Shown piece by piece: positions 1 to 64,000 of a DNA stretch of 64,000 nt. The notes beneath the pieces were generated by a model. The model did not search any database, had not been told where the DNA came from, and was given only the letters and a program-made list of their open reading frames with translations. The first letter of the stretch is position 1, and each line of letters opens with the position of its first letter. The stretch lies in assembly GCA_037130015.1 (NCBI GenBank), contig JBAXTU010000001.1, positions 5,153-69,152 of the forward strand, given 5' to 3'. Source of the DNA: a bacterium. Its GTDB lineage: Bacteria > Patescibacteriota > Patescibacteriia > 2-01-FULL-39-33. The position numbers were made by a program, and so were the translations under genes.

Positions 1-766
1 GCCGGTTGTTAATAATAAAAATAAAAAAGAAATTATTGATTTTTTATTTTCTGAAATTAAAAAAATAGCCAAACAAGAAAACGCTATTTTTTTACGTTTG
101 GAACCGGCTTGGCAGGAGAGTGAAGAAAATATCAGCTGGCTGAAAAATAATAATTTTAAATCCATTGGCCAAATTCAGCCAAAATCAACTTTAGTTTTGG
201 ATTTATTAAAAAGCGAAGAAGATCTTTTGCAAGCTATGAAGCCAAAGACTAGGTATAATATCAGGGTAGCTCAAAAGCATTGCATCAAGATAGATGAGGG
301 TAAAGAATATTTTGAAGCTTTTTGGAATTTAATGAAAAATACTTCCGAGCGTGATCAATTTGTGTCGCATCAAAAAGAATATTATCAAAAAATGTTGGAA
401 GTTTTGAGTGAGACTAAAAATTTAAAACTCCTCGTGGCCAAAGACGGTGACAAAGTAATTGCCACCAATCTGGTGGTTTATAGCGGTGATTGGTGTGTAT
501 ATTTGCATGGCGCTTCTGATTATTCGGCTCATGAAAAAATGGCGCCTTATCTATTGCAATGGGAAACTATACTGCAAGCCAAGGCGCATGAATGTTTGTA
601 TTATGATTTTTGGGGCGTGGACGAAATTAAATGGCCGGGTGTGAGTCGATTTAAAATCGGTTTTGCTCCGAACACTCAACTTACCAAATATGTCGGTGCC
701 TATGATTTGTCTTATGAAAAATTTTGGCATCAGGCTTATGTTGGTTTGCGAAAATTTAAAAAATAA
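1..766 (+). CDS. FemAB-family peptidoglycan interpeptide-bridge peptidyltransferase (5' partial)
   Basis: The reading frame is open from base 2 with no stop, so the N-terminus lies outside the window. FemABX-like segment: IFLRLEP...YLHGASDY...MAPYLLQWETILQAKAHECLYYDFWGV. The first in-window start is TTG at 98. Confidence 0.6.
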   Translation, partial: PVVNNKNKKEIIDFLFSEIKKIAKQENAIFLRLEPAWQESEENISWLKNNNFKSIGQIQPKSTLVLDLLKSEEDLLQAMKPKTRYNIRVAQKHCIKIDEGKEYFEAFWNLMKNTSERDQFVSHQKEYYQKMLEVLSETKNLKLLVAKDGDKVIATNLVVYSGDWCVYLHGASDYSAHEKMAPYLLQWETILQAKAHECLYYDFWGVDEIKWPGVSRFKIGFAPNTQLTKYVGAYDLSYEKFWHQAYVGLRKFKK

Positions 767-777
767 AATTATACCCA

Positions 778-1971
778 ATGAGTTTTGAAGTCAAAGACAT
801 GATCTTATCTTGTTTTCCTAGGCGTTTAAGTCGTCAAGTCAGGGAGCTATATTTTTCTTCGTTAATTTTGGTTTTTGCTGAATCGCTGATTGCAATTTTT
901 GAGCCGGTTTTTTTGTTTTTGTTTTTTTCTGGCAGAGGAGCTAGTTTGCCAATAGCATTAATGCAAGTGATTATTTTTTATTTGGCTATTTATGTTCTTT
1001 ATTTTTTTACCATTCCACTGGGCGCCAAATTTGCCAAGCATTTCGGCTATGAATATTCCATGTCATTAAGTTCTGTTTTTGTAGTTTTAATTTATTTGGG
1101 ATTTATTTTAATGAAAACTTGGTTTTGGCCAGCTATTATTTTATCAATTGTTTCTTATACTTTGGCCAAACTTTTTTATTGGCCGGCTTATCATGCTAAC
1201 TTTGCCCGTTTTTCAGATTGCAGTGAACGCGGTCGGGAAATTAGCAATCTGGGTGTTTTGCAATCAATCGGCGGTATTATTGCGCCAGTCATTGGCGGTT
1301 TTATTTTAAAATTTTATAGTTTTCCTGTATTGTTTGTTTTGGCCGCGGTTTTAATTTTGCTTTCTAATATTCCCATGCTTAGAACCAAAGAAAAATTTGA
1401 ACCAACAAAATTTTCTTATTTTGGCGCTTATAAATTTTTATTTTCAAAAGCCAAAAGACGCAAATTTTTCTCTCTTTGGGGATATGGCGAAGAATTTATC
1501 GCCATAGTAATTTGGCCGATTTTTATTTATGTGGTGGTCAAAGATTTTCTTGATCTGGGCGCTTTAACAGCCGTTTCTTTATTTGCCACCACCTTGATTT
1601 TTTTGTTTATCGGTCGTCTGACAGACAGCCAAGACGGGCGATCTATTTTGCGACTAGGGACTTGGTTTTATTTTTTCAGCTGGCTGGTAAGGCTTTTTAC
1701 CCGCACCGTGCCTGGCATTTTTACTGTTGATGTTTATTCTCGTCTGGGCAAGCAAGCGCTTAGCGTGCCTATTACAGCTATGACTTATAGCAAAGCTATG
1801 GAAAAAGATTCATCCACCATGGGTACTATTTTATTTTTTGAAATGTCGCTAGTAGCCGGCAAAATTATAGCCATGATTGCTTGTTTATTACTGTTGCAAT
1901 TTTTCGCTTTCAGTTGGAATCCGCTTTTTGTTTTGGCCGGACTCATGAGTTTGCTTTATTTATTGTTTTAA
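778..1971 (+). CDS. MFS-type transporter (polytopic membrane protein)
   Basis: About 12 hydrophobic segments. MFS motif-A-like loop GRLTDSQDGRSILRLG between helices. Confidence 0.5.
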   Translation: MSFEVKDMILSCFPRRLSRQVRELYFSSLILVFAESLIAIFEPVFLFLFFSGRGASLPIALMQVIIFYLAIYVLYFFTIPLGAKFAKHFGYEYSMSLSSVFVVLIYLGFILMKTWFWPAIILSIVSYTLAKLFYWPAYHANFARFSDCSERGREISNLGVLQSIGGIIAPVIGGFILKFYSFPVLFVLAAVLILLSNIPMLRTKEKFEPTKFSYFGAYKFLFSKAKRRKFFSLWGYGEEFIAIVIWPIFIYVVVKDFLDLGALTAVSLFATTLIFLFIGRLTDSQDGRSILRLGTWFYFFSWLVRLFTRTVPGIFTVDVYSRLGKQALSVPITAMTYSKAMEKDSSTMGTILFFEMSLVAGKIIAMIACLLLLQFFAFSWNPLFVLAGLMSLLYLLF

Positions 1972-1974
1972 TTT

Positions 1975-3006
1975 ATGGCGAGTCGCTGGAAATTTATTGA
2001 TGTGCTCAGGGGATTGGCCATAGTGCTAATGGTTTTTAATCATACGGCCAGGTACCTATTGGACATTTCTGTTTTTGGCTATGAACAATTTGTTTATGGC
2101 ACCATGATTATGGCTGGGCCTGTTTTTTTGTTTTTGGTGGGTTTTTCACTGGCCTTGTCATTTGAGGCGACCAAAAAAAATATCAAGTCAAACAGAAAAA
2201 TAATCAGCAAATATGTTTTTAGAGGGTTAATAATTACAGCCGTTGGTTTTTTTCTTAGCTTTTGCGTTTTTTTGGACGAACAGTCATTGACTAGCAATGT
2301 TTTACACACCATTGGGGAAGGAATTATTTTAGCCATTCCTTTTTTATACTTCAGTCAAAAGTCCATTGGCCGTTTATTGACTTTATTTTTGGCCATAATT
2401 GTTATAATTTCTTTTTATTGGCTTTATCTTTTTTTTGTATTTTTTTCATTGTCGCATCAGATTATCGCGCAAATGTTTTTGTCTGGTTTTCAGTTGGTGC
2501 CATGGTTTGGTGTTATATTGCTAGGCATAGTCTCTGGCAATTTTTTTATTTTATCTGTACAAAAAAATCAGGCTAGTTTGTTTTTTAAAAAAATATTAGG
2601 TCTAGGTATTTGTAGTTTTTTGGTTTTTATATGTGTACAAATGATAAATCCGCAGACGCTTTGGCTGTTTAGCGGGGATTATGACCTGAACGGTTTTTGG
2701 TTGCCATCAGGAGCAATGATGATTTTTATCTTGTCAGGAATTATGGTTTGCTTGTCTGCTGTGTATTATTTGGTTGAAATTAAAAAAATAAATTTGCAAT
2801 TTTTGATTGATTTTGGTCGGGCTTCGCTTGTGTTGTATGTTTGGCATTTATTTTTAGTGGTTGTGGTTTTTGAGATTATTCTAGGTTTAAATTTTTTCAA
2901 TTGGTTTTTGTTTTTTGTTTTTGATTTGTTGTTGTTTGTATTTTTGTGGCAGTCAGCTAAAATATGGATAGAGATTAAAAAATATTTAAAAAAATATGTA
3001 TACTAA
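1975..3006 (+). CDS. DUF1624 / acyltransferase-3-like integral membrane protein
   Basis: N-terminus WKFIDVLRGLAIVLMVFNHT is typical of the HGSNAT/DUF1624 family. Polytopic. 11-nt overlap with the downstream rsmA. Confidence 0.4.
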   Translation: MASRWKFIDVLRGLAIVLMVFNHTARYLLDISVFGYEQFVYGTMIMAGPVFLFLVGFSLALSFEATKKNIKSNRKIISKYVFRGLIITAVGFFLSFCVFLDEQSLTSNVLHTIGEGIILAIPFLYFSQKSIGRLLTLFLAIIVIISFYWLYLFFVFFSLSHQIIAQMFLSGFQLVPWFGVILLGIVSGNFFILSVQKNQASLFFKKILGLGICSFLVFICVQMINPQTLWLFSGDYDLNGFWLPSGAMMIFILSGIMVCLSAVYYLVEIKKINLQFLIDFGRASLVLYVWHLFLVVVVFEIILGLNFFNWFLFFVFDLLLFVFLWQSAKIWIEIKKYLKKYVY

Positions 3007-3820
3007 AGACCAAATCAAAACACTTTGCGCCAAATACGACCTGATGCCATCAAAAAGCAAAGGGCAGAATTTTTTGACTGACTTTAAAGTGATTGAAAAA
3101 ATAATTGAAGTGGCAAAAATAAGCAAACAGGAAACGATTTTAGAAATAGGTCCTGGTTTGGGCGTGTTGACAGGGGAGTTGATAAAATCAGCCAAAAAAG
3201 TAATAGCCGTGGAATTGGACAAAAAATTGTTTGATTTTTTACAAGTTGAGTTTGTAGGAATTGAAAATTTAGAATTGATTAATTCCGACATTTTGAAATT
3301 GAATTTAGCAAAATTGAATTTAAAAGATTTTGAATATCGTCTGATTGCTAATTTGCCATATAATATTACTTCCGTGGCTATTAGAAATTTTTTGACTAAT
3401 TCGCCCAAGCCCAGTGAAATGATTCTTATGGTACAAAAAGAAGTGGCCCAAAGGATTTGTGCGCCTATTGGTGAAATGAGTATTTTGGGTATTTCAGCCC
3501 AGTTCTATGGCCTGCCAGAGGTCTTATTTGAGGTCAGGCGAGGTTGTTTTTGGCCAGAGCCGAAAGTTGACTCAGCTGTAATTAAAATAAAGTTAAAAGA
3601 AAATTTACCTGAAATTAGCGAAAAAAAGTTTTTTCAAATAGTGAAGATGGGTTTTTCTTCCCGTCGCAAGCAATTACATAATAATTTGGCTTCGGGATTG
3701 AACTTAAAAAGTGAAGATTTAAAAAAAATTATTATGGATTTGGGTTTTGATGAAAAAATCAGAGCGCAAGATTTGGGAGTGGCTGATTGGATTAAAATTC
3801 AGCAGATGATTTCTAAATAA
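2996..3820 (+). CDS. rsmA: 16S rRNA (adenine1518/1519-N6)-dimethyltransferase RsmA/KsgA
   Basis: GQNFLTD, SAM-binding ILEIGPGLGVLTGEL, catalytic NLPYNITS, full length about 270 aa. Confidence 0.9.
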   Translation: MYTKDQIKTLCAKYDLMPSKSKGQNFLTDFKVIEKIIEVAKISKQETILEIGPGLGVLTGELIKSAKKVIAVELDKKLFDFLQVEFVGIENLELINSDILKLNLAKLNLKDFEYRLIANLPYNITSVAIRNFLTNSPKPSEMILMVQKEVAQRICAPIGEMSILGISAQFYGLPEVLFEVRRGCFWPEPKVDSAVIKIKLKENLPEISEKKFFQIVKMGFSSRRKQLHNNLASGLNLKSEDLKKIIMDLGFDEKIRAQDLGVADWIKIQQMISK

Positions 3821-3872
3821 TATTTATTTGGGAATGATTTAATTTTTATGGTTTAATATATTTGTTTTTTAT

Positions 3873-3902
3873 TTGTTAGTTTTATATTAAATGTGGTATA
3901 AT
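3873..3902 (+). promoter_or_regulatory. sigma70-like promoter: TTGTTA, 18-nt spacer, extended -10 TGgTATAAT
   Basis: -35 at 3873-3878 and -10 TATAAT at 3897-3902, preceded by TG at 3894-3895. About 30 nt upstream of the 3932 ORF and the giant-gene operon. Confidence 0.45.
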
Positions 3903-3931
3903 TTAGTTATAAAATAATTATCCACACTTCA

Positions 3932-4888
3932 ATGGAAGGTGAAGAAAGAAACAGGCCTGATTCTTTGCAAGTTGATCCGTCAAATTGGGAAGAATATCAA
4001 GAAACAGTTGATGAAAATACTGTTTTTTCAGACGAAAAAAGGCCACGAAAAGAAAAAGCCGTTGCCGGAGCTATTTTAATTGTGGCTTTGGTGGCTGTTT
4101 TTTTTGTTTATTATCAGTTGTCATTGGCTGTTACCAGTCCTTTTAATTCTTTTATGCAAGCTACCAGTATAGCGTCAAGTTCTTTTGTTGCGACAGATAA
4201 TAATGGCAGTAATTCCGCAATTAAAGATCAATTTTTGTCCATGGCAGAGCTTAAAAGCAAAGACACGGATGGTGATGGTCTGTCTGATTATGATGAATTA
4301 TACAAATATCACACCAGTCAATTTTTAGAAGACACGGATGGTGATGGTATTTTTGATGGACAGGAAATAAAAGACGGTACCGATCCTCGTTGCCCCACCG
4401 GACAAATGTGTGATCATAGTTTAGAGGTGGCTTTGGCTCCGCCAACTTTTGATACCTCTGTTATGTCTTTGCCTGATCAAACAGCTGTACCCGATGCTAG
4501 TACCACCTTGAATATTATTAAGCAGTTATTATTAGATAATGGTGTTCCTCCTGATCAAATATATCAATTCAGTGATGCTGATTTGTTAGTTATGTATCAG
4601 CAGGTTGGCTCAGAACAAACCAGCTTGAGTAGTGTACAGCAGGTTACATCGGGGAATAGTGGTGTTAGTCAAATTCAATATAGCAATAACGTTGATTTTA
4701 AAACTTTAGGCATTAATTCACTAGAAGATTTTAAAAAAATGTCAGGATCTCAATTGCGTCAACTTATGATTTATCAGGGCGTAGCAACTGATACTTTAAA
4801 TCAAATTACCGATGATGAAATAAAAACTATCTTTTTAGAGCAATTACAATCAGTAACTAGTAGTACTGCCACTTCAACCTTAAAATAA
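3932..4888 (+). CDS. membrane-anchored protein with thrombospondin-type-3-like Ca-binding repeats
   Basis: One TM helix (AVAGAILIVALVAVFFVYY). Repeats DTDGDGLSDYDE and DTDGDGIFDGQE. Ser/Thr-rich C-terminus. 12 nt upstream of the giant gene. Confidence 0.45.
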   Translation: MEGEERNRPDSLQVDPSNWEEYQETVDENTVFSDEKRPRKEKAVAGAILIVALVAVFFVYYQLSLAVTSPFNSFMQATSIASSSFVATDNNGSNSAIKDQFLSMAELKSKDTDGDGLSDYDELYKYHTSQFLEDTDGDGIFDGQEIKDGTDPRCPTGQMCDHSLEVALAPPTFDTSVMSLPDQTAVPDASTTLNIIKQLLLDNGVPPDQIYQFSDADLLVMYQQVGSEQTSLSSVQQVTSGNSGVSQIQYSNNVDFKTLGINSLEDFKKMSGSQLRQLMIYQGVATDTLNQITDDEIKTIFLEQLQSVTSSTATSTLK

Positions 4889-4899
4889 TTTTATTTTTA

Positions 4900-7800
4900 A
4901 TGTTAAATAAATTGTTTTCATTTATAAAAAATCAGAGCTTCAAACAGTTGATTGCTGGTTTTTTATTGTTTTTAGTTATGTTTTTTGTGCCGATGATGCC
5001 AGTTTTGGCGCAAAGTGCTGTGGCAATAACAGCAACTCAGAGAGCCTATGATGCAGCTTTATTAGATACTGCTGTTAAATATGGCCTGGTTACAATGGGA
5101 CTTAATGCTGCTTATAAAATTTGTATGAATAATGATAAGGGAGCAAAACCAGATCAGCCAGGTCCTGTAAAACCAGAAAGTAATACTTCTGGTGAAGATG
5201 GGTCAGGTTTTAATTATGATGATCCGTATGCATCGGCTATTCCACTAGAGCCAACACCAGCCATGAATACTGATATTCAAAATTTGACTAATTGTATGGC
5301 TGAATCTTTGAAGGGCAATGCTGTTTTTACTAGAGCCCAGATTGAGGCGGATATTAAAATACGTCAGAGTCAAACCAATGAGAGTGGAATGGATAAAATA
5401 TTTAAAGATGTTTTTGCTGCAGCCTGGAAAAACATGTGGAGTCAATTTTCCAAAAGAATAGCTTATGACACTGCCAGTTGGCTGGCTTCTGGTGGCAAAG
5501 GGCAACAGCCATTATTTGTGACTCAAGGTTTTGGCCCTTATATGCTTGGCGTGGCCGACGAATCGGTGGGTGCTTTTATTGATACTATAGACAAACAATA
5601 TGGCGTCAATTTGTGCGCGCCAAATTTACAAATTCAATTATTGTTTAAGCTGGGACTAAATCCGAATGTTCCTCCAGTTCAATGCCGTTTCAGTAAAATG
5701 ATCACCAATTGGGGTTCGGCTATCAATGATGCCAGCTTTACTGTCAATTATAACGCCTATTTATCGCCTTCAGAAAATGATTTTGGTGTTTTTCTTAAAT
5801 TGCAAACCGGAGTTATTGATGAAAAAAATTGGGCTTTGTTTCAGGCGGCTCTAAAATTAAATACCGATAATGGTTGGCAAGATGTGCAAAATTTTGCCAA
5901 AAAAATCTTGACTCCTGGCAGTATGGTTAAAGAGTTAGCCATGAATTCAGGTGGAGCAGATATTAACAAATTCATGGAAGAACAAAAAGTTTTTACTGGT
6001 ACGGTGGTTGATTTTATTAATACTTTTGCTCAGACTTTGGTTTTTAAATTATTTAGTAATTTGCAAAATGGTTATTTTTCTAATAATAGTGATAGTAGTA
6101 GTGGCAATAGTTTAGCTGGCTTAAACTTAACTGATTTGTCTGGTTTGTTTAATTCTCAATCCCAACCATTTATTGAAGGTAAGGCTGGTGCGGCCGGAAG
6201 ACTGACAGGAATATTTCAGGCTCAAGATTCTGCTGCCAATCCAGGTCCGTATGATATTATTAATAAATTAATTTTTTGTTCAGATACTGCCAGAAAAAAT
6301 CCCGGACCAACCGATTGTGTAATAGACGAATCTTTTGCTTCTGGCATCCGTAATAGGGTTTTTGTCAAGGACTTGCCAGATAGTATTAAAAAACGTCGTT
6401 TTGCTCCTTCTGCTAATGATGTCACCAATCCTCAACTGGCTTTTACTTGGCGTAATATTGAAATACTTAGAAAATATCGCATTGTGCCAGACGGTTGGGA
6501 TGTGGCGGCTCAGTATTTGGCAAAAGCCACTGGCACTTATGTCACCCTAAATGATTTAATATCATGTTTTGATCCAAATGATAATTATACTGACTATTTT
6601 GCCCCATGGTGTGAAGGAATGATTGATCCTTTTTGGATTTTGAAGGCTTCAGAGCTTTTTTGCCGACGGCAAGGATATGGCGCCACCAATTTATTTTTTG
6701 ATGCTCAAGATGGTACAATTCAAAGAAATAAATATTGTTCTGATGAACAACAGTGTATAAAAGAAGATTATCAAGGAAATTGTTTGGCTTATGGCTATTG
6801 CACTGAAGAAAGACGCAATTGGGATTTTAATGCCACGCCTTGCGAACCAAAATATAATACTTGCCAAACAGTCACTAGTCGTCTTGGTGGGACTAATTCT
6901 TATTTAAAAAATACGCTTGATTTCCGTTATTGCAATGCGCAAAACGCTGGTTGCCGTTGGTATAGTGCCACTTTGAATCCAGTTTCCAATGATTGGATGC
7001 ATGAGACATCTTATTATCCTTCATCAGATGCTTCTTCTACTTTAGCCCTGACAAAATGTGGAGAATATGGAGGCTGTGATGTTAAAGGCACAGGAGAACA
7101 AGTAGGCGCTTGGCGTAGTATTAGTCCAGATTACAAAGTTATTTTGGGAAGTCCTTGTCTGGACACTAATAATTGTAAATTTACCGCTGATGATAAATGC
7201 ACAATTCCTTATGGTGGAATTAAATGTCTGACCGGATCTTCCACTTGGCTCACTTTGGGAACATCAACTATGCCTGGAGCCGAGACCATTTATTTTAATC
7301 GTCAGGTTCAGGCTTGCGATGGTTCAGAAAGTGGTTGTAGTCAGTTTATACGTGCCGTGCCTGGAGTTGGCAGTAATCTAATACCAAATAGTGGTTTTAA
7401 TATTGATGAAAATAATAACAACAAGCCAGATGGCTGGGAAAAAGGAGCACATGCATCACATATGACTTCTACTAATGGGCAGGTTTTGGTAGATTATGAT
7501 GCTGAGACCATATACGCAACAGTGATAAGCGTCAAACCAAATACAAGGTATGTTCTTTCTGTTTATGCGGCTCAAACTTCAACCGTTTCCACTAGTGAAG
7601 CTAGAATAGAAACCCAATTATTTGAGTCAAATGATGCCAATATTTCACACAATAATGTTACAGGGTATGGTTTAAAAAGCATTGCTACTAATTGTACAGT
7701 GTCAGCCGGAGGTAATAATTATTTTGGAGCAGAAGCTAAAACTACGGAATTAATTTTTAAACCAGCAGGTACGGATCCGGAAAGAAGTTCTTGTTGGTTT

Positions 7801-10800
7801 GAAACGCCAGCCACAGCTGGGCAAATTGGTATAAAGATGTTTGCGAATGATTTGCTTGTTCCGACTGGTAAGCAAATACTTATAAGTGATATTCAATTAG
7901 AAGAAGTTGCTTATGGTGTTGAGTATCCTTCGTCTTATACGGATTATGCACCATCTCAAAGACCGAGCAATCAATTGGGTTATGTGAAAAAAGCACCTGA
8001 TTATTATCGTTGCTATACCACTTCAACTTTTTCAGCTTGGCCATTAAATCGCAATCAATTGGAAAAAGTTTTACAGCAAAGAAGGCCAGAATGTTCTGCT
8101 TATGCTGGTGTTTGTATTCCAGAAGAAGTTGGTTGTGAGGCTTTTACACCAGTTAATAAAGATCCTATGGTGCCAGGCGTGGCCACCAAAGCTGATTTAT
8201 GTCCGGCCGAGTGTCTAAATTACCAAACCTATCGCCAATCAGAAACAAGTTTCTTGTCACCTGATGAGCGTCAGTTTATTGCTAATAGCAATTTAAAAAC
8301 TTGTTCGGCATCTGTGGCTGGTTGTGATGAATTTACAAATATTGATGAAGCGACCAGAGGTGGAGAGAGTAGGGAATATTATTCCAAATTGAAATTTTGT
8401 CAAAAGCCAGCCAGTGATGACAGTGATTATTTCACTTGGGAAGGTAGCGACACCACTGGTTATCAATTGAAATCATATCGTCTGAAACATAGCCAAACTA
8501 GCAGTGTTGATCCTACGGCACCTTGCACTGTTTTGACTTATCCAACAGGTAGTGGTGGAGCTAATGCTTGTAAAGATCTTATTACTGATGGTGATGCTAG
8601 AATTGCTTTACCTAGTCCTTTGGCTGGTCCGGTTGTTAAAGCTGGAAGGTTAAAAGATTATTTAACTCATTTAAATAATGATGTCATTACCACCAGCACA
8701 GACTTGAATCCACTGATTACAACAGAATTACACAAATATGGTTTGTGCGCCAAGCAAGAAGTGAAAGGTTATTATTATTTTTCAGATAATGGCACGCCAG
8801 CCACTACCACTGATGATAGTTTGGTGTATACGCCAATTAACCCGGATTGCCGTGAGTTTTATGATGATATGGGTAATGTTAGTTATCGTTTGCTGTATCA
8901 GACTATTATGTCCACCAATAATTGTTATGCTTATCGTCGCACTCAGACACAATATTCGTTTCTTGATGCTCAAAATGATTGTGATAATTATCAGGGTTAT
9001 TGGGATACTACTAATAATGTTTGTATTTACATGGCGGTGCCAAAAGGTGGTCGTGTTTGTTCGGCTACGGCCGTTGGTTGTCGTGAATATATAGGCAATC
9101 GTGGTAATAATGTGCAAAATGTATTAAACACTGATTTTGAAAGCGGAGCCGACTCCTGGCAATATGGCACACTCAGTGCCGCAGCCACTTATCCTGGCGG
9201 TTCTTCTTTTTCTAATAAAGCGGCTAGTGGCCAAAACTTTGGACAAGTGATCAGAAATATTTATTTAAGCAATAATCGTTCATATACTTTGAGTTTTTGG
9301 GTACGAGGCGGAGATATTGACGGAGATTTTTCTCTGGACTCTGTGCGTTTGTTGGCCACATCTTCTATGAGTGGAACTAATGATTATCATAGTTTTTTTG
9401 CGGTATCTTCAACTCAGGCTAGTGAAGCTGGCCTTTCCTCTCAGGGTGTTTCTAGTACCTTGGCCGTGGTAGAAGTTAATGATCAATGGCGCCGTTATGA
9501 GCTGGGACCGGTGTATGTTGATTGGGGTGGCAATCAAGAATATTTTTCAAATACTCTAGAATTAAATATACCAACTGGTAAAACAATTTTTATTGATAAT
9601 GTAATTCTAAAAGAAGTCAATCAAAATATTTATGCCATAGACAACTCTTGGGTGACTCCATTTTCTTGCGACAACAAAATTGAAACGCCTTATGGCAGTA
9701 GCAGTACTAATCCGAGTTTTGTTTATGATAGTTACAATGCGGTGCGTGATTATCCTGGGGAAATGGTGGGTTGTAGCGCTTATCGTGACAGAAAAAATGT
9801 TGTTTGGAATCTAAAATCGTTTGAGCGTTTGTGCCGTCCAGATGCTATTGGTTGTGAGGCTTTGATTGATACTTATAATTCTGATTCGCCTTTTGGAATA
9901 ACATATAATGTTGGCGATCAAAAAGGCGCTGAGGTGAAAGTACCTGCTGATTCGCAAATTTATATGGTCAATGACAAGCCGTTTGAATGTAAGGCAGAAA
10001 ATATGGGTTGCGGAGCATATGGTTTGCCTAATATGACCAGATATGATGAAACAGTTGGCTATAATACTATATTTTTGAAAAATCAACCTGATCGCTATAA
10101 TTCTGATTTGTGCAAATCCAATGAATTATGGTGCGAGCAATTCCAAGAACAATCCAAGTCTGTTAATAGTTCTTTTGTGTATTTCAAGGATCCTAGAGGA
10201 AAATTGTGCCAATATTCAATAGCTGGTACAAGTATTGATGGTTTGTCTAATTTGGGTCAGTGGTATGAGGTTAATGCTTCTACTACTTGTGCAGTGGATT
10301 ATTATCAAACTATTGGCGTGGGCAATAGGGAAGAGAAAAAACAACCAGTTGGTTGGTGGGAAAATGATCCCGCAAACTCTAATTTTGGAGGAGAAAGCAC
10401 ACGGTATGCAACTGGTTGGGCAGGATTATGTCCACCAACTCAAAGCAGTTGCACAGAATATATTGATCCTTTGGGACAATTTTATGGCAACATGATTGAT
10501 ACTAGATTAGTATCTGTAGAGCATAAAATGTCAATAGCTTTGGATGCTGATGTTTTGTATGTGGTTTCGGCTAAGACAGTTGAATATAGTGCGGGGACAA
10601 CAACACCTAATATTAGTGTTTATTGTCCTGGTTCAAAAATCTTATCACCAGATTTGAGTATGCAATCACCAACTGGTGTAGGTGAAAGTATTAGCTTGGA
10701 TAGAAATCAATTTACAACTAAAGAGCAGGTAAGTGGAAGATTTTATTTAATAAGTACAAATAATTACACTAGTTTTAATTGTACTGTTTCGTATAGTCCA

Positions 10801-13800
10801 GGCATTGACGAGAAGACTCTTCAAATAGCTCCGGCTGGTGTTTATTATTATTTGGCTGATGAAGTTGAAAAAGCCAATGAAGGCAATGCTTGTAATGGTT
10901 CGGTTGATTTTGATAATGGTTGTATTTTAGTGAATAATCGCTCTAATATTAATTATTCTAGCTATTCAACTTCTACTAGATTCAAAGATTATTTGATTTA
11001 TGACACTGATAAAACCTATTTTAGCCAAATGCTAAATCCATCGCATCAAGCTCTGAGTCCGCAAATGGCTGATGACAGTGCTCAAAATAATTCTGACAGT
11101 ATTGTTAAGGTATCAAAAAATCGCCAATGTTCAAATTGGCTATATTGCAATACTTATCAAAAAAGCAATAACAGCGACATTAATCCAAGTTTTGGTAATA
11201 ATGACCACTGTCTGAGTATTGGCGCTTGTTCCTCGCTTGGTAGTAATGGTTCATGTAATCGGTCTGCTACTTTGGATAATTCAAGTTATTTTAGGGTTGG
11301 TAGAGATTCTAATAAGACTGGATATTCAATTTTAGGATTAGATGCCTCATCATCTTTTGGCTATATTGCTTTGTCAAAACTAAAACAGCAAGGAGCATCT
11401 ACTTTTGTTACAAACGGTGATTTTGAGCAATTGGCCAGTGAAATGACAACAGAGCCCATGGGTTGGTATCCATCAAATGGAAATTTGAAATGGGGAAGTG
11501 CACAATTTAGTATTGAAAGCGACCCCATGTATTTGCGCCAAGGCAATGGCTATCTTCGCTTGAATGGCATGTATATAGTAGATTCAGATGTTATTGATGT
11601 TCTTCCTGGTACAGAATATTATGTATCTGGCCTTATTAACACTCTTAATTTAAAGGGGAATGCCAATGTTGTTATTAAATACTTCAGTTATGATAAGGGA
11701 GGAGTGCAAGTGGTTAATGATAATAATTTAATTTCAATGAGTCCTGGTCAAGACTGGACAAAGTTTATAAAAAAAATAAACACAGTATCTGCTGTTTCTA
11801 TTGTTTTAAGAATACAGAATTTTGGTAGTAGTGTTGGTGGTTATTCCATGATTGATGCTATTGATATGAAGCCGGTTTTAGCTGATCCTGACGAAACCAA
11901 TGATTCAAATAAGCTTGTCAGAACTTGCCGTATTTATCCGAATGAAAATTCTCCGTCTTGCCAATATGTTGAAGGAAGTGTTTTTTATTATGGTCAATAT
12001 GGTTATTGTTTGGTGCCTGATCCTCTCAATCCAAGTGGTTGTCTGCAGTGGTGGCCAGTAGATGATATTAGAGGCGATGTGGCTGATGAAATTGGCTATA
12101 ATGAAGTAAGACCATTATATTATTGTGTAGAACGCAAAGTGTCAGACAAAGTGGCTTTTGGGGCTGGTGGAATTGTTAATGTTGATACCAAAAATTTACC
12201 AGAGAAAGGCAAGCAGTTTGCTCAGGTGATAGGAGTAAATAGCGCTGGCCAACAATTCAATACAGTAGATTTTTCTTCAATGGTTAGTAGTTATTTAAGG
12301 CCTCTTTTGCGTTATCCGTTTCTTCAGTCTGTCAGTTTTGCTGGTCTTTTTGGCGCTGTGGGAATGGACAAAAATTTATATCCTTTTCCTTTGCAAGCTG
12401 ATATGTATCCAGGCAAGGCCTGTCTTAATCCTGGTGGAATTTTTGGTCAAGCATTTTGTTTAGGAAGTGAGGAAGGAGGTCATTATACTTCTCTTACTAC
12501 CGGATCTTCTGGTGGAGGAACTTATTGTTCTATAATGTTTCCACATTGTAAAAGATGTTATATTGCTCCAACAGAGACTATTTTAACCGAGGACCCAACT
12601 TGTACTCCAGTATCAGAGACATCAGGCGAATGTGCAAATTGTGATTTGTCCAATCATCTCTCTTATAATTCAGCCGCCATTTGTGAAGAAACAGATAAAT
12701 ATAAAGAATGTGCGGCAAGTACAACAGCAATAATTGTACCTCCAACTCCTGATACTGATTGGTTGACTCTAATAAGTAATAGTTTAGGCAATATTATTAA
12801 TGGTATTGTTGATGTAGTTAACTTTAAGACTGGTATAGGAAAAGGTTCTGATGAATGGGGTGGTTGGGGAGTATTTGGTACGGCTTTTGGTGGTAATTCT
12901 GGAAAAGTACCCATTGGTGTTCCCATGAATTTTCATGCGGCCGCCGGTTTTAGTGTGACCGGAATGAATATAGCTGCTGGTGTGGCAAAGGCGGCTGGAA
13001 AAGTTGAAGTGTTTGGTTTTAAGCTTGGAGAGATTACAGATATGTTTCAGGGGTTCCATATGTTTGGTATGAAAGTGGTGACAGATGAAGATGCTGATTA
13101 TGCTAGTAAATTTACTGATCCTATACCTGGCATAAAAGGTGATGTTTTGGGTATAGTGTGGTTTTTGACCCAATCAGATGTGTATGGATCAGGAGTGGTT
13201 GGTTCTTTTACTTTGAATATGAAGGTGCCATATTGTTCAAAAATTGTGCGAGTGGTGACGGCTGGTGGCAAAAATAAAGCTTGGTTTAGTAGAGTACAAA
13301 AAGGGTCATCATATGTATCAACTGATAAAGATTGTTATAATCCTGCCACCAATAGGTATGAGATTGTATGTCTTAATCAACTTTTGAATCACCCAACAGA
13401 TTTGCCAGTAGGTCAATCTGATATTAAGTATGAATCTGATGCTCAAATTTTTGGAGCAGTTGTGCCATCTGGCATTTCTCAAAACCCACGATGGTGGAGT
13501 AGTCAAGGAGGATTTCCTTTATTTTATCAATTGCAGGACACTACTTTATCTTTTCCATATCAGCCACGTATGGGGCAACTACACACTGCTAGTGATCCAG
13601 AAAAAGGATTACAACAGTTATTTGCTAGAAGCTATGGTACATGGAAGTGGTTTTGGAATAAAAATGATTGTAATACTACTAATAAGCCTGATAACTCATG
13701 CTTTGATGCGGGCGGTTATTATATAGCTGATAATACTTCAGGCGCTGTCAATTGGAATTTGCCTACTAATCTTTGTGGTAGTGACGAACGGCCCACAGTA

Positions 13801-14211
13801 GGAACAACTTTTTGCTTGGTTAAGCCAAAAATTGATAATGTTAAAATAAATGATGATGATAGTGATATGCCACTTACGATTCATGGTCGCGGTTCAGTAA
13901 AATTATCTTTTAATGTTTTGGTGGAAAAAGATCAACTGCCGCTAAGTTCTTATGTTATTAATTGGGGAGATGAGGGAGGTGGAGAAAGCGGAATAGAGAT
14001 TTCCGGCGCCTCTTTGCGCAGTCGTAATGCCACCAGTTCCGAGGCTAATAATCAATTTGTTTTTTATCATAATTATGATTTTTGGCAAATGCAACAGCTT
14101 GGTGCTAGTTGCAGTGCTTTAAGTTGTTCTGCTGAAATAACAATTAATGCGACTGATAATTGGGGAGCTGTTGGTACTGGTAAGCCTATGAGAATTAATG
14201 TTTTACCTTAA
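4900..14211 (+). CDS. giant (3103 aa) Cys-rich secreted/surface protein with three CBM4_9-like beta-sandwich modules
   Basis: Single uninterrupted 9.3-kb ORF with an N-terminal signal-like hydrophobic segment and Cys density throughout. Three modules with the carbohydrate-binding NGDFE...W signature start near nt 7387 (NSGFNIDE...DGWEKG), 9130 (NTDFESGADSWQYG) and 11410 (NGDFEQL...MGWY). Gly-rich C-terminal region. Confidence 0.6.
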   Translation: MLNKLFSFIKNQSFKQLIAGFLLFLVMFFVPMMPVLAQSAVAITATQRAYDAALLDTAVKYGLVTMGLNAAYKICMNNDKGAKPDQPGPVKPESNTSGEDGSGFNYDDPYASAIPLEPTPAMNTDIQNLTNCMAESLKGNAVFTRAQIEADIKIRQSQTNESGMDKIFKDVFAAAWKNMWSQFSKRIAYDTASWLASGGKGQQPLFVTQGFGPYMLGVADESVGAFIDTIDKQYGVNLCAPNLQIQLLFKLGLNPNVPPVQCRFSKMITNWGSAINDASFTVNYNAYLSPSENDFGVFLKLQTGVIDEKNWALFQAALKLNTDNGWQDVQNFAKKILTPGSMVKELAMNSGGADINKFMEEQKVFTGTVVDFINTFAQTLVFKLFSNLQNGYFSNNSDSSSGNSLAGLNLTDLSGLFNSQSQPFIEGKAGAAGRLTGIFQAQDSAANPGPYDIINKLIFCSDTARKNPGPTDCVIDESFASGIRNRVFVKDLPDSIKKRRFAPSANDVTNPQLAFTWRNIEILRKYRIVPDGWDVAAQYLAKATGTYVTLNDLISCFDPNDNYTDYFAPWCEGMIDPFWILKASELFCRRQGYGATNLFFDAQDGTIQRNKYCSDEQQCIKEDYQGNCLAYGYCTEERRNWDFNATPCEPKYNTCQTVTSRLGGTNSYLKNTLDFRYCNAQNAGCRWYSATLNPVSNDWMHETSYYPSSDASSTLALTKCGEYGGCDVKGTGEQVGAWRSISPDYKVILGSPCLDTNNCKFTADDKCTIPYGGIKCLTGSSTWLTLGTSTMPGAETIYFNRQVQACDGSESGCSQFIRAVPGVGSNLIPNSGFNIDENNNNKPDGWEKGAHASHMTSTNGQVLVDYDAETIYATVISVKPNTRYVLSVYAAQTSTVSTSEARIETQLFESNDANISHNNVTGYGLKSIATNCTVSAGGNNYFGAEAKTTELIFKPAGTDPERSSCWFETPATAGQIGIKMFANDLLVPTGKQILISDIQLEEVAYGVEYPSSYTDYAPSQRPSNQLGYVKKAPDYYRCYTTSTFSAWPLNRNQLEKVLQQRRPECSAYAGVCIPEEVGCEAFTPVNKDPMVPGVATKADLCPAECLNYQTYRQSETSFLSPDERQFIANSNLKTCSASVAGCDEFTNIDEATRGGESREYYSKLKFCQKPASDDSDYFTWEGSDTTGYQLKSYRLKHSQTSSVDPTAPCTVLTYPTGSGGANACKDLITDGDARIALPSPLAGPVVKAGRLKDYLTHLNNDVITTSTDLNPLITTELHKYGLCAKQEVKGYYYFSDNGTPATTTDDSLVYTPINPDCREFYDDMGNVSYRLLYQTIMSTNNCYAYRRTQTQYSFLDAQNDCDNYQGYWDTTNNVCIYMAVPKGGRVCSATAVGCREYIGNRGNNVQNVLNTDFESGADSWQYGTLSAAATYPGGSSFSNKAASGQNFGQVIRNIYLSNNRSYTLSFWVRGGDIDGDFSLDSVRLLATSSMSGTNDYHSFFAVSSTQASEAGLSSQGVSSTLAVVEVNDQWRRYELGPVYVDWGGNQEYFSNTLELNIPTGKTIFIDNVILKEVNQNIYAIDNSWVTPFSCDNKIETPYGSSSTNPSFVYDSYNAVRDYPGEMVGCSAYRDRKNVVWNLKSFERLCRPDAIGCEALIDTYNSDSPFGITYNVGDQKGAEVKVPADSQIYMVNDKPFECKAENMGCGAYGLPNMTRYDETVGYNTIFLKNQPDRYNSDLCKSNELWCEQFQEQSKSVNSSFVYFKDPRGKLCQYSIAGTSIDGLSNLGQWYEVNASTTCAVDYYQTIGVGNREEKKQPVGWWENDPANSNFGGESTRYATGWAGLCPPTQSSCTEYIDPLGQFYGNMIDTRLVSVEHKMSIALDADVLYVVSAKTVEYSAGTTTPNISVYCPGSKILSPDLSMQSPTGVGESISLDRNQFTTKEQVSGRFYLISTNNYTSFNCTVSYSPGIDEKTLQIAPAGVYYYLADEVEKANEGNACNGSVDFDNGCILVNNRSNINYSSYSTSTRFKDYLIYDTDKTYFSQMLNPSHQALSPQMADDSAQNNSDSIVKVSKNRQCSNWLYCNTYQKSNNSDINPSFGNNDHCLSIGACSSLGSNGSCNRSATLDNSSYFRVGRDSNKTGYSILGLDASSSFGYIALSKLKQQGASTFVTNGDFEQLASEMTTEPMGWYPSNGNLKWGSAQFSIESDPMYLRQGNGYLRLNGMYIVDSDVIDVLPGTEYYVSGLINTLNLKGNANVVIKYFSYDKGGVQVVNDNNLISMSPGQDWTKFIKKINTVSAVSIVLRIQNFGSSVGGYSMIDAIDMKPVLADPDETNDSNKLVRTCRIYPNENSPSCQYVEGSVFYYGQYGYCLVPDPLNPSGCLQWWPVDDIRGDVADEIGYNEVRPLYYCVERKVSDKVAFGAGGIVNVDTKNLPEKGKQFAQVIGVNSAGQQFNTVDFSSMVSSYLRPLLRYPFLQSVSFAGLFGAVGMDKNLYPFPLQADMYPGKACLNPGGIFGQAFCLGSEEGGHYTSLTTGSSGGGTYCSIMFPHCKRCYIAPTETILTEDPTCTPVSETSGECANCDLSNHLSYNSAAICEETDKYKECAASTTAIIVPPTPDTDWLTLISNSLGNIINGIVDVVNFKTGIGKGSDEWGGWGVFGTAFGGNSGKVPIGVPMNFHAAAGFSVTGMNIAAGVAKAAGKVEVFGFKLGEITDMFQGFHMFGMKVVTDEDADYASKFTDPIPGIKGDVLGIVWFLTQSDVYGSGVVGSFTLNMKVPYCSKIVRVVTAGGKNKAWFSRVQKGSSYVSTDKDCYNPATNRYEIVCLNQLLNHPTDLPVGQSDIKYESDAQIFGAVVPSGISQNPRWWSSQGGFPLFYQLQDTTLSFPYQPRMGQLHTASDPEKGLQQLFARSYGTWKWFWNKNDCNTTNKPDNSCFDAGGYYIADNTSGAVNWNLPTNLCGSDERPTVGTTFCLVKPKIDNVKINDDDSDMPLTIHGRGSVKLSFNVLVEKDQLPLSSYVINWGDEGGGESGIEISGASLRSRNATSSEANNQFVFYHNYDFWQMQQLGASCSALSCSAEITINATDNWGAVGTGKPMRINVLP

Positions 14212-14276
14212 TAATTTTTAGTTGGCGTAGAGTGTCAAAAAATGTTAAAATATAAGAGTCAAAAAAACAATAATCC

Positions 14277-17087
14277 ATGCTTACACTCCGAAAAAAAATA
14301 TTTTTTTCGCTTAGCCTGTCACTGATTGTGATGGGTGGTGTTTTGGCGCCCATAAAGCCCAATGTTAATGTTTTTGACGGGCAGGTTGGTTTTTTGAAGA
14401 GTAATGTGGTGGTGGCGGATGGTGTTAATGATAACAAACCAGATTCAGGTGGAGTCGTCTCTAATTTTATTGGTTGGGTCTTATATTATGTGGCCACTTG
14501 TTTTGCTAAGCTGGCTGGGCTACTTATTCAAGTTATGGTAAATGTAGCGCAAAAAAATGATTTTTTGACCCAACCGATTGTGCTTAATGGCTGGCGTATT
14601 GTGCGTGATATTTGCAATAATTTTTTTATCATTATTTTGCTAGCCATTGCTATTGGCACAATTTTTCGCGTTTCAGCTTATCATTACAAACAGCTTTTGC
14701 CAAAATTACTGATTATGGCGGTCTTGATTAATTTTTCCAAAATGATTGCCGGCATTATGATTGATTTTTCACAAATGATCATGATGTTTTTTGTGTCTCC
14801 TTTTGCTGGTGATACTGGCCCTAGCATTATTTTGGGCAGTGTTGGTTTACATAAATTATATCAACTTGAACAAGCAGGACAAGCAAGCAGCGCAGACATA
14901 GGTAATTTAAGTTGGCAAATTATTTTTGGTTTGTTTTTTGCTATTATTTTAGCAGTAATTGCTTGCGTAGTGGTGGCTTGTATTACTATTATTCTTGTTT
15001 ATCGTATTGTTATGCTGTGGTTTTTGGTTATTTTGTCGCCAGCGCCATATTTGTTGGCCACTTTTCCCAAAGGCGAAAGCTATGCCAGTATGTGGTGGAG
15101 TGAGATTACCAAATATTTAGTGGTTGGTCCTGTCATGATGTTTTTTTTGTATCTATCTTTTTTTAGTGGTTATAGAGATGCGTCAGGCATTGATGATCAC
15201 ACAGCGTCAGCGTTAGTGGGCAGCACCCCAAGCGCTGTAGGAACATCTTTCGGCACTACCAATACAGCAGACACAGCAGTAAAGTCATCAATGATGCAAC
15301 CAGCAAATATATTTGATTTTATGATTATTATCGGATTAATGATTGGTAGTTTGGTGGCTGGACAAAAAACTGGCGTGGCTGGCGCTTCTTGGGCTGGCAA
15401 GGGAATTGGGTTGATACGTAGTACAGCCAATAAAGGAGCTAGTAAAGCCTTTGGCGGTTTGGTTTATAAAAAAGATAAAAATGGAAATAGAAGCGGTTTG
15501 GCTTTTAGAGCAGCCAGAAGCACGGTTGGCGCGGCCGGGGCCGGATTGGCTGTTCTTAGTAGTAAGGCAGGAAAAGCCAGTGGCATGGTAGATACCGGAG
15601 TTAAAGGCGCTGGCGTGGTTGGTGCTGCAGCCACAGCCGGAGCGCTTGGCTTAGGTGCGGTGGGTGCAGCACCACTCGCTATGGCCGCTGCAGTTGGTTA
15701 TGGTGGGTATAGAGGTATTAAAGCTTTAGCGCAAAGAATGACTAAAACTGGTCGTGAAAGCAGAAAAATGCGTCAGGATCTTATTAATGGAAGCTATGAA
15801 ACTGAGGATTATGTGCAGGCCAAAGATGAAGCCGGCAATCTTATTCCTGATAAATATGAAAAACAGAAAAGAAAGTTTAAAAAACATGAAAGTGGCATCT
15901 TTATGGAGATCAATGATAAAGGTGAGTTTATAGATAAAAAAGGAGAATTAATTGAATATAAAGAAAATTCTCAAGGCGAAAAAGAATGGGTGGATAAAAT
16001 AGGAAGCCCGGTGGATATATCGCATTTGGGCAATGCTCAAAAACATGATGCCAGTGGCAATGAAATTGGAGATTTAAAACCATCAAACAGAGTTTATTCG
16101 GCAGTCACCAAAGACGGTAAAATCAGTGAAAATTGGGAAACTTATATGGGTACATATTATGGCTCAGGAGCTGGCAAGGCCGCAGCAGCTAGAGATTCAG
16201 CCGAAGCTGATAAGATTTCAAAATTGGCCAATGATTATGGACACCTCAATGAAAGTATTTTACAAAAATTATTGACTACGGAAATAGATCAAGGCAAGAA
16301 AATGGCTATTGCTATGACTTTGGCTATCAAGGATGGATTTAAAGGTATGAATCTTAAAAATGGCCAAGATAAAGTAAAAGAAGCTAAAGCAGTTCTTGGC
16401 AGTAATGATGTTTTAATTAAAAAATTTAATGATGAAGTGGACAAAAAATTTGCTCATTTTAATTATAATCTAAACACGGCTAGTGGCCGAGCCACTTTTG
16501 GCAAACGCCGTGATGCTGGCAAAATTAATGATGTTATGGATTCGTCGGCTTACAAAGATCCTGGAGTATTAAAATCTTTGCAGGAAAATATGACCAGTGA
16601 AGAATATATTACACATATGAAGAAAGTTAAGAATTCTTCCAAAAATCATGAAAAATCTTTATTAACAGGCTTAGATGAAATGATAAAACAAGATGGCAGT
16701 ATTGTTGATACTAAAGATAAGGATAAAATGTCTGTTTCTCGTCGTGCTATGGCAATGATCTCTGGAGATTTAGCTAAAGCTATGCAGGGAGTTGATTTGG
16801 GTAATACGTCTCAGCTTGCTGAATCTAAAACAGCTATGAATGATTTCTTTAGTCGAGCTTCCAATAGGGAAATTGCTAATATTGATAATGATATATTTAC
16901 AGAATCAGAGGTTCAGAAAAAAATGGGTACAGGAACTACTACCCCCACTCATGCACATACCTTTATTAATAATGTTTTGCATGTAGCTGTTAATGATAAT
17001 ATGAATCAAAATGATGTTGAAAATGTTAGACGACAAGGAGGTTCTAATATCTTGGCTAGAAATTTAGCTATTCATGCAAAACCATAA
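14277..17087 (+). CDS. VirB6/TrbL-like polytopic T4SS channel protein with a long hydrophilic C-terminal extension
   Basis: Signal peptide, a periplasmic segment, then 5-6 TM helices (IIILLAIAIGTIF..., LLIMAVLINF..., IIFGLFFAIILAVIACVVVACITIILV..., WFLVILSPAPYLL...). Gly/Ala-rich linker and a roughly 550-aa charged tail. Same-strand neighbourhood with VirB3/VirB4-like genes. Confidence 0.45.
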   Translation: MLTLRKKIFFSLSLSLIVMGGVLAPIKPNVNVFDGQVGFLKSNVVVADGVNDNKPDSGGVVSNFIGWVLYYVATCFAKLAGLLIQVMVNVAQKNDFLTQPIVLNGWRIVRDICNNFFIIILLAIAIGTIFRVSAYHYKQLLPKLLIMAVLINFSKMIAGIMIDFSQMIMMFFVSPFAGDTGPSIILGSVGLHKLYQLEQAGQASSADIGNLSWQIIFGLFFAIILAVIACVVVACITIILVYRIVMLWFLVILSPAPYLLATFPKGESYASMWWSEITKYLVVGPVMMFFLYLSFFSGYRDASGIDDHTASALVGSTPSAVGTSFGTTNTADTAVKSSMMQPANIFDFMIIIGLMIGSLVAGQKTGVAGASWAGKGIGLIRSTANKGASKAFGGLVYKKDKNGNRSGLAFRAARSTVGAAGAGLAVLSSKAGKASGMVDTGVKGAGVVGAAATAGALGLGAVGAAPLAMAAAVGYGGYRGIKALAQRMTKTGRESRKMRQDLINGSYETEDYVQAKDEAGNLIPDKYEKQKRKFKKHESGIFMEINDKGEFIDKKGELIEYKENSQGEKEWVDKIGSPVDISHLGNAQKHDASGNEIGDLKPSNRVYSAVTKDGKISENWETYMGTYYGSGAGKAAAARDSAEADKISKLANDYGHLNESILQKLLTTEIDQGKKMAIAMTLAIKDGFKGMNLKNGQDKVKEAKAVLGSNDVLIKKFNDEVDKKFAHFNYNLNTASGRATFGKRRDAGKINDVMDSSAYKDPGVLKSLQENMTSEEYITHMKKVKNSSKNHEKSLLTGLDEMIKQDGSIVDTKDKDKMSVSRRAMAMISGDLAKAMQGVDLGNTSQLAESKTAMNDFFSRASNREIANIDNDIFTESEVQKKMGTGTTTPTHAHTFINNVLHVAVNDNMNQNDVENVRRQGGSNILARNLAIHAKP

Positions 17088-17102
17088 TAAATAGAAATTA
17101 AA

Positions 17103-18191
17103 ATGATTCAAAATTTTAAACAAAAATTCAATCAGTTGCCAAAAAATATTCAGGCTTTGTTGTCCCTTGATTATGGACGCAAGCTTAATATTTATTTGAT
17201 TGACAAATATAAGCTAAAAACAATTGATGACAAGGAGTCGTTGCACAATGTAGTGGATATGGTTTTTTTAGGCGAGATTAAAATTATTGATTTGCCAAAG
17301 TTTTTAGCTGATAATTTTAGTCTTAATTTGGAATTGGCCAAAAAATTAGCCGTTGATATTGTGGGACTAAGATGTTTGTCTGCCGGTGATTTTTTTGCCG
17401 GACAAGCCAAAAAGTTTATTTTGGATAATGGCGGACACCTAGAAGATTATGATAGATATATTTCTGACACTCAAAAAGCTTTAAAAATTGAAGCGACTGG
17501 CGGGGAAGTTGATTTGCCAGAAACACCAAGAAAAATTATTCCCGAGACTATTGAATTCCAAGATTTGCCACCAGCTCATGAAAAGAAAGGCATGTTGGAA
17601 GTATTTAAAAAAGGCGTAGTTGATTTTTTTGAAGTTGATTCGCCAGAAGTGTTGGAAATGATGGAAGATCTGAATAGGGAATTGGCCTTGATGCTTTTGG
17701 AAGATCAAGTTTTTAAACGCGAGCTGGAAGAAGCGCTTTATCTCAATGCTGATATTTTGACTACTAGCAGTTTATATTTGGAAGGCAAGCCGGTTCCGGG
17801 CACAGCCAGTAATTGGCTCAAGGATTTTTTGAAAAAAAGTGGTACGAGTTTTTTTGATAATGTGGTGCTGTCTGGCTATGTGGCCAATTCGGAAAATGCC
17901 AAAAAATTAGCAGATCATGACAAAAATAAATTAGCAAAACTGCTCACCTTGTATCGTAATATCAAATTTTTTCCAGGTTCCATGGGTAATGTGCCACCGG
18001 ACAATTGGCAAGTAATTCCGCTGGGTCGTCCGCGAGCAGAAGAAAAAAATGTTAGTGCTATGCCGTCAAAAAAAATTGCCAGCAATCCTTTGAAAAATTA
18101 TGATTTAAAAAATATGACACCGCTAGAAATCAGCGCTTTGCAAGAACAGTATGATATTTCAGATGAAGAAATTGAAAAGATGAAAAAATAA
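17103..18191 (+). CDS. hypothetical acidic protein (paralogue of the next ORF at the N-terminus)
   Basis: Shares an N-terminal motif (QKFNQLP..I...LS) with 18197-19666. No recognisable catalytic motif. Confidence 0.5.
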   Translation: MIQNFKQKFNQLPKNIQALLSLDYGRKLNIYLIDKYKLKTIDDKESLHNVVDMVFLGEIKIIDLPKFLADNFSLNLELAKKLAVDIVGLRCLSAGDFFAGQAKKFILDNGGHLEDYDRYISDTQKALKIEATGGEVDLPETPRKIIPETIEFQDLPPAHEKKGMLEVFKKGVVDFFEVDSPEVLEMMEDLNRELALMLLEDQVFKRELEEALYLNADILTTSSLYLEGKPVPGTASNWLKDFLKKSGTSFFDNVVLSGYVANSENAKKLADHDKNKLAKLLTLYRNIKFFPGSMGNVPPDNWQVIPLGRPRAEEKNVSAMPSKKIASNPLKNYDLKNMTPLEISALQEQYDISDEEIEKMKK

Positions 18192-18196
18192 TATTT

Positions 18197-19666
18197 ATGC
18201 CAGAACAAAGTTTGCAAAAATTTAATCAATTGCCGGCGGAAATACGGAATAAACTATCTTCTCCGTCTATGTTGGCTGTGGTCAAGCAATTGGAAGTGCA
18301 ATATGGCGTCAAATTAAATTTGGCTTTTTTGAAGTTGGCAGTTGGCGATTTGCGTCCCGGAGAATTCAATGATTATTTGCGTGAAAAATTTAATTTGAAT
18401 AAAGATGTATCTGATATAATACGAGAACGACTTTCTAGGTTGTTGGTTGGAGTTGGTTTGACGCCGGTAGTAGCTGGAGTCAGTGGGGAGACTTCAAAAA
18501 ATCGTAGCGGTGAAGCTGGTTTTTCTTTTTCCATAGAAGATGACGCCGATGTCAGCCGTTTTAAGGATTTGGAATCAACAGAAATTAAAATTAAAAATTA
18601 TGAAGCATTGGCTGAAAATGTTATTGCCGAATTTGGTTATAAAAATAAAGATGAATCTTTACGTACTAGATTAAAAAATTTGATCATGTCCAGGCTCAAA
18701 GATGTGCGTGATGAATTTGAACTCATAGAACATTTGAAAAAAAATAAAGAAGTGGGTGGCATGGAATTGGGCGAAGAAGAAATAGATAAATTATTAAAAT
18801 TAATTCGCCAAAGTCCTGACAAAAAAATTTCTGATCAAGTGATTTTACCAACGACTGAAACCAAAGTTGAAACAAAAATAGAATTTCCGGTCAAGAAAGT
18901 TGAACCGATTAAGACGCCAGCTATTACTTTGCAGGCAAAAAAACAAACAGAAACCCAACAGTATCAGTCGCCTAAAAATTTATCAGCAAAACCAGTTGAA
19001 ATAAAATCAACTCAGGAAAATACTCCCAGCATAGAAATGGAAGATGGTTTGCCAGTGCTCAAAATGCCGGAAGAATTGATGATTCCTCCACATGAATTGG
19101 ATTTGAAAAAAAGCCAGTCTCTAAGTGAAGATAAACCGATTGAAAAAAAACCTGATTATCAAAAAAAACCAGAGCCGACACTGCACGCCAAGCAATTGCC
19201 AGTGATTAATAATAACGCCAAACAACCACCGGTTATGATGGCGCAACCGGTGCCATATTTGGCAAAAAAATCAATGCCACCGAAATTATCAAAAATTAGT
19301 AGTAGTCGTCCGTCGCTTGATGATGTGAAATTTACTCCCAAGCTACAAGGCCCAATTGAAGAACTGAACAATATGACGCTAATTGATTGGCGACGATTGG
19401 GAGAAAAAACTGAAAGCCGAATAGCCAAGATAAAAGAAAAATTAAATTTATTGGAAAAAGATTCTTATGGCCGACGTTTGCAGGGAATAGAAGCTTGGAA
19501 TAAAAATGAAATTAATAAATTTTATCGTTTGCTTGGCCAGGAAAGTTTGGTGAGCGGTCAAGAAGTGGAAAGTATTATTAAGGAGCGTTTAGAAAAAGGT
19601 TTGCCCACGCTTACTCTAGAAGAATTTCATTCGGTAATGGAGCTTAATCGTGATTTAAGATATTAG
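18197..19666 (+). CDS. hypothetical protein with Pro/Lys-rich central region
   Basis: N-terminus LQKFNQLPAEIRNKLSS is paralogous to 17103-18191. Low-complexity PK-rich middle. Confidence 0.5.
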   Translation: MPEQSLQKFNQLPAEIRNKLSSPSMLAVVKQLEVQYGVKLNLAFLKLAVGDLRPGEFNDYLREKFNLNKDVSDIIRERLSRLLVGVGLTPVVAGVSGETSKNRSGEAGFSFSIEDDADVSRFKDLESTEIKIKNYEALAENVIAEFGYKNKDESLRTRLKNLIMSRLKDVRDEFELIEHLKKNKEVGGMELGEEEIDKLLKLIRQSPDKKISDQVILPTTETKVETKIEFPVKKVEPIKTPAITLQAKKQTETQQYQSPKNLSAKPVEIKSTQENTPSIEMEDGLPVLKMPEELMIPPHELDLKKSQSLSEDKPIEKKPDYQKKPEPTLHAKQLPVINNNAKQPPVMMAQPVPYLAKKSMPPKLSKISSSRPSLDDVKFTPKLQGPIEELNNMTLIDWRRLGEKTESRIAKIKEKLNLLEKDSYGRRLQGIEAWNKNEINKFYRLLGQESLVSGQEVESIIKERLEKGLPTLTLEEFHSVMELNRDLRY

Positions 19667-19689
19667 TTTATAAATATTAAATAGAAAAA

Positions 19690-20121
19690 ATGTATCAAGT
19701 TGTAGTGCCACAATTTTTGGATGTTGAAGATAAGGTTTTTGGGCCTATTACTATCAGGCAGTTTATTGAAATGCTGATGGGCGCTTTGTTGATTTTTATT
19801 TTTAATAAAATTTTTGATTTTTCTTTGTTTGTTTTGTCTGCTTTTGTCGTGGGAATAATTACCGGCGTGTTGGCTTTTGTAAAAATTAACGGTCAGCCTT
19901 TTCATGAATTTTTATTAAATTTTTTGGGCACTATAAAAAATCCCAAGTTGAAAGTTTGGAAAAAAATGTTTACTAAAGAAGAAATAAAAAATGCCTTGCG
20001 TCCTGCTGATTTTAAGGCAGCTATGCCTAATTATGTGATGCGTCAGCCTGTCACTTCTTCAAAATTATCAGAATTGTCTTTGATAGTTGATACGGGAGGA
20101 GTTTATCATGGAGAAAGCTAG
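19690..20121 (+). CDS. PrgI/VirB3-like small two-TM T4SS membrane protein
   Basis: 143 aa with N-terminal FGPITIRQFIEMLMGALLIFIF followed by a second helix, a PrgI/VirB3-like arrangement. Sits immediately upstream of VirB4, which is the conserved VirB3-VirB4 synteny. Confidence 0.4.
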   Translation: MYQVVVPQFLDVEDKVFGPITIRQFIEMLMGALLIFIFNKIFDFSLFVLSAFVVGIITGVLAFVKINGQPFHEFLLNFLGTIKNPKLKVWKKMFTKEEIKNALRPADFKAAMPNYVMRQPVTSSKLSELSLIVDTGGVYHGES

Positions 20122-20156
20122 GCTTAATTATTTAATTTTTAAAATTATTAAAAAAT

Positions 20157-20828
20157 ATGGCTGATAGAAAAGCGACAAAAAAAACTCCATCTGTACAAAT
20201 GTATTTGAATATTGCTGAAATCAGGGATAATGCTATAATTTTAAAAGAGGGCTCGCTCAGAGCGGTGCTTTTGGTGTCTAGTATTAATTTTGCTCTCAAA
20301 GCCGAAGACGAACAAAATGCCATTATTTCAGGTTATATAAGTTTTTTGAATTCTCTTGATACTCCGTTGCAAATTTTGGTTCAATCTCGTGTTTTGGATT
20401 TGGATACTTATTTGGATAGTATTAAATCGGCTGAAGAAAAACAAACCAATGAACTATTAAAATTACAAACAGCAGAATATCGGCGTTATATAAGTGATTT
20501 AGTGTCGTTGGGAGATATTATGACTAAACGTTTTTATGTGGTGGTGCCTTATAATATTCTTTCCAATAAAAAAAGAAGCTTTACTAAGCGTATTGGTGAT
20601 ATTATTTCTCCAACTAGTGTTATTAATCTAAGTCAAAAACAATTTGCCAAAGAACACAAAGAACTTTTTATGATTGTTGATAAGGTTTTGTCGGGCTTGT
20701 CCAGCATGGGACTTCGCGCTTCTATTCTTGATACTCAGGCTTTGATTGAATTGTTTTATAATACTTATAACCCCACGGTTTCCCGCCGTGAAAAATTAAG
20801 CGATTTGTCAAAATTAAATTTAGAATAA
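20157..20828 (+). CDS. VirB4/TrbE/CagE N-terminal domain encoded as a separate ORF
   Basis: YLNIAEIRDNAIILKEGSLRAVLLVSSINFALKAEDEQNAIISGYISFLNSLDTPLQILVQSRV matches the VirB4 N-terminal (CagE_TrbE_VirB) domain pattern. Ends 7 nt before the ATPase ORF, which is in a different frame. Confidence 0.5.
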   Translation: MADRKATKKTPSVQMYLNIAEIRDNAIILKEGSLRAVLLVSSINFALKAEDEQNAIISGYISFLNSLDTPLQILVQSRVLDLDTYLDSIKSAEEKQTNELLKLQTAEYRRYISDLVSLGDIMTKRFYVVVPYNILSNKKRSFTKRIGDIISPTSVINLSQKQFAKEHKELFMIVDKVLSGLSSMGLRASILDTQALIELFYNTYNPTVSRREKLSDLSKLNLE

Positions 20829-20835
20829 TTATTTT

Positions 20836-22848
20836 ATGTTTGATCCTAATGAAATAAATAACACATCACCTGGCGCTCAGCCGTATATTCGTCCGGAGGA
20901 TCAGGTCAAAGTCACTTTGGAACAAAAGAAGCAATTAGAGCGCAATGAATCGTCTAATACCAAAGAAGTTTTAGAGGAAGAATTAATTTATCGCCGAGGT
21001 ATTGTTTCGGTGCGTGATTTGATTTCTCCGTCTTCTTTGGAAATCACTAGTTCTTATATTCATTTGGATGATAAATATGTGCGTACACTTTTTATAGTGG
21101 AATATCCGCGTTATATTTCGGTTGGTTGGTTTGCGCCAATTATTAATATGGATATTACAGCTGACATGTCTTTTTTCTTTTATCCCGTCAAGGCTCCGGT
21201 GATTTTGAAACAATTAAAAAAGAAAGTCGGCAATGTAGAAGCTGATCTTATTAGTCGTGCCGAAAAAGGAGCGCCTAGAGATCCTTTGCTTGAAACCGCA
21301 CTTCGTGATATGGAAAAATTGCGTGATGATTTGACCCAGGGTATTGAACATTTTTTTCAGACAGGACTTTATATTACTGTTTATGCCAAATCAATAGAGG
21401 ATTTGGATAGAAATTGTGATCGTGTAGAGAATTTTTTCGGTTCAACTTTGATATATTCCAAACGTGTTTTTTATCAAGCTGAACAAGGTTTCAATTCAAC
21501 TTTGCCTTTGGCTTTTGATGAGTTACAAATATTAATAAATGTGAATACTTCGCCGGCGGCCAGCTCGTTTCCGTTTGTTTCATCTGATTTGACATCTGAC
21601 CGTGGTATTTTGTATGGTATTAATCGCCATAATAATTCCTTGATTTTGTTTGATAGGTTTTCTATGCAAAACGCTAATATGGTGGTGTTTGCCACTTCCG
21701 GTGCTGGCAAATCTTATATTATTAAATTAGAAGTTTTGCGCAGTTTAATGTTAGGAGTAGATGTTATTATTATTGATCCTGAGCGTGAATATAAACATTT
21801 GTGCGATGCTGTGGGTGGTACTTATATTGATATTTCTCTTAATTCAGAAAGCAAGATTAATCCTTTTGATTTGCCTCGCGCCATGGGTGAAGATGCCAAG
21901 CCTGCCGATATTATCCGTAGTGCTGTTATTACTGTAAAAGGACTTATCCGTCTGATGATCGGCAATGTCACTTATGAAGAAGATTCTATTATTGATAGAG
22001 CGCTTTTGGAAACTTATGCCAAAAAAGATATTACGCCTGATGTTGATTTGACCAAAATTGAACCGCCAATTTTGTCTGATTTTCAAACTATTTTGGAAGG
22101 TATGGAAGGCGCGGAAAATATAGCACTTCGTCTAAAAAAATACACTGAAGGTACTTTTGCCGGGCTTATTAATAGTCCGACCAATGTGGAGATGGCTAAT
22201 CAGTTGGTTATTTTTAGTGTTCGTGATTTAGAAGATGAGCTTAAGCCGATTGCTATTTATACTATTGTTAATTACATTTGGAATGTGGTGCGCAGTGAAA
22301 TGAAAAAAAGAATTATGATTATTGATGAAGCTTGGTGGTTGATGCAAAGAGAAGATAGTGCTAAATTTATTTTTGCTCTTGTTAAAAGATGCAGAAAATA
22401 TTTTTTGGGAGTGACAACCATCACTCAAGATGTGAACGATTTTTTGACTTCACCTTATGGCCAGGCTATTGTTAATAATTCAGCTATGCAAGTGCTCTTA
22501 AAGCAAACGCCGGCAGCTGTGGGTTTGGTGCAAAAAACTTTCATGCTTACCGAAGGTGAAAAATATTTGTTATTAGAATCGTCTGTCGGAGAAGGCATCT
22601 TTTTTGCTGGTTCCAAGCATGCGGCCATTAAAGTAGTAGCGTCATATTCCGAAGACCAACTGATTACTTCTGATCCACGGCAACTTTTGGAAATTGAACA
22701 AGCCAAAAAAGAATTTGCTGAATCCATGAAAAATGAAGCAGAAGAACAGCCCGAAGAGGAGGCAGAAAAAAGTGAAGAAGAAAAGACTGATGAAACAAAA
22801 ACCGAAACACCAGCTGAGGCGGAAAAACAAACCGTCGCAAAAACATAA
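20836..22848 (+). CDS. virB4: VirB4-family T4SS ATPase (C-terminal ATPase portion)
   Basis: Walker A FATSGAGKSY and Walker B RIMIIDEAWWLM (the DEAW motif typical of VirB4/TraC). Length and order are right for the VirB4 C-terminal domain. Acidic C-terminal tail. Confidence 0.8.
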   Translation: MFDPNEINNTSPGAQPYIRPEDQVKVTLEQKKQLERNESSNTKEVLEEELIYRRGIVSVRDLISPSSLEITSSYIHLDDKYVRTLFIVEYPRYISVGWFAPIINMDITADMSFFFYPVKAPVILKQLKKKVGNVEADLISRAEKGAPRDPLLETALRDMEKLRDDLTQGIEHFFQTGLYITVYAKSIEDLDRNCDRVENFFGSTLIYSKRVFYQAEQGFNSTLPLAFDELQILINVNTSPAASSFPFVSSDLTSDRGILYGINRHNNSLILFDRFSMQNANMVVFATSGAGKSYIIKLEVLRSLMLGVDVIIIDPEREYKHLCDAVGGTYIDISLNSESKINPFDLPRAMGEDAKPADIIRSAVITVKGLIRLMIGNVTYEEDSIIDRALLETYAKKDITPDVDLTKIEPPILSDFQTILEGMEGAENIALRLKKYTEGTFAGLINSPTNVEMANQLVIFSVRDLEDELKPIAIYTIVNYIWNVVRSEMKKRIMIIDEAWWLMQREDSAKFIFALVKRCRKYFLGVTTITQDVNDFLTSPYGQAIVNNSAMQVLLKQTPAAVGLVQKTFMLTEGEKYLLLESSVGEGIFFAGSKHAAIKVVASYSEDQLITSDPRQLLEIEQAKKEFAESMKNEAEEQPEEEAEKSEEEKTDETKTETPAEAEKQTVAKT

Positions 22849-22868
22849 ATTAAATTAATTTATTTCTT

Positions 22869-23441
22869 ATGGACAATAGAAGAAGAAACATTATTATTGC
22901 TTTGGTGGTCGTATTTATTATTCTGATAGCCTTGATTTTATGGTTAATGTTGCGTAAGCCAGCTCCAGCGCCAGTGGTTTTACCTCCTGTTGTTGGTAGT
23001 ATTGATCTTGGTGCTGAATTAAATAATCAATTAAGCAATTTGCCATCTTCTTCGCCACAACGTTTGGCTCAGGAAAAGAATTATCCGCTTGGTTTGAAAC
23101 AATTGGCTTTTTCGTTTGCTGAACGACTAGGCACTTATTCCAGTGATGCTGGGCTTAACAATTTTATTGAACTTAGAAAAGATATGACGTCCAAGATGCA
23201 ATCCACGGCCAATCAAATGGCCGGAGCTGTGAAATTTTCTCCGAACACTTTTGAAAGTTTTGATACTAAAGCACTCAGTGCTAATTTGTTGCTTGTTGAT
23301 GCGGTGAGCGCTAAAGTGACAGTGAGTGTACAACAAAAACATACTATTGGCACCAGCACTTCAATGATTTATCCAAATTTGTCGCTTAGTTTTTTAAAGT
23401 CTGGTGATAAATGGCTAGTTGATACAGCGAAGTGGCAATAA
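22869..23441 (+). CDS. bitopic membrane protein (possible VirB8-like T4SS component)
   Basis: N-terminal TM (IIIALVVVFIILIALILWLML) with a roughly 150-aa extracytoplasmic domain. Lies between VirB4 and comFC and overlaps comFC by 10 nt. The VirB8 assignment rests on topology and position only. Confidence 0.3.
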   Translation: MDNRRRNIIIALVVVFIILIALILWLMLRKPAPAPVVLPPVVGSIDLGAELNNQLSNLPSSSPQRLAQEKNYPLGLKQLAFSFAERLGTYSSDAGLNNFIELRKDMTSKMQSTANQMAGAVKFSPNTFESFDTKALSANLLLVDAVSAKVTVSVQQKHTIGTSTSMIYPNLSLSFLKSGDKWLVDTAKWQ

Positions 23442-24136
23442 AAGAGTACAAAAGAATATTTTTAGATTTGTTATTTCCTATTTATTGTCTTGGTTGTAAA
23501 AAGGAAGAAAATTATTTATGTGATAATTGTCGTCAAACCCTAAAAATAAATGAAATATATTTTTGTCCTTTATGTGGTATTGAACAGTCTAACGCACGAG
23601 CATGTCTGACTTGCGAACAAAAATCATTTTTGGACGGTTTGTTGGTAGCGACTGATTTTAAACAGCCAATTGTTAATCAGGCCATTCATTTATTAAAATA
23701 TAATTTTGTCACTGAGTTGGTAGAAATTTTTGAAGAACCTTTGAAAAAATATTTGCAAAAAAATAAAGATTGGAATAGTGATTTTTTATTGTTGCCCGTA
23801 CCGCTTCATCCCAAGCGTCTGCGAGAAAGGGGATTTAATCAAGCTGAATTAATTTGTACTTTAATTAAAAAAATCAGTGGTAATGAATTAGCTCAGCCGT
23901 TGTTGCAAAAAATTCAATATACCAAACCGCAAGCCAAGGTGAGTCAGGCTCAAAATCGTTGGGCCAATATAAGTGGTAGTTTTGCTTATAATAATTTGGA
24001 ATTAACTATTGAAAAAATAAATATTATATTGGTTGATGATGTTTGCACTACTGGCGCCACCTTGCAAGAATGCGCCAAAATCTTAAAAAATAACGGTTGG
24101 AAAAACGTTTGGGGACTGACGCTGGCTAGGGGTTGA
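23432..24136 (+). CDS. comFC: ComF/ComFC-family competence protein (zinc-finger plus phosphoribosyltransferase domain)
   Basis: N-terminal Cys clusters CLGCKK..CDNCRQ and CPLCG..CLTCEQ. PRTase motif IILVDDVCTTGATL. About 230 aa. Confidence 0.8.
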   Translation: MAIKEYKRIFLDLLFPIYCLGCKKEENYLCDNCRQTLKINEIYFCPLCGIEQSNARACLTCEQKSFLDGLLVATDFKQPIVNQAIHLLKYNFVTELVEIFEEPLKKYLQKNKDWNSDFLLLPVPLHPKRLRERGFNQAELICTLIKKISGNELAQPLLQKIQYTKPQAKVSQAQNRWANISGSFAYNNLELTIEKINIILVDDVCTTGATLQECAKILKNNGWKNVWGLTLARG

Positions 24137-24178
24137 AAAAATGTTGGAAAGATGATAATATGTGGTAGAGGTTTACCT

Positions 24179-24268
24179 GGAGAGGTGGCTGAGTGGCTGA
24201 AAGCGACGGTTTGCTAAACCGTTGAGCGTCTTTTTGGCGCTCCGGGGGTTCGAATCCCCCCTTCTCCG
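24179..24268 (+). tRNA. tRNA-Ser (anticodon GCT)
   Basis: Cloverleaf folded by hand. Acceptor GGAGAGG/CTTCTCC, anticodon arm ACGGT-ttGCTaa-ACCGT, long variable arm GAGCG..CGCTC, T-arm GGGGG-TTCGAAT-CCCCC. No encoded CCA. Confidence 0.8.
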
Positions 24269-24282
24269 AAGATTTAAAATAG

Positions 24283-24369
24283 GGAGAGGTGGCAGAGCGG
24301 TTGAATGCGTCAGTCTTGAAAACTGAAGTCCCCTTAAAAGGACCGCGAGTTCGAATCTCGCCCTCTCCG
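24283..24369 (+). tRNA. tRNA-Ser (anticodon TGA)
   Basis: Acceptor GGAGAGG/CCTCTCC, anticodon arm TCAGT-ctTGAaa-ACTGA, long variable arm, T-arm GCGAG-TTCGAAT-CTCGC. Confidence 0.8.
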
Positions 24370-24415
24370 ATTGTAGATTATTTTAAATTAAAATTAAAAA
24401 GATATTTTTAAACCT

Positions 24416-24916
24416 ATGGAAGGTGACAAAAATCAAAACATGCAATTTGCCGAAGCTATTTTTGCTTGGCAATTTCCCGAGTACGAAAAATACCAAAAAA
24501 GTTTTTGGTGGTATGTAATCACATTGGTGGTTTTAATTTTTGCCGTTTGGTGGCTAATTTTGGATCAAAATTATGTTTTTGCCATTTTCTTGGTTTTATT
24601 TTATTTGTTAGTAATTTTTTATGATGTCAGACAGCAGGAGATAGTTGATTTTATTATCACGCCTGATGGTTTTATGTTCGGCAAGAGGTTTTATGAGTAT
24701 AGGGAAATTTCTGATTTTTTTATTATTTATCAGAATAATGGCATAAAAAATTTGTATTTTGATTTTAAAAATCCACTCAAGGGCAGATTGATTGTGCCAA
24801 TAGATGGACAAAACGCCGTGGCCGTACGTGAATATCTACTCAAGTATATGCATGAAAATTTGGAACGTGAAGCCGAACCATTATCCGAGATTTTTCGCAG
24901 ACTCTTGAAATTTTAA
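24416..24916 (+). CDS. hypothetical small membrane protein
   Basis: 166 aa with two hydrophobic helices. Sits between tRNA genes. No recognisable motif. Confidence 0.4.
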   Translation: MEGDKNQNMQFAEAIFAWQFPEYEKYQKSFWWYVITLVVLIFAVWWLILDQNYVFAIFLVLFYLLVIFYDVRQQEIVDFIITPDGFMFGKRFYEYREISDFFIIYQNNGIKNLYFDFKNPLKGRLIVPIDGQNAVAVREYLLKYMHENLEREAEPLSEIFRRLLKF

Positions 24917-24953
24917 TTGTTTTGTGTTATATTTTTGTTGTTTAGTATTGTCT

Positions 24954-25027
24954 GTCCTCGTAGCTTAGCTGGATAAAGCGTCAGCTTGCGGAGCTGAAGA
25001 TCGCAGGTTCAAATCCTGCCGGGGACA
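24954..25027 (+). tRNA. tRNA-Arg (anticodon reads GCG)
   Basis: 74 nt. Acceptor GTCCTCG/CGGGGAC, D-arm GCTT-AGCTGGATA-AAGC, anticodon arm TCAGC-ttGCGga-GCTGA, T-arm GCAGG-TTCAAAT-CCTGC. Confidence 0.7.
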
Positions 25028-25072
25028 CAAGAAAAAGTTAAAAGTAGAAAGTTTATAAAGTTCATAAAGTCC

Positions 25073-27136
25073 ATGTTGTCTTTGCAATCAAAAATTTCTG
25101 AAATCAACGGCATCGGCAAATCCAAGGCTAACAAATTTAAAAAACTTGAAATTGAGACCGTTCGCGATCTCATTTTTTATTATCCTTTTCGTTATGATGA
25201 TTTTAGTCAGCTAAAAAAAATTAGCGAGCTTAGTGTGGGGGATGTGGCTACAATTCGCGCCAAAGTGGAACTTATCGCGGCCAAGCGTAGTCCGCGTCAG
25301 CGAAAAATAATTACCGAAGCGCTCATTAGCGACGAGACTGATCAAATAAAAATAATTTGGTTTAATCAGCCATGGATTGCCAAGTCTATTCGTCCAGGAG
25401 ATGAATTATTTATTTCCGGCAAAGTGGCTGGTGATCTTTTTAATTTGTATTTTTCTTCGCCCAGCTATGAAAAAGTTTCGGCCCATAGTTTGCATACAGC
25501 TAGACTGGTGCCGATTTATTCGCTCACCCAAGGTCTCACTTCTAAGCAATTGCGATATATAATCGGATCGGCACTTGATTCGGTGGAGAAAGTAGAAGAT
25601 TGGTTGCCAACCGAGATAAAAAAAGAAAACAAATTGGCAGATTTAAAATTTGCTGTGCGTGCTGTTCATTTTCCGGAGAGCGCTGATGAGCTAGTTGTCG
25701 CTAGACGACGACTGGCTTGGGATGAATTATTTTTGGTGCAATTGTGGGCCCAGTTGATGCGTCGTGATTTAAAAAATAAACAGAGCAGAGTTATAAATTT
25801 TTTTGAAAATGAAACCAAAGATTTTGTAAAAAATTTAAAATTCACGCTCACTGTTGATCAAAAAAAAGTGGCTTGGGAAATTTTGAAAGACATTGGCAAG
25901 GCCGAACCAATGAATCGTTTGTTGGAAGGTGATGTGGGTAGTGGCAAGACCGTGGTAGCGACCATGTGTATGTATAATGCGGTTTTGAATAATTTTCAGT
26001 CAGCTCTTATGGCGCCAACGGAAATTTTGGCAACCCAGCATTTTAATAATTTATCAAAGCTATTTGATAATACTAATATTCGCCTGGGACTTGCCACTTC
26101 CAGCCAAAAAATTATTGGCCAAGAAAATTTATCAAAAAAAGATTTTTATAAAAAATGCGAGAACGGAGAAGTTGATATTATTATTGGCACTCATGCGCTT
26201 ATTCAAAAAGAAGTAAATTTTAAGGATTTGGCACTGGTTATTATTGATGAACAGCATCGTTTTGGCGTGGAGCAAAGGGAAGTTTTGAAAAGCAAAGGAG
26301 CGAAAAAAAATGTGCCTCATTTTTTGTCACTCACGGCCACGCCAATTCCACGATCACTAGCGCTCACTCTTTATGGGGATTTGGATTTGTCCATAATAAA
26401 ACAAATGCCCATGGGGCGAAAGCAAATTATTACGAGATTAATTCCACCAGATAAAAGAAGTTTGGCCTATGGTTTTATTCGTCAAGAAATAGCCAAAGGC
26501 AGGCAAGTTTTTGTGATTTGTCCACGCATTGATGCTGGTGATAAATTTGGTTCGGCTTCGGTCAAAGTTGAATTTGAAAAATTAAGCCAGGATATTTTTT
26601 CTGATTTATCAGTAGGACTGCTTCATGGTAAAATGAAATCAGTTGAAAAAGAAAAAGTGATGGCTGATTTTGCGCAAAATAAAATTTCTATTTTAGTGGC
26701 CACTTCTGTGGTAGAGGTTGGTGTGGATATTCCTAATGCCACCGTGATGATGATTGAAGGATCAGAAAGATTCGGCCTTTCTCAGTTGCACCAATTCCGC
26801 GGTCGGGTTGGCCGAGGCGAGGAACAAGCGTATTGTTTTTTGTTCAGTGAGTCAAATGATTTGCAAACATTGTCCCGTTTGTCAGCGCTGGTAAAATGCC
26901 ATGATGGTTTTGAATTGTCTCAGCTGGATTTGAAAAATCGCGGTAGTGGTCAGCTTTATGGTTATGACCAGTCTGGTTTTATGAATTTTAAAATTGCTGA
27001 TTTAAATGATTTAGAACTTATAAAACAAACTAAGCTATCAGCCGAAAAACTGGTCAGGCAGAATTCTGATTTGTCTGCTTGGCCGGCTTTAAATGAAAAA
27101 TTATTATCTTTGGAATTATCTACTCATGGCGAATAA
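25073..27136 (+). CDS. recG: ATP-dependent DNA helicase RecG
   Basis: Wedge/OB N-terminus. Helicase motifs GDVGSGKT, DEQHRFGV, TATPIPRSLA, QLHQFRGRVGRG. 687 aa. Confidence 0.9.
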   Translation: MLSLQSKISEINGIGKSKANKFKKLEIETVRDLIFYYPFRYDDFSQLKKISELSVGDVATIRAKVELIAAKRSPRQRKIITEALISDETDQIKIIWFNQPWIAKSIRPGDELFISGKVAGDLFNLYFSSPSYEKVSAHSLHTARLVPIYSLTQGLTSKQLRYIIGSALDSVEKVEDWLPTEIKKENKLADLKFAVRAVHFPESADELVVARRRLAWDELFLVQLWAQLMRRDLKNKQSRVINFFENETKDFVKNLKFTLTVDQKKVAWEILKDIGKAEPMNRLLEGDVGSGKTVVATMCMYNAVLNNFQSALMAPTEILATQHFNNLSKLFDNTNIRLGLATSSQKIIGQENLSKKDFYKKCENGEVDIIIGTHALIQKEVNFKDLALVIIDEQHRFGVEQREVLKSKGAKKNVPHFLSLTATPIPRSLALTLYGDLDLSIIKQMPMGRKQIITRLIPPDKRSLAYGFIRQEIAKGRQVFVICPRIDAGDKFGSASVKVEFEKLSQDIFSDLSVGLLHGKMKSVEKEKVMADFAQNKISILVATSVVEVGVDIPNATVMMIEGSERFGLSQLHQFRGRVGRGEEQAYCFLFSESNDLQTLSRLSALVKCHDGFELSQLDLKNRGSGQLYGYDQSGFMNFKIADLNDLELIKQTKLSAEKLVRQNSDLSAWPALNEKLLSLELSTHGE

Positions 27137-27143
27137 TTTTTTG

Positions 27144-27171
27144 TTGACTTTTTATTTTTTAGTGCTATAAT
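27144..27171 (+). promoter_or_regulatory. sigma70-like promoter: TTGACT, 16-nt spacer, TGcTATAAT
   Basis: -35 at 27144-27149. Extended -10 at 27163-27171. Upstream of the DksA/TraR-like ORF. Confidence 0.5.
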
Positions 27172-27285
27172 ATATTATTATCAAGTTCTTTAGGCCCTTT
27201 TTACGGCTTTGGCTGAGAAAGGAGGAGTATGACTGGATTATTTTGATGAGATGGAAATAAACCAATAGACAAAGGATGAAAGAAT

Positions 27286-27501
27286 ATGGTAGCCACTAAG
27301 ACAAGGCCAGAAACAACAAGAGTCAGACGCAGTAAAACGGAAGTGGTTTTTTGTGAGACGTGCGACAATCCAATTGATCCGCGACGGGTTGATTTTTTGC
27401 AAAAATCGCAAATATCAGTTGTTAACTGTGTCACTTGCCAACAGCAAGAAGAAATGGCTGGTGCCACCACCAGAAGGCATATTAGACGCTCTTTTGAATA
27501 A
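27286..27501 (+). CDS. DksA/TraR-family C4 zinc-finger protein
   Basis: CETCDNPI...VNCVTCQQQ is a four-Cys zinc ribbon in a 71-aa basic protein. AAGGA Shine-Dalgarno 12 nt upstream. Confidence 0.55.
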   Translation: MVATKTRPETTRVRRSKTEVVFCETCDNPIDPRRVDFLQKSQISVVNCVTCQQQEEMAGATTRRHIRRSFE

Positions 27502-27526
27502 AAAGCGTTAACATCTCAAAAAAAAC

Positions 27527-27562
27527 GAGCAGTGAACCAAGTGTCACTGCTCTTATTTTTTT
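27527..27562 (+). terminator. rho-independent terminator
   Basis: Stem GAGCAGTGA/TCACTGCTC followed by TTATTTTTTT. Confidence 0.65.
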
Positions 27563-27571
27563 GTTTAAGAC

Positions 27572-27599
27572 TTGACAAATAAAAAAAATAAGTTATAAT
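27572..27599 (+). promoter_or_regulatory. consensus sigma70 promoter: TTGACA, 16-nt spacer, TATAAT
   Basis: Perfect -35 (27572-27577) and -10 (27594-27599) hexamers with 16-nt spacing. Confidence 0.55.
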
Positions 27600-27675
27600 A
27601 GAGACAGTTAAACAAGAATAGTTCTTTAATCAGAGTCAATTTGACCGCAAAAATAAAAAAAGAAAGGAGGCGGTC

Positions 27676-27873
27676 ATGGAATTTTTTGACAGCTTTAACA
27701 ATGATCGCCAAGCCGTAGATGTCATTGAGGACATCGTGGACAAAGCCAAGGAGGGAGTGATTACTCCCAGAGAAGCCAGCAGATTAATTCTGCAAAAAGG
27801 TTATCTTGCCGAACCACCAAGGCTGGCATTAATTTTATCCTACAATAGGATAACAGACTTTTGTCCAAATTAA
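27676..27873 (+). CDS. hypothetical small acidic protein (65 aa)
   Basis: Strong Shine-Dalgarno AAAGGAGG 7 nt upstream. Consensus promoter upstream and terminator downstream. Confidence 0.5.
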   Translation: MEFFDSFNNDRQAVDVIEDIVDKAKEGVITPREASRLILQKGYLAEPPRLALILSYNRITDFCPN

Positions 27874-27890
27874 CTTGGTGTAACAACCCG

Positions 27891-27929
27891 CCCGTCATTC
27901 ACTATTGTGAAATGACGGGTTATTTTTTT
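27891..27929. terminator. bidirectional rho-independent terminator between convergent genes
   Basis: Imperfect 12-bp stem CCCGTCATTCAC/GTGAAATGACGGG with a T-run on the + strand and an A-run on the other side. Sits between the 27676 ORF (+) and radA (-). Confidence 0.6.
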
Positions 27930-29256
27930 ACTTCAAAGCACTAATCGCTTCGCCGATATTTTTAACTGCTAAAATTTTTAGACCAGTGATATTTATTTTA
28001 TTGGTGGCCGGAATTACTGCTGAAACAAAACCCAAACGTTTGGCTTCTTTGAGTCTTCTTTCCAGTTGAGGCACACTACGAATTTCGCCTGACAAACCAA
28101 CCTCGCCAAGCAAGAGTGTTTTTTCTGGTAAAGTTTTTTCGGCGTAGGCTGAGGCTACAGCCAAACACACGGCCAAGTCAGCTGATGTTTCTTTTATTTT
28201 TAAACCGCCGGCGATATTTAAATAAATATCGTGATTGCCAGTATTTATTTTGCTATGCTTGGCCAGCACAGCGAGTAGCATTTGTAATCTGTTTAAATCA
28301 AAACCAGCCGAGCGTCTTTGCGGATAACCAAAAGAAGTTTTGCTAGCTAAGGCTTGCACTTCAATTAGAAAAGGCCGACTGCCTTCTAAAATCATGGTGG
28401 CGGAAATGCCAGGATTGGTCAGTGATAAATTTTGATCATAAAAAATTCCAGTCGGATCGGAAATTTCTTTTAGTCCACTGGCTGTCATTTCAAAAATTCC
28501 AATTTCACCAGTGGAGCCAAAACGGTTTTTGACGGTGCGTAATATTTTATAAAAATTTTGCGCGTCGTTTTCCAGATAAATTACCGTATCCACCAGATGT
28601 TCCAAAGTTTTTGGGCCGGCGACTAGGCCGTCTTTGGTGACATGGCCAATGGCGAGCACGGCAATATTTTTGGTTTTGGCTAGCGCCATAAGTTTGGCGG
28701 CTGAGGCCGTGATTTGCGAAACACTGCCGGCTGAGCCAGGGGAGTCTGCAGAATAAATTGTTTGAATGGAATCAATAATCAATAAGTCAGGTTTTTCCGC
28801 TTCGGCTGTGGCAATTATTTTTTCAACATTGGTTTCTGGTAAAAATAATAAGCGACTCAAATCACTGGTGAGTCGCACGGCGCGCATCTTGACTTGTTCG
28901 GCTGATTCTTCGCCTGAGGCGTATAAACATTTTTTTAGTTGGCCTGATAATTGCAAAGCCAAAGTTGATTTGCCAATGCCCGGATCACCACCAAGCAGTA
29001 AAAAAGAACCAACGACAATTCCACCACCAAGTACTCGGTCTAATTCATCAATATTAGTTGTCAATCTTTTTTCATTTTTTTTATCCAGGCGCGACAAATC
29101 AATGGCTTGAAGTGGACTGACAGCTGGAGATTTTTCTTTTTTTTCAATATTTTTTTCCTCAATAATGGTGCTCCATTTGCCACATTCAGTACAACGGCCT
29201 TGCCATTTGGGATATTGAGCTCCGCAGTTGGAGCAGGTGAAGATGGTGGTTATCAT
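27928..29256 (-). CDS. radA: DNA repair protein RadA/Sms
   Basis: N-terminal zinc finger CSNCGAQYPKWQGRCTECGKW. RecA-like Walker A GGDPGIGKSTL. KNRFG motif. Lon-like C-terminal domain. Confidence 0.9.
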   Translation of the reverse strand: MITTIFTCSNCGAQYPKWQGRCTECGKWSTIIEEKNIEKKEKSPAVSPLQAIDLSRLDKKNEKRLTTNIDELDRVLGGGIVVGSFLLLGGDPGIGKSTLALQLSGQLKKCLYASGEESAEQVKMRAVRLTSDLSRLLFLPETNVEKIIATAEAEKPDLLIIDSIQTIYSADSPGSAGSVSQITASAAKLMALAKTKNIAVLAIGHVTKDGLVAGPKTLEHLVDTVIYLENDAQNFYKILRTVKNRFGSTGEIGIFEMTASGLKEISDPTGIFYDQNLSLTNPGISATMILEGSRPFLIEVQALASKTSFGYPQRRSAGFDLNRLQMLLAVLAKHSKINTGNHDIYLNIAGGLKIKETSADLAVCLAVASAYAEKTLPEKTLLLGEVGLSGEIRSVPQLERRLKEAKRLGFVSAVIPATNKINITGLKILAVKNIGEAISALK

Positions 29257-29258
29257 TT

Positions 29259-30197
29259 CTAGTAGTAATTAGCTTGAGCGTGCCAGTGGCGCGTGTTTTC
29301 TTGGTAATAAATTGTATCTCCTATACGATAGCAAGGCATACTGCCACAAGGATAATTTCGTGACCCGCCATCATATACTCTGGTGCCATTAGTTTGTATA
29401 TTTTGATCTAATTTATCATAGCCTGCCTCGCCAGGTTTTCTTTGAATATCATAACAATTGTCATTACAGCCATAATGATGACCAGTTTCAGTACCGCCTG
29501 TCACATCAACCACACAATTAGTGCATTGCTGTTTTAGTCTAATGGCGCTATTTACGGCTGTTGATGCTAGGCCACCAACACAAGTGCAAGAGCCATTATT
29601 GCAATCTTGGCAATTACCTGATGAAGTAATATTGACACCAGCATTATTTAAAGCTGATCTATTGGCTGTTTCGTTAGTTGGTGTATTATTTGGAGATGGT
29701 TGACCAGTTCCGGTTCCAGTAGTTGATGGTTGAGTATCTTTATTACTATTATTGCTGATATTATTATTTAATGAACTTCCTCCACTACCTGGACTGGCAG
29801 CTGAGTCCACACCTGGTCCTAATTCAGGCATGGAAATAATTGTGAGCCTGGGATTAACAAGACTTAAAACAGTATAAGATAAAAAAAATAAAATTAGTCC
29901 GGCAATGGCCGAGATGATAATATCTTTGGCTTCGTTGATGGTGCCACTGTTGCCACGAGAGGTGAGCCATTTCATACCGCCCCACATCAGCATGACTGTC
30001 ACGAGCACGCCCACAACTCCGGCAAAAAATTGATACCACAAAGAAATATATTCATCAAAACTACTGACCGTAGTTTTTGAGCCTAGGGGTACATTGAGTT
30101 TGAATTCAGTAGAGGTGGCTGAAGCGATCAAAGGAAAAATAAACCAAACAGCAATAGCTATGGAAATAAATATTTTTAAATAGGTATTTTTTTTCAT
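29259..30197 (-). CDS. secreted/membrane protein with one VirB2/TrbC-like two-helix hairpin module and a Cys-rich C-terminal domain
   Basis: Signal peptide. Module WYQFFAGVVGVLVTVMLMWGGMKWLTSRGNSGTINEAKDIIISAIAGLILFFLSYTVLSLVNP is near-identical at DNA level to two modules in the next gene. Pro/Thr/Gly linker, then a C-terminal domain with more than 12 Cys. Confidence 0.5.
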   Translation of the reverse strand: MKKNTYLKIFISIAIAVWFIFPLIASATSTEFKLNVPLGSKTTVSSFDEYISLWYQFFAGVVGVLVTVMLMWGGMKWLTSRGNSGTINEAKDIIISAIAGLILFFLSYTVLSLVNPRLTIISMPELGPGVDSAASPGSGGSSLNNNISNNSNKDTQPSTTGTGTGQPSPNNTPTNETANRSALNNAGVNITSSGNCQDCNNGSCTCVGGLASTAVNSAIRLKQQCTNCVVDVTGGTETGHHYGCNDNCYDIQRKPGEAGYDKLDQNIQTNGTRVYDGGSRNYPCGSMPCYRIGDTIYYQENTRHWHAQANYY

Positions 30198-31455
30198 TTT
30201 AATTTATTTAGTAGCCGTTTTCTTTGTAATAATTATAATAACCGCCAGCAACACTCTCATAATTTTTGGTTTCAGCATAATCATTACCATGACAGCAATT
30301 ATATCTCATGCCATCTTGACAATCAACACTTGGAGCTACTGCATTTGGGCCACCATTGTAATAAGCAAATTTATCAGGCAAATTTAGGGGTTTGTTCGTG
30401 ATTGGGTTTTTAATATCGTTTGCTTGACTGAAATAGGCAGCACCAATTGCTATATTTTTCTCAGGATTAGCCATTAGCCAGTTACCGTCTATTGATGAAG
30501 CGTTTATACTTGAAAAATCTGCTCCATATTTTGGGTCTTTAACAACACCTTGGGCCGTGCCTGGTAAAAGTTGTGTTAATCCAAAAGCATTAGAGCCACT
30601 AGGAGGAACATTAGTATTGCCTCCACTTTCAATAGCTACTAAAGCGCGAAGCGCATTAGCATCAACATTATATTTATCAGAATAAGTGTTTATCCATCCA
30701 TTTATTTCAGGAGACATAGCGGGTGGTTTTAGTGGAGGCATGTTAGATAAACTTGGGTCATAAGATACGACACCAGCAGTAGCATTACTGCAATCAGCAG
30801 TGGACCTATCATTGAGTTTGCCACCGCCAGTATTACCTCCTCCACTACCACCAGCGCCACTTCCTCCACTTGCCGAACTAACTCCCGATCCTGGACTAGC
30901 AGGTGAGGCCACGCCCGGTCCTAATTCAGGCATGGAAATTTTAACCAATTCCGGATTGACCATATATAAAATAGTATAAGACCCGAACATTATAATCAAT
31001 CCGACGATAGCAGAAAAAATTGTGTCCTTGGCTTCATTGATAGTGCCACTATTGCCACGAGAGGTGAGCCATTTCATACCGCCCCACATGATCATGACCG
31101 TGGCCAAAACACCAATAACACCAACTAAAAGTTGATACCAAAAACCGATATACTCAGGAAAGCTGGCGACTGTTTTGTTATTGCCTAGTGGTACATTGAG
31201 GCAAAATTCACCAGCTTTGGCTGTACAGGCTTGAACGCTAGTAGAGGCAGACTTGTCTGGCATGGTCATGGTAAGTAGTCGCGGATTTACATATTGTAAA
31301 ATAGTATAAGACAGCATGACGAGCACCAAACCAATAATGCCGGAGAAAATAGTTTCTTTGGCTTCATTGATTGTGCCACTGTTACCACGAGAGGTGAGCC
31401 ATTTCATACCGCCCCACATGATCATGACTGTGGCGATGATTCCCACTATGCCCAC
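29840..31455. repeat. three near-identical roughly 200-bp modules encoding the two-helix hairpin (about 29840-30040, 30925-31140, 31240-31455)
   Basis: Shared string gccacgagaggtgagccatttcataccgccccacat recurs at about 29950, 31050 and 31390, with flanking similarity. Confidence 0.8.
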
Positions 31456-32004
31456 TATAAAATTGTACCAAACATTTACATAATCAGCGAAAGTGCTGTT
31501 GGTGAAATCTTGAGCCACTCCGGCTGTGAATTTGCCGATAGTGACATTGGGAGTGAATTGTATTGGGGCGGCTGGAGTAGTTGGGGTTGGGGCGGCTGGA
31601 GTAGTTGGGGTAGTCATGCCATTTGTTCCAATTACACCGTTATTGAGCAGGTTAGATCCTGTATTATAATCTTTGCCATTAAGTTGTTTGGCAATATAAA
31701 CAAAGTCTTTTGATAAGTTTAAACTATCCAGATTGGAAACATTATGCCACGGGCCATATATAGTATCCCCAGTGTAGCTGTGATAATACCATTTGCCACT
31801 ATCGTAATCAAAAGCAAAAAGTTCCCGTGCGTTAGCCTCCTTGCTATCAACAGTTATTATCGGTGACAGTTTTAAAGCTAAAGCATTATTTATTGGTAAT
31901 AAAACAAAAAAAAGATTGCACGCCAAAAACAAACCCAAGGTAAAGGCGAAGATTTTTTTGCTTGTCTGCCGGTAGGCAGGGTTTTTCTTATGTTGCTTTT
32001 TCAT
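30208..32004 (-). CDS. VirB1-like lytic transglycosylase (SLT domain) fused to two VirB2/TrbC-like hairpin modules
   Basis: Two copies of ...IVGI.G..ATVMIMWGGMKWLTSRGNSGTINEAK.TIFS.I.GL......SYTIL..VNP. SLT motifs ALVAIESGG and AFGLTQLLPGTAQ, then AYYNGG near the C-terminus. Confidence 0.6.
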   Translation of the reverse strand: MKKQHKKNPAYRQTSKKIFAFTLGLFLACNLFFVLLPINNALALKLSPIITVDSKEANARELFAFDYDSGKWYYHSYTGDTIYGPWHNVSNLDSLNLSKDFVYIAKQLNGKDYNTGSNLLNNGVIGTNGMTTPTTPAAPTPTTPAAPIQFTPNVTIGKFTAGVAQDFTNSTFADYVNVWYNFIVGIVGIIATVMIMWGGMKWLTSRGNSGTINEAKETIFSGIIGLVLVMLSYTILQYVNPRLLTMTMPDKSASTSVQACTAKAGEFCLNVPLGNNKTVASFPEYIGFWYQLLVGVIGVLATVMIMWGGMKWLTSRGNSGTINEAKDTIFSAIVGLIIMFGSYTILYMVNPELVKISMPELGPGVASPASPGSGVSSASGGSGAGGSGGGNTGGGKLNDRSTADCSNATAGVVSYDPSLSNMPPLKPPAMSPEINGWINTYSDKYNVDANALRALVAIESGGNTNVPPSGSNAFGLTQLLPGTAQGVVKDPKYGADFSSINASSIDGNWLMANPEKNIAIGAAYFSQANDIKNPITNKPLNLPDKFAYYNGGPNAVAPSVDCQDGMRYNCCHGNDYAETKNYESVAGGYYNYYKENGY

Positions 32005-32198
32005 TATTTTTGTTGCACTGTGCTGATGGTGCCGGGAATTATTATTGTTGTGGGCTCAGTTGAAACAGGTGAAGCTATTTTTAGTGGTGCTTTATAAAAA
32101 ACAGAAATAGCGGCCGGTATACTTATTAATAAAAAAATAAATATTAAAATAAAAATTATGATTTTTAAATAATCTGTTGGTTTTTTGTCTTTGGTCAT
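32004..32198 (-). CDS. small single-TM protein (64 aa)
   Basis: Hydrophobic core IIIFILIFIFLLISIPAAISVF. Its end is overlap-coupled (ATGA) to the start of the SLT gene. Confidence 0.35.
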   Translation of the reverse strand: MTKDKKPTDYLKIIIFILIFIFLLISIPAAISVFYKAPLKIASPVSTEPTTIIIPGTISTVQQK

Positions 32199-32203
32199 AT
32201 AGT

Positions 32204-33448
32204 TTATGGCAAGGTCACTTTATAAACACGATTGTCAGTGGTATTGGTATAAAAAATAGTTTTACCATCAGGTGAGACACTCATTTGGCCGATGGTGGTA
32301 TTGGGATTGGCTACCATATTTTCAGCGCCGGTTTTTAGATTAATTTGATAAATACTTTCTGGCAGGCCGTCTGCAATATTTGGTTGAAGTCCTGCGCCAT
32401 AGGGCAGATTTTGTGGCACGGAACAATAGACATGATCAGCGTCGCCAAAAGTGCATTTGTTGCCCCAAGTATTGATGCCGAGTGCTTGGCGATTATTGCC
32501 GATAGAATCAGTGCTGGCATCGGCCACCCAAAGAGTGGGTTGAAAATTATTGCTGGGATCATAGACGCTGTACAAAACTTTACTGCCATCAGGTGACCAT
32601 TGGCCACGGAAGTCACGACCTTCAACAATCATGAGTTTGAAATTTTCATGATTTTGTCCGACAAAATAAACATTTGATCGGCCTGCATCACGGCCTTCAG
32701 AAAAGGTGGCAATCACTTGATTATTGGGTGACCAAGCTGATTGGAATTTGTCTTCTACTCCGCCAATGTCCTCTATGCTTTTGGCTTGAGTGCCGTCATA
32801 ATTGGCAATGGCTAAAAAACGATTTTCTTTGTCCAAGGCAATACTTTTAAAAACAATTTGGTCGTCTCTGAGAGAAAAAGAAAAGTCAGTCCAATGGCTG
32901 GGCAAGGTGATTTGTTTGTCAGTGGTGAAGTCATACATAATTGTAGAGCCATCAGGATAAGTTAGGACGGCACGGTTTTTGGTGTTGCCCCAAGTGACGC
33001 TTTGTACATTATGAAAAATTTTGTCACTAAAGGCTGTTAATTTTCCGTCAGTGCCCAGAATATTAAATTTACCAGTGTCAGGATTATAATAAATAACTTC
33101 ACCTTTACTGTTGGTGGTGGTAAAAAATGAGGTTTCTTTGGTAATGGCTTGAGATTCTCCGGGTGCAGTTGATGTGACTATGGTGATTGGTGGAGTGGTG
33201 GTTGGAGTAGTTGGAATGTTTTCGGCAGGTATGAGCTGGCCGTTGACATTAACAAAAATTCGGCCATTAACATTGATATTGCCGGTCGGTGGCAAACCAT
33301 TAATGTTGGCGTTGTTGACTACTGGCTGATTAATCATGGGAGCAAACAAAGTGCGCCAGAAAAAATAATAAATCATCAGTCCCATTAAAATGGCCGAGAT
33401 AATAATCATAGCAATGATGCCGATTTTTTTCCAATCAAGTTTATTCAT
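32204..33448 (-). CDS. TolB-like PD40 beta-propeller protein, membrane-anchored
   Basis: N-terminal TM. Repeated PD40-type motifs WSPDGSKVLYSV, VSPDGKTIFYT, WSPNNQVIATF. Confidence 0.55.
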   Translation of the reverse strand: MNKLDWKKIGIIAMIIISAILMGLMIYYFFWRTLFAPMINQPVVNNANINGLPPTGNINVNGRIFVNVNGQLIPAENIPTTPTTTPPITIVTSTAPGESQAITKETSFFTTTNSKGEVIYYNPDTGKFNILGTDGKLTAFSDKIFHNVQSVTWGNTKNRAVLTYPDGSTIMYDFTTDKQITLPSHWTDFSFSLRDDQIVFKSIALDKENRFLAIANYDGTQAKSIEDIGGVEDKFQSAWSPNNQVIATFSEGRDAGRSNVYFVGQNHENFKLMIVEGRDFRGQWSPDGSKVLYSVYDPSNNFQPTLWVADASTDSIGNNRQALGINTWGNKCTFGDADHVYCSVPQNLPYGAGLQPNIADGLPESIYQINLKTGAENMVANPNTTIGQMSVSPDGKTIFYTNTTDNRVYKVTLP

Positions 33449-33478
33449 AAAATATTTATATTTATTTGTTTATAAAGT

Positions 33479-34729
33479 TTATTGCCCGGTAGCTTTTTTT
33501 ATAACTTCCGTTGCTACTCCTGCCTTAACTCCTTCTCCGGAAATAATTCCTTTGGTTCCTCCTTTGACTACATCCCAATAAGTCCAATTACCATTAACAA
33601 ATTGATAACCTCCATAAATGATGGCCGCGAAAATACTAGCCACAATCACATCCAAAAGTGCCAACAAAATAATTTCAATCCATTTGGCCAGTTCTTTGGG
33701 CATCCATTTGCCTATCAAATAATCATCGCCGAAATCACACACCCAGTTGGGAAAAACATTAGCCACCACCAAGTGACCATTAAGATAGAGTAGTGAAAGA
33801 AAAGTCCAATCCAGCCAAACTGAGCCCCAAAAAGTGGTGAGTGAAACCGCGCTGGCTTGTTTGACACCAGCACTGGTTAATTTTTTGGCTGGGTCTTCTT
33901 TGTCTTCTTTTGATTTTTCAGATTCGCTATTTTCTTTTGATTTTTTATTTCTAGCTTCATTAATTTTTGAATTTGGATCGTTGTTGGCTGTGTCTTCCTG
34001 GTCATTTTTTGCCGGGTTTTTCTTTTTGTCTTCATTTTCTTCATTAGTAGGAATAGGTTTAGCTTCAGGAGTTTTGCCTCCTTCGTCTGCTTCTTTACCA
34101 CCGCCTTTTAAGTCTTGCTGGGGATCGCCTTTTTTTTCTTCGTTATTATTTTCTGATTTGTCTTTTGGCGCCAAACCTTCTTCTTTCATCAATTCTTGAG
34201 CTGCCGGGCTGGCATTATCAAATTGTCTTTGTTTTTGTTCATCGTCTAATGGAGCTTCTCGGCCAGTAATATTGGCCGCATCATCAACCATTTTTTTGTT
34301 GGGACCACTGACGCCACCGCCTAGTTTTGAAGTGTCTATATTTCCTTGTCCAGATTGGGAATTTTTTTCCTGTTCCAGTCTTTTGGCATTTCTAAGTCTG
34401 TCTAATTCATGTTCTTGATTGTCTGGTTGATAAAGAGATTGTTGCTGGTCGCCATAAGCTGACAGGGGAGTATTGGGAGTGTAGTTTCTTGGAGATTGCC
34501 GGCTTTGAGCAGATTGATTAGTATTATCTGACGCTTCTTGTTCGTCATTTTCTTCATCGCCTTCCGATTCTTCATCTTCTTCTTCATCTTCGTTGTCTTC
34601 ATCATCATCTTTATTGTTTTGGCCGGGAAATTTCAGGATATTATCAGGTTTTTTACGGCCAGAATTAAAATTTTCGTCAGCGGACGGATTTTGTAATTGA
34701 TGGGCTAGATTGTCAGATGAAGAGGCCAA
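33479..34729 (-). CDS. acidic intrinsically disordered protein with C-terminal two-TM domain
   Basis: Roughly 290 aa of D/E/K/N-rich low complexity (DDDEDNEDEEEDEESEGDEENDEQE), then hydrophobic helices (WLDWTFLSLLYL..., IEIILLALLDVIVASIFAAIIYG). Confidence 0.5.
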   Translation of the reverse strand: MASSSDNLAHQLQNPSADENFNSGRKKPDNILKFPGQNNKDDDEDNEDEEEDEESEGDEENDEQEASDNTNQSAQSRQSPRNYTPNTPLSAYGDQQQSLYQPDNQEHELDRLRNAKRLEQEKNSQSGQGNIDTSKLGGGVSGPNKKMVDDAANITGREAPLDDEQKQRQFDNASPAAQELMKEEGLAPKDKSENNNEEKKGDPQQDLKGGGKEADEGGKTPEAKPIPTNEENEDKKKNPAKNDQEDTANNDPNSKINEARNKKSKENSESEKSKEDKEDPAKKLTSAGVKQASAVSLTTFWGSVWLDWTFLSLLYLNGHLVVANVFPNWVCDFGDDYLIGKWMPKELAKWIEIILLALLDVIVASIFAAIIYGGYQFVNGNWTYWDVVKGGTKGIISGEGVKAGVATEVIKKATGQ

Positions 34730-34758
34730 ATTTTTTGATATAAAAAATAAAGACAGAA

Positions 34759-37218
34759 TTATTTTTCTGCCTTTATTATACCATTTTTTGCTGTGACAAG
34801 TATAGTGTCACCTGGGGAGATCTCATCACGCAATATTTTTTCTGATAATAGTGTTTCAATCAGCTCTTGAATTGTTTTTTTAATACCGCGCGCGCCTTGT
34901 TCTCGGTCGCGACTATTTTGATTTATCAGTTTAATGGCCGAATTATTAAAGTTAAGAGTAATATTTTTTTTGAGTAATCGCTGGGAAATTTCCATCAGTT
35001 CTAATTTGACGATTTTTTCCATTGACGCATCATCAAGATTTTGAAAATAAATTATTTTATCCAAACGGTTTAGAAATTCAATTTTGAAATGATTTTTGGC
35101 TTGTGAGTATATTTTTTCTTTAAAATCAGTGGAGTCAAAATTGGCAATTTCGCCAAAACCAATGTCGCCTTTGCCCCCAAAAAGCTCTGAACCAAGATTT
35201 GAGGTGAGTATTATAATCGTATTTCTAAAATTTATTTTGGTGCCACTGGCATCGGTGAGGTAGCCATCGTCCAAAACTTGCAAGAGCAAATCAAAAACAT
35301 GGGAATCGGCTTTTTCAATTTCGTCATATAAAACCAATGAATATGGCCGGCGTTTCACTTTTTCTGTGAGATGCCCGCTTTCTTTGTAGCCAACATAGCC
35401 GGCTGGAGCGCCTATAAGTTTGGAAATATTGAATCTTTCGCTATATTCTGAGGCATCAACCCTGATGAGCGCTTGTTCGTCGCCAAATAAGGCTTTGGCC
35501 AGCGTTTTGGCAGTGTGTGTTTTGCCAACGCCTGACGGGCCTACCAAAAGAAAAGAGGCGAGTGGTTTGTTTTCCGGGGTAAGTCCGGCTTTGGCTCGTC
35601 TGATAAATTCGGCGATGCTATTTACCGCTTGATCTTGGCCGATAATTTTTTCGCCTAAATGTTTGTTTATATTTAAGATTTTCTTTTTTTCTGACAAAAG
35701 CAAATCATGAAGAGGCATGCCCGTGACCCGAGAAATAACTTTGGCAATATCTGTGGCTGTTATTTGGCCAGTGGTTTTTTCTTTTTTATTATCAATTTTA
35801 TTTTTTAATTGTTCCAGTCTGGCAACAATTTTTTGTAGCTGTTCTTTTTGAATAATAGCACTGGCAAAGTCTTCTTGTTCTATGGCTGTTTCTTTGGCAG
35901 ATTTTACAACTGCTAATTGTTTTTGCAAATTTTTGAGTTCTTTTTCGGTTGTGGATAATTTTTTGGCCACTTTTATGCCAGCCATGGCTTCGTCTATCAG
36001 ATCAATGGCTTTGTCCGGCAAGAATTTTTCCGGCAAATATCTGTGGCTTAGTTCCACGGCCGTGTAAATGGCTTCATCAGAAATGGCCACGCCATGAAAA
36101 TTTTCAAAATTTTCTTTCAGTCCATGCAGGATTTTTTTGGTCGCCTCAATGCTTGGTTCGTCAATTTTGATAGTTTGAAAACGGCGTTCCAGGGCTGGAT
36201 CATTTTCAATTGATTTGTGATAGTCGGCAAAAGTGGTGGCACCGATGCAACGAATTTCACCTCGCGCCAAAGCTGGTTTCAGGATATTGGCCGCATCCAT
36301 AGAACCACTGGCCGAGCCAGCACCCACCAAATTGTGGATTTCATCAATAAATAAAATTATTTCTGGCCGTCTTTTGGCTTCTTCTATGACTTGTTTGAGT
36401 CGTTGTTCAAATTCACCGCGATAAATCGTGCCAGCCACGGCCGAGGTGAGATCAAGCGTATAAATTTTTTTGTCCAACAAAATTTCCGGCACTTGGCCCA
36501 GACTGATTTTTTTGGCCAATCCTTCCACAATAGCGGTTTTGCCAACGCCAGGTTCGCCCAGTATGAGGGGATTATTTTTGAATCTGCGGGATAAAATTTG
36601 AATAATGCGTTCAATTTCAGCTTCACGGCCAATGACCGGATCAATGTTTTCTTGGAATTTTTTATTGGTCAGATTGCGTCCTAAAACATCCAAAATACTA
36701 GTTTGGTTTTGTTTTTTATTTTTTTTGCGATCACTGACACGAAAGGCCGCGGTCACTTCCGGCAGTTTGGAAGCGCTTTTTAGTAGTAGAGTTGTTTGCT
36801 CAACAATATCAGTTTCATTTATTTTTAAAAGTTTAAAAAGACTTTTAATATTTTGATTTTCAATTTGAATAATAGAGGCCAGTAAATGTTCTGTGCCTAT
36901 ATATTGATGGCCATTGGTATAGGCGATTTGTACGGCTTTTTGGATTAAAGTTTTGGCGGTCGCCGAAAAAGCTGGATAAATATCGTCGCTGTTGGCGGTT
37001 TCTGTTTGGCTAATTTTGGCAATTTGATTTTTTACTTCTTCAACTTTTATTTCCATGGCCGTGAATAATTCCGCGGCCACACTGCCACGCTGACTGATTA
37101 GACCATACAAAATATGCAAGGGTTCAATTTGCGGTTGTTTTAATTCCAACGCCAAATCAGCTCCTTTTTTTAGGGAGTGTTTGAAATTATTAGAAAATTT
37201 ATTCAGGGTTTCTTTCAT
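34759..37218 (-). CDS. Clp/Hsp100 AAA+ chaperone, ClpC-like ATP-binding subunit
   Basis: Clp_N repeats. AAA1 Walker A GEPGVGKT and Walker B DEIHNL. AAA2 GPSGVGKT. Short middle domain. 819 aa. Confidence 0.85.
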   Translation of the reverse strand: MKETLNKFSNNFKHSLKKGADLALELKQPQIEPLHILYGLISQRGSVAAELFTAMEIKVEEVKNQIAKISQTETANSDDIYPAFSATAKTLIQKAVQIAYTNGHQYIGTEHLLASIIQIENQNIKSLFKLLKINETDIVEQTTLLLKSASKLPEVTAAFRVSDRKKNKKQNQTSILDVLGRNLTNKKFQENIDPVIGREAEIERIIQILSRRFKNNPLILGEPGVGKTAIVEGLAKKISLGQVPEILLDKKIYTLDLTSAVAGTIYRGEFEQRLKQVIEEAKRRPEIILFIDEIHNLVGAGSASGSMDAANILKPALARGEIRCIGATTFADYHKSIENDPALERRFQTIKIDEPSIEATKKILHGLKENFENFHGVAISDEAIYTAVELSHRYLPEKFLPDKAIDLIDEAMAGIKVAKKLSTTEKELKNLQKQLAVVKSAKETAIEQEDFASAIIQKEQLQKIVARLEQLKNKIDNKKEKTTGQITATDIAKVISRVTGMPLHDLLLSEKKKILNINKHLGEKIIGQDQAVNSIAEFIRRAKAGLTPENKPLASFLLVGPSGVGKTHTAKTLAKALFGDEQALIRVDASEYSERFNISKLIGAPAGYVGYKESGHLTEKVKRRPYSLVLYDEIEKADSHVFDLLLQVLDDGYLTDASGTKINFRNTIIILTSNLGSELFGGKGDIGFGEIANFDSTDFKEKIYSQAKNHFKIEFLNRLDKIIYFQNLDDASMEKIVKLELMEISQRLLKKNITLNFNNSAIKLINQNSRDREQGARGIKKTIQELIETLLSEKILRDEISPGDTILVTAKNGIIKAEK

Positions 37219-37222
37219 TTTT

Positions 37223-38107
37223 TTACGCCATTTCCCTTAATTTTTTAATTCTGTCATCAATGGGCGGGTGAGTGGAAAAGGCATTGCTCATAAAGCCGGC
37301 TTTTTTGAAAGGATTGGCAATATACAAATGAGCTGTGGCGTTATTGGCATGAGACATTTGAGTGCTATCGTTTTTTATTTTTTCCAAGGCATTGGCTAAT
37401 CCGGCTGGGTAGCGGGTGAGAAGCGCGCCAGAAGCGTCGGCTAGATATTCTCGTTTTCTGGAAATAGCCAATTTGATGAGTTCGGCGATAATTGGAGATA
37501 AAATAATAAGTATAATGCCGACAATGGCCAAAATTGCACCTAAATTGCCTTTGTTGTCATTATCACTTCTGCTACCGCCAAAAAATCTTGAACGCCAAAA
37601 GAAATCAGCGATAAGTGTGGTGACTCCCACCAGAATAATGACAATCATCATAAGTCTGATGTCATAATTTTTGACATGTGATAATTCATGGGCAATGACG
37701 CCTTCTAATTCCTCGTTTTCTAAACGTGCAATAGCGCCGGTGGTGATGGCGATTGAGGCATGTTTTGGATCACGACCGGTGGCAAAAGCATTAATGGCTT
37801 GATCATCAATTAAATAAATTTTGGGCATTTGCAATCCTGCTGTGATGCAAAGATTTTCTACCAAATGATAAACTTCTTGGTTGTCTGATTCTTTAATTTG
37901 TTTGGCGCCGGCCGTGGCTAGGGCCACCTTATCACCGGCAAAATAGCCAAACAAGCTCATAAAAATAGAAATAATAATGGCAGAAACAAAAATGCCAGCG
38001 TCATTAAATGAATAACTCAAAAACCAACCCAACCCAGAAATAAGCAAGGTAAAAATAATTATCAAAAGCCAGGTTTTTCTTTTGTTGGAATCTATTTGAT
38101 TATACAT
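37223..38107 (-). CDS. htpX: M48 zinc metalloprotease HtpX
   Basis: HELSHV zinc-binding motif, NAFATG, four TM helices, about 290 aa. Confidence 0.85.
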   Translation of the reverse strand: MYNQIDSNKRKTWLLIIIFTLLISGLGWFLSYSFNDAGIFVSAIIISIFMSLFGYFAGDKVALATAGAKQIKESDNQEVYHLVENLCITAGLQMPKIYLIDDQAINAFATGRDPKHASIAITTGAIARLENEELEGVIAHELSHVKNYDIRLMMIVIILVGVTTLIADFFWRSRFFGGSRSDNDNKGNLGAILAIVGIILIILSPIIAELIKLAISRKREYLADASGALLTRYPAGLANALEKIKNDSTQMSHANNATAHLYIANPFKKAGFMSNAFSTHPPIDDRIKKLREMA

Positions 38108-38110
38108 TGT

Positions 38111-38668
38111 TTAAAACTTAACTTCTATATTTTTCTTTTCAGCTTCGTCAGCTTGAAAAAAGTCATATTTTTTAAATTTTAAAGAGGATGCAATGAGATT
38201 GGTAGGGAAGACCTCCATTTGAATATTGAAATCCCTGGCATTACCATTATAAAAGCGACGGGAAGCTTGGATTTTGTTTTCTGTGTCTGATAGCTCGTCT
38301 TGCAATTTCATGAAATTTTGGTTGGCTTTTAGATCCGGATAACTTTCAGACAAAGCAAAAATTGATTTAAGGGTTGAGGATAGCTCGTTTTCAGCTTTGG
38401 CCTTGGCTTCGGTGCCAGTGCTAGCCATGGCTGTATTTCTGGCATTAATTACTTTTTCCAAAGTTCCTTGTTCGTGAGTGGCATAACCTTTGACTGTTTC
38501 CACTAAATTGGGGATAAGGTCATAGCGACGTTTTAATTGGACATCAATGTCAGACCAGGCTTCGTCTGTGCGATTTCTCAGCTTGATCAAGCCGTTATAG
38601 ACAGTAATGAGCCAAACGATGGCTATTACTGCAATGGCGACAATGATCCAAATGATTGTGTTGGTCAT
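38111..38668 (-). CDS. lemA: LemA-family membrane protein
   Basis: N-terminal TM, coiled region, C-terminal FYNGNARDFNIQMEVFPTNLIA typical of LemA. Confidence 0.75.
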   Translation of the reverse strand: MTNTIIWIIVAIAVIAIVWLITVYNGLIKLRNRTDEAWSDIDVQLKRRYDLIPNLVETVKGYATHEQGTLEKVINARNTAMASTGTEAKAKAENELSSTLKSIFALSESYPDLKANQNFMKLQDELSDTENKIQASRRFYNGNARDFNIQMEVFPTNLIASSLKFKKYDFFQADEAEKKNIEVKF

Positions 38669-38867
38669 AGTTTTTAGAGTTAGTTATTTCCGCCAGTTGG
38701 CGGGTTATTTAAATTTTAATTAAACTTTGGATTAGACTAAAAATTTGATTTTATGTTATAATAAAATTGATCTTTGAATATTTCTTTCTTTTAAATTTGC
38801 AAAATTTATTGTATAATTATTTTATAACATCAACTGTTGATAAGTCAATCTTTTTAATATTTCATAA

Positions 38868-40319
38868 ATGCCGACGGAAGACGGCAAGTACATGAAAATC
38901 AAAAAAAATAAACTAAAATTACTCTCAATTCCAACCGGCTTTTATATTGTCGGCCTGTCTTTGGTTGCGGTATTGGCCGGTTTTGGCGTGGCACTAGCTT
39001 GGGATGAACCGCTTTCTTCTCCACCACAAGGCAATATTTCTGGACCAGTAAATATTGGAGGTGGTAATCAGACTAAAACCGGAGGTTTAAGAGTAGAACA
39101 GGGCGTCACCACTACCCAGGTTTGTTTTATTGGTGATAATTCTTGTATTTCCTCGGCACTAAATAATGGTTGGTGGGCGCAAAATGGCGCTAATGATATT
39201 TATAATATTAACACTCATTTTGTAGGCATTGGCACCAATAATCCTTCGGCTCCATTGACGGTTTCTTTGGGTGCAGGTATTACATCTAAATTATTAATTG
39301 GTGAAGCAGATCTTAATGAAAATCCTGAATTGCAACTTGGTTATGTTGGTGGTCATTGGGGAATGTTTGTTAATAATGGTCCAAATAGTGAAGCCTCTGG
39401 TTTTGCTGGCAATTTGAATTTTTGGAATAGTAGTAATCGTTTTTCAATAACTTCAGGTGGTTATGTTGGTGTGGGTACGGTAAAGCCAGCCACAAATTTT
39501 GAAGTGGCTGGCACTAACGATGCTGTGGGTACTAAACTTAGAGTGACCAATACGGCTGGTAATCCTGAGTTGCAATTGCAATATGGGTTAGCAACTGGCG
39601 TTGATCATTGGGGAATTTATGCCAATCATGCTGACCAAAGTTTAAGATTTTGGAATAGTAGTGATCGTTTGGTTATTTTGCCTAATGGTGATATGGGTAT
39701 TAAAATTGGTATTAATACAGTCACTCCGACAGCAGTTTTGGAAATGGCTTTACCCAATCAAACCAAGGGCTTGGTTATTCATGTGGCAGGTTCATTGCCA
39801 GACAATCCGTTGGAAATTCAAAATGATAGTGGCAACCCTATTTTTCAAGTTGATTCAACTGGTGTAGCCACGGCTACTGATTTTTGTACTGCTAGTGGCA
39901 AATGCCTGAACAATACGACCAGTGTTATAAATGTTAGTGGTGGGGGTATTTTTGTTGGTTATACGTCTTCAACATATAAGGGTGACAATAGTTCAGGACC
40001 AACCAAGGGATATATTGGAGCTAGTAATCTTTGTACAGCAAATGTGGTTAGTAGTACTCATTGGTGCACTTCTGAAGAAATATTAGGCAGTATTAACGTG
40101 GGTATATCTTTGCCAGCTATTATTATGTGGATTGCCAATGGTCCTCCTGGATATTTAGCACAAAATAATGATTGTTCTGGTCGCACTGCAGGTGTTATTG
40201 GTCCAATAAATAATCGTAATTTTGGTAATGTTTGGGTTTTTCCTTCAGCTAATTATCCGCAAGGCTATGGCTCCATAGTCACCTGTGACAGCACTTATTC
40301 ATTGGCTTGTTGCAAATAG
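38868..40319 (+). CDS. surface protein 1: tail-fibre-like GIGTxxP beta repeats plus shared Cys-containing C-terminal (C-type-lectin-like) domain
   Basis: Signal anchor. Repeats VGIGTNNPSAPLTVS, VGVGTVKPATNFEVAG, IGINTVTPTAVLEMA. C-terminal module ...HWCTSEEILGSIN...IMWIANGPPGY...NDCSGRT...VTCDSTYSLACCK. Confidence 0.6.
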   Translation: MPTEDGKYMKIKKNKLKLLSIPTGFYIVGLSLVAVLAGFGVALAWDEPLSSPPQGNISGPVNIGGGNQTKTGGLRVEQGVTTTQVCFIGDNSCISSALNNGWWAQNGANDIYNINTHFVGIGTNNPSAPLTVSLGAGITSKLLIGEADLNENPELQLGYVGGHWGMFVNNGPNSEASGFAGNLNFWNSSNRFSITSGGYVGVGTVKPATNFEVAGTNDAVGTKLRVTNTAGNPELQLQYGLATGVDHWGIYANHADQSLRFWNSSDRLVILPNGDMGIKIGINTVTPTAVLEMALPNQTKGLVIHVAGSLPDNPLEIQNDSGNPIFQVDSTGVATATDFCTASGKCLNNTTSVINVSGGGIFVGYTSSTYKGDNSSGPTKGYIGASNLCTANVVSSTHWCTSEEILGSINVGISLPAIIMWIANGPPGYLAQNNDCSGRTAGVIGPINNRNFGNVWVFPSANYPQGYGSIVTCDSTYSLACCK

Positions 40320-40331
40320 ATTTAATAAAAT

Positions 40332-42674
40332 ATGAATATAAGCAAAGCAAAAAAAATCATTCTCTCAGCATCTTTTGCAATTTTTGCTTTGTTTTTAGTT
40401 GGAATAAATTTTGCTCAAGCTTCTTTGATTTGTGAGACCAATTTTACCAAGAATGGTTGGATTTGCGATGGCAGTCAAGGAAAATCTTGGTGCGGTAATA
40501 ATACTCTTGATTGCAATAATGAGCCTACTCCAGGAACAAATGAGACTATTGATTGCAATACTTGTAGTGCGGTTTGTGTTAGTGGTTTTCAAAATTGTGG
40601 TAGTGGTTGTACTAATATTCCTCATGCCCAAATAATAGCTCCTAATTGTTCAACTTATGATTTTTGTACTGGTCTTTGCAATAGTTGTAGCGTTGATTGG
40701 AATTCTTGCAGTGGTGGCACTTGTAATATTCAGACTGGAACAATCTGTACAGTTAATAGCAAAGAAGGAACATACAATGGGTGTAATTGTATTTGTAGTA
40801 GTAGTGGATTAGCGTGTACTGCTGGTGATGGCCGAGAAGGAAGATATGATAATAGCTGTGTTTGTAATGTTGATACTCCGCCAGCTTTATTAAATTATAG
40901 CAATAATATTTATGATTTGATTTTAAATAAAAATCTTACGGTTTTTGGCGTTAGTAATTTTAATGGAAACATTACAACCGCTTCTACTAGTGTGACTAAT
41001 TTTTGGGGTGATGTTATTTTTAATGGCAAGTTTTGTTTGGGCGCCACTTGTTTTAGCTCGGCAAATATTTCTCAGTGGAACAATGATATTGGATATCTAA
41101 CCACTTCAACCATTAGTTCTACAACTTTAAATTTTTCCACTACCACTATTAATAACTTAATAACAAATCTTAGCTCAAGTACTCTTAATTTTTCAACCAC
41201 CACTGTTAATAATTTAATAACCAATATTTATTCCACCACTAGCGGTGTATGGATTTTGGAAAATAACAATCTTTATACCAGCTCAACTGTTCTTAAGGTT
41301 GGTATTGGCACTACATCTCCAGCTGGTAATTTGCACGTATCAAAAAACCAAAATGACTTGACAACACTTATTGTTGATAATCAAAACTCTGGAACAGTTG
41401 CTGGTTCAAGATTTGAATTAAGAAATGGTGCAACAGAAGCTGACGCAACTAAATTATTAACAATGGGGACTGGATTTACGACCAATGGAGCCTATAAACA
41501 AGACGGTAGTTTATTAGAGTCTGGGGCTAATCTTTCTGGTGGTTTAAGTTTATTGGCAAGAGGGGCATCTGCTGATATGAGATTTTATACTGGTGGTTAT
41601 CTTGATGCTAATCAACGGATGACAATATTAAGTAGTGGCTTTGTCGGTATTGGAACGACAACTCCAGATAGTCTATTAACTGTTGTTGGTAGCTCTTGGC
41701 CTTCTGCGACAGTTAGACTATCTAATGGAACTAATACTGCTTCTATTTTAAAGGTAGAAAACGATAATGGAGCTTTTGCTGAGCTAGATACTGCAGGGTC
41801 AGGTTCAAATATTTATGGTTTGGCTCCTGGAGATAGTATTTTATGGGCAAAGAATAATTTACAATTTGGAGCAGGTGGGGCACGTGATGCAAGGTTATCT
41901 ATAAGTTCTAATGGTAATGTCGGTATCGGAACAACAACTCCAGCAAATAAATTGACTGTGCAAGGTAGTATGTCTGTGGAGGGGACAAATGCCAACGATA
42001 GAATATACACAGCCAATGGTGTTAGAAGTTTAGTTTTAACTGGTATGCCTGGTAGTAATCTATTTAATCAAGGCACTTTATCCATAAATGCTTGGAATGC
42101 TGGTGCTTCAGGTAGAACATTGCTTGGCTTAGGAGTAGCTGATACTCAAGTGTTTAGAGTTGATGTTTCAGGAAATACCGAAATAGCCGGTAAAGTCGGT
42201 ATTGGGACAACTACACCTTCAACTGCTTTATATGTGGTTGGTACGACCACGGCTACTGATTTTTGTACAATTGGAGGTAAATGCCTAGGCTCTATGAGTA
42301 GCGGAATTTCTGGCGTGCAGGTAGTAGCTTTAACTGCTAGTTCATATACTGGTTTAACAGCTAGTAATACTGGTTATAAAGGTGTTGATACTTTATGTAA
42401 TACGGCTTCAACTGGCAGTCATGTTTGTACAACTGAAGAAATAATGAATTATGTTAGATATGCTTCGGCTATCCCTGCTTTTTTGGTAGGAAAATATGGC
42501 TGGATTGTCAGTGGTCCTCCTGGTTTTACGGTAGAGGCGAATGATTGCAAAGGTTGGAGTAGTAATTCAAGCAATGCTTTTGGGCGTCTTTGGAATTTTG
42601 GCGCTGGCGGTCCGCAAGGTGAGGGTGAGATGGCGCTTTGTTTCCAATCGTATCAGTTTATTTGTTGTAAATAA
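40332..42674 (+). CDS. surface protein 2: Cys-rich N-terminal domain, GIGTTTP repeats, mosaic cassettes, lectin-like C-terminus
   Basis: Sec signal (AQA/S). N-terminal roughly 150 aa with more than 25 Cys. Carries cassettes identical to genes 3 and 4. C-terminus ...HVCTTEEIMNYV...WIVSGPPGF...NDCKGWS...ALCFQSYQFICCK. Confidence 0.6.
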   Translation: MNISKAKKIILSASFAIFALFLVGINFAQASLICETNFTKNGWICDGSQGKSWCGNNTLDCNNEPTPGTNETIDCNTCSAVCVSGFQNCGSGCTNIPHAQIIAPNCSTYDFCTGLCNSCSVDWNSCSGGTCNIQTGTICTVNSKEGTYNGCNCICSSSGLACTAGDGREGRYDNSCVCNVDTPPALLNYSNNIYDLILNKNLTVFGVSNFNGNITTASTSVTNFWGDVIFNGKFCLGATCFSSANISQWNNDIGYLTTSTISSTTLNFSTTTINNLITNLSSSTLNFSTTTVNNLITNIYSTTSGVWILENNNLYTSSTVLKVGIGTTSPAGNLHVSKNQNDLTTLIVDNQNSGTVAGSRFELRNGATEADATKLLTMGTGFTTNGAYKQDGSLLESGANLSGGLSLLARGASADMRFYTGGYLDANQRMTILSSGFVGIGTTTPDSLLTVVGSSWPSATVRLSNGTNTASILKVENDNGAFAELDTAGSGSNIYGLAPGDSILWAKNNLQFGAGGARDARLSISSNGNVGIGTTTPANKLTVQGSMSVEGTNANDRIYTANGVRSLVLTGMPGSNLFNQGTLSINAWNAGASGRTLLGLGVADTQVFRVDVSGNTEIAGKVGIGTTTPSTALYVVGTTTATDFCTIGGKCLGSMSSGISGVQVVALTASSYTGLTASNTGYKGVDTLCNTASTGSHVCTTEEIMNYVRYASAIPAFLVGKYGWIVSGPPGFTVEANDCKGWSSNSSNAFGRLWNFGAGGPQGEGEMALCFQSYQFICCK
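41298..41634. repeat. 337-bp coding cassette, near-identical copy at 43464-43800
   Basis: Direct comparison shows two mismatches (cttgat vs gctgat). Encodes GIGTTSPAGNLHVSKNQNDLTTLIVDNQNSGTVAGSRFELRNGATEADATKLL...RFYTGGY in surface proteins 2 and 3. Confidence 0.9.
41635..41941. repeat. 307-bp coding cassette, identical copy at 45586-45892
   Basis: Encodes GFVGIGTTTPDSLLTVVGSSWPSATVRLSNGTNTASILKVENDNGAFAELD...NGNVGIGTTTP in surface proteins 2 and 4. Directly abuts the first cassette. Confidence 0.9.
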
Positions 42675-42689
42675 TTTTTTTAAATAATT

Positions 42690-44567
42690 ATGAATTTTAA
42701 ACAAGCAAATTTGGCAGGTAAAATTATAATGGTTTCAGCCATGTTGGTTTTTGGTTTGTTTTTTTCGCATACTGTTAATGCTGTTTGTACGGAATTTATT
42801 AATGGCACTCACTGGTGCACGCCAGGCCAAACTCTTTGCGGTACGGCTGTGGCCGGTGGCTTAAATTCTTCTTATTTTTGTTTTGCGACTCAGCCGACTT
42901 GTGGATCTAATCAAGTAGAAAGTTGTGCTTCAACAAATCCTAGTTGTTGTGCTTGTTCCCCTGGCTATACAATGTGCAGTGGAACTTGTAAATCAAATAC
43001 TCCTGTTGGTTGTAAGGCTGGTGAAAGCTGGGATGCCTGTTCCCAGACTTGTACTTGTAGTAGTGGCAATGTTTGTAGCACTAATGGTGCTTGTAATGCA
43101 TCTTGCAGTATAACAGAATCTTATGATGCGATATCTTGTATGTGTGTGAGCAGATTTTATTGGAATTTAATAAATAGCAATACTTTGTCGCCGTATAATG
43201 CTAGTTTTAATGTCGGTATTGGTACAACAGGTACTTCGGCTTCAAATAAATTAACTGTCACTGGATCTGCGTTTATTCCTAATACTAATGTTTCTAGTAC
43301 GGTTATGGTTTCTGGTGCTTATGGTGGTGGTATTTTAATGCAAGATACAAAATATGGTGGAATTTGGATGAATGATCTTGGTGCCACTTTGAATTTCAGT
43401 TCTAATGGAACATCAGCTGGTTTTGGCAGTAATTATGGCCAAATGGTTTTAAAAAATGGTTATGTTGGTATTGGCACTACATCTCCAGCTGGTAATTTGC
43501 ACGTATCAAAAAACCAAAATGACTTGACAACACTTATTGTTGATAATCAAAACTCTGGAACAGTTGCTGGTTCAAGATTTGAATTAAGAAATGGTGCAAC
43601 AGAAGCTGACGCAACTAAATTATTAACAATGGGGACTGGATTTACGACCAATGGAGCCTATAAACAAGACGGTAGTTTATTAGAGTCTGGGGCTAATCTT
43701 TCTGGTGGTTTAAGTTTATTGGCAAGAGGGGCATCTGCTGATATGAGATTTTATACTGGTGGTTATGCTGATGCTAATCAACGGATGACAATATTAAGTA
43801 CTGGCAATGTTGGTATTGGGACAACTACGCCGGGAGTAAAATTAGATGTCTATGGTGGAAGTATTAGGCAAGATGGCGGAACATATAATTTGACCGTAAG
43901 TAATGGCTCAACCGTTACTGGCAGTAATCATCTTATTGTTACTGCTTCTAGTAGCTATATGCAGTTAAATGCTCCTAATAATAGTATAATATTGAATGCT
44001 GGTAATAAGCCTAGTGATTATATCTCATTTAATAGTGGAGATGGAGCAGTGGAATATATGAAGGTGGCTTATGGTGGTGCTGTCAGTATTCCAGGAGCCT
44101 TAGCGGTTGGTAGTTTTAATCTTGCTACAGGCGCTTCAGCTGGTAAAGTCCTAACTTCTGATGTTTCTGGTAATGCCACATGGGCGTCTTTGCCTGCCAG
44201 TGGAGTTGCTGTTTTTGTCACAACCACAGTTGCTGTTTTGGGTGATAATAGTTCCACTTCTGTTTCTCCTGGTTATAAAGCAGTCAATGCTTTGTGTAGT
44301 CAAAAAGTTTCTGGCAGTCATTTATGTTCTGTTTCAGAAATTTTTAACAGTATAAATGCTAATGTGACCATGCCGACGGTTGCAGTTTGGATTTCTAATG
44401 GTCCTCCTGGTTATACAGCCCAAAGCTTTGATTGTAATGGTAGAACCAATAAGACACCAGCTCATTTGGGAGCTATTTGGTTGCCGGCTGGTACGGAAGG
44501 CGCTCCCGAAGGGCATGGAGCCTTGGTAGCCTGTGATAATAGTTGGTCTTTAGCTTGTTGCAAATAA
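42690..44567 (+). CDS. surface protein 3: Cys-rich N-terminal domain, GIGTTTP repeats, lectin-like C-terminus
   Basis: Signal peptide (VNA/V). Cys-rich N-terminal domain. C-terminus ...HLCSVSEIFNSIN...WISNGPPGY...FDCNGRT...ALVACDNSWSLACCK. Confidence 0.6.
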   Translation: MNFKQANLAGKIIMVSAMLVFGLFFSHTVNAVCTEFINGTHWCTPGQTLCGTAVAGGLNSSYFCFATQPTCGSNQVESCASTNPSCCACSPGYTMCSGTCKSNTPVGCKAGESWDACSQTCTCSSGNVCSTNGACNASCSITESYDAISCMCVSRFYWNLINSNTLSPYNASFNVGIGTTGTSASNKLTVTGSAFIPNTNVSSTVMVSGAYGGGILMQDTKYGGIWMNDLGATLNFSSNGTSAGFGSNYGQMVLKNGYVGIGTTSPAGNLHVSKNQNDLTTLIVDNQNSGTVAGSRFELRNGATEADATKLLTMGTGFTTNGAYKQDGSLLESGANLSGGLSLLARGASADMRFYTGGYADANQRMTILSTGNVGIGTTTPGVKLDVYGGSIRQDGGTYNLTVSNGSTVTGSNHLIVTASSSYMQLNAPNNSIILNAGNKPSDYISFNSGDGAVEYMKVAYGGAVSIPGALAVGSFNLATGASAGKVLTSDVSGNATWASLPASGVAVFVTTTVAVLGDNSSTSVSPGYKAVNALCSQKVSGSHLCSVSEIFNSINANVTMPTVAVWISNGPPGYTAQSFDCNGRTNKTPAHLGAIWLPAGTEGAPEGHGALVACDNSWSLACCK

Positions 44568-44594
44568 ACTTATTTAAAATTTTTATTTAAAAAT

Positions 44595-47500
44595 ATGATG
44601 AACAAAAAATTATTAACTTTTTTAGGAATTGCTTTAATTGTTTTAGGATTTTTATTATCGTCTCATTCAGCTCTAGCTTTGGTCTGTACAACAAATACTA
44701 CAAAAAGTGGATTTTATTGTTCTAGTCTTCAAAATAAATCCTGGTGTGGTAACGGTACTTTGAATTGTGATTATGAGCCAGTTTGCAGTGGCGCTAATCA
44801 AACTTTTACATCAAGTGATTGTAATAGTTGCACCTGTTCTTGTACTAGTGGTTATACTATGTGTGCTGGTGATTGTAAGATTAGTACTGGTGATTGTCTA
44901 CCTGGTCAACAGTGGAGCCCATGTATGGGTAAGTGTGTTTGTGATTCTAATCATTGTAGTAATAATGGTACTTGCAATATAGTAATTGGATCAAGTTGTA
45001 CGGTGGCATTTAAACCGGGACATTATAATAGTAGTTGTTCTTGTGTTTTTGAAACCCCTCCTGCTTTATTGAATATTAATGATGCCAATATTTATGATTT
45101 GATATTAAATCAAGGTTTGACTGTTTTAGCTACTACTACTCTCGCAGGTACCAACACTTTTGCTACCACCACGGTAAGCAACTTAACTGTAAATAATTTA
45201 TGTTTGAATAATGGTTGTAACTCTGACTGGCCAATAAGTGGTGGTAGTAATGTTTGGGTTTCATCAGGTAATATTATTTATCCAACCTCAACAGTTAGTA
45301 GTGTTAATATTGGGACGACTACATCTTTTGTAAATTCACGGTTTAATGTTTTGGGAAATATAAGTGCTATAAGTAACAATTATATTGCAAATAGTGGTGT
45401 TGGTTTATATTTAGGAACATTTATAGAAAATAATGGTTATGTTTATGGTGGTTCAATAATTAAAAACATTAATACCACTAACGGTGATGGTAATGGATTT
45501 ACTTTACCAAGACTAGGTTTTTTTACTTCAGGTGTAGTTAATGGTAGTCCAGCGCAGATAGCTGAAAGAATGTCAATATTATCAGGTGGCTTTGTCGGTA
45601 TTGGAACGACAACTCCAGATAGTCTATTAACTGTTGTTGGTAGCTCTTGGCCTTCTGCGACAGTTAGACTATCTAATGGAACTAATACTGCTTCTATTTT
45701 AAAGGTAGAAAACGATAATGGAGCTTTTGCTGAGCTAGATACTGCAGGGTCAGGTTCAAATATTTATGGTTTGGCTCCTGGAGATAGTATTTTATGGGCA
45801 AAGAATAATTTACAATTTGGAGCAGGTGGGGCACGTGATGCAAGGTTATCTATAAGTTCTAATGGTAATGTCGGTATCGGAACAACAACTCCTATAGCAA
45901 AATTAGTTGTTCAGACAACAGCACCTAGCGATGGGATTGCGTTAAGTGATGGGAGTAAATACAGGGCATTTTTAGCTAATAATAATAGTAATGGAGCTAT
46001 ATTTGGATTAAATGAGAATACTACCCTGGTAGTTAGGCTTGAGAGTAATAATACTTCTTATATTAATAATGGTTATAATTTTGGTATTGGCACTACCGAT
46101 CCTAAAACAAAATTAGATGTTCAGGGTGGTATTGTTAGTGCAAATGGATATAATTTAAGCGACTCAGCCACTGATAATCTTTTGGTTAATGGTGATTTTG
46201 AAATGAATAATATGTCAGGTTGGTCGGGAAATGGAGTAGTGACTTCTACTGCTGGCAGTTATTCTGGAAAATATGCCATGCAGATAACAGGTAGTCAGCA
46301 AATTTTAAGTGATGATTATATTCCTGTTGACCCAACCAGAGATATTTTTCAATTAGATGCTTGGGTTAAAAAAACAGTAATAGGAGGAGGTTTATATTTT
46401 GGTTATATTGCTTATAACGCTGATAAGGTAGAAATTACAACTCCTCCTTGTGGCACTTATTGTTATTCGGCAGCAGCTGCTTATGTTGTCCCTGTTGATA
46501 GTAGTTGGCATAAATTTTCATCAACAATGGTCGGAGAAGGCACTGTTTTTCCAAATTTCCCTGTCGGGACAAAATATATCAGGGTTTTGGGTTTAATGAA
46601 TTATGGTGGTACTGGTGGTCCTATAACTTTACTTGATCATGTCACTTTAAAGCGATTGGTTAAAGGCCCATTGATTGCTGGTAATAATTTTTCTTCTACC
46701 GGTTTAGTTGATCAAAATCAATATTCAACCTTATACACAACCGCCTCAAATAACTTGATTATTGGTTCTCCTGGCAATGTTGGTATTGGGACAACTACAC
46801 CAGAATCTAAACTACATGTGGCTGGACAAATTTCAACCGCACCATCTTTGTCAGGTTTAGCTGGAGCTGGGTTAGGATTGCAATTTTCTAATTCTTTAAA
46901 AATAGGAATAGGTAGTGACCCAGTAAGTCCGTATGGTGGTTGGTTTCAAGTCAGTAATGGTATTGGGAGTTCTTTCCCACTGCTTCTTAATCCTCTTGGT
47001 GGAAATGTTGGTATTGGGACTACGACCCCAGCAAATAAATTGACTGTGCAAGGTGGTGTACAAATTGTAGATGGTTCGCAGGCTAATGGTAAAGTTCTAA
47101 CTTCTGATGCCAATGGCTTGGCGAGTTGGCAACCTGCCGGAGGTATAATTAATGATGTTTATTTATATAATGGCGCCAGGATAATAACTGTTTCTACCAC
47201 AAAAAATAATTACTTTTTTGGTGGAGCTGGTAATACTGCTATGACTGGAGTTAATAATATGGCTAATGGTAATGGTGCTCTTTTATTTAATGTTAGTGGC
47301 AGGGATAATCTTGCCAATGGTTTTGGCGCTCTTACTAATAATGTTAGTGGTAGCAATAACGTAGCCAATGGTAGTGGCGCTCTTTATAATAATATTATTG
47401 GTTCGGGAAATTCTGCTTTTGGTTATAACTCTCTTTATAATAGTTTGGGTGGTACTAATATTGCTATTGGAAATTATTCTGGAGCAGGTTTGCAAAATGG

Positions 47501-49112
47501 CTCAAGCAATATATTTTTAGGTTCCAGTGCTCAGGTGTTTAATAATCCTGGTGATCCTAATACTATTATTATTCCCACAAATTCAATTGCTATTGGTACT
47601 AATGCTACAATTGGTGTCACCACTACCGCGGGTATAACCAATGCCATTGCTATTGGTGCTAATACTGTGGCCATGGCCTCTAATACTATGGTATTAGGAA
47701 ATGGAGTTAGTGTTGGTATTGGGACAAATAATCCATCTGCTAAACTGGATGTAAGAGGTGGAACTCTTGTTTTTGGTAATATCTATTCAATTGCTAATTT
47801 TAATGACGGGTCACAGCTAGCAGGTAATGGTAAGGGTCTTGTGGTTGGCTATGATTCATCAAAACAATCAACTGTTTTTTGGGCGAATTCAGTCGGTCCA
47901 TCTTCAAATTTTGCTTTTTGGACTTATGATAGTGATAGTACTACGTGGGCTGAAAGAATGACTATTTCGGGTAGTGGTGCTGTCAGTATTCCAGGAGCCT
48001 TAGCGGTTGATAGTTTTAAGCTTGCTACAGGCGCTTCAGTTGGCAATGTCATGACTTCCGATGTTAGTGGCAATGCCTCATGGTTGCCACCTAGCGGTGG
48101 TATAGTTAATGATGTTTATTCATATAATAGTAAAAACATCATGGTAGTTTCTACTACACGAGATAGTTATTTTTTTGGCGGAGCTGGTAACACTACTATG
48201 ACTGGTAACGGTAATACAGGTAGTGGTATGTATTCTCTTAGTTATGATACTACTGGAGGCTTTAATACGGCTTATGGTTATGGTGCTCTTTATCAAAATA
48301 CCACTGGTGGAAATAATGTTGCTGTTGGTGCTACTGCTCTTAGTAATAATACTAGTGGTAGTGGTAATGTAGGTATTGGTTTTAAAGCACTTATGCTTTT
48401 TAATTCTACTAGTGGTGGTAATGTAGGTATTGGTAATAATGCTGGTATGGGTATGGTGAAAGGCGCAAGTAATATTTTTTTAGGTGAGAATGCTCAAGTA
48501 TATAACGAGGCCATTGGCAATACTAATATTAATCCCACAAATTCAATTGCTATTGGTTCTTTGGCACAGATTGGTAATGCACTTACTACAAATATAGACA
48601 ATGCAACCGCTATTGGCTATGGCGCATTGGCAGTCGCATCTAATACTATGGTATTAGGAAATGGAGCTATTAGTGTTGGTATTGGAACAAGCACACCACA
48701 AAATGCATTGCATGTTTATAGTGCTACTGGCCAATCTTACATTTCAGCTGATGCTCCAGCTAATAGAGTGGCTGGTTTTAATATCAGAGAAAACGGAGTT
48801 GTTAAATGGTATATATCTAAATCAAACACCACCACTCCAGCAATTCAGAATGGTGCTTTAAATTTTGCCACTTCTTCAGGGAATGTAATGACATTAGCAC
48901 AAAATGGCAATGTTGGTATTGGCACTTCCACTCCAGCCTCAACGCTTGATGTTAAAGGGACTGTTCGTATAGAAAATAGAAATGTCGTGCCTGCTGTAGG
49001 AATGGGATGGGTTGTTTGTTATGTAAGGGGCACTAATGAATTAGGTCATTGCACTGGCACTGTTTCTGGTGGGGGACAATGTGCTTGTGTTTCTAATACT
49101 CCAGCGAAGTAA
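44595..49112 (+). CDS. surface protein 4 (1505 aa): Cys-rich N-terminus, GIGTTTP repeats, CBM4_9-like module, duplicated YadA-head-like repeat modules
   Basis: Signal peptide (ALA/L). LLVNGDFEMNNMSGWSGNG CBM-like module. Two internal roughly 225-aa modules with NxxAxGxxAL-type repeats (MANGNGALLFNVSG..., NSIAIGTNATIG...). Different C-terminus from genes 1-3. Confidence 0.6.
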   Translation: MMNKKLLTFLGIALIVLGFLLSSHSALALVCTTNTTKSGFYCSSLQNKSWCGNGTLNCDYEPVCSGANQTFTSSDCNSCTCSCTSGYTMCAGDCKISTGDCLPGQQWSPCMGKCVCDSNHCSNNGTCNIVIGSSCTVAFKPGHYNSSCSCVFETPPALLNINDANIYDLILNQGLTVLATTTLAGTNTFATTTVSNLTVNNLCLNNGCNSDWPISGGSNVWVSSGNIIYPTSTVSSVNIGTTTSFVNSRFNVLGNISAISNNYIANSGVGLYLGTFIENNGYVYGGSIIKNINTTNGDGNGFTLPRLGFFTSGVVNGSPAQIAERMSILSGGFVGIGTTTPDSLLTVVGSSWPSATVRLSNGTNTASILKVENDNGAFAELDTAGSGSNIYGLAPGDSILWAKNNLQFGAGGARDARLSISSNGNVGIGTTTPIAKLVVQTTAPSDGIALSDGSKYRAFLANNNSNGAIFGLNENTTLVVRLESNNTSYINNGYNFGIGTTDPKTKLDVQGGIVSANGYNLSDSATDNLLVNGDFEMNNMSGWSGNGVVTSTAGSYSGKYAMQITGSQQILSDDYIPVDPTRDIFQLDAWVKKTVIGGGLYFGYIAYNADKVEITTPPCGTYCYSAAAAYVVPVDSSWHKFSSTMVGEGTVFPNFPVGTKYIRVLGLMNYGGTGGPITLLDHVTLKRLVKGPLIAGNNFSSTGLVDQNQYSTLYTTASNNLIIGSPGNVGIGTTTPESKLHVAGQISTAPSLSGLAGAGLGLQFSNSLKIGIGSDPVSPYGGWFQVSNGIGSSFPLLLNPLGGNVGIGTTTPANKLTVQGGVQIVDGSQANGKVLTSDANGLASWQPAGGIINDVYLYNGARIITVSTTKNNYFFGGAGNTAMTGVNNMANGNGALLFNVSGRDNLANGFGALTNNVSGSNNVANGSGALYNNIIGSGNSAFGYNSLYNSLGGTNIAIGNYSGAGLQNGSSNIFLGSSAQVFNNPGDPNTIIIPTNSIAIGTNATIGVTTTAGITNAIAIGANTVAMASNTMVLGNGVSVGIGTNNPSAKLDVRGGTLVFGNIYSIANFNDGSQLAGNGKGLVVGYDSSKQSTVFWANSVGPSSNFAFWTYDSDSTTWAERMTISGSGAVSIPGALAVDSFKLATGASVGNVMTSDVSGNASWLPPSGGIVNDVYSYNSKNIMVVSTTRDSYFFGGAGNTTMTGNGNTGSGMYSLSYDTTGGFNTAYGYGALYQNTTGGNNVAVGATALSNNTSGSGNVGIGFKALMLFNSTSGGNVGIGNNAGMGMVKGASNIFLGENAQVYNEAIGNTNINPTNSIAIGSLAQIGNALTTNIDNATAIGYGALAVASNTMVLGNGAISVGIGTSTPQNALHVYSATGQSYISADAPANRVAGFNIRENGVVKWYISKSNTTTPAIQNGALNFATSSGNVMTLAQNGNVGIGTSTPASTLDVKGTVRIENRNVVPAVGMGWVVCYVRGTNELGHCTGTVSGGGQCACVSNTPAK

Positions 49113-49126
49113 ATAATTATCTTTAA

Positions 49127-50950
49127 ATGTGGCAAAAAAAACCAAAGCACAAAATAAAATATTTTTTACTGATAATTTTTTCAGCACTTTTTATAATTTC
49201 CGGTTTGTTGTTTTGGCATTTTCAGACGTCCCAAGCTGATCAAAGTGTTCCTTTTTATGGTTGGGTTTGGTCGGAAAATTATGGTTGGATTTCTCTGAAT
49301 TCCGACAATTGTGCTCAGATGTGTTTGGCTGATCCTGTTAATTGTGGTTGCACTAATGTTGGGCAATCCTATGGCATCAAAAAAAATCCAGATAAGACTA
49401 TTAATGGCTATGGTTGGTCAGAGTATATTGGTTGGGTTTGTTTTGGTGATACTTGTTCTGCAAATCCGCCATTTGATAGCACTTCCACTATGAGTATTGA
49501 TACTAATGGCAATATTTCAGGCTGGGCGCAAGTTTTGTCTATGGGTGAAGATGGTTGGATGAAGTTTGGCGGTTATAAAGGTTCTGTGCCGAATGGTCAG
49601 AACTATTCAGGAGAGGCTTGTTATGACTGTACAAAAAAATGTGGTGAGTGGACCACTACTTATTATGCAGATGGCACTACTAGTACCAGCTCGCCTTGTG
49701 TAGTTTATGTGCCTAATGAGTTTAGTAAATGTAATACTTGTTTTACAGCCACGAAATTTAATAATACTCCCTATGCTTCGGCTAATTTACCAGGTCAAAA
49801 GGACAGTGCAGTGGTTGGCGGAAGTGGCTATATGTGTAGTAGTTGTAATAATTGCCAAGTTGAAGGAAATACTGCCAGTGATCACTACCGAGTTAAATGC
49901 AGTGATTGCCAATCTGGTAATTGCTATATGTATGGCGTAGGCAGTGACACATCAAATAGTAACCAATTGGTTGGCTGGGGTTGGAGTGGCGGTAGTAATG
50001 GAGTTGGTTGGGTGCATTTTAATGGTGAAGTTGGTATAGTCAATCCTTGGCTAGAAACCAAATATGGTTCTATTTACAGTTCCAGTACAGTGGGACAAAA
50101 AGCCTCAAATCTTTCTTATAACGCCACTTATTGTATTTTTGCCAATAATTTACAGAATATTAATGTTATCAATGTGGCCAATTGTACAGAAGGCAATGTA
50201 GCTGATAGTAATCTGGGGTTTCCATCTTCGCCTGTCAGTACTGGTCAATATCAGAATGTTTTGGGTAAAATTGATGTTAAAGGCTTAATGACAACAGTAA
50301 AAGGAAGTTATAATAAATATGGTCAAGAGGTGGTGATGCTTGAAGATCCGAATGCTTTGCCGGACGTTTTGGATAATAAAATTTATGTAGTGAGTAGTAC
50401 TGGCCATGATCTTTCTTTATCAAATCCTAAAACTTTTAAAAATGGAACAGAGACTGAAAGAGGAAATGGACTGGTTATTGTTAAAGGGAATTTATTTATT
50501 GGTAATGATATTAGTTATGAATCAAACAGTCCCAGTGATTTAAAGCAATTAGCGTCTGTTGGCTGGTTGGTTTTGGGTGATGTGGTGGTGAGTCCGACAG
50601 TGAAAAATATTGTAGGCGCTTTTGTACTTTTGGGTGGTAAAAAAACAGATGGCAATCAAATTGATTGTAATAAAGACATTAAATTTGCAGATAATTTTCC
50701 GAAATATAAACAAAATGGTTGTGGCGCTTTCTTTTCATTTAATCCAGAGTATAAAGATACTACCAACTTTCCACTTAATGTTTACGGTTTGATTGTGTCC
50801 CATGCTTTTGATTTGCGTCGTACCTATACCAGTTTGTCACAAGGTTCGGAAAGTATTATTTACGATGGCCGTCTTTCGGTCAATCCGCCACCAGGCATGA
50901 CAGGTTTTGTTGAGGCCTTGCCGGTTATTAGAGATTTTGAATATAAATAA
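49127..50950 (+). CDS. secreted Cys-rich protein with GW-containing repeats
   Basis: Signal anchor. Repeated motifs YGWVWSENYGWISL, YGWSEYIGWVCF, GWGWSGGSNGVGWVHF. More than 25 Cys. Unrelated to genes 1-4 outside general composition. Confidence 0.5.
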   Translation: MWQKKPKHKIKYFLLIIFSALFIISGLLFWHFQTSQADQSVPFYGWVWSENYGWISLNSDNCAQMCLADPVNCGCTNVGQSYGIKKNPDKTINGYGWSEYIGWVCFGDTCSANPPFDSTSTMSIDTNGNISGWAQVLSMGEDGWMKFGGYKGSVPNGQNYSGEACYDCTKKCGEWTTTYYADGTTSTSSPCVVYVPNEFSKCNTCFTATKFNNTPYASANLPGQKDSAVVGGSGYMCSSCNNCQVEGNTASDHYRVKCSDCQSGNCYMYGVGSDTSNSNQLVGWGWSGGSNGVGWVHFNGEVGIVNPWLETKYGSIYSSSTVGQKASNLSYNATYCIFANNLQNINVINVANCTEGNVADSNLGFPSSPVSTGQYQNVLGKIDVKGLMTTVKGSYNKYGQEVVMLEDPNALPDVLDNKIYVVSSTGHDLSLSNPKTFKNGTETERGNGLVIVKGNLFIGNDISYESNSPSDLKQLASVGWLVLGDVVVSPTVKNIVGAFVLLGGKKTDGNQIDCNKDIKFADNFPKYKQNGCGAFFSFNPEYKDTTNFPLNVYGLIVSHAFDLRRTYTSLSQGSESIIYDGRLSVNPPPGMTGFVEALPVIRDFEYK

Positions 50951-51011
50951 TTTTGGTTATTTATAAAAAATGTGTTAAAATATAATTAAGAAGTTATTAA
51001 CAGTTAAAAAA

Positions 51012-52142
51012 ATGGGATTATTTTCTTCAAACAAAACTAGTTATCTCGGAGTTGATTTGGGTTCGTCTTCAATCAAGGTGGTTGAATTGGCCAATAGCAA
51101 TGGGCGACCGCGACTGGTCACTTATGGTTTTACCGAAAAAAAATTGACTGACAATAATTTTATCAGCAGTAGTGATTTTTTGAATGCCGAAGACGAAATT
51201 GCCAAAACACTCATGGAAGTGTGCAATAAATCGCGTACTTTTTCCAAAAAAGCCGTAGCTGCTTTGCCTAGCTTTGCTGTATTTACTTCTATTTTGAATT
51301 TGCCTGAAATGTCCAAAAAAGAATTGGCTTCAGCTATTACTTGGGAAGCAAAAAAAATAATTCCTATGCCTTTGGAAGAAGTTATTTTGGATTGGAAAAT
51401 TATTTCTCAAGAAGAATATAAAAATGAAGACACTAAAGATCCGGCCGGAGAAGGGGATAACCAACAATTAAATCCTGTTAGTAAAATATTTTCTCATCCT
51501 ACTAAGGGTTTGAAAATTCTGCTCACTGGCGCCAGTAAAAGCTTGGTGCGCAAATATGTGAATATTTTTAATACGGCTGGCGTCTCTTTGCTGAGCTTAG
51601 AAACTGAAAATTTTGCCTTGGTGCGTTCGCTTATTGGCAATGATCAGGCAGTTATTATGATTGTTGATCTTGGAGCCAATTCTTCAAGTATTATGGTGGC
51701 TGAAAAAGGCATACCGGTTATGGCTAGAAGCGTGGAAATGGGAGGAACTCTTATTACTAAGGCTATTTCTAGCAGTCTTAATGTCAATTTGGACAGAGCC
51801 GAACAATTCAAACAGGACATGATGTTAGAAACAAATTCGGCCAGTAATTCTTTGCCACAAACAGTGGAAAAAGCTTTTGCTACAATTCTTAATGAAATTA
51901 AATATACGGTTGGTTTGTATCAAGAACAGCACAATCAAAAAATAGAAAAAATAATTTTGACCGGTGGTAGTGCAAATTTGGGAAATTTGACCGGTTATTT
52001 ATCAAAAGTTTTAAACATCAACGCTTATGTTGGCGATCCTTGGGCTAGAGTTATTTATCCTGTTGAATTAAAGCCGATTTTGGATCGTTTGGGTTCGCGT
52101 TTTTCTGTGGCCATAGGTTTGGCCATGCGCAACATTGAATAA
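51012..52142 (+). CDS. pilM: type IV pilus assembly protein PilM (actin-like ATPase fold)
   Basis: N-terminus YLGVDLGSSSIKVVEL. About 375 aa. Immediately upstream of a PilN-like gene. Confidence 0.75.
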   Translation: MGLFSSNKTSYLGVDLGSSSIKVVELANSNGRPRLVTYGFTEKKLTDNNFISSSDFLNAEDEIAKTLMEVCNKSRTFSKKAVAALPSFAVFTSILNLPEMSKKELASAITWEAKKIIPMPLEEVILDWKIISQEEYKNEDTKDPAGEGDNQQLNPVSKIFSHPTKGLKILLTGASKSLVRKYVNIFNTAGVSLLSLETENFALVRSLIGNDQAVIMIVDLGANSSSIMVAEKGIPVMARSVEMGGTLITKAISSSLNVNLDRAEQFKQDMMLETNSASNSLPQTVEKAFATILNEIKYTVGLYQEQHNQKIEKIILTGGSANLGNLTGYLSKVLNINAYVGDPWARVIYPVELKPILDRLGSRFSVAIGLAMRNIE

Positions 52143-52147
52143 TTTTT

Positions 52148-54118
52148 ATGGCCAGAATAAATCTTCTACCAGAAAATTTACGTGAGCAAGAGCAAAAAGA
52201 AATGGAGAAGACTGCCAGTCGTTCCAAAACTTTTAATGTGGAAATGACCAATCCTGAAATTCAAAAATCAAGATTAAATAAGAGCGACAAACCCAAGGAA
52301 TCATTTTTTAAAAAAATATCCAATGTTTTGGGTCCGGCTAAAACAGTTAAGCCAACAGACGACAGTCTAAGTTATCCGACTTTGCCACCATCTAGATTAT
52401 CATCAGCTGATATTGATTTATTAGCTTTGGCAAAAAAAGATCGTTTTTTACGTCAGCCAGTGCAGGTTTCTGGTCATAATTTTAATCGTGGAATAAAAAT
52501 AAAGTCAGCCGAAGACAAAACTTCATGGAAAGAAGATTTGGGAGTTCCAGAAGTATCAATGAGACAGATGTCCTCGGCTAATAATGCGTCTAATACCAGG
52601 CAAGAGCTTGTTGGTAAAAATTTTAATCCAAAAGTTGTTTTGAGAATGGACAAAGCCAGAAGATGGAATTTTCTTGATTGGCTTTTTGGAGGAAATATAG
52701 ATCAGCCGGCCAAGCCAACTATTCAATCTTTTGGAGAGATGAATGAAAAAAATTCTTCAAAAAATCATTTGATAAAAGCTAAGCCATCTGTTGTCAGAGA
52801 GTTTACAAAAGAACATTATTGGTGGAAAAATTTGTTTTCAGTTTTCGCAAAAACAGAAAAAAAACCGCATTTGCCTATTAAAATGCCAATCATGCCAAAA
52901 TTTCAGCCCCATCAGGCGCCAGTTAAGACAACTGTTGTGCCGTTAACCACAAATGCTGTTTCCAAGGCACCAGTTTTTCCTAAAATAACCAAATCAACAC
53001 AGCCAAAAGGCCAGAGTTGGTGGAGTGTTTTTATGTCTATGTTTGCGTCTAAGCCGAAAAAACCAAAATTACCAATCCATAATATGCAGTCATTGCCAAA
53101 ATTTCAGCCAAAAATGACGCCTATTAAGCCTGTGGTTGTGCCACACCCTGTTCATGTTGCGTCACTAAAACCAATTTTGCCAAAAAACATTAAGCCAAAA
53201 GGACCGAGTTGGTGGAGTAAATTAATGGCAAAATTTAAGGCCAAACCAAAAAAACCACAAATAATTCAAGAAAAAATAAAACCAATTTCTCATGATCTGC
53301 ATCATTATAATTCGGAAATAAAAGATTTAAAACCTCAATATAAATTTGAGACGCCAGCTAGTCATCATGAGCCAATCAAACACGAACAGGCAATTTTAGA
53401 TAAGCCGATTAATCATGACTTGCATCATTATAAACCAGAAGTAAAAGATTTAAATGTTCCGCCACCTTCGCCACTACATCAAGATAAGAAAAAAGTAGAA
53501 GCGCCTCATGTAGAAGCGCCTCACAAAAAAGAATTACCAGAAAAATTAAAAAAGTCACTGGTGGATATTAATTTTATTCCCGAGGATTTGTTGGCGATTA
53601 GTTATTACACTCCGATTTGGAAAACTTTAATTATTCTTTTGGCGGTTATTGTTCCGGCCTCAGCCGTGGTCGGCGCTTATTTTTGGATTGATAAAGAAAG
53701 TCAAAAAGTAAAAAGTGATTTGTTAGTTTCTGAAAAAGTATTAAATGATTTGAATTTTAGTTTATCTGATTATCAAAAGAAAACTAATCAATTAAAAAAC
53801 AGATTAACTACTCTTCAAGGTTTATTAAATTCGCACATCCGTTGGACTAAGTTTTTTACCGCTCTGGAAAAATATACTCTTGACGGTGTTTATTATGGCA
53901 ATTTTTCAGCTGACACTTCTGGACAAGTTGTTTTGCCAGCCACAGCCAAAGATTATGGCACTTTAGCCAGTCAAATTGTCGCTTTAAAAAATGCTACTGA
54001 TTTTGTCAGTGAAGTTAAAGTTGATAATATAAGTATGAAGTCAGACAATAGAGCTGGTATTATCGGAGTTAGTTTTCAGTTAAAAATGGTTTTAGCTGAT
54101 AAATTTTTTACCAAATAA
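52148..54118 (+). CDS. pilN: PilN-like protein with about 470-aa repetitive Pro/Lys-rich cytoplasmic linker
   Basis: N-terminal PilM-binding motif RINLLPENL. Internal imperfect repeats (KPHLPIKMPIMPKFQP / KPKLPIHNMQSLPKFQP; HDLHHYNSEIKDLKP / HDLHHYKPEVKDLNV). Second INFIPEDLL motif just before the single TM. Periplasmic PilN-like C-terminal domain. Confidence 0.55.
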   Translation: MARINLLPENLREQEQKEMEKTASRSKTFNVEMTNPEIQKSRLNKSDKPKESFFKKISNVLGPAKTVKPTDDSLSYPTLPPSRLSSADIDLLALAKKDRFLRQPVQVSGHNFNRGIKIKSAEDKTSWKEDLGVPEVSMRQMSSANNASNTRQELVGKNFNPKVVLRMDKARRWNFLDWLFGGNIDQPAKPTIQSFGEMNEKNSSKNHLIKAKPSVVREFTKEHYWWKNLFSVFAKTEKKPHLPIKMPIMPKFQPHQAPVKTTVVPLTTNAVSKAPVFPKITKSTQPKGQSWWSVFMSMFASKPKKPKLPIHNMQSLPKFQPKMTPIKPVVVPHPVHVASLKPILPKNIKPKGPSWWSKLMAKFKAKPKKPQIIQEKIKPISHDLHHYNSEIKDLKPQYKFETPASHHEPIKHEQAILDKPINHDLHHYKPEVKDLNVPPPSPLHQDKKKVEAPHVEAPHKKELPEKLKKSLVDINFIPEDLLAISYYTPIWKTLIILLAVIVPASAVVGAYFWIDKESQKVKSDLLVSEKVLNDLNFSLSDYQKKTNQLKNRLTTLQGLLNSHIRWTKFFTALEKYTLDGVYYGNFSADTSGQVVLPATAKDYGTLASQIVALKNATDFVSEVKVDNISMKSDNRAGIIGVSFQLKMVLADKFFTK

Positions 54119-54121
54119 TTT

Positions 54122-54757
54122 TTGTTTATGTTAACTAATACAGACGAACAGAACCCAAAAGACAAGGCCAAGAGTGGACGCAAAAAAAAGCGCCTAGGTA
54201 TGATTATTAATAAATATTTTATTTTTATTGCTTTTGGTTTATTTCTTGTAGTTTTAATAGTCGGATATTTTTTGATGCTTAAAGACAATTATGCCAGCTT
54301 GAATCAGGCTCAAGATAAATTATCCCAAGCTAAAAGCGCGGTTATGTTTTTGTCAAAAGAACATCAAGCCATGATAGATAGCCAAGCGCAATCTCCACTG
54401 CTTTCGCCAACAGAAGATCGTTTATTCTCTTTAGCTTTACCAAAAAGTTTTGATTTGCCATCGGCTATTATCCAATTGACCGAGCTTTGTAAGGCCACTG
54501 GTTTTATGGTGACAAAAGTAGATGTGATTGAAAATAATTTAGTTGCAACTAGTGCTTCAGGGCAAAAAGTCGGCAAAGCCAATTTGTCACTCAGCGTGGT
54601 TGGTGGTGACTATGATGCTTGGAAAAGATTGCTTTTGGCCTTGGAACAAAGCGTGATGATTGTTGATGTTAGTAGTATTGATTTTAATTCGCAAAGCGCT
54701 AATTATAAATTAAATTTGACCGCTTACTATTATCCGGATACTGATACTAAACAATAA
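54122..54757 (+). CDS. pilO: PilO-like bitopic protein
   Basis: One N-terminal TM, a predicted coiled coil, then an alpha/beta domain. Position is right after pilN. Confidence 0.4.
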   Translation: MFMLTNTDEQNPKDKAKSGRKKKRLGMIINKYFIFIAFGLFLVVLIVGYFLMLKDNYASLNQAQDKLSQAKSAVMFLSKEHQAMIDSQAQSPLLSPTEDRLFSLALPKSFDLPSAIIQLTELCKATGFMVTKVDVIENNLVATSASGQKVGKANLSLSVVGGDYDAWKRLLLALEQSVMIVDVSSIDFNSQSANYKLNLTAYYYPDTDTKQ

Positions 54758-54761
54758 TTTT

Positions 54762-55058
54762 ATGAAAAAAATCAGAAGCATAATTATTTTTTTAGGATTG
54801 ATAGCCATTGTTATTTTGGCTAGTATTTTGGTGTGGTTAAATTGGTCTGAGGTTGTTAATTTTTTAGCCAGTCCGCAAAATCAGGTTGTACCAATTAAAC
54901 AAAAAACAAATCAAGATGCTGTTTTACGAGAAATGAAAAATACGACTATGCCAAAAATAGAAGGATTTAGGCAATATGGTGAGTGGCCACTTTCACAAGT
55001 GCCACTAAGTGAAGGTAGGGGTAATCCTTTTTTGGAAAAAACAGCGACCACAAGATAA
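54762..55058 (+). CDS. small single-TM protein (possible PilP-like)
   Basis: 98 aa with an N-terminal TM. Position in the pilMNO operon. Confidence 0.3.
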   Translation: MKKIRSIIIFLGLIAIVILASILVWLNWSEVVNFLASPQNQVVPIKQKTNQDAVLREMKNTTMPKIEGFRQYGEWPLSQVPLSEGRGNPFLEKTATTR

Positions 55059-55078
55059 TAAAATAATTTTGGAGGCAA

Positions 55079-56857
55079 TTGTATAAATTGCCTCTGTGTG
55101 AATATATAATGGTGTTTAATAGCTCTGAAAAAAAAATTAAGGACTTCCTGTTGCAAAAAAAATTGGTTAGCGTTTCAAAAATGGCCGAAATTGAAGATAA
55201 GGTCAGAAGGAATGATAAAACATTGGAAGATACCTTGGTTCAAGAAAAAGTGTTTACCTCTAAGGATTTTAATAATCTGAAAGGGGAAGTTTTTGGTTTA
55301 CCAGTCGTTGATTTATCGGAATTAACCATTGAATCTGCTGTGCTTAATATACTCACCCAAAAAGTGGCTCAAAATTATCAAATGGTGATTTTTGCCAAAC
55401 GCAAAATGGAAGTGAGTGTGGGCATGGTACGGCCGGATGATTTTCAGGCGCATGAAGCGGTGGAATTTTTGTGCAATAGCCAAGGATTTAGGCCAAAATA
55501 TTTTGTTATTTCAGCTCAGGATTGCCGTACGATTTTGAATCAATATAGTGGTTTCAAAAAAGAAATCGGTTCGGCTGTGGCCGCGGCTGAAGAAAAATTC
55601 GCCAAAAAAGAAAAATTAGTTTCTCAACGCGGAGATTCTAATGAAAATATGGGCGAAGTTATTAAAAGCGCGCCCGTGGCTAAAATTGTTTCGGTGATTT
55701 TCAAGCATGCTCTTGAGGGTGGTGCCAGTGATATTCATATTGAACCAGGCTTTAATGAAGGTAGAGTGCGTTATCGTGTTGATGGTATGCTTCGTACTTC
55801 TCTGACTTTACCAAACTATTTATACCCGGCGGTTATTTCTCGTATCAAGGTATTGGCGAATTTAAAACTTGATGAAATGCGTTTGCCTCAAGACGGACGT
55901 ATTCGCACCAAAGTAGATGATCAGGATGTTGATTTGCGTGTTTCAGTTTTACCAACTATTGATCAGGAAAAGGTGGTGATTCGTGTTTTTGACAGCTCAA
56001 CTGGCGTGCCGACTTTGGCTGAACTAGGCTTTAATGAAAATCATATCAGTATTATTGAACGCAATATCAAAAAGCCGTATGGTTTATTTTTACTCACTGG
56101 CCCGACAGGCAGTGGCAAAACAACTACTTTATATTCTGTTTTGAATATGATCAATGCCGAGACCACTAATATTGTCACACTGGAAGATCCGGTTGAATAT
56201 TATATTGATGGCATTAGCCAGTCGCAGATTAATGCTGATATTGGTTTTACTTTTGTCAGCGGACTGCGCGCTGTTTTGCGTCAAGATCCCAATATTATCA
56301 TGGTTGGAGAAATCAGGGATAATGACACAGTGGAACTAGTCATTCATGCTGGACTGACCGGGCATTTGGTTTTTTCCACTCTGCACACTAATAACGCTTG
56401 GGGTGCTATTCCGCGATTAGTAGATATGAAAGCCGAGCCGTTTTTATTGTCTTCTACTCTCAATTTAGTGATGGCTCAACGCTTGGTTCGCAAGATTTGT
56501 CCTGATTGTAAAGAAGAAATAAAATTAACACCAAATATTTTGGCAAAAATTCAGGATAAAATTGATACTATTCCACCGGTTTATTTGGAAGGAATAAAAA
56601 AGACCACTTTTTATAAGGGCAAGGGCTGTCAAAGTTGCAGTAATAGCGGTTATTCAGGGCGTATGGTAGTGGGAGAAATTCTAGAAATGGACAGTGCTAT
56701 GAAAGATTTGATTTCCACCAACTATAATAGCAGTGCCAATTTGGAAGAAGCTCTGAAACATCAAAATTTTATTTCTTTGACACAAGACGCAGTACTCAAA
56801 GCCCTGCAAGGATTTACCACAGTGGAAGAGGTGATTAGGGTTTCGCAAGAACAATAG
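55079..56857 (+). CDS. pilB: type IV pilus assembly ATPase PilB/GspE family
   Basis: Intact Walker A LLTGPTGSGKTTT, Asp box TLEDPVEY, Walker B IIMVGEIRD, His box TGHLVFSTLHTN, tetracysteine CPDC...CQSC. Confidence 0.9.
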   Translation: MYKLPLCEYIMVFNSSEKKIKDFLLQKKLVSVSKMAEIEDKVRRNDKTLEDTLVQEKVFTSKDFNNLKGEVFGLPVVDLSELTIESAVLNILTQKVAQNYQMVIFAKRKMEVSVGMVRPDDFQAHEAVEFLCNSQGFRPKYFVISAQDCRTILNQYSGFKKEIGSAVAAAEEKFAKKEKLVSQRGDSNENMGEVIKSAPVAKIVSVIFKHALEGGASDIHIEPGFNEGRVRYRVDGMLRTSLTLPNYLYPAVISRIKVLANLKLDEMRLPQDGRIRTKVDDQDVDLRVSVLPTIDQEKVVIRVFDSSTGVPTLAELGFNENHISIIERNIKKPYGLFLLTGPTGSGKTTTLYSVLNMINAETTNIVTLEDPVEYYIDGISQSQINADIGFTFVSGLRAVLRQDPNIIMVGEIRDNDTVELVIHAGLTGHLVFSTLHTNNAWGAIPRLVDMKAEPFLLSSTLNLVMAQRLVRKICPDCKEEIKLTPNILAKIQDKIDTIPPVYLEGIKKTTFYKGKGCQSCSNSGYSGRMVVGEILEMDSAMKDLISTNYNSSANLEEALKHQNFISLTQDAVLKALQGFTTVEEVIRVSQEQ

Positions 56858-56875
56858 TATATAATAATTAATTAT

Positions 56876-57271
56876 TTGAATAATTCTATGCCTAAAGCGG
56901 TAAAAGCAAACACTATACTCATCGTGGAGGACGATGTCTTTTTGGCTGATTTATATCGGACCAAATTTGAATTGGAGGGATTCAAAGTCTATGTAGCCTA
57001 TGACGGAGAAAAAGGCTGGGAAAGCGTCAAAAAAAATCTGCCACAGGTGGCGTTATTGGATTTGGTTTTGCCGAAAATGAACGGTTTTCAGGTATTAGAA
57101 AATATGAAAGCTGAGGCCTCAACCAAAAATATTCCAGTTATTATTTTGACCAACTTAAGTCAGAAAGCTGATATAGAAAAAGGACTAAAAATGGGCGCCA
57201 ATGATTATCTAATTAAAGCGCATTTTATGCCGTCGGAAGTGGTTGCTAAAATTCAGAAATTAATTAAATAG
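56876..57271 (+). CDS. single-domain response regulator (CheY/PilH-like receiver)
   Basis: ILIVEDD, phospho-acceptor context LLDLVLPKMNG, and ILTNLSQKAD. 131 aa with no output domain. Confidence 0.8.
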   Translation: MNNSMPKAVKANTILIVEDDVFLADLYRTKFELEGFKVYVAYDGEKGWESVKKNLPQVALLDLVLPKMNGFQVLENMKAEASTKNIPVIILTNLSQKADIEKGLKMGANDYLIKAHFMPSEVVAKIQKLIK

Positions 57272-57274
57272 TTT

Positions 57275-58354
57275 ATGGAAACATCTAGATTTTTATTGGT
57301 TAAAACTATTCTGGCTGAAGCGGTCAAGCGGGGAGCGCAGGATTTGCATTTTTCGGTTGGTGGTAATCCCTGTTTGCGTATCAATGGAGAATTACTTTCT
57401 ATGGAAGATAAGGAGATAATTACGCAGGATTTCATGGAAAAATTTATCAATCTAATTTTGACCGAAGATCAAAAAGCCAAATTAAATTCCGATAGGGAAA
57501 TTATTATTACTTATGATTTTGAAAATAATCTTCGTTTTAAAATAAATATTTTTTATCAAAAGAATTTTCTATCTGCCACTTTGCGTTATATTCCGACAGA
57601 TATTCCCACAGTCGCTTCGCTGGGACTTAATCCTGTAATCAAAGATTTTATCAAATTCAAAAAAGGCTTGGTAATTGTGGCTGGGCCATTTGGTTCTGGA
57701 CGCTCCACCACTGTGGCTGCCTTGCTTGATGCTATTAATCAAGAAAGAAAAGAATATATTATCACCATTGAAAATCCGATTGAATATGTTTTTACCAACA
57801 ATCAAAGTGTAATTGAACAAAGGGAAATAGGCCGTGATACCAAATCATTTGCCGATGCCTTGGCTTATTTTCAGGAAGAAGACGGTGATATTTTGTTTGT
57901 GGAAGAATTAGAAGACCCTCAGATTATTCCTGCGGTTTTGGAAATAGCTCGTGGCAGTTCATTGGTTTTTACGGCTCTTACGGCCTCATCTGTTTCTAAT
58001 GCTGTTAGTCGTATTTTGGATAGTTTTACTAGTTTTGACCAAGAAAGAGTGCGTGATCAATTATCCACAGCGCTTAAAGGGATTGTTTGTCAAAAAATCT
58101 TGCCAAAAATCGGTGGAGGAGTGATAGTTGTTAATGAAATTATGATAGCCAATGAAGCCATTGTTTCAATAATTGCCAATGGTAATGTGTCGCAAATAGA
58201 CAATATTATCCAAACTTCACGTAGAGATGGTATGATTTCTTTTGACCAGGCTTTGGCTGAATTGGTGCATCAGCATAAGATTTCCAATGAAGACGCTATG
58301 GACAATGCCATCAACAAAAAAACTTTGGAAAAAATGATTTCTTCAAAAGAATAA
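57275..58354 (+). CDS. PilT-like retraction-ATPase paralogue with degenerate catalytic motifs
   Basis: Collinear with the PilT consensus, but Walker A is GPFGSGRSTT (Arg CGC replaces the P-loop Lys), Asp box is ENPIE, Walker B region is DILFVEELED, and the His box reads RGSSLVFTALTA with both His lost. The C-terminal IGGG..NEIMI region is conserved. Confidence 0.7.
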   Translation: METSRFLLVKTILAEAVKRGAQDLHFSVGGNPCLRINGELLSMEDKEIITQDFMEKFINLILTEDQKAKLNSDREIIITYDFENNLRFKINIFYQKNFLSATLRYIPTDIPTVASLGLNPVIKDFIKFKKGLVIVAGPFGSGRSTTVAALLDAINQERKEYIITIENPIEYVFTNNQSVIEQREIGRDTKSFADALAYFQEEDGDILFVEELEDPQIIPAVLEIARGSSLVFTALTASSVSNAVSRILDSFTSFDQERVRDQLSTALKGIVCQKILPKIGGGVIVVNEIMIANEAIVSIIANGNVSQIDNIIQTSRRDGMISFDQALAELVHQHKISNEDAMDNAINKKTLEKMISSKE

Positions 58355-58363
58355 TTAATAAAT

Positions 58364-59572
58364 ATGTCAGTTTATTCTTATAAAGCTAAAAATAAAAGAG
58401 GCCAATTAATTGAAGGTATAGTTGATGCCTCTAGTGAAGATGCTGTTTCCAATATGCTTCATGAGAAGGAATTGGCTATTATTAATATTGGCAAAAGGGA
58501 ACAGGCTAATGCCGAGGAATACAAATTTAATTTTTTGCGTCGGGTAAAAAACAAGGAATTAGTGGTTTTTTTTAGACAAATGGCTGTCATGATTAATGCT
58601 AATTTACCGATTGTCAAAATTTTGCGTATTTTGGTGCGTCAAACATCTGATAAAAATTTAAAAAGCATAATTGCTCATGTGGCCGATGAAGTTGATGGCG
58701 GTGCCAAATTATCAGAGGCCATGGGTGAATTTCATGACACTTTTTCTGATTTTTATGTAAATATGATCCGTTCTGGTGAGACATCAGGACGACTTAGTGA
58801 AGTCATGGATTATTTGGCCAGTCAGCAAGAGAGTGATTACGAACTTCAATCCAAAGTTCGTGGCGCCATGATTTATCCGATTTTTATTTTAGCTGGTTTG
58901 GCACTGGTAGGCGGAATTGTGATGGTTTTTGTCATTCCTCAAATCACCAGTGTGCTCAAAGAGTCTGGCGTGGTTTTGCCTTGGTCAACTCAGGCGCTTA
59001 TCTGGACGGCTGAATTTTTGAAAAATTTTTGGTGGGCTATAATTTTATCGTTGGCTTTATTATCGGTTATAATTAATTTTTATGTGCATACACCTTCTGG
59101 TCGTTATGCGTTTGATGTGTTCAAGCTAAAAATTCCGATTTTTGGCAAGATTTTTAAAAATATTTATATTGTAAGACTTATGCGGAGTTTTTCTACTTTG
59201 CTTAAGGGTGGTGTGCCAGTAAGTCGGGCCCTAGAAGTGGTACGTGATGTTGTTGGTAGTCGGGTGTATGAAGATATTTTGACCAGAACAATTGCCAATG
59301 TGGACGAAGGCAATCCCATTGCCGAAAGTTTGTCTGATAGTAAACATATTCCAGTGCTGGTGTCGCAAATGATCAGTGTGGGTGAGGAAAGTGGCAAATT
59401 GGAAGAGGTAGTAGAAAAAATTACGGATTTTTATGATCGGGAGATTGATAATAGTGTACGAAATTTGTCAGTGCTTATTGAGCCCATAGTCATGATTTTC
59501 TTGGGTTTGGCGGTTGGTTTTTTTGTGGCGGCCGTGATTTTGCCCATGTGGCAATTATCAGCTGCTATGTAA
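58364..59572 (+). CDS. pilC: type IV pilus inner-membrane platform protein PilC/GspF family
   Basis: Two GspF repeats, three TM helices, 402 aa. Lies between the PilT-like gene and the pilin. Confidence 0.8.
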   Translation: MSVYSYKAKNKRGQLIEGIVDASSEDAVSNMLHEKELAIINIGKREQANAEEYKFNFLRRVKNKELVVFFRQMAVMINANLPIVKILRILVRQTSDKNLKSIIAHVADEVDGGAKLSEAMGEFHDTFSDFYVNMIRSGETSGRLSEVMDYLASQQESDYELQSKVRGAMIYPIFILAGLALVGGIVMVFVIPQITSVLKESGVVLPWSTQALIWTAEFLKNFWWAIILSLALLSVIINFYVHTPSGRYAFDVFKLKIPIFGKIFKNIYIVRLMRSFSTLLKGGVPVSRALEVVRDVVGSRVYEDILTRTIANVDEGNPIAESLSDSKHIPVLVSQMISVGEESGKLEEVVEKITDFYDREIDNSVRNLSVLIEPIVMIFLGLAVGFFVAAVILPMWQLSAAM

Positions 59573-59591
59573 GTTTTCCACTGTTGCGTTT

Positions 59592-59610
59592 TTGAATTTT
59601 TTGCTATAAT
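59592..59610 (+). promoter_or_regulatory. extended -10 promoter element TGcTATAAT upstream of major pilin
   Basis: TTGAAT at 59592-59597. TGCTATAAT at 59602-59610. The -35 spacing is non-canonical. Confidence 0.35.
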
Positions 59611-59769
59611 TAAACCAAGTAAATAAAAAAGGTCGATAAATTTATTTGCCAAAATAGAAATATTTTGTCTACTCGAGTAAACAAAAAACAAAAAAAACAA
59701 AGCCAGGCCCCCGATCAGGACTTGGCAGACAAAATTTAAATTTTAATTAACAAATAATCTTCAATAATT

Positions 59770-60159
59770 ATGAAAAAACAGCAAGGTTTTACCTTAATTG
59801 AACTTTTGATCGTTATTGCTATCATTGGTTTATTGTCTTCTTTGGCTGTGGTCTCTTTGTCCGGCGCCAGAAACAAAGCCTATGATGCTCAAATCAAAAG
59901 CGATCTCGCTCAAGTCAGAACCAGTTTGGAAATGTCAGCTTCTGATAATGGCGGTAGTTATGCTGCATGGACTATGCCAGCCAATATTAACGCCCCGGCT
60001 TGTTCTGGTACTAAATATGTGGCTAGTACTACTGCTATTGGATTTAGAGTTTATGGTCAGTTGTGTGCTAATACGGCTCAATATTTTTGTATTGATGGCA
60101 ATGGCAATGTCACTACCACGTCAGCTGTTCCGACTGCTGGTGCAGAAACTTGTTTATAA
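59770..60159 (+). CDS. type IV major pilin (class III signal peptide)
   Basis: MKKQQG/FTLIELLIVIAIIGLL prepilin leader with E at +5. C-terminal Cys pairs. 129 aa. Confidence 0.85.
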   Translation: MKKQQGFTLIELLIVIAIIGLLSSLAVVSLSGARNKAYDAQIKSDLAQVRTSLEMSASDNGGSYAAWTMPANINAPACSGTKYVASTTAIGFRVYGQLCANTAQYFCIDGNGNVTTTSAVPTAGAETCL

Positions 60160-60173
60160 ATTTAAGTTGTTTC

Positions 60174-60210
60174 AAAATCCCCTCGGCCTTGGTTGAGGGG
60201 ATTTTTGTTT
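60174..60210 (+). terminator. rho-independent terminator after pilin gene
   Basis: Stem AAAATCCCCTC/GAGGGGATTTT with loop GGCCTTGGTT, followed by TTGTTT. Confidence 0.7.
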
Positions 60211-60232
60211 ATAAGTATTTTTGTGCTATAAT
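60205..60232 (+). promoter_or_regulatory. promoter: TTGTTT, 16-nt spacer, TGcTATAAT
   Basis: -35-like element at 60205-60210. Extended -10 at 60224-60232. Upstream of the 60259 ORF and the pilD operon. Confidence 0.4.
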
Positions 60233-60258
60233 ATAGTCATAAAAATAATAATTTTTGT

Positions 60259-60672
60259 TTGTTTATGACCATGAGGACGCGTTTCAAAATCAGCGTTTAT
60301 TTTCTATTGTTTGTCATGGCTAGCACCGGATTGGGTTTTTTGATGTGGTATAATAGTGTACAAATTCGTGATTATAAGCGCTTGTCTGACATGACTGATA
60401 TTCAATCTCGTCTAAATATTTATTTTTTGCACTACAGCAGTTATCAGGTTGATGGCTGTTCCAGTGGTTTGATAGTCAGTGATTGCAAAGGCAGTGCTGA
60501 CAGGCCTTCATTTTTAGGCGGAATTACTGATCAACTTGGTGGTAATTACGCTTATGTTTTTTCGGCTTTGAGTCAAAATGACTATAAAGTAAGTTTTGTT
60601 TTAGAAACCAAAGTTGGTGGTTTTGCGCCTGGCCGTTATTTTTTGACTCCCAGTGGAATTAGTGATAAATAA
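60259..60672 (+). CDS. hypothetical membrane-anchored protein
   Basis: N-terminal TM (ISVYFLLFVMASTGLGFLMW). 137 aa. No prepilin cleavage motif. Confidence 0.45.
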   Translation: MFMTMRTRFKISVYFLLFVMASTGLGFLMWYNSVQIRDYKRLSDMTDIQSRLNIYFLHYSSYQVDGCSSGLIVSDCKGSADRPSFLGGITDQLGGNYAYVFSALSQNDYKVSFVLETKVGGFAPGRYFLTPSGISDK

Positions 60673-61455
60673 ATGCTGTTTTATTTTTTTATTTTTATTT
60701 TCGGGCTGATTATTGGCAGTTTTTTGAATGTGGTGATTTTGAGATTAAATAACGGCGAGAAAATTTCCGGGTCTCGTTCGCATTGCCCGCATTGTCAAAA
60801 AGTTTTGAGTCCGCATGAATTGTGGCCGGTTATTAGTTTTATTTTACAAAAAGGCAAGTGTAAAAATTGTAAAGCAAAAATTTCCTGGCAATATCCGTTG
60901 GTTGAACTTTCTACTGCTTTATTGTTTATTTTGGTGTCATACGTGTATTGGGGCAATATTGGCATTGATTTTTTGAGTGATTCTTGGCAGTCATATTTGC
61001 CATGGCTGAGAAATTTATTTTTTGTGTGTGTGCTGGTAGTTATTTTTGTTTATGATTTGCGATGGCAATTAATTTTGGATAAAGTGACTTTGCCGGCCAT
61101 GGCTATAGCTTTGATTGTTAATTTGTGGCTTGGTTATGGCTTTAAAAATTTATTGCTGGGTATGTTGGTGGCCGGAGGATTTTTTTTGGCACAATTTTTA
61201 ATTTCTGGCGGTCGCTGGATTGGCGGGGGAGATATTCGCATGGGAGCACTCATAGGTCTGATGCTTGGTTGGCCAAACACATTAGTGGCCTTGTTTCTGT
61301 CGTATGTTATTGGCGCGTTTTTTGGCGTATGTCTGATGATTTTGGCTCACAAAGATGGCCAGACCAAAGTGGCTTTTGGATCGTTTCTGGCTGTTGGCAC
61401 GATTATTGCTCTTTTGTGGGGCACACAAATTATGAACAAATTTTGGGCGATATAA
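60673..61455 (+). CDS. pilD: prepilin peptidase (A24 family, PilD)
   Basis: N-terminal Zn-binding CPHC...CKNC. Polytopic. Catalytic-region motif GGGDIRMGALIG. Confidence 0.8.
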   Translation: MLFYFFIFIFGLIIGSFLNVVILRLNNGEKISGSRSHCPHCQKVLSPHELWPVISFILQKGKCKNCKAKISWQYPLVELSTALLFILVSYVYWGNIGIDFLSDSWQSYLPWLRNLFFVCVLVVIFVYDLRWQLILDKVTLPAMAIALIVNLWLGYGFKNLLLGMLVAGGFFLAQFLISGGRWIGGGDIRMGALIGLMLGWPNTLVALFLSYVIGAFFGVCLMILAHKDGQTKVAFGSFLAVGTIIALLWGTQIMNKFWAI

Positions 61456-61459
61456 TTTT

Positions 61460-61984
61460 ATGAAAAAAATAAAAAATAATTTTGGTTTTACTTTGGCGGA
61501 AATGATGGTGGTAATAGCTATTACCGGTATTTTATCCAGTATGGCGTTGATAAATTTTCGCACCAACGAAAAACAACGTCAGTTGCGAGATTCAGCACTG
61601 CTAGTCACCGACGGTTTTAAACGTTTGCAAAGTATGGCTTTGTCCGGTGATATGGTGGGTGGTGCTATGCCTATTAGTTATAATTTTTATCTTAACCCTG
61701 CTGATTGCAGTCAATACATTTTACGCGCCAAGCTTGATGAAGCAAATTATATTGCAATCGGTCAAACTGTAAAATTAATAAATTCCAATATTAAAGATTG
61801 TTCTAATATTGGAGAAGTAGAAATTTATCCTCCACGAGCCAATATGGAATTTTTAAATTTTCCATCGTATGATGAAATTTCTTTAGTTGTTGAATATAAT
61901 GGTGATGGCTCATCTGCTCGTACGGTTAAGATAAACAAAGTTTCTGGTAGAGTTGATTTGGGCGCGCAAATGGCTAATCCTTAA
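61460..61984 (+). CDS. minor pilin / pseudopilin
   Basis: Leader MKKIKNNFG/FTLAEMMVVIAITGIL. Confidence 0.7.
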   Translation: MKKIKNNFGFTLAEMMVVIAITGILSSMALINFRTNEKQRQLRDSALLVTDGFKRLQSMALSGDMVGGAMPISYNFYLNPADCSQYILRAKLDEANYIAIGQTVKLINSNIKDCSNIGEVEIYPPRANMEFLNFPSYDEISLVVEYNGDGSSARTVKINKVSGRVDLGAQMANP

Positions 61985-61989
61985 AAAAT

Positions 61990-62685
61990 ATGAGATCCCT
62001 GGTCGAGCCAGGGATGACAAAAAACATGAAAAATATTTTAAAAGACAATTCAGGTCAAACATTAATAGAGCTACTCACGGCTATTGGTATTATTAGTATT
62101 GGTCTTTTTAGTGTTTGGAATTTATTTTTGTCCAATTTTTCTGGTGAGCAATCGGCTCGTGATCGTGTGGTTGGTTCAAATTTGGCGCGCGAAGGCATGG
62201 AAGTGGTCAGAAATATACGAGACACTAATTGGCTAAAAGTGGATGTTAATGATAGCGCTTGCGGTCTTGCCAGTGATGAATTGTGTCAGTGGGATGATGG
62301 TTTGACTGGTGGAAATACAGCTGTGATTGGTAATATTGTAGTTAAGAGTGATTTAAATTTGATTTATAAAAACGGCGAAGCTTTGATAGCTTCCATTGAC
62401 GATCCTATGGCCAAGATTTATTTGAATGCTGATGGTTTTTTTAATAATGATGCTACCGGTTCAAGCACACCTTTTAGTAGAATAATAAAATTACAAAATA
62501 TTTGTTGTCTTGATGCGACCGCTGATTTAAAATGTGATAATACTAATTTTGTCACTTCAACTGTTAGTGGCTGTCCAGTAGATTGGCTGAAAATCGGTAT
62601 GGATGTGGAATGCATAGTCGCTTGGAATATTTCGGGACGAACAGAAAGTATCAAAGCTCAAGATCAACTTTTTAATTGGCGTTAA
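61990..62685 (+). CDS. minor pilin (PilV-like)
   Basis: ...NSGQTLIELLTAIGIISIGLF prepilin-like N-terminus. The true start is probably the internal ATG at 62027. Confidence 0.6.
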   Translation: MRSLVEPGMTKNMKNILKDNSGQTLIELLTAIGIISIGLFSVWNLFLSNFSGEQSARDRVVGSNLAREGMEVVRNIRDTNWLKVDVNDSACGLASDELCQWDDGLTGGNTAVIGNIVVKSDLNLIYKNGEALIASIDDPMAKIYLNADGFFNNDATGSSTPFSRIIKLQNICCLDATADLKCDNTNFVTSTVSGCPVDWLKIGMDVECIVAWNISGRTESIKAQDQLFNWR

Positions 62686-62688
62686 TTT

Positions 62689-63294
62689 ATGTTAAAAATA
62701 TTTAAAAAAGCCTGCCTGACTGGTAGGCAGGTAAAAAAACAAAACGGCTTTACTTTGGCGGAGATGATGGTGACAATGAGTGTTTTTGCCATCACTTCCG
62801 TGATGTTATCCGGCATTTTTGTTAATATTAGCCATATACAAAAAAATACGGAAAATTTTCAACGTTTACAAAACGATGGCCGTTATATGATTGAAAAATT
62901 GGCGCGTGAAATTCGCGGACGTGAATTGCGTTATCCCGCTAATATGACGAATTATTTATTTTTTGAAAAAGATGAAAACGGACAAATAGTTTTGGTTTGT
63001 TTTGATTCTACTAATAAGCTTTTGAAATATTATGTCACTGGTCAGGATAATGAGGCCACAGTTGAAAATTGCAAAAGTTATGGTGCTGATCTTAATGCTG
63101 GTGATGTTGAAATTGATGATGTTAAATTTTTAGTTTATCCGCAAATCGCTGACAAGTGGGGTACAGCGCCGACAGTTAATGCCCAACCGCGTGTCACCGT
63201 GATGCTTAATTTAAAAAACAAAACAGACAACCCTGTTTTTCAAAGGCAATTATCCATTCAAACGACAATTTCAGGTAAGGTTTATAAGCGTTAA
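62689..63294 (+). CDS. minor pilin (PilW-like)
   Basis: ...KQNG/FTLAEMMVTMSVFAITSVML. Long 20-aa leader. Confidence 0.65.
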   Translation: MLKIFKKACLTGRQVKKQNGFTLAEMMVTMSVFAITSVMLSGIFVNISHIQKNTENFQRLQNDGRYMIEKLAREIRGRELRYPANMTNYLFFEKDENGQIVLVCFDSTNKLLKYYVTGQDNEATVENCKSYGADLNAGDVEIDDVKFLVYPQIADKWGTAPTVNAQPRVTVMLNLKNKTDNPVFQRQLSIQTTISGKVYKR

Positions 63295-63300
63295 AAAGCC

Positions 63301-64000
63301 ATGATTAAAAAAATAAAACAATTTAAAAAAAATCAGGACGGTGTGGTGCTTATAATCACCATGGTAATGATGGCAGTACTACTAGCTACGGCTATTAGTT
63401 TTGCTGTTTTTATTATTTCCGATATTAGGCAGGCGCGAAGTGTGGACAATGCTGTGGTCGCTTATTATGCAGCTGATGCCGGTTTGGAACGCAGTTTGTA
63501 TTTGCTTAGAAAAAAAGAAGTCGGCATTGATGATCTTAAAAATTTATCAGGTTCAACTTTTTCAGCTGGCAGTACATGGACTTTGGCGTCTTCTACGAGT
63601 TATGAGCCGACTTTTTTTCGTCAGCGGTTGCAAAATGGCCAAAGCGTAAAATTATTTTTTTCTGATCGTGAGACCAGTAAAGCTAAAAGCTTGCAACTCA
63701 GCTGGTCGACTCCGAATCTTTCCAATGCCAGGTTACAAGTGTCTTTTACTCAGCTTACACCAAGTGAAAATAATGGTGTTTATGTTTATTATAATGATAT
63801 AAATAATATTTTGCTTTCAGACACTTCTCATGATGGTCCGATTTGTTATAATTTTAAAAATAGTGACAGTCAAAATGTTCCTTGGCAAAAAAAGGTTGAT
63901 TATTTAGTGGAAATTAAAGTTATTGGCAGTGGCAATGGAGATGAAGTTGATAATTTAATAGTCAAAGCCTATAACAAGGATTGCCACGCTTCAGATTATG
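63301..64000 (+). CDS. PilX-like minor pilin (3' partial, runs off window)
   Basis: Frame-1 ORF from ATG 63301 is open to the window end. N-terminus MIKKIKQFKKNQDGVVLIITMVMMAVLLATAISFAVFII is PilX-like. The ORF track lists only a spurious alternate-frame ORF here. Confidence 0.6.
   Translation, partial: MIKKIKQFKKNQDGVVLIITMVMMAVLLATAISFAVFIISDIRQARSVDNAVVAYYAADAGLERSLYLLRKKEVGIDDLKNLSGSTFSAGSTWTLASSTSYEPTFFRQRLQNGQSVKLFFSDRETSKAKSLQLSWSTPNLSNARLQVSFTQLTPSENNGVYVYYNDINNILLSDTSHDGPICYNFKNSDSQNVPWQKKVDYLVEIKVIGSGNGDEVDNLIVKAYNKDCHASDY

Follow-up and report, generated by a model that had tools for sequence, protein, structure and literature searches.

A giant cysteine-rich exported protein encoded at the head of a T4SS-like gene block in Patescibacteria: a candidate for host contact

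Background

A large part of bacterial diversity belongs to the Patescibacteria. These bacteria live on other cells; their means of attachment and feeding are barely understood. [quoted passage not shown] A survey of the T4SSs of Patescibacteria published in 2025 found no adhesin (PMC12102498). In the 64,000-nucleotide stretch of patescibacterial DNA that was analyzed here (the window), a single gene of 9.3 kb is located at the head of a T4SS-like block, and it occupies a sizeable share of a genome that is probably very small, the complete ABY1 genomes described in PMC11809585 having 0.9 Mb. What does this giant gene encode, and does its product belong to the apparatus whose genes follow it? 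The original prediction, made from the nucleotide sequence, was that of a secreted protein that may serve as the contact or host-binding component. Here we describe the gene, its product, its family and its neighborhood, and weigh the functions that could explain them. The features of the window are listed in Table 1.

Table 1. Coordinates and supporting evidence of the features described in the text
Feature	Position	Strand	Evidence or remark
Promoter-like site (TTGTTA, 18-nt spacer, TG-extended TATAAT)	3873-3902	+	Consensus match only
TSP3-like bitopic membrane protein, 318 aa	3932-4888	+	Pfam TSP3_bac, E 3.2e-10; TM profile
Giant ORF, 3,103 aa, exported disulfide-rich modular protein	4900-14211	+	ORF list
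Signal-peptide-like N-terminus, aa 1-37	4900-5010	+	Sole hydrophobic segment of the giant protein
Conserved N-terminal domain, aa 165-600, predicted mostly alpha-helical	5392-6699	+	Profile, alignment
First Cys-rich linker, aa 601-821, 16 Cys	6700-7362	+	Cys positions, motif list
Beta-sandwich module 1, aa 822-1000, CBM4_9-like by profile only	7363-7899	+	No Pfam match of its own
Beta-sandwich module 2, aa 1403-1585	9106-9654	+	Member of Pfam CBM_4_9 (PF02018)
Possible fourth, degenerate beta-sandwich, aa 1872-1977	10513-10830	+	Module 1 profile, i-E 3.8e-5; partial, weak
Beta-sandwich module 3, aa 2165-2345, CBM4_9-like by profile only	11392-11934	+	No Pfam match
Gly-rich, poorly conserved, length-variable region, aa 2421-2775	12160-13224	+	Alignment of relatives
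Conserved C-terminal region, aa 2776-3103, ending WGDG...DNWG	13225-14208	+	No Pfam match, no anchor
VirB6-like polytopic membrane protein, 936 aa	14277-17087	+	Weak Pfam TrbL match; TM profile
Two soluble Cys-free proteins, 362 and 489 aa, with common N-terminal motif QKFNQLP	17103-19666	+	Conserved members of the T4SS block
PrgI/VirB3-like protein	19690-20121	+	Pfam PrgI, E 2.5e-8
TraC-like/TrsD-like protein	20157-20828	+	Weak TraC_F_IV match
VirB4-type ATPase	20836-22848	+	P-loop_TraG, E 1.5e-30; CagE_TrbE_VirB
Bitopic 190-aa protein, then overlapping ComF-like phosphoribosyltransferase	22869-24136	+	Conserved downstream of VirB4 in relatives
Second T4SS-related cluster	29259-34729	-	Opposite strand; family matches
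T4SS pilin	29259-30197	-	Second cluster
Double pilin fused to SLT lytic transglycosylase	30208-32004	-	Second cluster
PD40 beta-propeller protein	32204-33448	-	Second cluster
416-aa protein	33479-34729	-	Related to the small TM protein preceding VirB6-like genes in giant-less lineages

The giant gene and its product

The giant ORF begins with ATG and contains zero internal stops over its 3,103 codons. At a G+C content of approximately 38%, around 6.6% of random codons are stops, and the calculated chance of 3,103 open codons is ~1e-92. Split ORFs are present in a few relatives (L015, which has an N-run, and L029, L058 and L087), but the same 3,103-aa product has been recorded from independent gene calls and contigs (P0188) and relatives of 2,300-4,500 aa are collinear with it over the full length, and there is next to no likelihood that several genes or a decayed pseudogene were read as one ORF through an assembly error. 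The ORF is thus single and uninterrupted, as had been predicted, with no sign of several genes. The NCBI call (MEI6287968.1) has 3,077 aa and starts at Met27 of the 3,103-aa version; we favor the longer version, since its N-terminus forms a proper signal peptide. Neither DGR-type template/variable repeats nor internal DNA repeats involving this ORF were found. No relatives of the giant protein were found among 72,556 plasmids, and a plasmid or phage origin was rejected, as neither collection contains relatives. A type IV pilus cluster is present elsewhere in the window, as are genes for further Cys-rich secreted proteins (38868-50950). These other Cys-rich ORFs were rejected as paralogues of the giant, having no blastp similarity to it.

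The N-terminus consists of a basic n-region and a hydrophobic stretch (aa 17-36), followed by a cleavage site between VLA and QS that was placed by eye. The segment aa 12-46 is the only hydrophobic one in the whole protein, and an N-terminal hydrophobic segment is present in 150 of 162 full-length relatives. The mature part contains all of the 90 Cys residues (2.9%), dozens of which are invariant across 16-37 relatives, down to 25% identity. Cys contents across the family range from 2.5 to 5.3%, and the cytoplasmic proteins of the T4SS block have zero Cys. The signal-like N-terminus and the Cys-rich character that had been noticed at the outset are therefore both real features of the protein. 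Neither a C-terminal hydrophobic segment nor an LPXTG-like motif was found in the giant protein or the 162 relatives, and Pfam detected no SLH, LysM or similar wall-binding domain in the giant; because it has no recognizable cell-wall or membrane anchor, its retention at the surface is an assumption.

This composition is different from that of S-layer or SLH-anchored coat proteins, in that the giant protein lacks an SLH-type domain and has 2.9% Cys; typical S-layer and coat proteins are Cys-poor. The giant adhesins of the RTX/T1SS type have a C-terminal T1SS signal, no N-terminal signal peptide and RTX nonapeptide repeats, whereas the present protein has an N-terminal signal-like segment, no match to the RTX/HemolysinCabind family in Pfam and no internal repeats at the DNA level.

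Domain organization and family

The conserved N-terminal domain is the signature of the family, and contains the motifs ASGGKGQxPLF, NPGPTDCVID, ILRKYRIVPVGWE and LVDPxWVLKAP. It is covered in all of the best 50 homologue matches and shows 36% mean identity in relatives, with 94% of its positions aligned. Invariant or near-invariant polar residues of the giant protein include D576, R524, E637 and W579. AlphaFold2 (AF2) predicted helices, with confidence for aa 449-589, but the models of the domain as a whole have low confidence (pLDDT 51 and 61), so that nothing can be read from the fold. No match in Pfam, NCBIfam, PDB or fold searches accounts for this domain, and when PDB sequences were searched, the matches to the single sequence and to the N-domain profile were all at chance level (glutathione transferase, E 0.27; globin, E 0.12). 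The helical N-domain defines a domain family missing from current databases. At E ≤1e-30, its profile retrieved 1,179 cluster representatives, almost all of them 2,300-4,500 aa long. This large family, which carries no annotation, is found in the Patescibacteria, in Buchananbacteria, Falkowbacteria and Uhrbacteria. Two further word-indexed searches for homologues, one using the N-domain and the other its profile, yielded seven fragments only.

The first Cys-rich linker shows 43% mean identity in relatives and contains invariant Cys residues. A C-x5/6-C hairpin motif (C-x6-GC-x-[ED]-[YF]) recurs around ten times along the protein. Three modules of the CBM4_9 type had been predicted to begin near nucleotides 7387, 9130 and 11410. 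Beta-sandwich modules are indeed located at these positions, but only module 2 passes the Pfam threshold (aa 1407-1471; PF02018, 28.4 bits, threshold 25.9). The relationship of modules 1 and 3 to the CBM4/9/22 group (CBM_4_9, 'CBM-cenC') runs through module 1: searches with its profile recovered modules 2 and 3 as well (i-E 2.5e-7 and 4.5e-7, respectively), and hhalign connects module 1 with both at 96-97% probability (96% for module 3), but does not directly connect modules 2 and 3. PF02018 was detected in 10 of 16 relatives (best E 1.8e-13), and UniRef names of relatives are 'CBM-cenC' or 'MAM domain-containing'. These modules may bind carbohydrates, although a CBM4_9-type fold is no proof of binding.

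When the whole protein and nine segments were compared with Pfam at lenient thresholds, CBM_4_9 for module 2 was the only family found; GH101_dom-5 and SpvB matches (E 0.03-0.1) were dismissed as noise, and NCBIfam gave no match. The predicted absence of a catalytic motif agrees with these searches, as no catalytic family was detected in the giant protein in Pfam, NCBIfam or PDB sequences. In known enzymes the CBM4/9/22 modules accompany a catalytic glycoside hydrolase domain, whereas in the giant none was found.

Conservation varies along the protein. The N-domain and the Cys linkers show 36-44% identity, whereas the beta modules show 23-31% and vary in length; module 1, for example, has 23% identity and 3-219 aa in relatives. 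The Gly-rich region (20% identity, 44% of positions aligned) varies from 14 to 637 aa. The C-terminal region has the invariant residues W3022, D3086, N3087 and W3088; its identification as a PKD domain was rejected, having no Pfam support. In place of the CBM4_9-like modules, some relatives carry other binding domains, namely an NHL propeller, PA14, CBM6 or VWA. The architecture is thus consistent with a conserved base and a variable tip.

The T4SS-like block

A VirB6-like gene had been predicted 65 nt downstream of the giant gene, and it is found there, although its Pfam match to TrbL/VirB6 (E 0.008, 16.4 bits) is below the cut-off of 25.9; polytopic topology and position fit the assignment. 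The protein has a TM region (aa 1-475), followed by a charged, Cys-free tail of 460 aa. Further downstream, genes for VirB4, PrgI/VirB3-like and TrsD/TraC-like proteins are adjacent, the combination that marks the T4SSs of Patescibacteria (MPF-FATA-related), and TraC-like PF26593 was found in the blocks of relatives. The apparatus that the block encodes is chromosomal and T4SS-like, and has its relatives in the MPF-FATA class of the monoderm type. The bitopic 190-aa protein is a VirB8-like candidate by position only. The T4SS operon ends in comF, and recG and radA follow, as in the ABY1 loci described in the 2025 survey (PMC12102498). The ORFs scanned in the window showed no match to a relaxase or T4CP family, and throughout the phylum the T4SSs have neither relaxase nor coupling protein (PMC12102498).

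The TSP3-repeat membrane protein that had been described upstream of the giant was confirmed; it has a basic stretch, one TM segment (aa 40-69), bacterial thrombospondin type-3 (TSP3) calcium-binding repeats and a conserved tail. The giant gene starts 11 nt past its stop codon, and this gap is 1-11 nt in six loci with gene calls. No convincing terminator lies in the 65 nt between the giant and the VirB6-like gene, and the next genes are 5-35 nt apart. A good promoter-like site does exist, as had been predicted, but it precedes the TSP3-like gene and not the giant directly. Top-ranked in a scan of 3700-23600, this site is within the 111-nt rsmA/TSP3 intergenic region, and is likely to be the start of the operon that contains the giant gene.

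Conservation of gene order and the question of coupling

The order TSP3-like, giant, VirB6-like, PrgI, TraC-like and VirB4 is kept in relatives of 25-47% identity, with RsmA before the TSP3-like gene. The TSP3-like gene precedes the giant in all 81 loci that have upstream DNA, and the VirB6-like gene follows it in 40 of 46 informative species genomes. The six exceptions have mobile-type genes inserted downstream of the giant, and no homologue was clearly located away from T4SS genes. The position at the head of a T4SS-like block is thus deeply conserved and no accident of the source genome. Insertions between the giant and the VirB6-like gene reach 3.7 kb in L003 and 7.3 kb in L005, which argues against obligatory co-translation. 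In the reverse test, which took in 47 related T4SS blocks with at least 3 kb of upstream DNA, a giant gene was present upstream of the VirB6-like gene in 33 and absent from 14; giant-less blocks have GroEL and ATP synthase genes and a TM protein of ~210 aa in its place. The apparatus in principle does not need the giant, and the giant is a lineage-specific accessory rather than a core T4SS component, because these 14 blocks lack it.

We consider it about evenly probable that the giant protein is a Sec-exported, disulfide-stapled stalk or adhesin, acting as a lineage-specific extracellular accessory of the chromosomal T4SS-like apparatus of ABY1-type Patescibacteria. Since the family, accompanied by a small membrane protein, is almost always found at the head of the T4SS block, it is the leading candidate for the host-touching part of the machine. 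We infer adhesion and a physical coupling to, or membership in, the T4SS; retention at the surface, a docking partner, ligand binding and functional coupling to the apparatus are presumed in the same way. The giant gene would share a transcript with the membrane core of the T4SS, starting at the promoter ahead of the TSP3-like gene. Its product would be exported by Sec and oxidized outside the cell, forming a stiff chain made of small Cys-locked units and of beta-sandwich modules. The conserved alpha-helical N-domain might hold it at the cell surface through a conserved partner, which may be the bitopic, calcium-binding TSP3-like protein, whose gene ends 11 nt before that of the giant, the VirB6-like channel protein, or both. 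The variable distal modules would bind glycans of the host surface or other envelope structures, and this binding may make or stabilize the cell-cell contact across which the T4SS works.

A possible, though clearly less probable, alternative is that the giant is a general envelope or surface protein (adhesin, spacer or coat) independent of the T4SS, its position reflecting a frozen chromosomal neighborhood. Synteny is just as strong for the housekeeping genes rsmA, leuS, FemAB and MFS on the upstream side and for comF, recG and tRNAs on the downstream side; gene order alone is therefore no proof of function, and the region may be simply a stable chromosomal neighborhood. The T4SS blocks without a giant, the insertions that part it from the VirB6-like gene in several genomes, and the richness of the region in surface functions (the type IV pilus cluster and other Cys-rich secreted proteins) also fit such independence. 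However, the order holds at 25-30% protein identity, a distance over which bacteria generally lose gene order except where genes share a transcript. Neighboring genes are also closely spaced, and the single good promoter-like site is that ahead of the TSP3-like gene. Moreover, the Cys content of the family is unlike that of Cys-poor S-layer or coat proteins.

Other possible functions

An extension of the stalk or adhesin reading, which we regard as unlikely, is that the giant and its TSP3-like partner are a hitherto unrecognized extracellular module of a repurposed monoderm-type T4SS, in which a disulfide-rigid stalk on the VirB6-like channel would pass through the envelope of the epibiont to the host and position the machine for uptake of host DNA, nucleotides or other macromolecules; the operon that would serve this uptake ends in comF, with recG and radA after it. 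If this were true, the giant would be a host-range determinant and the physical bridge of a feeding apparatus for a whole uncultivated class, built around a new domain family (the helical N-domain with C-x6-C hairpin units).

That the giant is a secreted enzyme or toxin directed against the host envelope seems quite unlikely. The N-domain would then have a catalytic role, such as that of a new kind of hydrolase for glycan or peptidoglycan, or would act on membranes, and the CBM-like modules would target host polysaccharide. In favor of this reading, glycoside hydrolases are the classical carriers of CBM_4_9 modules, conservation is most uniform in the N-domain, which has the invariant or near-invariant polar residues, and monoderm T4SSs require wall-degrading activity. 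Yet fold searches, like the family searches, recovered no catalytic family, an SLT lytic transglycosylase fused to a T4SS pilin is already encoded in the second cluster, and the long helices predicted for the N-domain, in weak models, resemble a scaffold or docking structure more than a compact hydrolase.

Effector delivery by the T4SS of Patescibacteria has been proposed (PMC11665869), and the giant is encoded inside the T4SS operon; nevertheless, it is very improbable that the protein is itself a translocated substrate, neither machine part nor surface adhesin, as the classical N-terminal Sec-type signal and the 90 Cys point to a protein that leaves the cell and folds oxidatively outside it, the scanned ORFs of the window yielded no coupling protein, and a disulfide-rich protein of 340 kDa would be implausible as a T4SS substrate.

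Comparison with known contact systems

The stalk or adhesin reading invites comparison with the contact proteins of conjugation. In the Enterococcus faecalis plasmid pCF10, the adhesin genes prgA, prgB and prgC are located upstream of prgH, prgI and prgJ in the same operon, and PrgH is VirB6-like, PrgI is VirB3-like and PrgJ is VirB4. Like PrgB, the aggregation substance, the giant is a large Sec-exported, presumably surface-located protein encoded at the 5' end of an operon with VirB6-like, VirB3-like and VirB4 genes. In monoderm conjugation, surface adhesins set up and stabilize the donor-recipient contact by binding cell-envelope polymers (PMC12102498). In contrast to PrgB, however, the giant is ~2.4 times larger, very Cys-rich and chromosomal, its N-domain has no counterpart, and it has neither an LPXTG sortase anchor nor plasmid relatives; no PrgB adhesin or Ig-like family was found at E ≤1 in Pfam and NCBIfam, and no sequence match in PDB. 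Its system has no relaxase or coupling protein (PMC12102498), and its neighbors are housekeeping genes. The comparison with PrgB made in the original prediction thus stands as a positional and functional analogy, but does not extend to an LPXTG motif, a PrgB or TraN match, or plasmid relatives.

TraN, the mating-pair-stabilization adhesin of F-like plasmids, is likewise Cys-rich, Sec-exported and encoded in a T4SS operon, and its variable region recognizes structures on the recipient surface. The giant differs in architecture, and a Pfam search at E ≤1 did not recover the TraN family. TraN is an outer-membrane protein of ~600 aa in diderms; Patescibacteria are considered to lack an outer membrane.

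Giant surface proteins are known in other ultra-small episymbionts, such as the SPEARE proteins of the Nanohaloarchaeota, and giant genes are reportedly present in the Omnitrophota. The giants of Patescibacterium danicum have FhaB/FN3 domains and no full-length homologues (PMC11809585). All of these resemble the present protein in that one very large, exported, modular protein is encoded in a tiny genome and has been proposed to act in host contact. However, the family of the present giant has thousands of collinear members, a conserved N-domain of its own and a fixed place in a T4SS operon, and its equation with the 'giant FhaB proteins' of P. danicum was rejected, the latter being different, orphan proteins (PMC11809585).

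Significance

The T4SS-like system is essential in the one species of Patescibacteria tested, and no adhesin had been assigned to it in the 2025 survey; the giant protein fills this gap as a candidate. Its previously unannotated family comprises more than 1,000 sequence clusters and keeps its link with the T4SS operon in Buchananbacteria, Falkowbacteria and Uhrbacteria alike. The giant is thus a concrete candidate for the part of the machine that makes contact with the host and, through its swappable distal modules, for variation in host range.

The giant gene and its product

The 3,103-aa giant protein is encoded by a single ORF that begins with ATG and contains no internal stop codon. Stops make up ~6.6% of random codons at the local G+C content (~38%), and 3,103 open codons would then arise by chance with a calculated probability of ~1e-92, so the ORF is not a chance one. 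The identical product (protein P0188) also comes from independent gene calls and contigs, and the original observation of a single ORF holds. The NCBI version (3,077 aa, 'hypothetical protein WCP18_00055') starts at Met27, which cuts into the hydrophobic core of the signal peptide. We prefer the longer start because it yields a normal signal peptide, with a basic n-region, a hydrophobic core (aa 17-36) and VLA|QS; residues 12-46 are the only hydrophobic segment of the whole protein, in keeping with the signal-like N-terminus noticed earlier.

The protein is Cys-rich, as had been described: all of its 90 Cys (2.9%) lie in the mature part, and many invariant ones belong to a recurring C-x5/6-C unit, typically C-x6-GC-x-[ED]-[YF], present in ~10 copies along the giant. 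Dozens of Cys are invariant in family alignments down to 25% identity. The even number and conservation of the Cys, together with the Cys-free cytoplasmic proteins of the operon, point to an oxidized extracellular protein.

Three CBM4_9-like modules had been proposed. Their positions and 'NGDFE...W' units are real, but only the second passes the Pfam CBM_4_9 cut-off (see table). A profile from module 1 of the family picks up module 2 (i-E 2.5e-7) and module 3 (i-E 4.5e-7), and hhalign gives probabilities of 96-97% for module 1 against either. Individual relatives differ in the binding domains of their distal part, where NHL/beta-propeller, PA14, CBM6, He_PIG and VWA occur. Together with the uneven conservation, these swaps match what is seen in receptor-binding proteins, a 'conserved base, variable tip' pattern. 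The giant gene is not involved in any DNA repeat or in any DGR-like template/variable pair.

Features of the window (nucleotide positions) and of the giant protein (aa), with mean identity of relatives to the query
Feature	Position	Strand	Remarks
FemAB, MFS, acyltransferase	98-3006	+	
RsmA	2996-3820	+	
Promoter-like site	3873-3902		strong; 5' of TSP3-like gene
TSP3-like membrane protein	3932-4888	+	
Giant	4900-14211	+	
N-domain and Cys-rich linkers			36-44% identity, few gaps
Beta-sandwich modules			23-31% identity, length variable
Module 1	aa 822-1000		beta-sandwich; family profile also matches modules 2 and 3
Module 2	aa 1403-1585		beta-sandwich; Pfam CBM_4_9 28.4 bits (cut-off 25.9)
Possible fourth module copy	aa 1872-1977		weak
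Module 3	aa 2165-2345		beta-sandwich; module-1 profile match
Gly-rich stretch	aa 2421-2775		20% identity, hardly alignable
C-terminal ~330 aa			32-33% identity, conserved again; invariant W3022, D3086-N3087-W3088
VirB6-like polytopic protein	14277-17087	+	936 aa
Soluble protein	17103-18191	+	362 aa, Cys-free
Soluble protein	18197-19666	+	489 aa, Cys-free
PrgI/VirB3-like	19690-20121	+	
TraC/TrsD-like	20157-20828	+	
VirB4	20836-22848	+	
Bitopic protein	22869-23441	+	190 aa
ComF-like	23432-24136	+	
Three tRNAs	24178-25028	+	
RecG	25073-27136	+	
Two T4SS-pilin genes	29259-32004	-	
416-aa membrane protein	33479-34729	-	beside pilin genes
Five Cys-rich, signal-bearing ORFs	38868-50950	+	483, 780, 625, 1505, 607 aa
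Type IV pilus cluster	51012-63294	+	complete

Distribution of the family

All 50 matches of the first homologue search were giants (2,084-4,542 aa) that align collinearly with most of the query and share an N-terminal domain (N-domain, aa ~165-690) predicted to be mostly alpha-helical. When 1.84 billion cluster representatives were searched exhaustively with a profile of this domain, 2,914 proteins matched at E<=1e-3, with 1,179 of them reaching E<=1e-30. Nearly all of the best 150 are 2,300-4,500 aa long, with the domain at residues ~50-650, and the short proteins among them are fragments or lie on short contigs. In a scan that took one genome from each GTDB species, 292 giant-family loci were confirmed. 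An N-terminal hydrophobic segment is present in 150 of 162 full-length members, whose Cys content is 2.5-5.3%; C-terminal hydrophobic anchors and LPXTG motifs are absent from all 162. Database names are limited to 'hypothetical protein', 'MAM domain-containing' and 'CBM-cenC domain-containing'. Neither a collection of 72,556 plasmids nor one of 50,697 phage genomes contains a relative, and no description of the family turned up in the literature searched. The large proteins of Patescibacterium danicum were rejected as members, being different, orphan FhaB/FN3 proteins.

The closest relatives come from MAGs labelled Buchananbacteria, Falkowbacteria, Uhrbacteria and 'Parcubacteria/Patescibacteria group', which we take to be GTDB class ABY1. 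For many GTDB representatives carrying a giant (loci L008-L087), the record title is 'uncultured Gammaproteobacteria bacterium' (TPA assemblies), and for one it is 'Omnitrophota'; with such a gene content, the titles look like mis-assignment or mis-binning. At loci L015, L029, L058 and L087 the giant gene reads as two or more ORFs, the first stop coming after 879-2,402 aa; an N-run coincides with one case, and for the others frameshifts, assembly errors and genuine pseudogenization are all conceivable.

Gene order around the giant

The window is low-G+C chromosomal DNA of a Patescibacteria (CPR) bacterium. The giant starts 11 nt past the stop codon of the gene for the membrane protein with thrombospondin type-3 (TSP3) repeats, and the VirB6-like gene follows 65 nt downstream, as claimed. 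From the TSP3-like gene to comF, genes overlap or are 5-65 nt apart, and no convincing terminator was found 3' of the giant gene. The promoter-like site noted earlier lies 5' of the TSP3-like gene and not immediately before the giant. RadA, the T4SS pilins, a PD40 beta-propeller protein and the 416-aa protein are encoded on the opposite strand. The locus agrees with the published description of ABY1 T4SS loci as MPF-FATA-related, with VirB2-like pilins, without relaxase or coupling protein, and with comF, recG and radA nearby (PMC12102498).

Homologous giants do lie near VirB4 in related genomes: relatives of 25-47% identity keep the order RsmA, TSP3-like, giant, VirB6-like, one or two soluble proteins, PrgI, TraC-like, VirB4, ~200-aa protein and ComF. 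In 40 of the 46 GTDB loci where the giant ORF is complete and 1.5 kb of DNA or more follows it, the VirB6-like gene comes next; in the other six, mobile-type genes (GIY-YIG, IS200-like, radical SAM) are inserted downstream. Similarly, in an Uhrbacteria locus (L005) the VirB6-like gene lies 7.3 kb further on, past a transposase. All 81 loci having upstream DNA carry the TSP3-like gene ahead of the giant, with a gap of 1-11 nt in the six with gene calls.

In the reverse test, metagenome contigs were scanned with a VirB6-like profile; the giant was present in 33 and absent from 14 of the 47 loci where 3 kb or more lay upstream. Giant-less loci have GroEL, ATP-synthase genes and a ~210-aa membrane protein 5' of the same core block (VirB6-like, 362-like, 489-like, PrgI, TraC-like, VirB4 and 190-like). 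Thus, the giant/TSP3 pair is a lineage-specific addition heading a conserved T4SS core, not a universal component. The ~210-aa protein (motif WIDIHV...FCKLG.EW; giant-less loci L093, L096, L100, L101, L127, L154, L159, L160 and L161) is encoded directly 5' of the VirB6-like gene, and its only relative in the window is the C-terminal part of the 416-aa ORF (HMM E 1.8e-9). It is probably a conserved T4SS component, so far unrecognized, that lineages encode at different positions.

The VirB6-like protein is three times the canonical VirB6 size, with ~8 TM segments in aa 1-475 and a Lys/Glu-rich, Cys-free tail of 460 aa; in distant relatives the TM part alone is conserved (query residues ~58-420). 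The 362- and 489-aa proteins look like paralogues, since both open with QKFNQLPxxIxxxLS; many relatives have one gene of ~450-620 aa in their place.

Other surface-related genes

The five consecutive ORFs directly 5' of the type IV pilus genes encode 10-32 Cys each and show no similarity to the giant; Pfam finds only a sub-threshold CBM_4_9 in the 1505-aa ORF. They share cassettes (41298-41597 and 43464-43763, 100% identical; 41614-41913 and 45565-45864, 98%) and 15 copies of a 58-nt unit coding 'GNVGIGTTTP..KL.V.G', and look like a recombining (gene-converting) variable surface protein family. The pilus cluster encodes PilM, PilB (T2SSE+MshEN), a response regulator, PilT-like, PilC (T2SSF), several N-methyl pilins and a prepilin peptidase. 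In the larger T4SS-pilin product (598 aa), two T4SS_pilin/TrbC domains are joined to an SLT lytic transglycosylase, uniting VirB2-like and VirB1-like functions, and a 271-nt segment is triplicated across both pilin genes (65-73% identity). With T4SS, T4SS pilins, type IV pili and variable secreted proteins concentrated in 64 kb, the window looks like a host-interaction region. At the locus of relative P0031 (L003, 1-4226), a DsbA/thioredoxin-family gene adjoins a T4SS-pilin gene a few kb 5' of the giant, as would suit a requirement for making disulfides outside the cytoplasm.

Possible function of the giant

The best-supported reading, to which we give an even chance, makes the giant a Sec-exported, disulfide-stapled modular surface adhesin or stalk, an accessory of the T4SS-like apparatus in this lineage. 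Housekeeping genes share the synteny, the VirB6-like gene can be parted from the giant by insertions, and some related T4SS blocks lack the giant; despite the kept gene order, it may thus be an independent surface protein, merely a conserved neighbor of the T4SS genes, which we regard as somewhat unlikely. A secreted enzyme or toxin with an unrecognized catalytic N-domain is quite improbable, and an effector or an artefact has very little probability.

In the adhesin model, the N-domain would most plausibly keep the giant at the cell surface by binding a conserved partner, for which the TSP3-like protein (invariant, translationally adjacent and Ca-binding) is the obvious candidate and the VirB6-like protein the second, and the variable beta-sandwich and other binding modules would recognize host envelope glycans. 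Anchoring, ligand and partner interaction are putative. Parallels are offered by the Cys-rich TraN of F-like plasmids and by PrgB-type adhesins in the proposed contact role, but the giant is homologous to neither. In pCF10, the adhesin genes prgA/B/C lie upstream of prgH/I/J. Surface adhesins establish and stabilize cell contact in monoderm conjugation systems, and adhesins such as PrgB were not detected in Patescibacteria (PMC12102498). T4SS genes are essential for growth of Southlakia epibionticum on its host (PMC10633639), and T4SS function has been termed 'completely unknown' (PMC11665869).

Surface contact proteins encoded together with a T4SS are already known as a kind; new relative to the databases and literature searched are the family, its N-domain, the C-x6-C units, the size and the fixed place in the Patescibacteria T4SS operon. 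The lead that the giant offers, drawn purely from comparative genomics, is solid and testable: it concerns what the T4SS of Patescibacteria touches, and by what means.

Follow-up and report, generated by a model that had tools for sequence, protein, structure and literature searches.

Gene content of the locus

Within the 64-kb stretch of DNA analysed here (the window), a run of ORFs at 14277-24136, all on the plus strand, encodes components of a T4SS followed by a ComFC-family protein. The ORFs lie at the coordinates given earlier and agree with the gene calls of an identical NCBI contig (GCA_964512275.1). A preliminary description of this DNA had read the run as a monoderm-type T4SS module of co-directional genes with short gaps; this layout was borne out, and the component profiles support an MPF_FATA-like system.

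The first gene of the run (14277..17087, +) encodes an extended VirB6/TrbL-like polytopic membrane protein of 936 aa, with about eight TM segments in residues 1-465 and then a hydrophilic tail of ~470 aa. Its match to Pfam TrbL is weak (E=0.008, 16.4 bits) and lies under the gathering score of 25.9; weak sub-threshold TrbL matches occur in 6 of 40 family members or orthologues. The VirB6/TrbL assignment proposed earlier fits the number of TM segments and the place of the gene in the run, but stays tentative at this profile score. The family has 53 sources (52 related loci and the window), upstream of virB4. Ending 65 nt upstream of virB6 is the ORF of a giant surface protein and possible adhesin (3103 aa; 4900..14211, +), which has an N-terminal TM or signal segment and a weak CBM_4_9 match. 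This association is variable: of 52 loci, at least 10 have a long ORF adjoining virB6, and tblastn matches were found in 12 loci.

Two cytoplasmic helical proteins follow. The one of 362 aa (17103..18191, +) belongs to an orphan family and has no TM segment and no Pfam or NCBIfam match. Its 489-aa neighbour (18197..19666, +) is a three-domain member of a large T4SS-linked orphan family that comprises 2203 representative clusters at E<=1e-3 and lies directly upstream of prgI in 70/80 loci. An AF2 model of the 489-aa protein (pLDDT 77.5) has confident helical domains at residues 1-90, 135-205 and 385-489, and comparison with the PDB gave no match by fold or by sequence. The two had been called paralogous. 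This holds at the profile level, where jackhmmer started from the 362-aa protein finds its neighbour at 1.6e-10 and 51 ORFs are common to both searches, but pairwise comparison recovers only a shared N-terminal motif (E 0.005).

The next gene (19690..20121, +) encodes a PrgI/VirB3-like protein of 143 aa, as first proposed, with two TM segments, a match to Pfam PrgI (PF12666) of 34.8 bits (gathering score 27), and also a weak TcpE match. The two-ORF VirB4 of the preliminary description proved to be a conserved TrsD-VirB4 split. The smaller protein (223 aa; 20157..20828, +) is TrsD-like and equivalent to the VirB4 N-terminal domain; its match to NCBIfam TrsD (NF041427, 3.6e-8) is below the curated cutoff, and it covers positions 98-265 of VirB4_plasma, 3-178 of TIGR00929 and 7-107 of CD1110, complementing the stretches matched by the larger protein. 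The latter (670 aa; 20836..22848, +) is a VirB4 ATPase of the MPF_FATA/Patescibacteria clade, with matches to P-loop_TraG (1.5e-30), AAA_10 and CagE_TrbE_VirB, and scores 350 bits against NCBIfam conju_CD1110 (NF045971; cutoff 325). It is 72-82% identical to Buchanan- and Falkowbacteria VirB4s of 600-661 aa (mostly ~630-650). TrsD and VirB4 are adjacent but separate ORFs in 79/79 related loci, so that the pair is no broken or disrupted virB4 gene.

Behind virB4, the bitopic protein noted earlier (190 aa; 22869..23441, +) was identified as VirB8-like: it has an N-terminal TM helix and an NTF2-like domain, and matches the folds of PrgL, TcpC, TraH and TraM. The membrane core consists of the VirB6-like protein (assigned below profile thresholds), PrgI/VirB3 and the VirB8-like protein, and the motor is a naturally split VirB4, formed by the TrsD N-domain protein and the 670-aa ATPase.

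The comFC junction and the neighbouring genes

The last gene of the run (23432..24136, +) encodes a 234-aa protein with the N-terminal zinc ribbon and C-terminal type-I phosphoribosyltransferase of the ComF/ComFC family. DZR_2 scores 32.7 bits against 27 and Pribosyltran 25.4 bits, slightly below 26.3; TIGR00201 comF is matched over its full length (1-190/190) at 7.5e-26, below the curated cutoff, and GntX at 1.2e-26. Provided that comFC starts at the GTG at 23432, it overlaps the stop of the virB8-like gene by 10 nt, as the preliminary description had it, but a TTG 39 nt downstream remains an alternative, and neither start has a clear Shine-Dalgarno sequence. comFC comes right after the virB8-like gene, shares its strand and is probably co-transcribed with the T4SS genes. 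The overlap is not specific to this junction, because an unrelated pair in the window, the acyltransferase and KsgA genes, overlaps likewise by 11 nt. The entire stretch 98-27136 is co-directional.

Beyond comFC lies a block (24178..29256, both strands) of two tRNA-Ser genes, a 166-aa membrane protein, tRNA-Arg, RecG (25073-27136, +), two small ORFs and RadA (27928-29256, -). This block inverts together with comFC, and both orientations occur among related loci. Domain matches confirmed RecG and RadA, which had been said to bracket the locus together with DksA/TraR, but at E<=0.01 no Pfam match backs the ORF taken for DksA/TraR (27286-27501, CxxC...CxxC).

The VirB1/VirB2-like genes reported about 6 kb away on the other strand were found at 29259-32004 (-). 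A VirB2-like pilin of 312 aa (29259..30197, -) matches Pfam T4SS_pilin (PF18895) at 5.6e-11, 42.8 bits against 26.6. The adjacent 598-aa protein (30208..32004, -) joins two VirB2-like pilin modules to a C-terminal, VirB1-like SLT lytic transglycosylase in one fusion (T4SS_pilin 6e-23 in two stretches, 81.1 bits; TrbC 7e-8, 33 bits; SLT 2.2e-11), and also matches NCBIfam lytic transglycosylase and Mbov_0395 pilin-like models. Next to it lies a PD40/TolB-like beta-propeller protein (32204..33448, -) with an N-terminal TM or signal segment (PD40 9.8e-6; TolB propeller 1.2e-11), whose family has 40 sources and adjoins the pilins wherever these were captured. The pilin genes lie 6.4-9.2 kb from virB4, and the pilin, the fusion and the propeller are encoded 5-10 kb from the T4SS core, on the opposite strand. 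The full type IV pilus was also recovered (PilM/B/T/C/D and pilins, 51-63 kb).

Conservation and gene order in class ABY1

We compared the locus with 80 related loci, at species level, from MAGs of Buchanan-, Falkow-, Magasanik- and Uhrbacteria, which a 2025 survey places in class ABY1 (Quinonero-Coronel). The core is well kept: TrsD and VirB4 are present in 80/80 loci, PrgI in 77/80, and the VirB8-like family in 77 of 81 sources. Median identity among relatives is 71% for VirB4, compared with 49% for RecG and 51% for RadA. GC content is even throughout the window, and the T4SS is flanked by housekeeping genes and tRNAs. Profile searches (Pfam and NCBIfam) of all ORFs of the 64-kb window found no relaxase, T4CP or integrase, in agreement with the preliminary description, which had seen no relaxase or coupling protein and had named a relaxase, oriT and integrase nearby as the sign of an integrative conjugative element. 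Taken together, these observations indicate that the T4SS behaves as part of the core genome and not as a mobile element. Because no relaxase or coupling protein accompanies it in the window, the system would not carry out classical conjugation.

Among 71 informative species-level loci, the gene directly behind the virB8-like gene is comFC in 43/71, radA in 14/71, and one of the pilin/PD40 genes in 14/71, the PD40/TolB-like gene standing directly downstream of the virB8-like gene in one arrangement (C). About three local inversions separate these arrangements. The form with comFC adjacent is found widely on the VirB4 tree, where it is paraphyletic; the remaining forms fall into about three clades. 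Adjacency to comFC appears ancestral in this sample of related loci. The spacing from the virB8-like gene to comFC has a median of 26 nt and is projected at <=60 nt in 31 of 43 loci, and the -10 nt overlap recurs. Local inversions broke the adjacency in ~40% of relatives, and the T4SS core stayed intact. The adjacency is synteny specific to a lineage within class ABY1. In 57/71 loci the virB8-like gene is followed by comFC or radA, both of them DNA-processing genes, so there may be some selection for co-expression of the T4SS with such genes.

We conclude, with a probability of about 0.78, that the region is a chromosomal, vertically inherited T4SS of the Patescibacteria clade (derived from MPF_FATA, the conjugation type of monoderms), as is typical of these ultrasmall bacteria, with the usual gene order of class ABY1, and that its link to comFC is inherited synteny. 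In such a system, VirB4/TrsD docked on VirB3, VirB6 and VirB8 would power the building of a VirB2-like pilus or conduit across the single-membrane envelope, with the SLT domain opening the peptidoglycan for it, and the structure could mediate contact-dependent exchange with the host bacterium. ComFC would be no T4SS subunit but a partner of ComEC and the type IV pilus in ordinary transformation. Its position would reflect a gene order passed down within ABY1, in a genome that is compact and has long mixed operons. Among Patescibacteria, genetic tests exist only for S. epibionticum (Saccharibacteria), which cannot do without the T4SS but can lose ComEC/ComF/DprA, and whose transformation depends on ComEC (PMC10633639; PMC12857230); a need for the T4SS in host-dependent (epibiotic) growth is known only for this species (PMC10633639). 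These functional data are from Saccharimonadia and not from ABY1.

The preliminary description had seen in a T4SS wired to ComFC a possible competence machine like ComB of Helicobacter. On that account, the ABY1 T4SS takes up environmental or host DNA across the single membrane and passes ssDNA to ComFC and on to RadA/RecG, the operon link to comFC being functional; VirB4 might drive pilus retraction, and the DNA might serve recombination or nucleotide salvage. The 43/71 loci with comFC directly behind the virB8-like gene, often within 30 nt or overlapping, speak for it, as do the 14 further loci with radA in that position and the clustering of comF, recG and radA at the T4SS locus throughout ABY1 (PMC12102498). 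The window also resembles H. pylori ComB in having VirB2-like pilins and no T4CP or relaxase, and DNA import has been speculated for Saccharibacteria, because there the T4SS is essential and growth does not need the com genes (PMC11665869). However, the adjacency was lost by inversion in those ~40% of relatives that retained the T4SS, the comFC/T4SS linkage is confined to one class (PMC12102498), and both overlaps and co-directionality are widespread in this genome. No window ORF matched VirB9 or VirB10 profiles, there is no VirB7 or ComH analogue, and ComEC, ComEA and DprA are absent from the 64-kb window. Deletion of comEC in S. epibionticum abolishes transformation despite an intact T4SS, and ComF is no fitness gene there (PMC10633639); contact between ComFC and the T4SS is hypothetical. 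We therefore regard the ComB-like inference as not supported as stated, and DNA import of this kind as unlikely.

A machine that, like Bartonella Trw (a precedent described in PMC12857230), kept only pilus building, with variable VirB2-like pilins adhering to host cells and nothing translocated, received little credence from us. It would suit the divergent pilin modules (the 312-aa pilin and the double-pilin fusion), the pilin arrays that are common and essential in Patescibacteria (PMC12102498; PMC10633639) and the lack of a T4CP substrate receptor in the window. Yet a full type IV pilus is already encoded for adhesion and motility, the extended VirB6 and the pair of conserved cytoplasmic proteins hint at a part of the machine that handles a substrate, and conservation of VirB4 above that of housekeeping helicases fits a demanding motor task, though it is not decisive. 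It is very improbable that the module serves mating-pair formation for an integrative conjugative element whose relaxase, T4CP and integrase lie beyond the window. VirB4 does exceed the cutoff of CD1110, a conjugative-transposon family, and the pilins, PrgI and TrsD are similar to ICE and plasmid proteins of Firmicutes and mycoplasmas, but the window holds neither those mobility genes nor flanking repeats, its GC is uniform, 80 species-level genomes share the chromosomal neighbourhood, and VirB4 is more conserved among them than RecG and RadA. In Patescibacteria, moreover, relaxases occur in only 103 genomes, rarely near virB4 (PMC12102498).

Comparison with known systems

The Sulfolobales Ced system resembles the present one in using a VirB4-like ATPase and pili, there for DNA import. 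Unlike Ced, the locus has no CedA-like protein, and its VirB4 gives a weak, generic P-loop match to CedB (E 4e-12, 45 bits), so far below the cutoff of 700 that it indicates only shared ATPase ancestry. With H. pylori ComB the locus shares the lack of VirD4, VirB11 and relaxase and the presence of VirB2-, VirB3-, VirB4-, VirB6- and VirB8-like parts; in H. pylori, ComEC and ComFC are also needed downstream of ComB (PMC10633639; PMC12857230). ComB is, however, a diderm system with VirB7/9/10 that moves DNA across the outer membrane only, whereas the host here is monoderm and none of these parts was found in the window. The ComB genes are unlinked to comFC; here, gene adjacency is the sole link to competence.

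The MPF_FATA conjugative T4SSs (pCF10 PrgH-I-J-K-L; pGO1 Trs; CTn2/CD1110; mycoplasma ICE) share with the locus the order VirB6 - VirB3 - (TrsD) - VirB4 - VirB8-like, a VirB4 above the CD1110 cutoff, a VirB8-like fold as in PrgL, TcpC, TraH and TraM, and the lack of an outer-membrane core. Unlike them, the system here has no relaxase, T4CP or PrgB adhesin. It has VirB2-like pilins, a hydrolase that forms one protein with pilins and whose gene lies away from the core, and two extra cytoplasmic helical proteins. Its location is chromosomal, its inheritance vertical and its conservation high.

The closest agreement is with the T4SS of the Patescibacteria clade, as in S. epibionticum (SEML1_0006-0019; Wang et al. 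2023) and the ABY1 arrangement (Quinonero-Coronel et al. 2025), from which nothing fundamental differs. Common to both are an MPF_FATA-related VirB4 with TrsD upstream, PrgI/VirB3, VirB6-like and VirB8-like proteins, VirB2-like pilins, and chromosomal surroundings free of relaxase and T4CP, with comF/recG/radA in the neighbourhood and KsgA nearby. In the 2025 survey, VirB8 matches occur almost only in ABY1 (Quinonero-Coronel et al. 2025). PMC12102498 describes the T4SS of Patescibacteria and, for ABY1, the comF/recG/radA neighbourhood, and the T4SS, the absent relaxase, this co-localisation and the idea of ComB-like uptake have all been published already (Wang 2023; Quinonero-Coronel 2025; PNAS 2024). 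The locus is therefore a real but ordinary member of a known system, for which the competence reading is unproven. What is particular to it is the pilin-pilin-SLT fusion, the 3103-aa surface protein directly upstream, and the position of the pilins on the opposite strand, because their block has the opposite orientation to that in relatives such as L064 and L078.

Components of the secretion module

The T4SS module (14277–24136, + strand) contains eight ORFs that run in one direction, separated by 15, 5, 23, 35, 7 and 20 nt, except for one pair that overlaps by 10 nt. The gene calls of an identical NCBI contig (GCA_964512275.1, CAZEHP010000032.1) agree, overlap included. Profile scans of each ORF showed that the preliminary description had placed the module correctly and guessed its components largely right. 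The 670-aa VirB4 matched P-loop_TraG (1.5e-30), AAA_10 and CagE_TrbE_VirB, and scored above the cutoff of the NCBIfam CD1110 conjugal-ATPase family (350 bits, cutoff 325). The 143-aa PrgI/VirB3 protein was likewise above its Pfam threshold (34.8 bits, threshold 27). The VirB6/TrbL assignment was less secure: the match of the 936-aa VirB6-like protein was weak and below threshold (16.4 bits versus 25.9). About eight hydrophobic segments occupy residues 1–465 of this protein, and a hydrophilic tail of ~470 aa follows. Weak TrbL matches were seen in 6 of 40 VirB6-like orthologues, with no second family recurrent among the 40, and against the PDB the family profile matched only coiled-coil and low-complexity proteins, via the hydrophilic tail. 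With moderate confidence, we regard it as an "extended VirB6".

The last two genes are a virB8-like gene (22869–23441, + strand) and comFC (23432–24136, + strand), which encodes a 234-aa ComF family protein with a double zinc ribbon and a PRTase domain (TIGR00201, 7.5e-26). For the bitopic product of the first, a search of PDB sequences with a family profile yielded nothing beyond TM-helix noise, so that fold searches were needed. With high confidence the gene encodes a VirB8-fold protein; it is present in nearly all related loci, and iterated searches found the family in 77 of 81 sources.

VirB4 had been described as occupying two ORFs. Two ORFs are present, and the division is a natural one between TrsD and VirB4. 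A 223-aa protein matches TrsD (3.6e-8) and covers N-terminal stretches of three VirB4 models (98–265 of 894, 3–178 of 792 and 7–107 of 752); the 670-aa protein covers the remainder (286–892, 238–726 and 180–730). Judged by model coverage, the two jointly tile the full VirB4 model, and the split is universally conserved: 79 of 79 related loci encode TrsD and VirB4 in separate ORFs, and close VirB4 homologues are all similar in length (600–661 aa, mostly about 630–650). The relation is detectable only via VirB4 family models, direct BLASTP of TrsD against VirB4 finding no similarity. We rejected a pseudogenised or broken VirB4 because the split is conserved in related loci.

Between virB6 and prgI (17103–19666, + strand) lie two all-helical cytoplasmic proteins, of 362 aa (17103–18191) and 489 aa (18197–19666). 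Compared pairwise, they have only an N-terminal motif in common (E 0.005), but an iterated profile from the 362-aa protein reaches the 489-aa protein at 1.6e-10, in agreement with their earlier description as paralogues. The 489-aa protein lacks a TM segment and is predicted to form three confident helical domains with disordered linkers between them. Its family is large (2203 representative clusters). It has no Pfam or NCBIfam match, the family found no match in a PDB sequence search or by Foldseek (best E 1.2), and looking up the clusters of ten distant members yielded neither names nor taxa. The pair may be a T4SS component not recognised so far, such as an adaptor replacing the absent coupling protein.

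On the opposite strand, where VirB1/VirB2-like genes had been noted, profile scans identified a T4SS pilin (29259–30197) and a 598-aa protein consisting of two pilin/TrbC modules and, fused at the C-terminus, a VirB1-like SLT lytic transglycosylase (30208–32004). This pilin-pilin-SLT fusion occurs in one further locus only (L026) among 18 pilin-containing sources (17 related loci and the window). The two pilin genes also show weak matches to the mycoplasma ICE "Mbov_0395 pilin-like" family; among monoderm-type T4SSs, those of Patescibacteria may therefore not be alone in having pilin-like proteins.

The locus thus encodes the parts of an inner-membrane complex of the monoderm T4SS type (VirB3, VirB6-like, VirB8-like and split VirB4), accompanied by VirB2-like pilins and a cell-wall hydrolase.

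Genomic setting and the comFC junction

VirB4 is 72–82% identical to proteins from Candidatus Buchananbacteria, Falkowbacteria and "Patescibacteria group" MAGs. For comparison with the window we took the 80 best loci among contigs representing one genome per species; they belong to Buchanan-, Falkow-, Magasanik- and Uhrbacteria, all placed in class ABY1 by the genome table of a 2025 survey (PMC12102498). The order VirB6 – (362) – 489 – PrgI – TrsD – VirB4 – VirB8-like was held throughout these loci; tblastn recovered TrsD in 80/80, PrgI in 77, the 489-aa protein in 70 and VirB6 in 49. Median identity to the window was 71% for VirB4, 49% for RecG, 51% for RadA and 33% for ComFC, and the marked conservation of VirB4 across ABY1 species is consistent with a strongly constrained and probably essential motor.

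In several respects the locus resembles chromosomal core: the window shows uniform GC content, housekeeping genes flank the module, its gene order is kept, and VirB4 is better conserved than RecG or RadA. As the preliminary description had it for relaxase and coupling protein, profile scans found no match to either, nor to an integrase, in any window ORF. We therefore rejected an ICE, and consider a fragment of one highly improbable.

Around the locus lie RecG, RadA, a ClpC/ClpB-type ATPase and three tRNAs, the last being all that an Rfam scan returned. The reported bracketing by RecG and RadA stands; the DksA/TraR assignment does not, as 27286–27501 has two CxxC motifs and no profile support. 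In B. subtilis (Firmicutes), radA sits beside clpC in the ctsR-mcsA-mcsB-clpC-radA operon, and part of the neighbourhood may thus be old housekeeping synteny, not related to the T4SS. The recG–radA interval (27144–27873, + strand) holds two small ORFs, of 71 aa (CxxC-x22-CxxC) and 65 aa, each preceded by a sigma-70-like promoter close to consensus (11/12 and 12/12 matches), with a bidirectional terminator-like hairpin between them (27527–27552). A 166-aa membrane protein without a family match (24416–24916, + strand), between two tRNA-Ser genes and tRNA-Arg, accompanies recG in 24 sources (23 related loci and the window), in both orientations.

Upstream, the ORF of a 3103-aa protein (4900–14211, + strand) stops 65 nt before virB6; the N-terminus carries a TM or signal segment, and the protein matches CBM_4_9 weakly. 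At least 10 of 52 related loci have a long ORF adjoining virB6, which suggests a giant surface protein or adhesin as a variable T4SS companion. The complete type IV pilus set reported earlier is present at 51–63 kb (PilM 51012, PilB 55079, response regulator 56876, PilT 57275, PilC 58364, pilins, prepilin peptidase 60673). Directly upstream of it, at 38868–50950 (+ strand), are five large co-directional ORFs (483, 780, 625, 1505 and 607 aa) essentially without family matches, apart from weak CBM_4_9 and NTTRR-F1 matches in the 1505-aa ORF.

The overlap of comFC with a T4SS gene is no quirk of one genome. Among the 71 loci with enough downstream sequence, the gene directly 3' of the virB8-like gene is comFC in 43, radA in 14 and a pilin or PD40 gene in 14. 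The projected spacing to comFC has a median of 26 nt (at most 60 nt in 31/43, zero or less in 10/43), and the −10 nt overlap recurs in several loci. By gene order, inversions link the three arrangements: the radA-next form has the block [comFC – tRNAs – 166-aa gene – recG > < radA] flipped, and the pilin-next form (L064 and L078 compared with the window) a larger block, pilin and PD40 genes included. The VirB4 tree shows the comFC-next form to be widespread and paraphyletic, and so probably ancestral within the sampled loci; pilin-next loci make up a single clade and radA-next loci two, giving about three inversion events. A search for inverted repeats able to mediate them returned AT-rich chance matches only. 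Since comFC adjacency has been lost in relatives, the T4SS core works context-free and does not require comFC as a neighbour.

Nor is tight packing specific to this junction within the window. All genes from 98 to 27136 are on the + strand, and the functionally unrelated acyltransferase and KsgA genes overlap by 11 nt. A promoter and terminator scan, too noisy to define operons, found no convincing terminator within 14277–24136, making co-transcription likely. The comFC start is a GTG with no obvious Shine-Dalgarno sequence, and a TTG 39 nt downstream would leave a 29-nt gap. The virB8-like gene and comFC may be translationally coupled.

What the system may do

We favour, at a probability of about 0.78, a T4SS for exchange upon host contact, with comFC co-expressed through inherited gene order. 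The ATPase-driven complex would build a pilus or conduit across the single-membrane envelope, mediating contact-dependent exchange with a host bacterium rather than relaxase-dependent conjugation, and ComFC, alongside ComEC and the type IV pilus, would serve transformation.

The junction with comFC, and the proximity of radA and recG, could instead point to ComB-like DNA import wired to ComFC, RadA and RecG, which we consider unlikely; the adjacency was lost in about three inversions. Its fuller form, in which the ABY1 T4SS is a monoderm ComB counterpart, is quite unlikely. There a pilus-bearing, VirB4-driven machine would import host or environmental DNA, VirB8-like/ComFC co-translation would couple its cytoplasmic exit to ssDNA handling by ComFC, RadA and RecG, and the 362- and 489-aa proteins would serve as adaptor in the coupling protein's stead. 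If true, DNA import would feed nucleotides or genes to a cell unable to make nucleotides. The pilins would also suit a pilus-only adhesion machine, a reading that we hold very unlikely.

Relation to described systems

The module has a close counterpart in Southlakia epibionticum, whose Gram-positive-like T4SS has an essential pilin array, lacks relaxase and coupling protein, and is encoded by genes essential for epibiotic growth (Wang et al. 2023, PMC10633639). There, none of ComEC, ComF and DprA is a fitness gene, and comEC deletion abolishes transformation (PMC10633639). The T4SS has been put forward as a candidate route of nucleotide or DNA acquisition modelled on H. pylori ComB (2024 PNAS perspective, PMC11665869); a 2025 FEMS review argues that its essentiality cannot stem from ComEC interaction (PMC12857230). 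The Patescibacteria T4SS is the first shown to be essential to its own bacterium, and what it moves is an important question. The ABY1 comF/radA/recG link is among the few genomic hints on cargo, a hint already in the literature. As a typical example, the window adds no new clue and makes the question no more testable than published surveys do. Our increments are a count of the adjacency over 71 species-level loci and its tracing to about three inversions, the VirB8-fold identity, the TrsD and VirB4 tiling, and a large T4SS-linked orphan family, made up of cytoplasmic helical proteins without structural match.

A survey of Patescibacteria found VirB4 to form a clade related to MPF_FATA, with TrsD the commonest partner, PrgI, VirB6 and VirB2-like pilins common, VirB8 matches nearly confined to ABY1, and relaxases rare (Quinonero-Coronel et al. 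2025, PMC12102498). It also reported that ABY1 T4SS loci commonly have comF, recG and radA, "suggesting a functional coordination" (PMC12102498). Both the comFC/T4SS observation and its DNA-uptake interpretation are thus already in print: the feature is genuine and belongs, as an ordinary member, to the system described in 2023–2025, comF/recG/radA neighbourhood and DNA-uptake speculation included.

Follow-up and report, generated by a model that had tools for sequence, protein, structure and literature searches.

Predicted cell-wall hydrolases fused to VirB2-type pilin hairpins in a Patescibacteria genome carrying type IV secretion genes

Two adjacent genes on the minus strand of the window, the 64-kb stretch of Patescibacteria DNA analyzed here, encode proteins in which pilin-like membrane hairpins are joined to cell-wall hydrolase domains. 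The first (29259–30197; 312 residues) comprises a signal peptide, pilin hairpin A, a low-complexity linker, and a Cys-rich domain of putative LAS/M15 peptidase type; the second (30208–32004; 598 residues) comprises a signal peptide, an N-terminal domain, hairpins B and C, a Gly/Ser linker, and an SLT domain. Both open reading frames (ORFs) and all three copies of the hairpin module lie where the original prediction had placed them. That prediction rightly described two copies as fused to SLT but overlooked the putative wall hydrolase attached to the third.

On the same strand, the pair is preceded by a 64-residue ORF (32004–32198) that appears to be the membrane-anchor remnant of a DsbA gene: at the N-terminus it is similar to the anchor of DsbA in the related locus L001, and in related genomes a DsbA gene precedes the pilin genes, lying intact at the position of this ORF in 10 syntenic loci. 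Next to it, a 414-residue TolB-like β-propeller protein (32204–33448, minus strand), identified by PD40 and TolB propeller matches, is conserved beside pilin-cargo genes in many related loci. The pair sits inside a tightly packed, same-strand string of genes running from LemA to RadA, together with an M48 peptidase and ClpC, and this arrangement, pair included, is conserved in Buchananbacteria- and Kerfeldbacteria-like genomes. At a distance of 6.4 kb, with RecG, tRNAs, and a ComF-like gene in between, the plus strand carries core genes of a type IV secretion system (T4SS; 14277–22848), assigned by Pfam matches as VirB6/TrbL-like (14277–17087), PrgI/VirB3-like (19690–20121), TraC-like (20157–20828), and the VirB4 ATPase (20836–22848). 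The same core genes flank the pilin locus in L001, in a second related locus, L002, and in Kerfeldbacteria-like loci, where the gene order is PrgI, VirB4, pilin, TolB-like, pilin(-SLT), RadA, and pilin genes directly adjoin virB4. A module profile search found no stand-alone short pilin in the 64-kb window. Genuine type IV pilus (T4P) genes are present elsewhere in the window.

The pilin module spans ~100 residues and occurs, on the minus strand throughout, as hairpin A (29829–30116; residues 28–123 of the 312-residue protein, with transmembrane (TM) helices at 57–75 and 93–111), hairpin B (31261–31566; residues 147–248 of the 598-residue protein, ‘FTPNVxIG’ subtype, helices at 182–200 and 218–236), and hairpin C (30931–31218; residues 263–358 of the same protein, ‘LNVPLG’ subtype, helices at 292–310 and 328–346). 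A profile built in this analysis matches them with domain E-values of 5.3e-42, 3.2e-43, and 4.7e-42, respectively. The proposal that the module is VirB2/TrbC-like is borne out by curated families: PF18895 (T4SS_pilin; gathering cut-off 26.6 bits) matches both the 312-residue protein (42.8 bits, E = 5.6e-11) and the 598-residue protein (81.1 bits, E = 6e-23, in two stretches), and TrbC/VirB2 (PF04956; cut-off 27.9 bits) lies above threshold in the 598-residue protein only (33.0 bits, E = 7.1e-08), the 312-residue protein scoring 15.1 bits. In a Pfam scan, 31 of 110 relatives also matched TrbC. A T4P pilin was rejected, as Pfam listed no N-methyl match for either protein. The module profile, run against PDB sequences, found no solved pilin.

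The hydropathy profiles contain one signal-peptide-like segment and either two or four TM-like stretches, with helices separated by the K/R-rich loop KWLTSRGNSGTINEAK; both proteins have the layout of PF18895, in which a signal peptide precedes two hydrophobic helices that a short basic loop connects. In the 312-residue protein, the signal peptide (residues 1–27, ending between ASA and TS) precedes hairpin A, for which a single-sequence model predicts helices at residues 44–81 and 88–114, with pLDDT of 52–75 over the hairpin. In the 598-residue protein, hydropathy and motif positions place the signal peptide at residues 1–43 (31876–32004, minus strand), with a basic N-region, the hydrophobic core IFAFTLGLFLACNLFFVLL, and a cleavage site probably located between ALA and LK by the A-x-A rule. 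A putative extracytoplasmic domain follows (residues 44–146; 31567–31875, minus strand), which ends in a Pro/Thr-rich linker, has no Pfam or NCBIfam match, and is absent from 152 relatives except the identical ENA copy P0001. With their enzyme domains, both proteins fall outside the size range of stand-alone PF18895 pilins, whose typical members have 124–145 residues. Stand-alone pilins of 124–140 residues carry the loop WGGFKWLTSGG and end at ‘..LPxI’, and the cargo proteins run on from the equivalent ‘MPEL’; because the stand-alone pilins end exactly where the cargo starts, the module can be regarded as a complete pilin.

The three copies had been described as near-identical, with matches at about 29950, 31050, and 31390. 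These positions correspond to a conserved 75-nt (25-residue) core on the minus strand, TVMLMWGGMKWLTSRGNSGTINEAK in hairpin A (29925–29999), with counterparts in hairpin C (31027–31101) and hairpin B (31357–31431). The description holds for the cores, in which 68–70 of 75 nt are identical between copies (91–93%), but not for the flanks, where DNA identity drops to 52–63%, nor for the whole modules, which over 116 residues share 72% (A–C), 48% (A–B), and 47% (B–C) of their protein sequence. All three copies carry the loop MWGGMKWLTSRGNSGTINEAK unchanged. The best local DNA alignments of the modules give 79% over 162–178 nt and 73% over 334–349 nt, the latter spanning hairpins A and C with their trailing linkers (repeat families D1 and D2), so that hairpin C is a duplicate of hairpin A. 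Hairpin B has its best match in another genome in the third pilin gene of L001 (63%). Codon preference was rejected as the cause of the core DNA identity, because the codons common to the cores are often rare ones (CTC, ATC, and GTC make up 4%, 10%, and 11% of their codon families), and a universal nucleotide-level constraint on the core was not supported, given that the three L001 paralogs differ there at many synonymous sites (55–66 of 75 nt identical).

Likeness between neighbors is more pronounced in related genomes: over the pilin module, paralogs that lie side by side but have unrelated C-termini are identical at 366/367, 302/320, and 287/309 nt. At the DNA level, pilin modules within one genome are 87–100% identical over 188–367 nt despite differing cargos, and at the protein level they are 72–100% identical within a genome versus ~60–67% to the best match in another genome. 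The idea that gene conversion keeps the modules homogeneous, put forward for this window, is therefore strongly supported between adjacent pilin modules in related genomes and only modestly among the copies examined here. Recombination between neighboring genes would keep their pilin modules alike; in this genome, a copy of hairpin A with its linker would have been inserted between hairpin B and SLT to yield hairpin C.

At the C-terminus of the 598-residue protein, the predicted SLT lytic transglycosylase domain was recovered at residues 426–598 (30211–30729, minus strand). The Pfam SLT model (PF01464) covers residues 438–557 with 43.8 bits against a cut-off of 21.3 (E = 2.2e-11), PHROGs returns a transglycosylase at 1e-12, and the catalytic motifs of the family (Glu-Ser, GLxQ, and AYNxG) are represented by AIESGG (residues 457–462, with the predicted catalytic Glu at 459), GLTQLL (475–480), and AYYNGG (547–552). 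The C-terminal domain of the 312-residue protein (residues 176–312; 29262–29672, minus strand) contains 10 cysteines and is a candidate zinc peptidase of the LAS/hedgehog-DD-peptidase fold. It keeps the ligand-type residues, namely one His of GHHYG (residues 239–243), an Asp about seven residues on, and HWH (residues 304–306 at full length; the alignment labels H242, D249, W304, and H305 count without the start Met). The zinc-ligand motif H-x(3-6)-D ... H-x-H is present, its His, Asp, and HWH being invariant or nearly so in a 23-sequence alignment, and the family consensus reads TSGxR..H..GxAxD...WHID. Two relatives match Peptidase_M15_3 in Pfam; the 312-residue protein itself matches no curated M15 model in Pfam or NCBIfam. 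Against PDB sequences, the domain profile reached only E ~0.1, to the zinc motif of Shh-N, and phmmer with the 312-residue protein gave only noise; a word-indexed homologue search with the C-terminal domain returned no matches. The single-sequence AlphaFold model of this protein (pLDDT 45) was unusable for the C-terminal domain, and prediction was rerun with a 16-sequence alignment.

The combination of pilin hairpin and wall hydrolase recurs in public Patescibacteria sequences. Among the best 150 clusters at 50% identity, ~42 join one or more hairpins to SLT, including forms with two, three, and four hairpins. Other cargos, found via the pilin part in a Pfam scan of 110 of the 150 matches, are Phage_lysozyme (8), YkuD (3), Peptidase_M15_3 (2), NlpC/P60 (1), and Glucosaminidase (1). 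Relatives also include proteins with up to seven hairpins and no cargo, and giant pilin-headed proteins of 900–2100 residues. The contig relatives came from an alignment-based scan; a scan with the 598-residue protein alone confirmed none. The architecture is unusual, as first claimed, when set beside textbook T4SSs, yet within this clade it is common. A limited literature search found no description of a pilin-hydrolase fusion, which is absence of evidence only.

The reading that we favor, at somewhat better than even confidence, is that the pair represents two cargo-bearing VirB2-type pilins of the Patescibacteria T4SS, one a glycan cutter and the other a peptide cutter, with a VirB1-like function. 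A Sec signal peptide would export each protein, and each hairpin would span the membrane out-in-out, as helix, short basic cytoplasmic loop (KWLTSRGN), and helix; therefore, however many hairpins a protein has, its C-terminal enzyme would end up on the extracellular side, within the wall layer. Hydropathy is consistent with this topology. The SLT lytic transglycosylase of the 598-residue protein would cut glycan strands and the LAS/M15-type zinc peptidase of the 312-residue protein would cut peptides, so that the two proteins together would supply both activities that monoderm T4SSs usually unite in one VirB1-like protein. The pilin module would dock the enzymes where the T4SS or pilus is assembled, causing the wall to be opened locally, and we infer that wall remodeling may be coupled to pilin insertion, as the original prediction suggested. 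Enzyme activity, docking at the T4SS, and the wall targeted by the pair are predictions of this reading. VirB6, PrgI, and VirB4 in the same window argue for the T4SS link; the lack of a short pilin in the window, the sub-threshold TrbC score of the 312-residue protein, and the lack of a solved-pilin match count against this reading, as does the crowding that cargos of 150–250 residues on all subunits would cause in a VirB2-type filament.

The closest known counterparts are the T4SS pilin arrays of Patescibacteria (Wang et al. 2023, PMC10633639; Quinonero-Coronel et al. 2025, PMC12102498), which share PF18895, the loop WGGxKWLTSxG, a two-helix hairpin behind a Sec signal peptide, several modules side by side, and linkage to a monoderm-type VirB4/PrgI/VirB6 cluster. 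The described arrays consist of short (~125–140 residues), stand-alone pilins with a mean identity of 25% and a maximum of 54% (PMC12102498); here, in contrast, the modules bear enzymes of 150–250 residues, two are fused in one chain, and neighbors are 47–72% identical (up to 100% in relatives). In the 2025 survey, VirB1 was missing from the majority of genomes with VirB2, and its authors suggested that the pilus does not require one (PMC12102498); the element overlooked there may be a fused hydrolase. Among Gram-positive systems, PrgK of pCF10, TraG of pIP501, and TcpG combine a muramidase/SLT with a peptidase, linked to a monoderm T4SS and retained at the membrane (PMC12102498). The likeness lies in glycan and peptide cutting tied to a monoderm T4SS at the membrane, here predicted from sequence. 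However, PrgK, TraG, and TcpG carry SLT and CHAP in one chain behind a simple N-terminal TM anchor, whereas here the activities would be split between two proteins, the peptidase is of putative LAS/M15 type rather than CHAP (no CHAP match in Pfam), and the anchor is a VirB2-type pilin.

A glycosidase and an M15-type peptidase are likewise encoded together with a Patescibacteria T4SS in S. epibionticum, where the lysozyme-like SEML1_0006 and the M15B-like SEML1_0007 are neighbors of VirB4 and of six short PF18895 pilins at the T4SS locus. The peptidase and lysozyme homologues just downstream of virB4 are essential for epibiotic growth of S. epibionticum (Quinonero-Coronel et al., PMC12102498), and the pilin subunits in the cluster are also essential (Wang et al., PMC10633639). 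The difference is one of gene architecture: the published annotation table lists no PF18895 for SEML1_0006 (PF18013, PF01832) or SEML1_0007 (no Pfam match), the pilins are separate genes (SEML1_0014–0019), and Saccharibacteria encode lysozyme and M15B separately near virB4.

Three other accounts of the locus are each doubtful, to a similar degree. In one, the hairpin is a membrane anchor only, derived from a pilin, and the pair are housekeeping wall enzymes of growth and division without a functional tie to the T4SS. The pair could be general wall enzymes because it lies 6.4 kb from virB4, past RecG, the tRNAs, and the ComF-like gene, in a tightly packed, same-strand string with housekeeping LemA, M48 peptidase, ClpC, and RadA; the window lacks a stand-alone pilin, and the cargos include a YkuD L,D-transpeptidase, which is synthetic rather than lytic. 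Yet conservation is highest in the cytoplasmic loop, which also occurs in stand-alone pilins of T4SS arrays and would be superfluous in a simple anchor; the pilin modules of neighbors are homogenized while their cargos diverge, and in Kerfeldbacteria-like loci the genes abut virB4.

In the second account, the modules form or cap a T4SS pilus and display hydrolases that breach host peptidoglycan for attachment or feeding. Solved VirB2-type pili reportedly have both termini at the outer surface, which would leave cargo at the C-terminus exposed; nearly all cargos are wall-degrading enzymes, and the conserved head, variable tail, and recombination resemble polymorphic effector systems. In LXG, Rhs, and CdiA effectors, the N-terminal trafficking domain is conserved and the C-terminal domains are exchangeable, and the pilin-headed proteins are similar in that a recombining, conserved N-terminal module precedes diverse C-terminal enzymes in tandem genes. 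They differ in that the N-terminal module is a membrane hairpin rather than a soluble secretion signal, the cargos seen are wall enzymes only, and the ORF list shows no immunity-like gene beside the two enzymes, which also weighs against host-directed weapons. Giant 900–2100-residue proteins in relatives speak for display, as does the reported essentiality of the T4SS gene cluster for S. epibionticum survival in host co-culture (PMC12857230). Cargo on every subunit would create steric crowding, however, and a simple helical filament would hardly accommodate two hairpins in tandem. In the third account, which we likewise consider unlikely, PF18895 ‘pilins’ would be more than filament subunits: they would form a modular delivery platform, in which VirB4/VirB6 recognizes and extrudes the conserved, recombining pilin head and enzymes on the filament surface drill the host wall. 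Lytic transglycosylase, lysozyme, LAS and NlpC/P60 peptidases, L,D-transpeptidase, and giant adhesin-like tails would then be interchangeable cargos, and, if true, epibiotic life would depend on the T4SS because this platform serves for contact and feeding.

It is improbable that the proteins are polyprotein precursors, in which a cut after NPxL..I.MPEL would free pilins and a soluble hydrolase, the 598-residue protein yielding two pilins and SLT. Stand-alone pilins do end exactly at this motif, some proteins have up to seven hairpins without cargo, an M48 peptidase lies in the same gene string, and VirB2/TrbC pilins undergo C-terminal processing (RP4 TrbC/TraF). This reading is nonetheless speculation drawn from module boundaries alone; neither a protease site nor a dedicated TraF-like peptidase was identified, and the linkers are variable and of low complexity. 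A phage-like lysis cassette, with the two-helix module as a holin releasing the attached endolysin, is effectively refuted: a two-TM module beside a muralytic domain superficially resembles holin-endolysin pairs, and PHROGs matches the 598-residue protein to transglycosylase, lytic tail protein, endolysin, and tail fiber families, but all from residue 380 on, after both hairpins, while the hairpin regions have no PHROGs match and no holin family is listed, the 312-residue protein has no PHROGs match at all, a Sec signal peptide already exports the enzyme, no phage genes lie near the pair, and the chromosomal position is conserved across genomes only 50–63% identical in RadA. The match to an unrelated family that would have refuted the original prediction did not turn up in the Pfam and PHROGs searches.

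Returning to cargo-bearing T4SS pilins, the T4SS of Patescibacteria is essential in the one species tested, has neither relaxase nor coupling protein, and possesses VirB2-like pilins, which is unusual for a monoderm (PMC10633639, PMC12857230, PMC11665869), and a pilus has been described only as a possibility in reviews (PMC12857230). The present analysis suggests that, at least in Buchananbacteria- and Kerfeldbacteria-like lineages, wall cutters are built onto the pilins themselves, which would account for the apparently missing VirB1 in these lineages. The locus supplies concrete proteins for probing pilus display or host-wall attack, and it exposes a pattern of conserved head and variable cargo, probably driven by recombination, that is hidden under the generic database label ‘pilin’.

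The pilin-cargo genes were called as two minus-strand ORFs of 598 and 312 aa (30208–32004 and 29259–30197, respectively), spaced by 10 nt. All three hairpin modules (A in the 312-aa protein, B and C in the 598-aa protein) match T4SS_pilin (PF18895) above the Pfam threshold, and the 64-kb window holds no other PF18895 module. The 598-aa protein also exceeds the cut-off for TrbC/VirB2 (PF04956; 33.0 versus 27.9 bits), below which the 312-aa protein falls, and carries an SLT domain (PF01464, residues 438–557) with the family-1 motifs AIESGG, GLTQLL, and AYYNGG. In NCBIfam, the Mbov_0395 pilin-like conjugal transfer family and lytic transglycosylases matched weakly. PHROGs matched the 598-aa protein exclusively to transglycosylase, lytic tail protein, endolysin, and tail fiber families, all C-terminal and past the hairpins, and gave zero matches for the 312-aa protein; no holin family appeared for either. 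The original prediction of VirB2/TrbC-like hairpins fused to an SLT domain is thus borne out at the domain level, with T4SS_pilin as the matched pilin family. An unmatched domain of ~100 aa precedes hairpin B and, among 152 relatives, is common only to P0001, an identical copy of the 598-aa protein in ENA.

The C-terminal 137 residues of the 312-aa protein contain 10 cysteines and have no Pfam match. An iterative search within the retrieved set tied this domain to ~28 pilin-headed proteins, one of which (P0008) bears the classical SGYR..H..GRAVD...WHVD signature. A 23-sequence alignment gave the family consensus TSGxR..H..GxAxD...IDE...WHID, of which the 312-aa protein retains the conserved first-motif His and Asp, a Glu that is also conserved, and the Trp-His pair within HWH (H242, D249, E294, W304, and H305 when the start Met is left out of the count; on the full-length protein, GHHYG occupies residues 239–243 and HWH residues 304–306). 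A profile search against PDB sequences yielded only weak matches (E about 0.1), on the zinc motif of the Sonic hedgehog N-domain. AlphaFold, run with the family alignment, modeled the domain with a pLDDT of 87 and a pTM of 0.84, and Foldseek found nothing significant. With moderate confidence, we predict a LAS/M15-type peptidoglycan peptidase and, at the same level, that the 312-aa protein, too, carries an enzyme.

Both N-termini have Sec-type signal peptides (ASA/TS in the 312-aa protein, ALA/LK in the 598-aa protein), and each module consists of two strongly hydrophobic 19-mers flanking a basic loop. VirB2-type pilins have the loop inside and both ends outside. Because each hairpin would, on that topology, bring the chain back out, the C-terminal domains are predicted to be extracytoplasmic with one hairpin or two.

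An exhaustive HMMER search retrieved 3,520 clusters at E ≤ 1e-10. Domain parsing covered the best 150, among which were 38 hairpin-SLT proteins, one each with two, three, and four hairpins plus SLT, proteins built of hairpins alone (seven repeats at most), and 88 single-hairpin proteins, mostly with a long C-terminal tail. The architecture first described as unusual is therefore not a one-off. In 110 proteins lacking a parsed SLT match, the Pfam cargos are wall enzymes without exception: Phage_lysozyme (8), YkuD (3), SLT (3), Peptidase_M15_3 (2), NlpC/P60 (1), and Glucosaminidase (1). Stand-alone short pilins (124–145 aa) share the loop WGGFKWLTSGG and end in ‘..LPxI’, exactly where the cargo proteins go on; since they stop where the cargo proteins continue, the window modules are best read as whole pilins with appended cargo. 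Falkowbacteria, Parcubacteria, and Uhrbacteria loci (L026–L046) encode pilin-headed ORFs of ~350–2100+ aa (many 900–2100+ aa), usually in tandem pairs, and there are also several short-pilin arrays (six genes by VirB6 in L025; nine in L036).

The modules had been called near-identical, which holds for their core but not for the modules as a whole. A direct-repeat search found one 271-nt family in three copies (100/73/65% identity) and a 65-nt repeat (83%) just past copies A and C. Protein identity over 116 aa is 72% for A-C, 48% for A-B, and 47% for B-C, and the best local DNA alignments reach 79% over 162–178 nt for A-B and B-C and 73% over 334–349 nt for A-C. Bar one Leu/Ile difference, TVM[IL]MWGGMKWLTSRGNSGTINEAK is the sole stretch common to all three. 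The 75-nt cores (29925–29999, 31027–31101, and 31357–31431) are identical at 68–70 of 75 nt, against 52–63% in the flanks. The copies are correctly described as three homologous modules sharing a near-identical core.

The proposed gene conversion has strong support in relatives and a weaker signal in the window. Pilin modules cluster by genome rather than by cargo, with best-match protein identities of 72–100% within genomes and about 57–67% for most cross-genome pairs. Adjacent paralogs with unrelated C-termini share, across the signal peptide, the pilin module, or both, 366/367 identical nt in locus L006, 302/320 in L003, 287/309 in L008, 219/244 in L009, 225/256 in L010, 173/188 in L007, and 170/195 in L004. 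Such sharing is strong evidence that gene conversion or unequal recombination has recurred within the family. In the window, synonymous codons agree more often across the core than across the flanks (Fisher p = 0.006, 0.10, and 0.07), and many of those shared are rare. A universal nucleotide-level constraint on the core is argued against by the many synonymous differences at core sites among L001 paralogs. Modules C and A are alike in subtype (LNVPLG) and trailing linker (ISMPELGPGV.S.ASPGSG); B represents the FTPNV subtype, found immediately before SLT in L007. The simplest history would be that a copy of A went in between B and SLT.

The pair lies in a minus-strand gene string with gaps of 1–30 nt: LemA (38111–38668), M48 peptidase (37223–38107), ClpC-like (34759–37218), a 416-aa protein (33479–34729), a 414-aa TolB-like propeller, a 64-aa ORF (32004–32198), the pilin-cargo pair, and RadA (27928–29256). 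An 802-kb ENA contig has the order LemA, M48, ClpC, 416, 414, DsbA, pilin+lysozyme, pilin+LAS-like, pilin+unknown, RadA, RecG, with VirB4, TraC-like, and PrgI farther along. A GTDB scan found 44 loci, chiefly in Ca. Buchananbacteria, Kerfeldbacteria, Falkowbacteria, and Uhrbacteria. Buchananbacteria-like loci repeat the block ClpC, p416, TolB-like, (DsbA), one to three pilin-cargo genes, RadA, RecG; Kerfeldbacteria-like loci run PrgI, VirB4, pilin, TolB-like, pilin(-SLT), RadA. SLT, LAS-like, or lysozyme cargo is recognisable in at least 12 syntenic loci. Against related loci (L001–L045), the window RadA, RecG, and ClpC are only 44–63% identical and VirB4 70–78%. The locus is chromosomal and old, and has been passed on vertically in a lineage of its own. 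The T4SS ATPase VirB4 is unusually well conserved across lineages with such diverged RadA, RecG, and ClpC.

Patescibacteria PF18895 pilins and their arrays are known as short genes, 2–11 per array, with a mean identity of 25% (PMC12102498). The window pair belongs to a widespread variant of this family, apparently undescribed, in which complete VirB2-like pilins bear wall-active enzymes and are homogenised between adjoining genes; our limited literature search found no description of pilin-hydrolase fusions, so novelty is not proven. In S. epibionticum, the pilin subunits encoded in the T4SS cluster have been reported to be essential (PMC10633639; PMC12857230), and in that locus lysozyme-like and M15B-like proteins, reported as essential for epibiotic growth, adjoin VirB4 (PMC12102498). 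The window pair has the same two predicted activities but fused to pilins. VirB1 is missing from most VirB2-bearing genomes in a 2025 survey (PMC12102498). On balance, we favor as the most likely reading a VirB1-like pair anchored by pilins, one member cutting glycan and the other peptide, that acts at the T4SS. Less likely, to about the same degree, are hairpins serving as a plain anchor for housekeeping enzymes and host-directed enzymes displayed on the pilus.

Several observations concern the surroundings. The 416-aa protein (long acidic low-complexity N-terminal part, hydrophobic C-terminal part; no family match) is a possible further partner of the system, because syntenic loci retain it between the ClpC and TolB-like genes. 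The 64-aa ORF corresponds to a DsbA N-terminal membrane anchor; an intact DsbA (216–280 aa) occupies exactly its position in 10 syntenic loci, and the thioredoxin domain is missing in the window although the nearby 312-aa protein contains 10 cysteines. In the complete Ca. Kerfeldbacteria chromosome CP181398.1, PrgI-VirB4-pilin lie at the very end (L045, 1303698–1309938) and TolB-like-pilin-RadA-RecG at the very start (L021, 1–8610); the T4SS/pilin locus therefore spans the record start, in agreement with reported origin-proximal Patescibacteria T4SSs. Several GTDB records that contain the Patescibacteria-type syntenic locus (L006, L008, L011, L015, L016, and others) bear the title ‘uncultured Gammaproteobacteria bacterium’, which looks like a mislabelling. 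P0001 lies on a 4132-nt contig and its public protein terminates in ...CLLYTSPSPRDS, the in-frame translation of the Nextera transposase adapter, so untrimmed adapter seems to form the end of that contig.

A bidirectional terminator-like hairpin (27527–27552; perfect 9-bp stem, T-runs on both strands) separates the RadA end of the string from the convergent RecG side and is followed by a consensus sigma-70-like site (27572–27599, plus strand, 12/12). Upstream in the window, the plus strand encodes VirB6/TrbL-like, PrgI, TraC-like, and VirB4 proteins (14277–22848; VirB4 20836–22848); neither a relaxase nor a coupling protein was seen in the window. Giant plus-strand proteins of 3103 aa (4900–14211, directly upstream of the VirB6-like gene) and 1505 aa (44595–49112) match nothing but a CBM_4_9 carbohydrate-binding domain; they are candidate surface adhesins for the T4SS and T4P loci. 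The T4SS genes co-occur in one 64-kb window with a plus-strand type IV pilus cluster (PilM, PilB, PilT, PilC, prepilin peptidase, and N-methyl pilin; 51012–62685).
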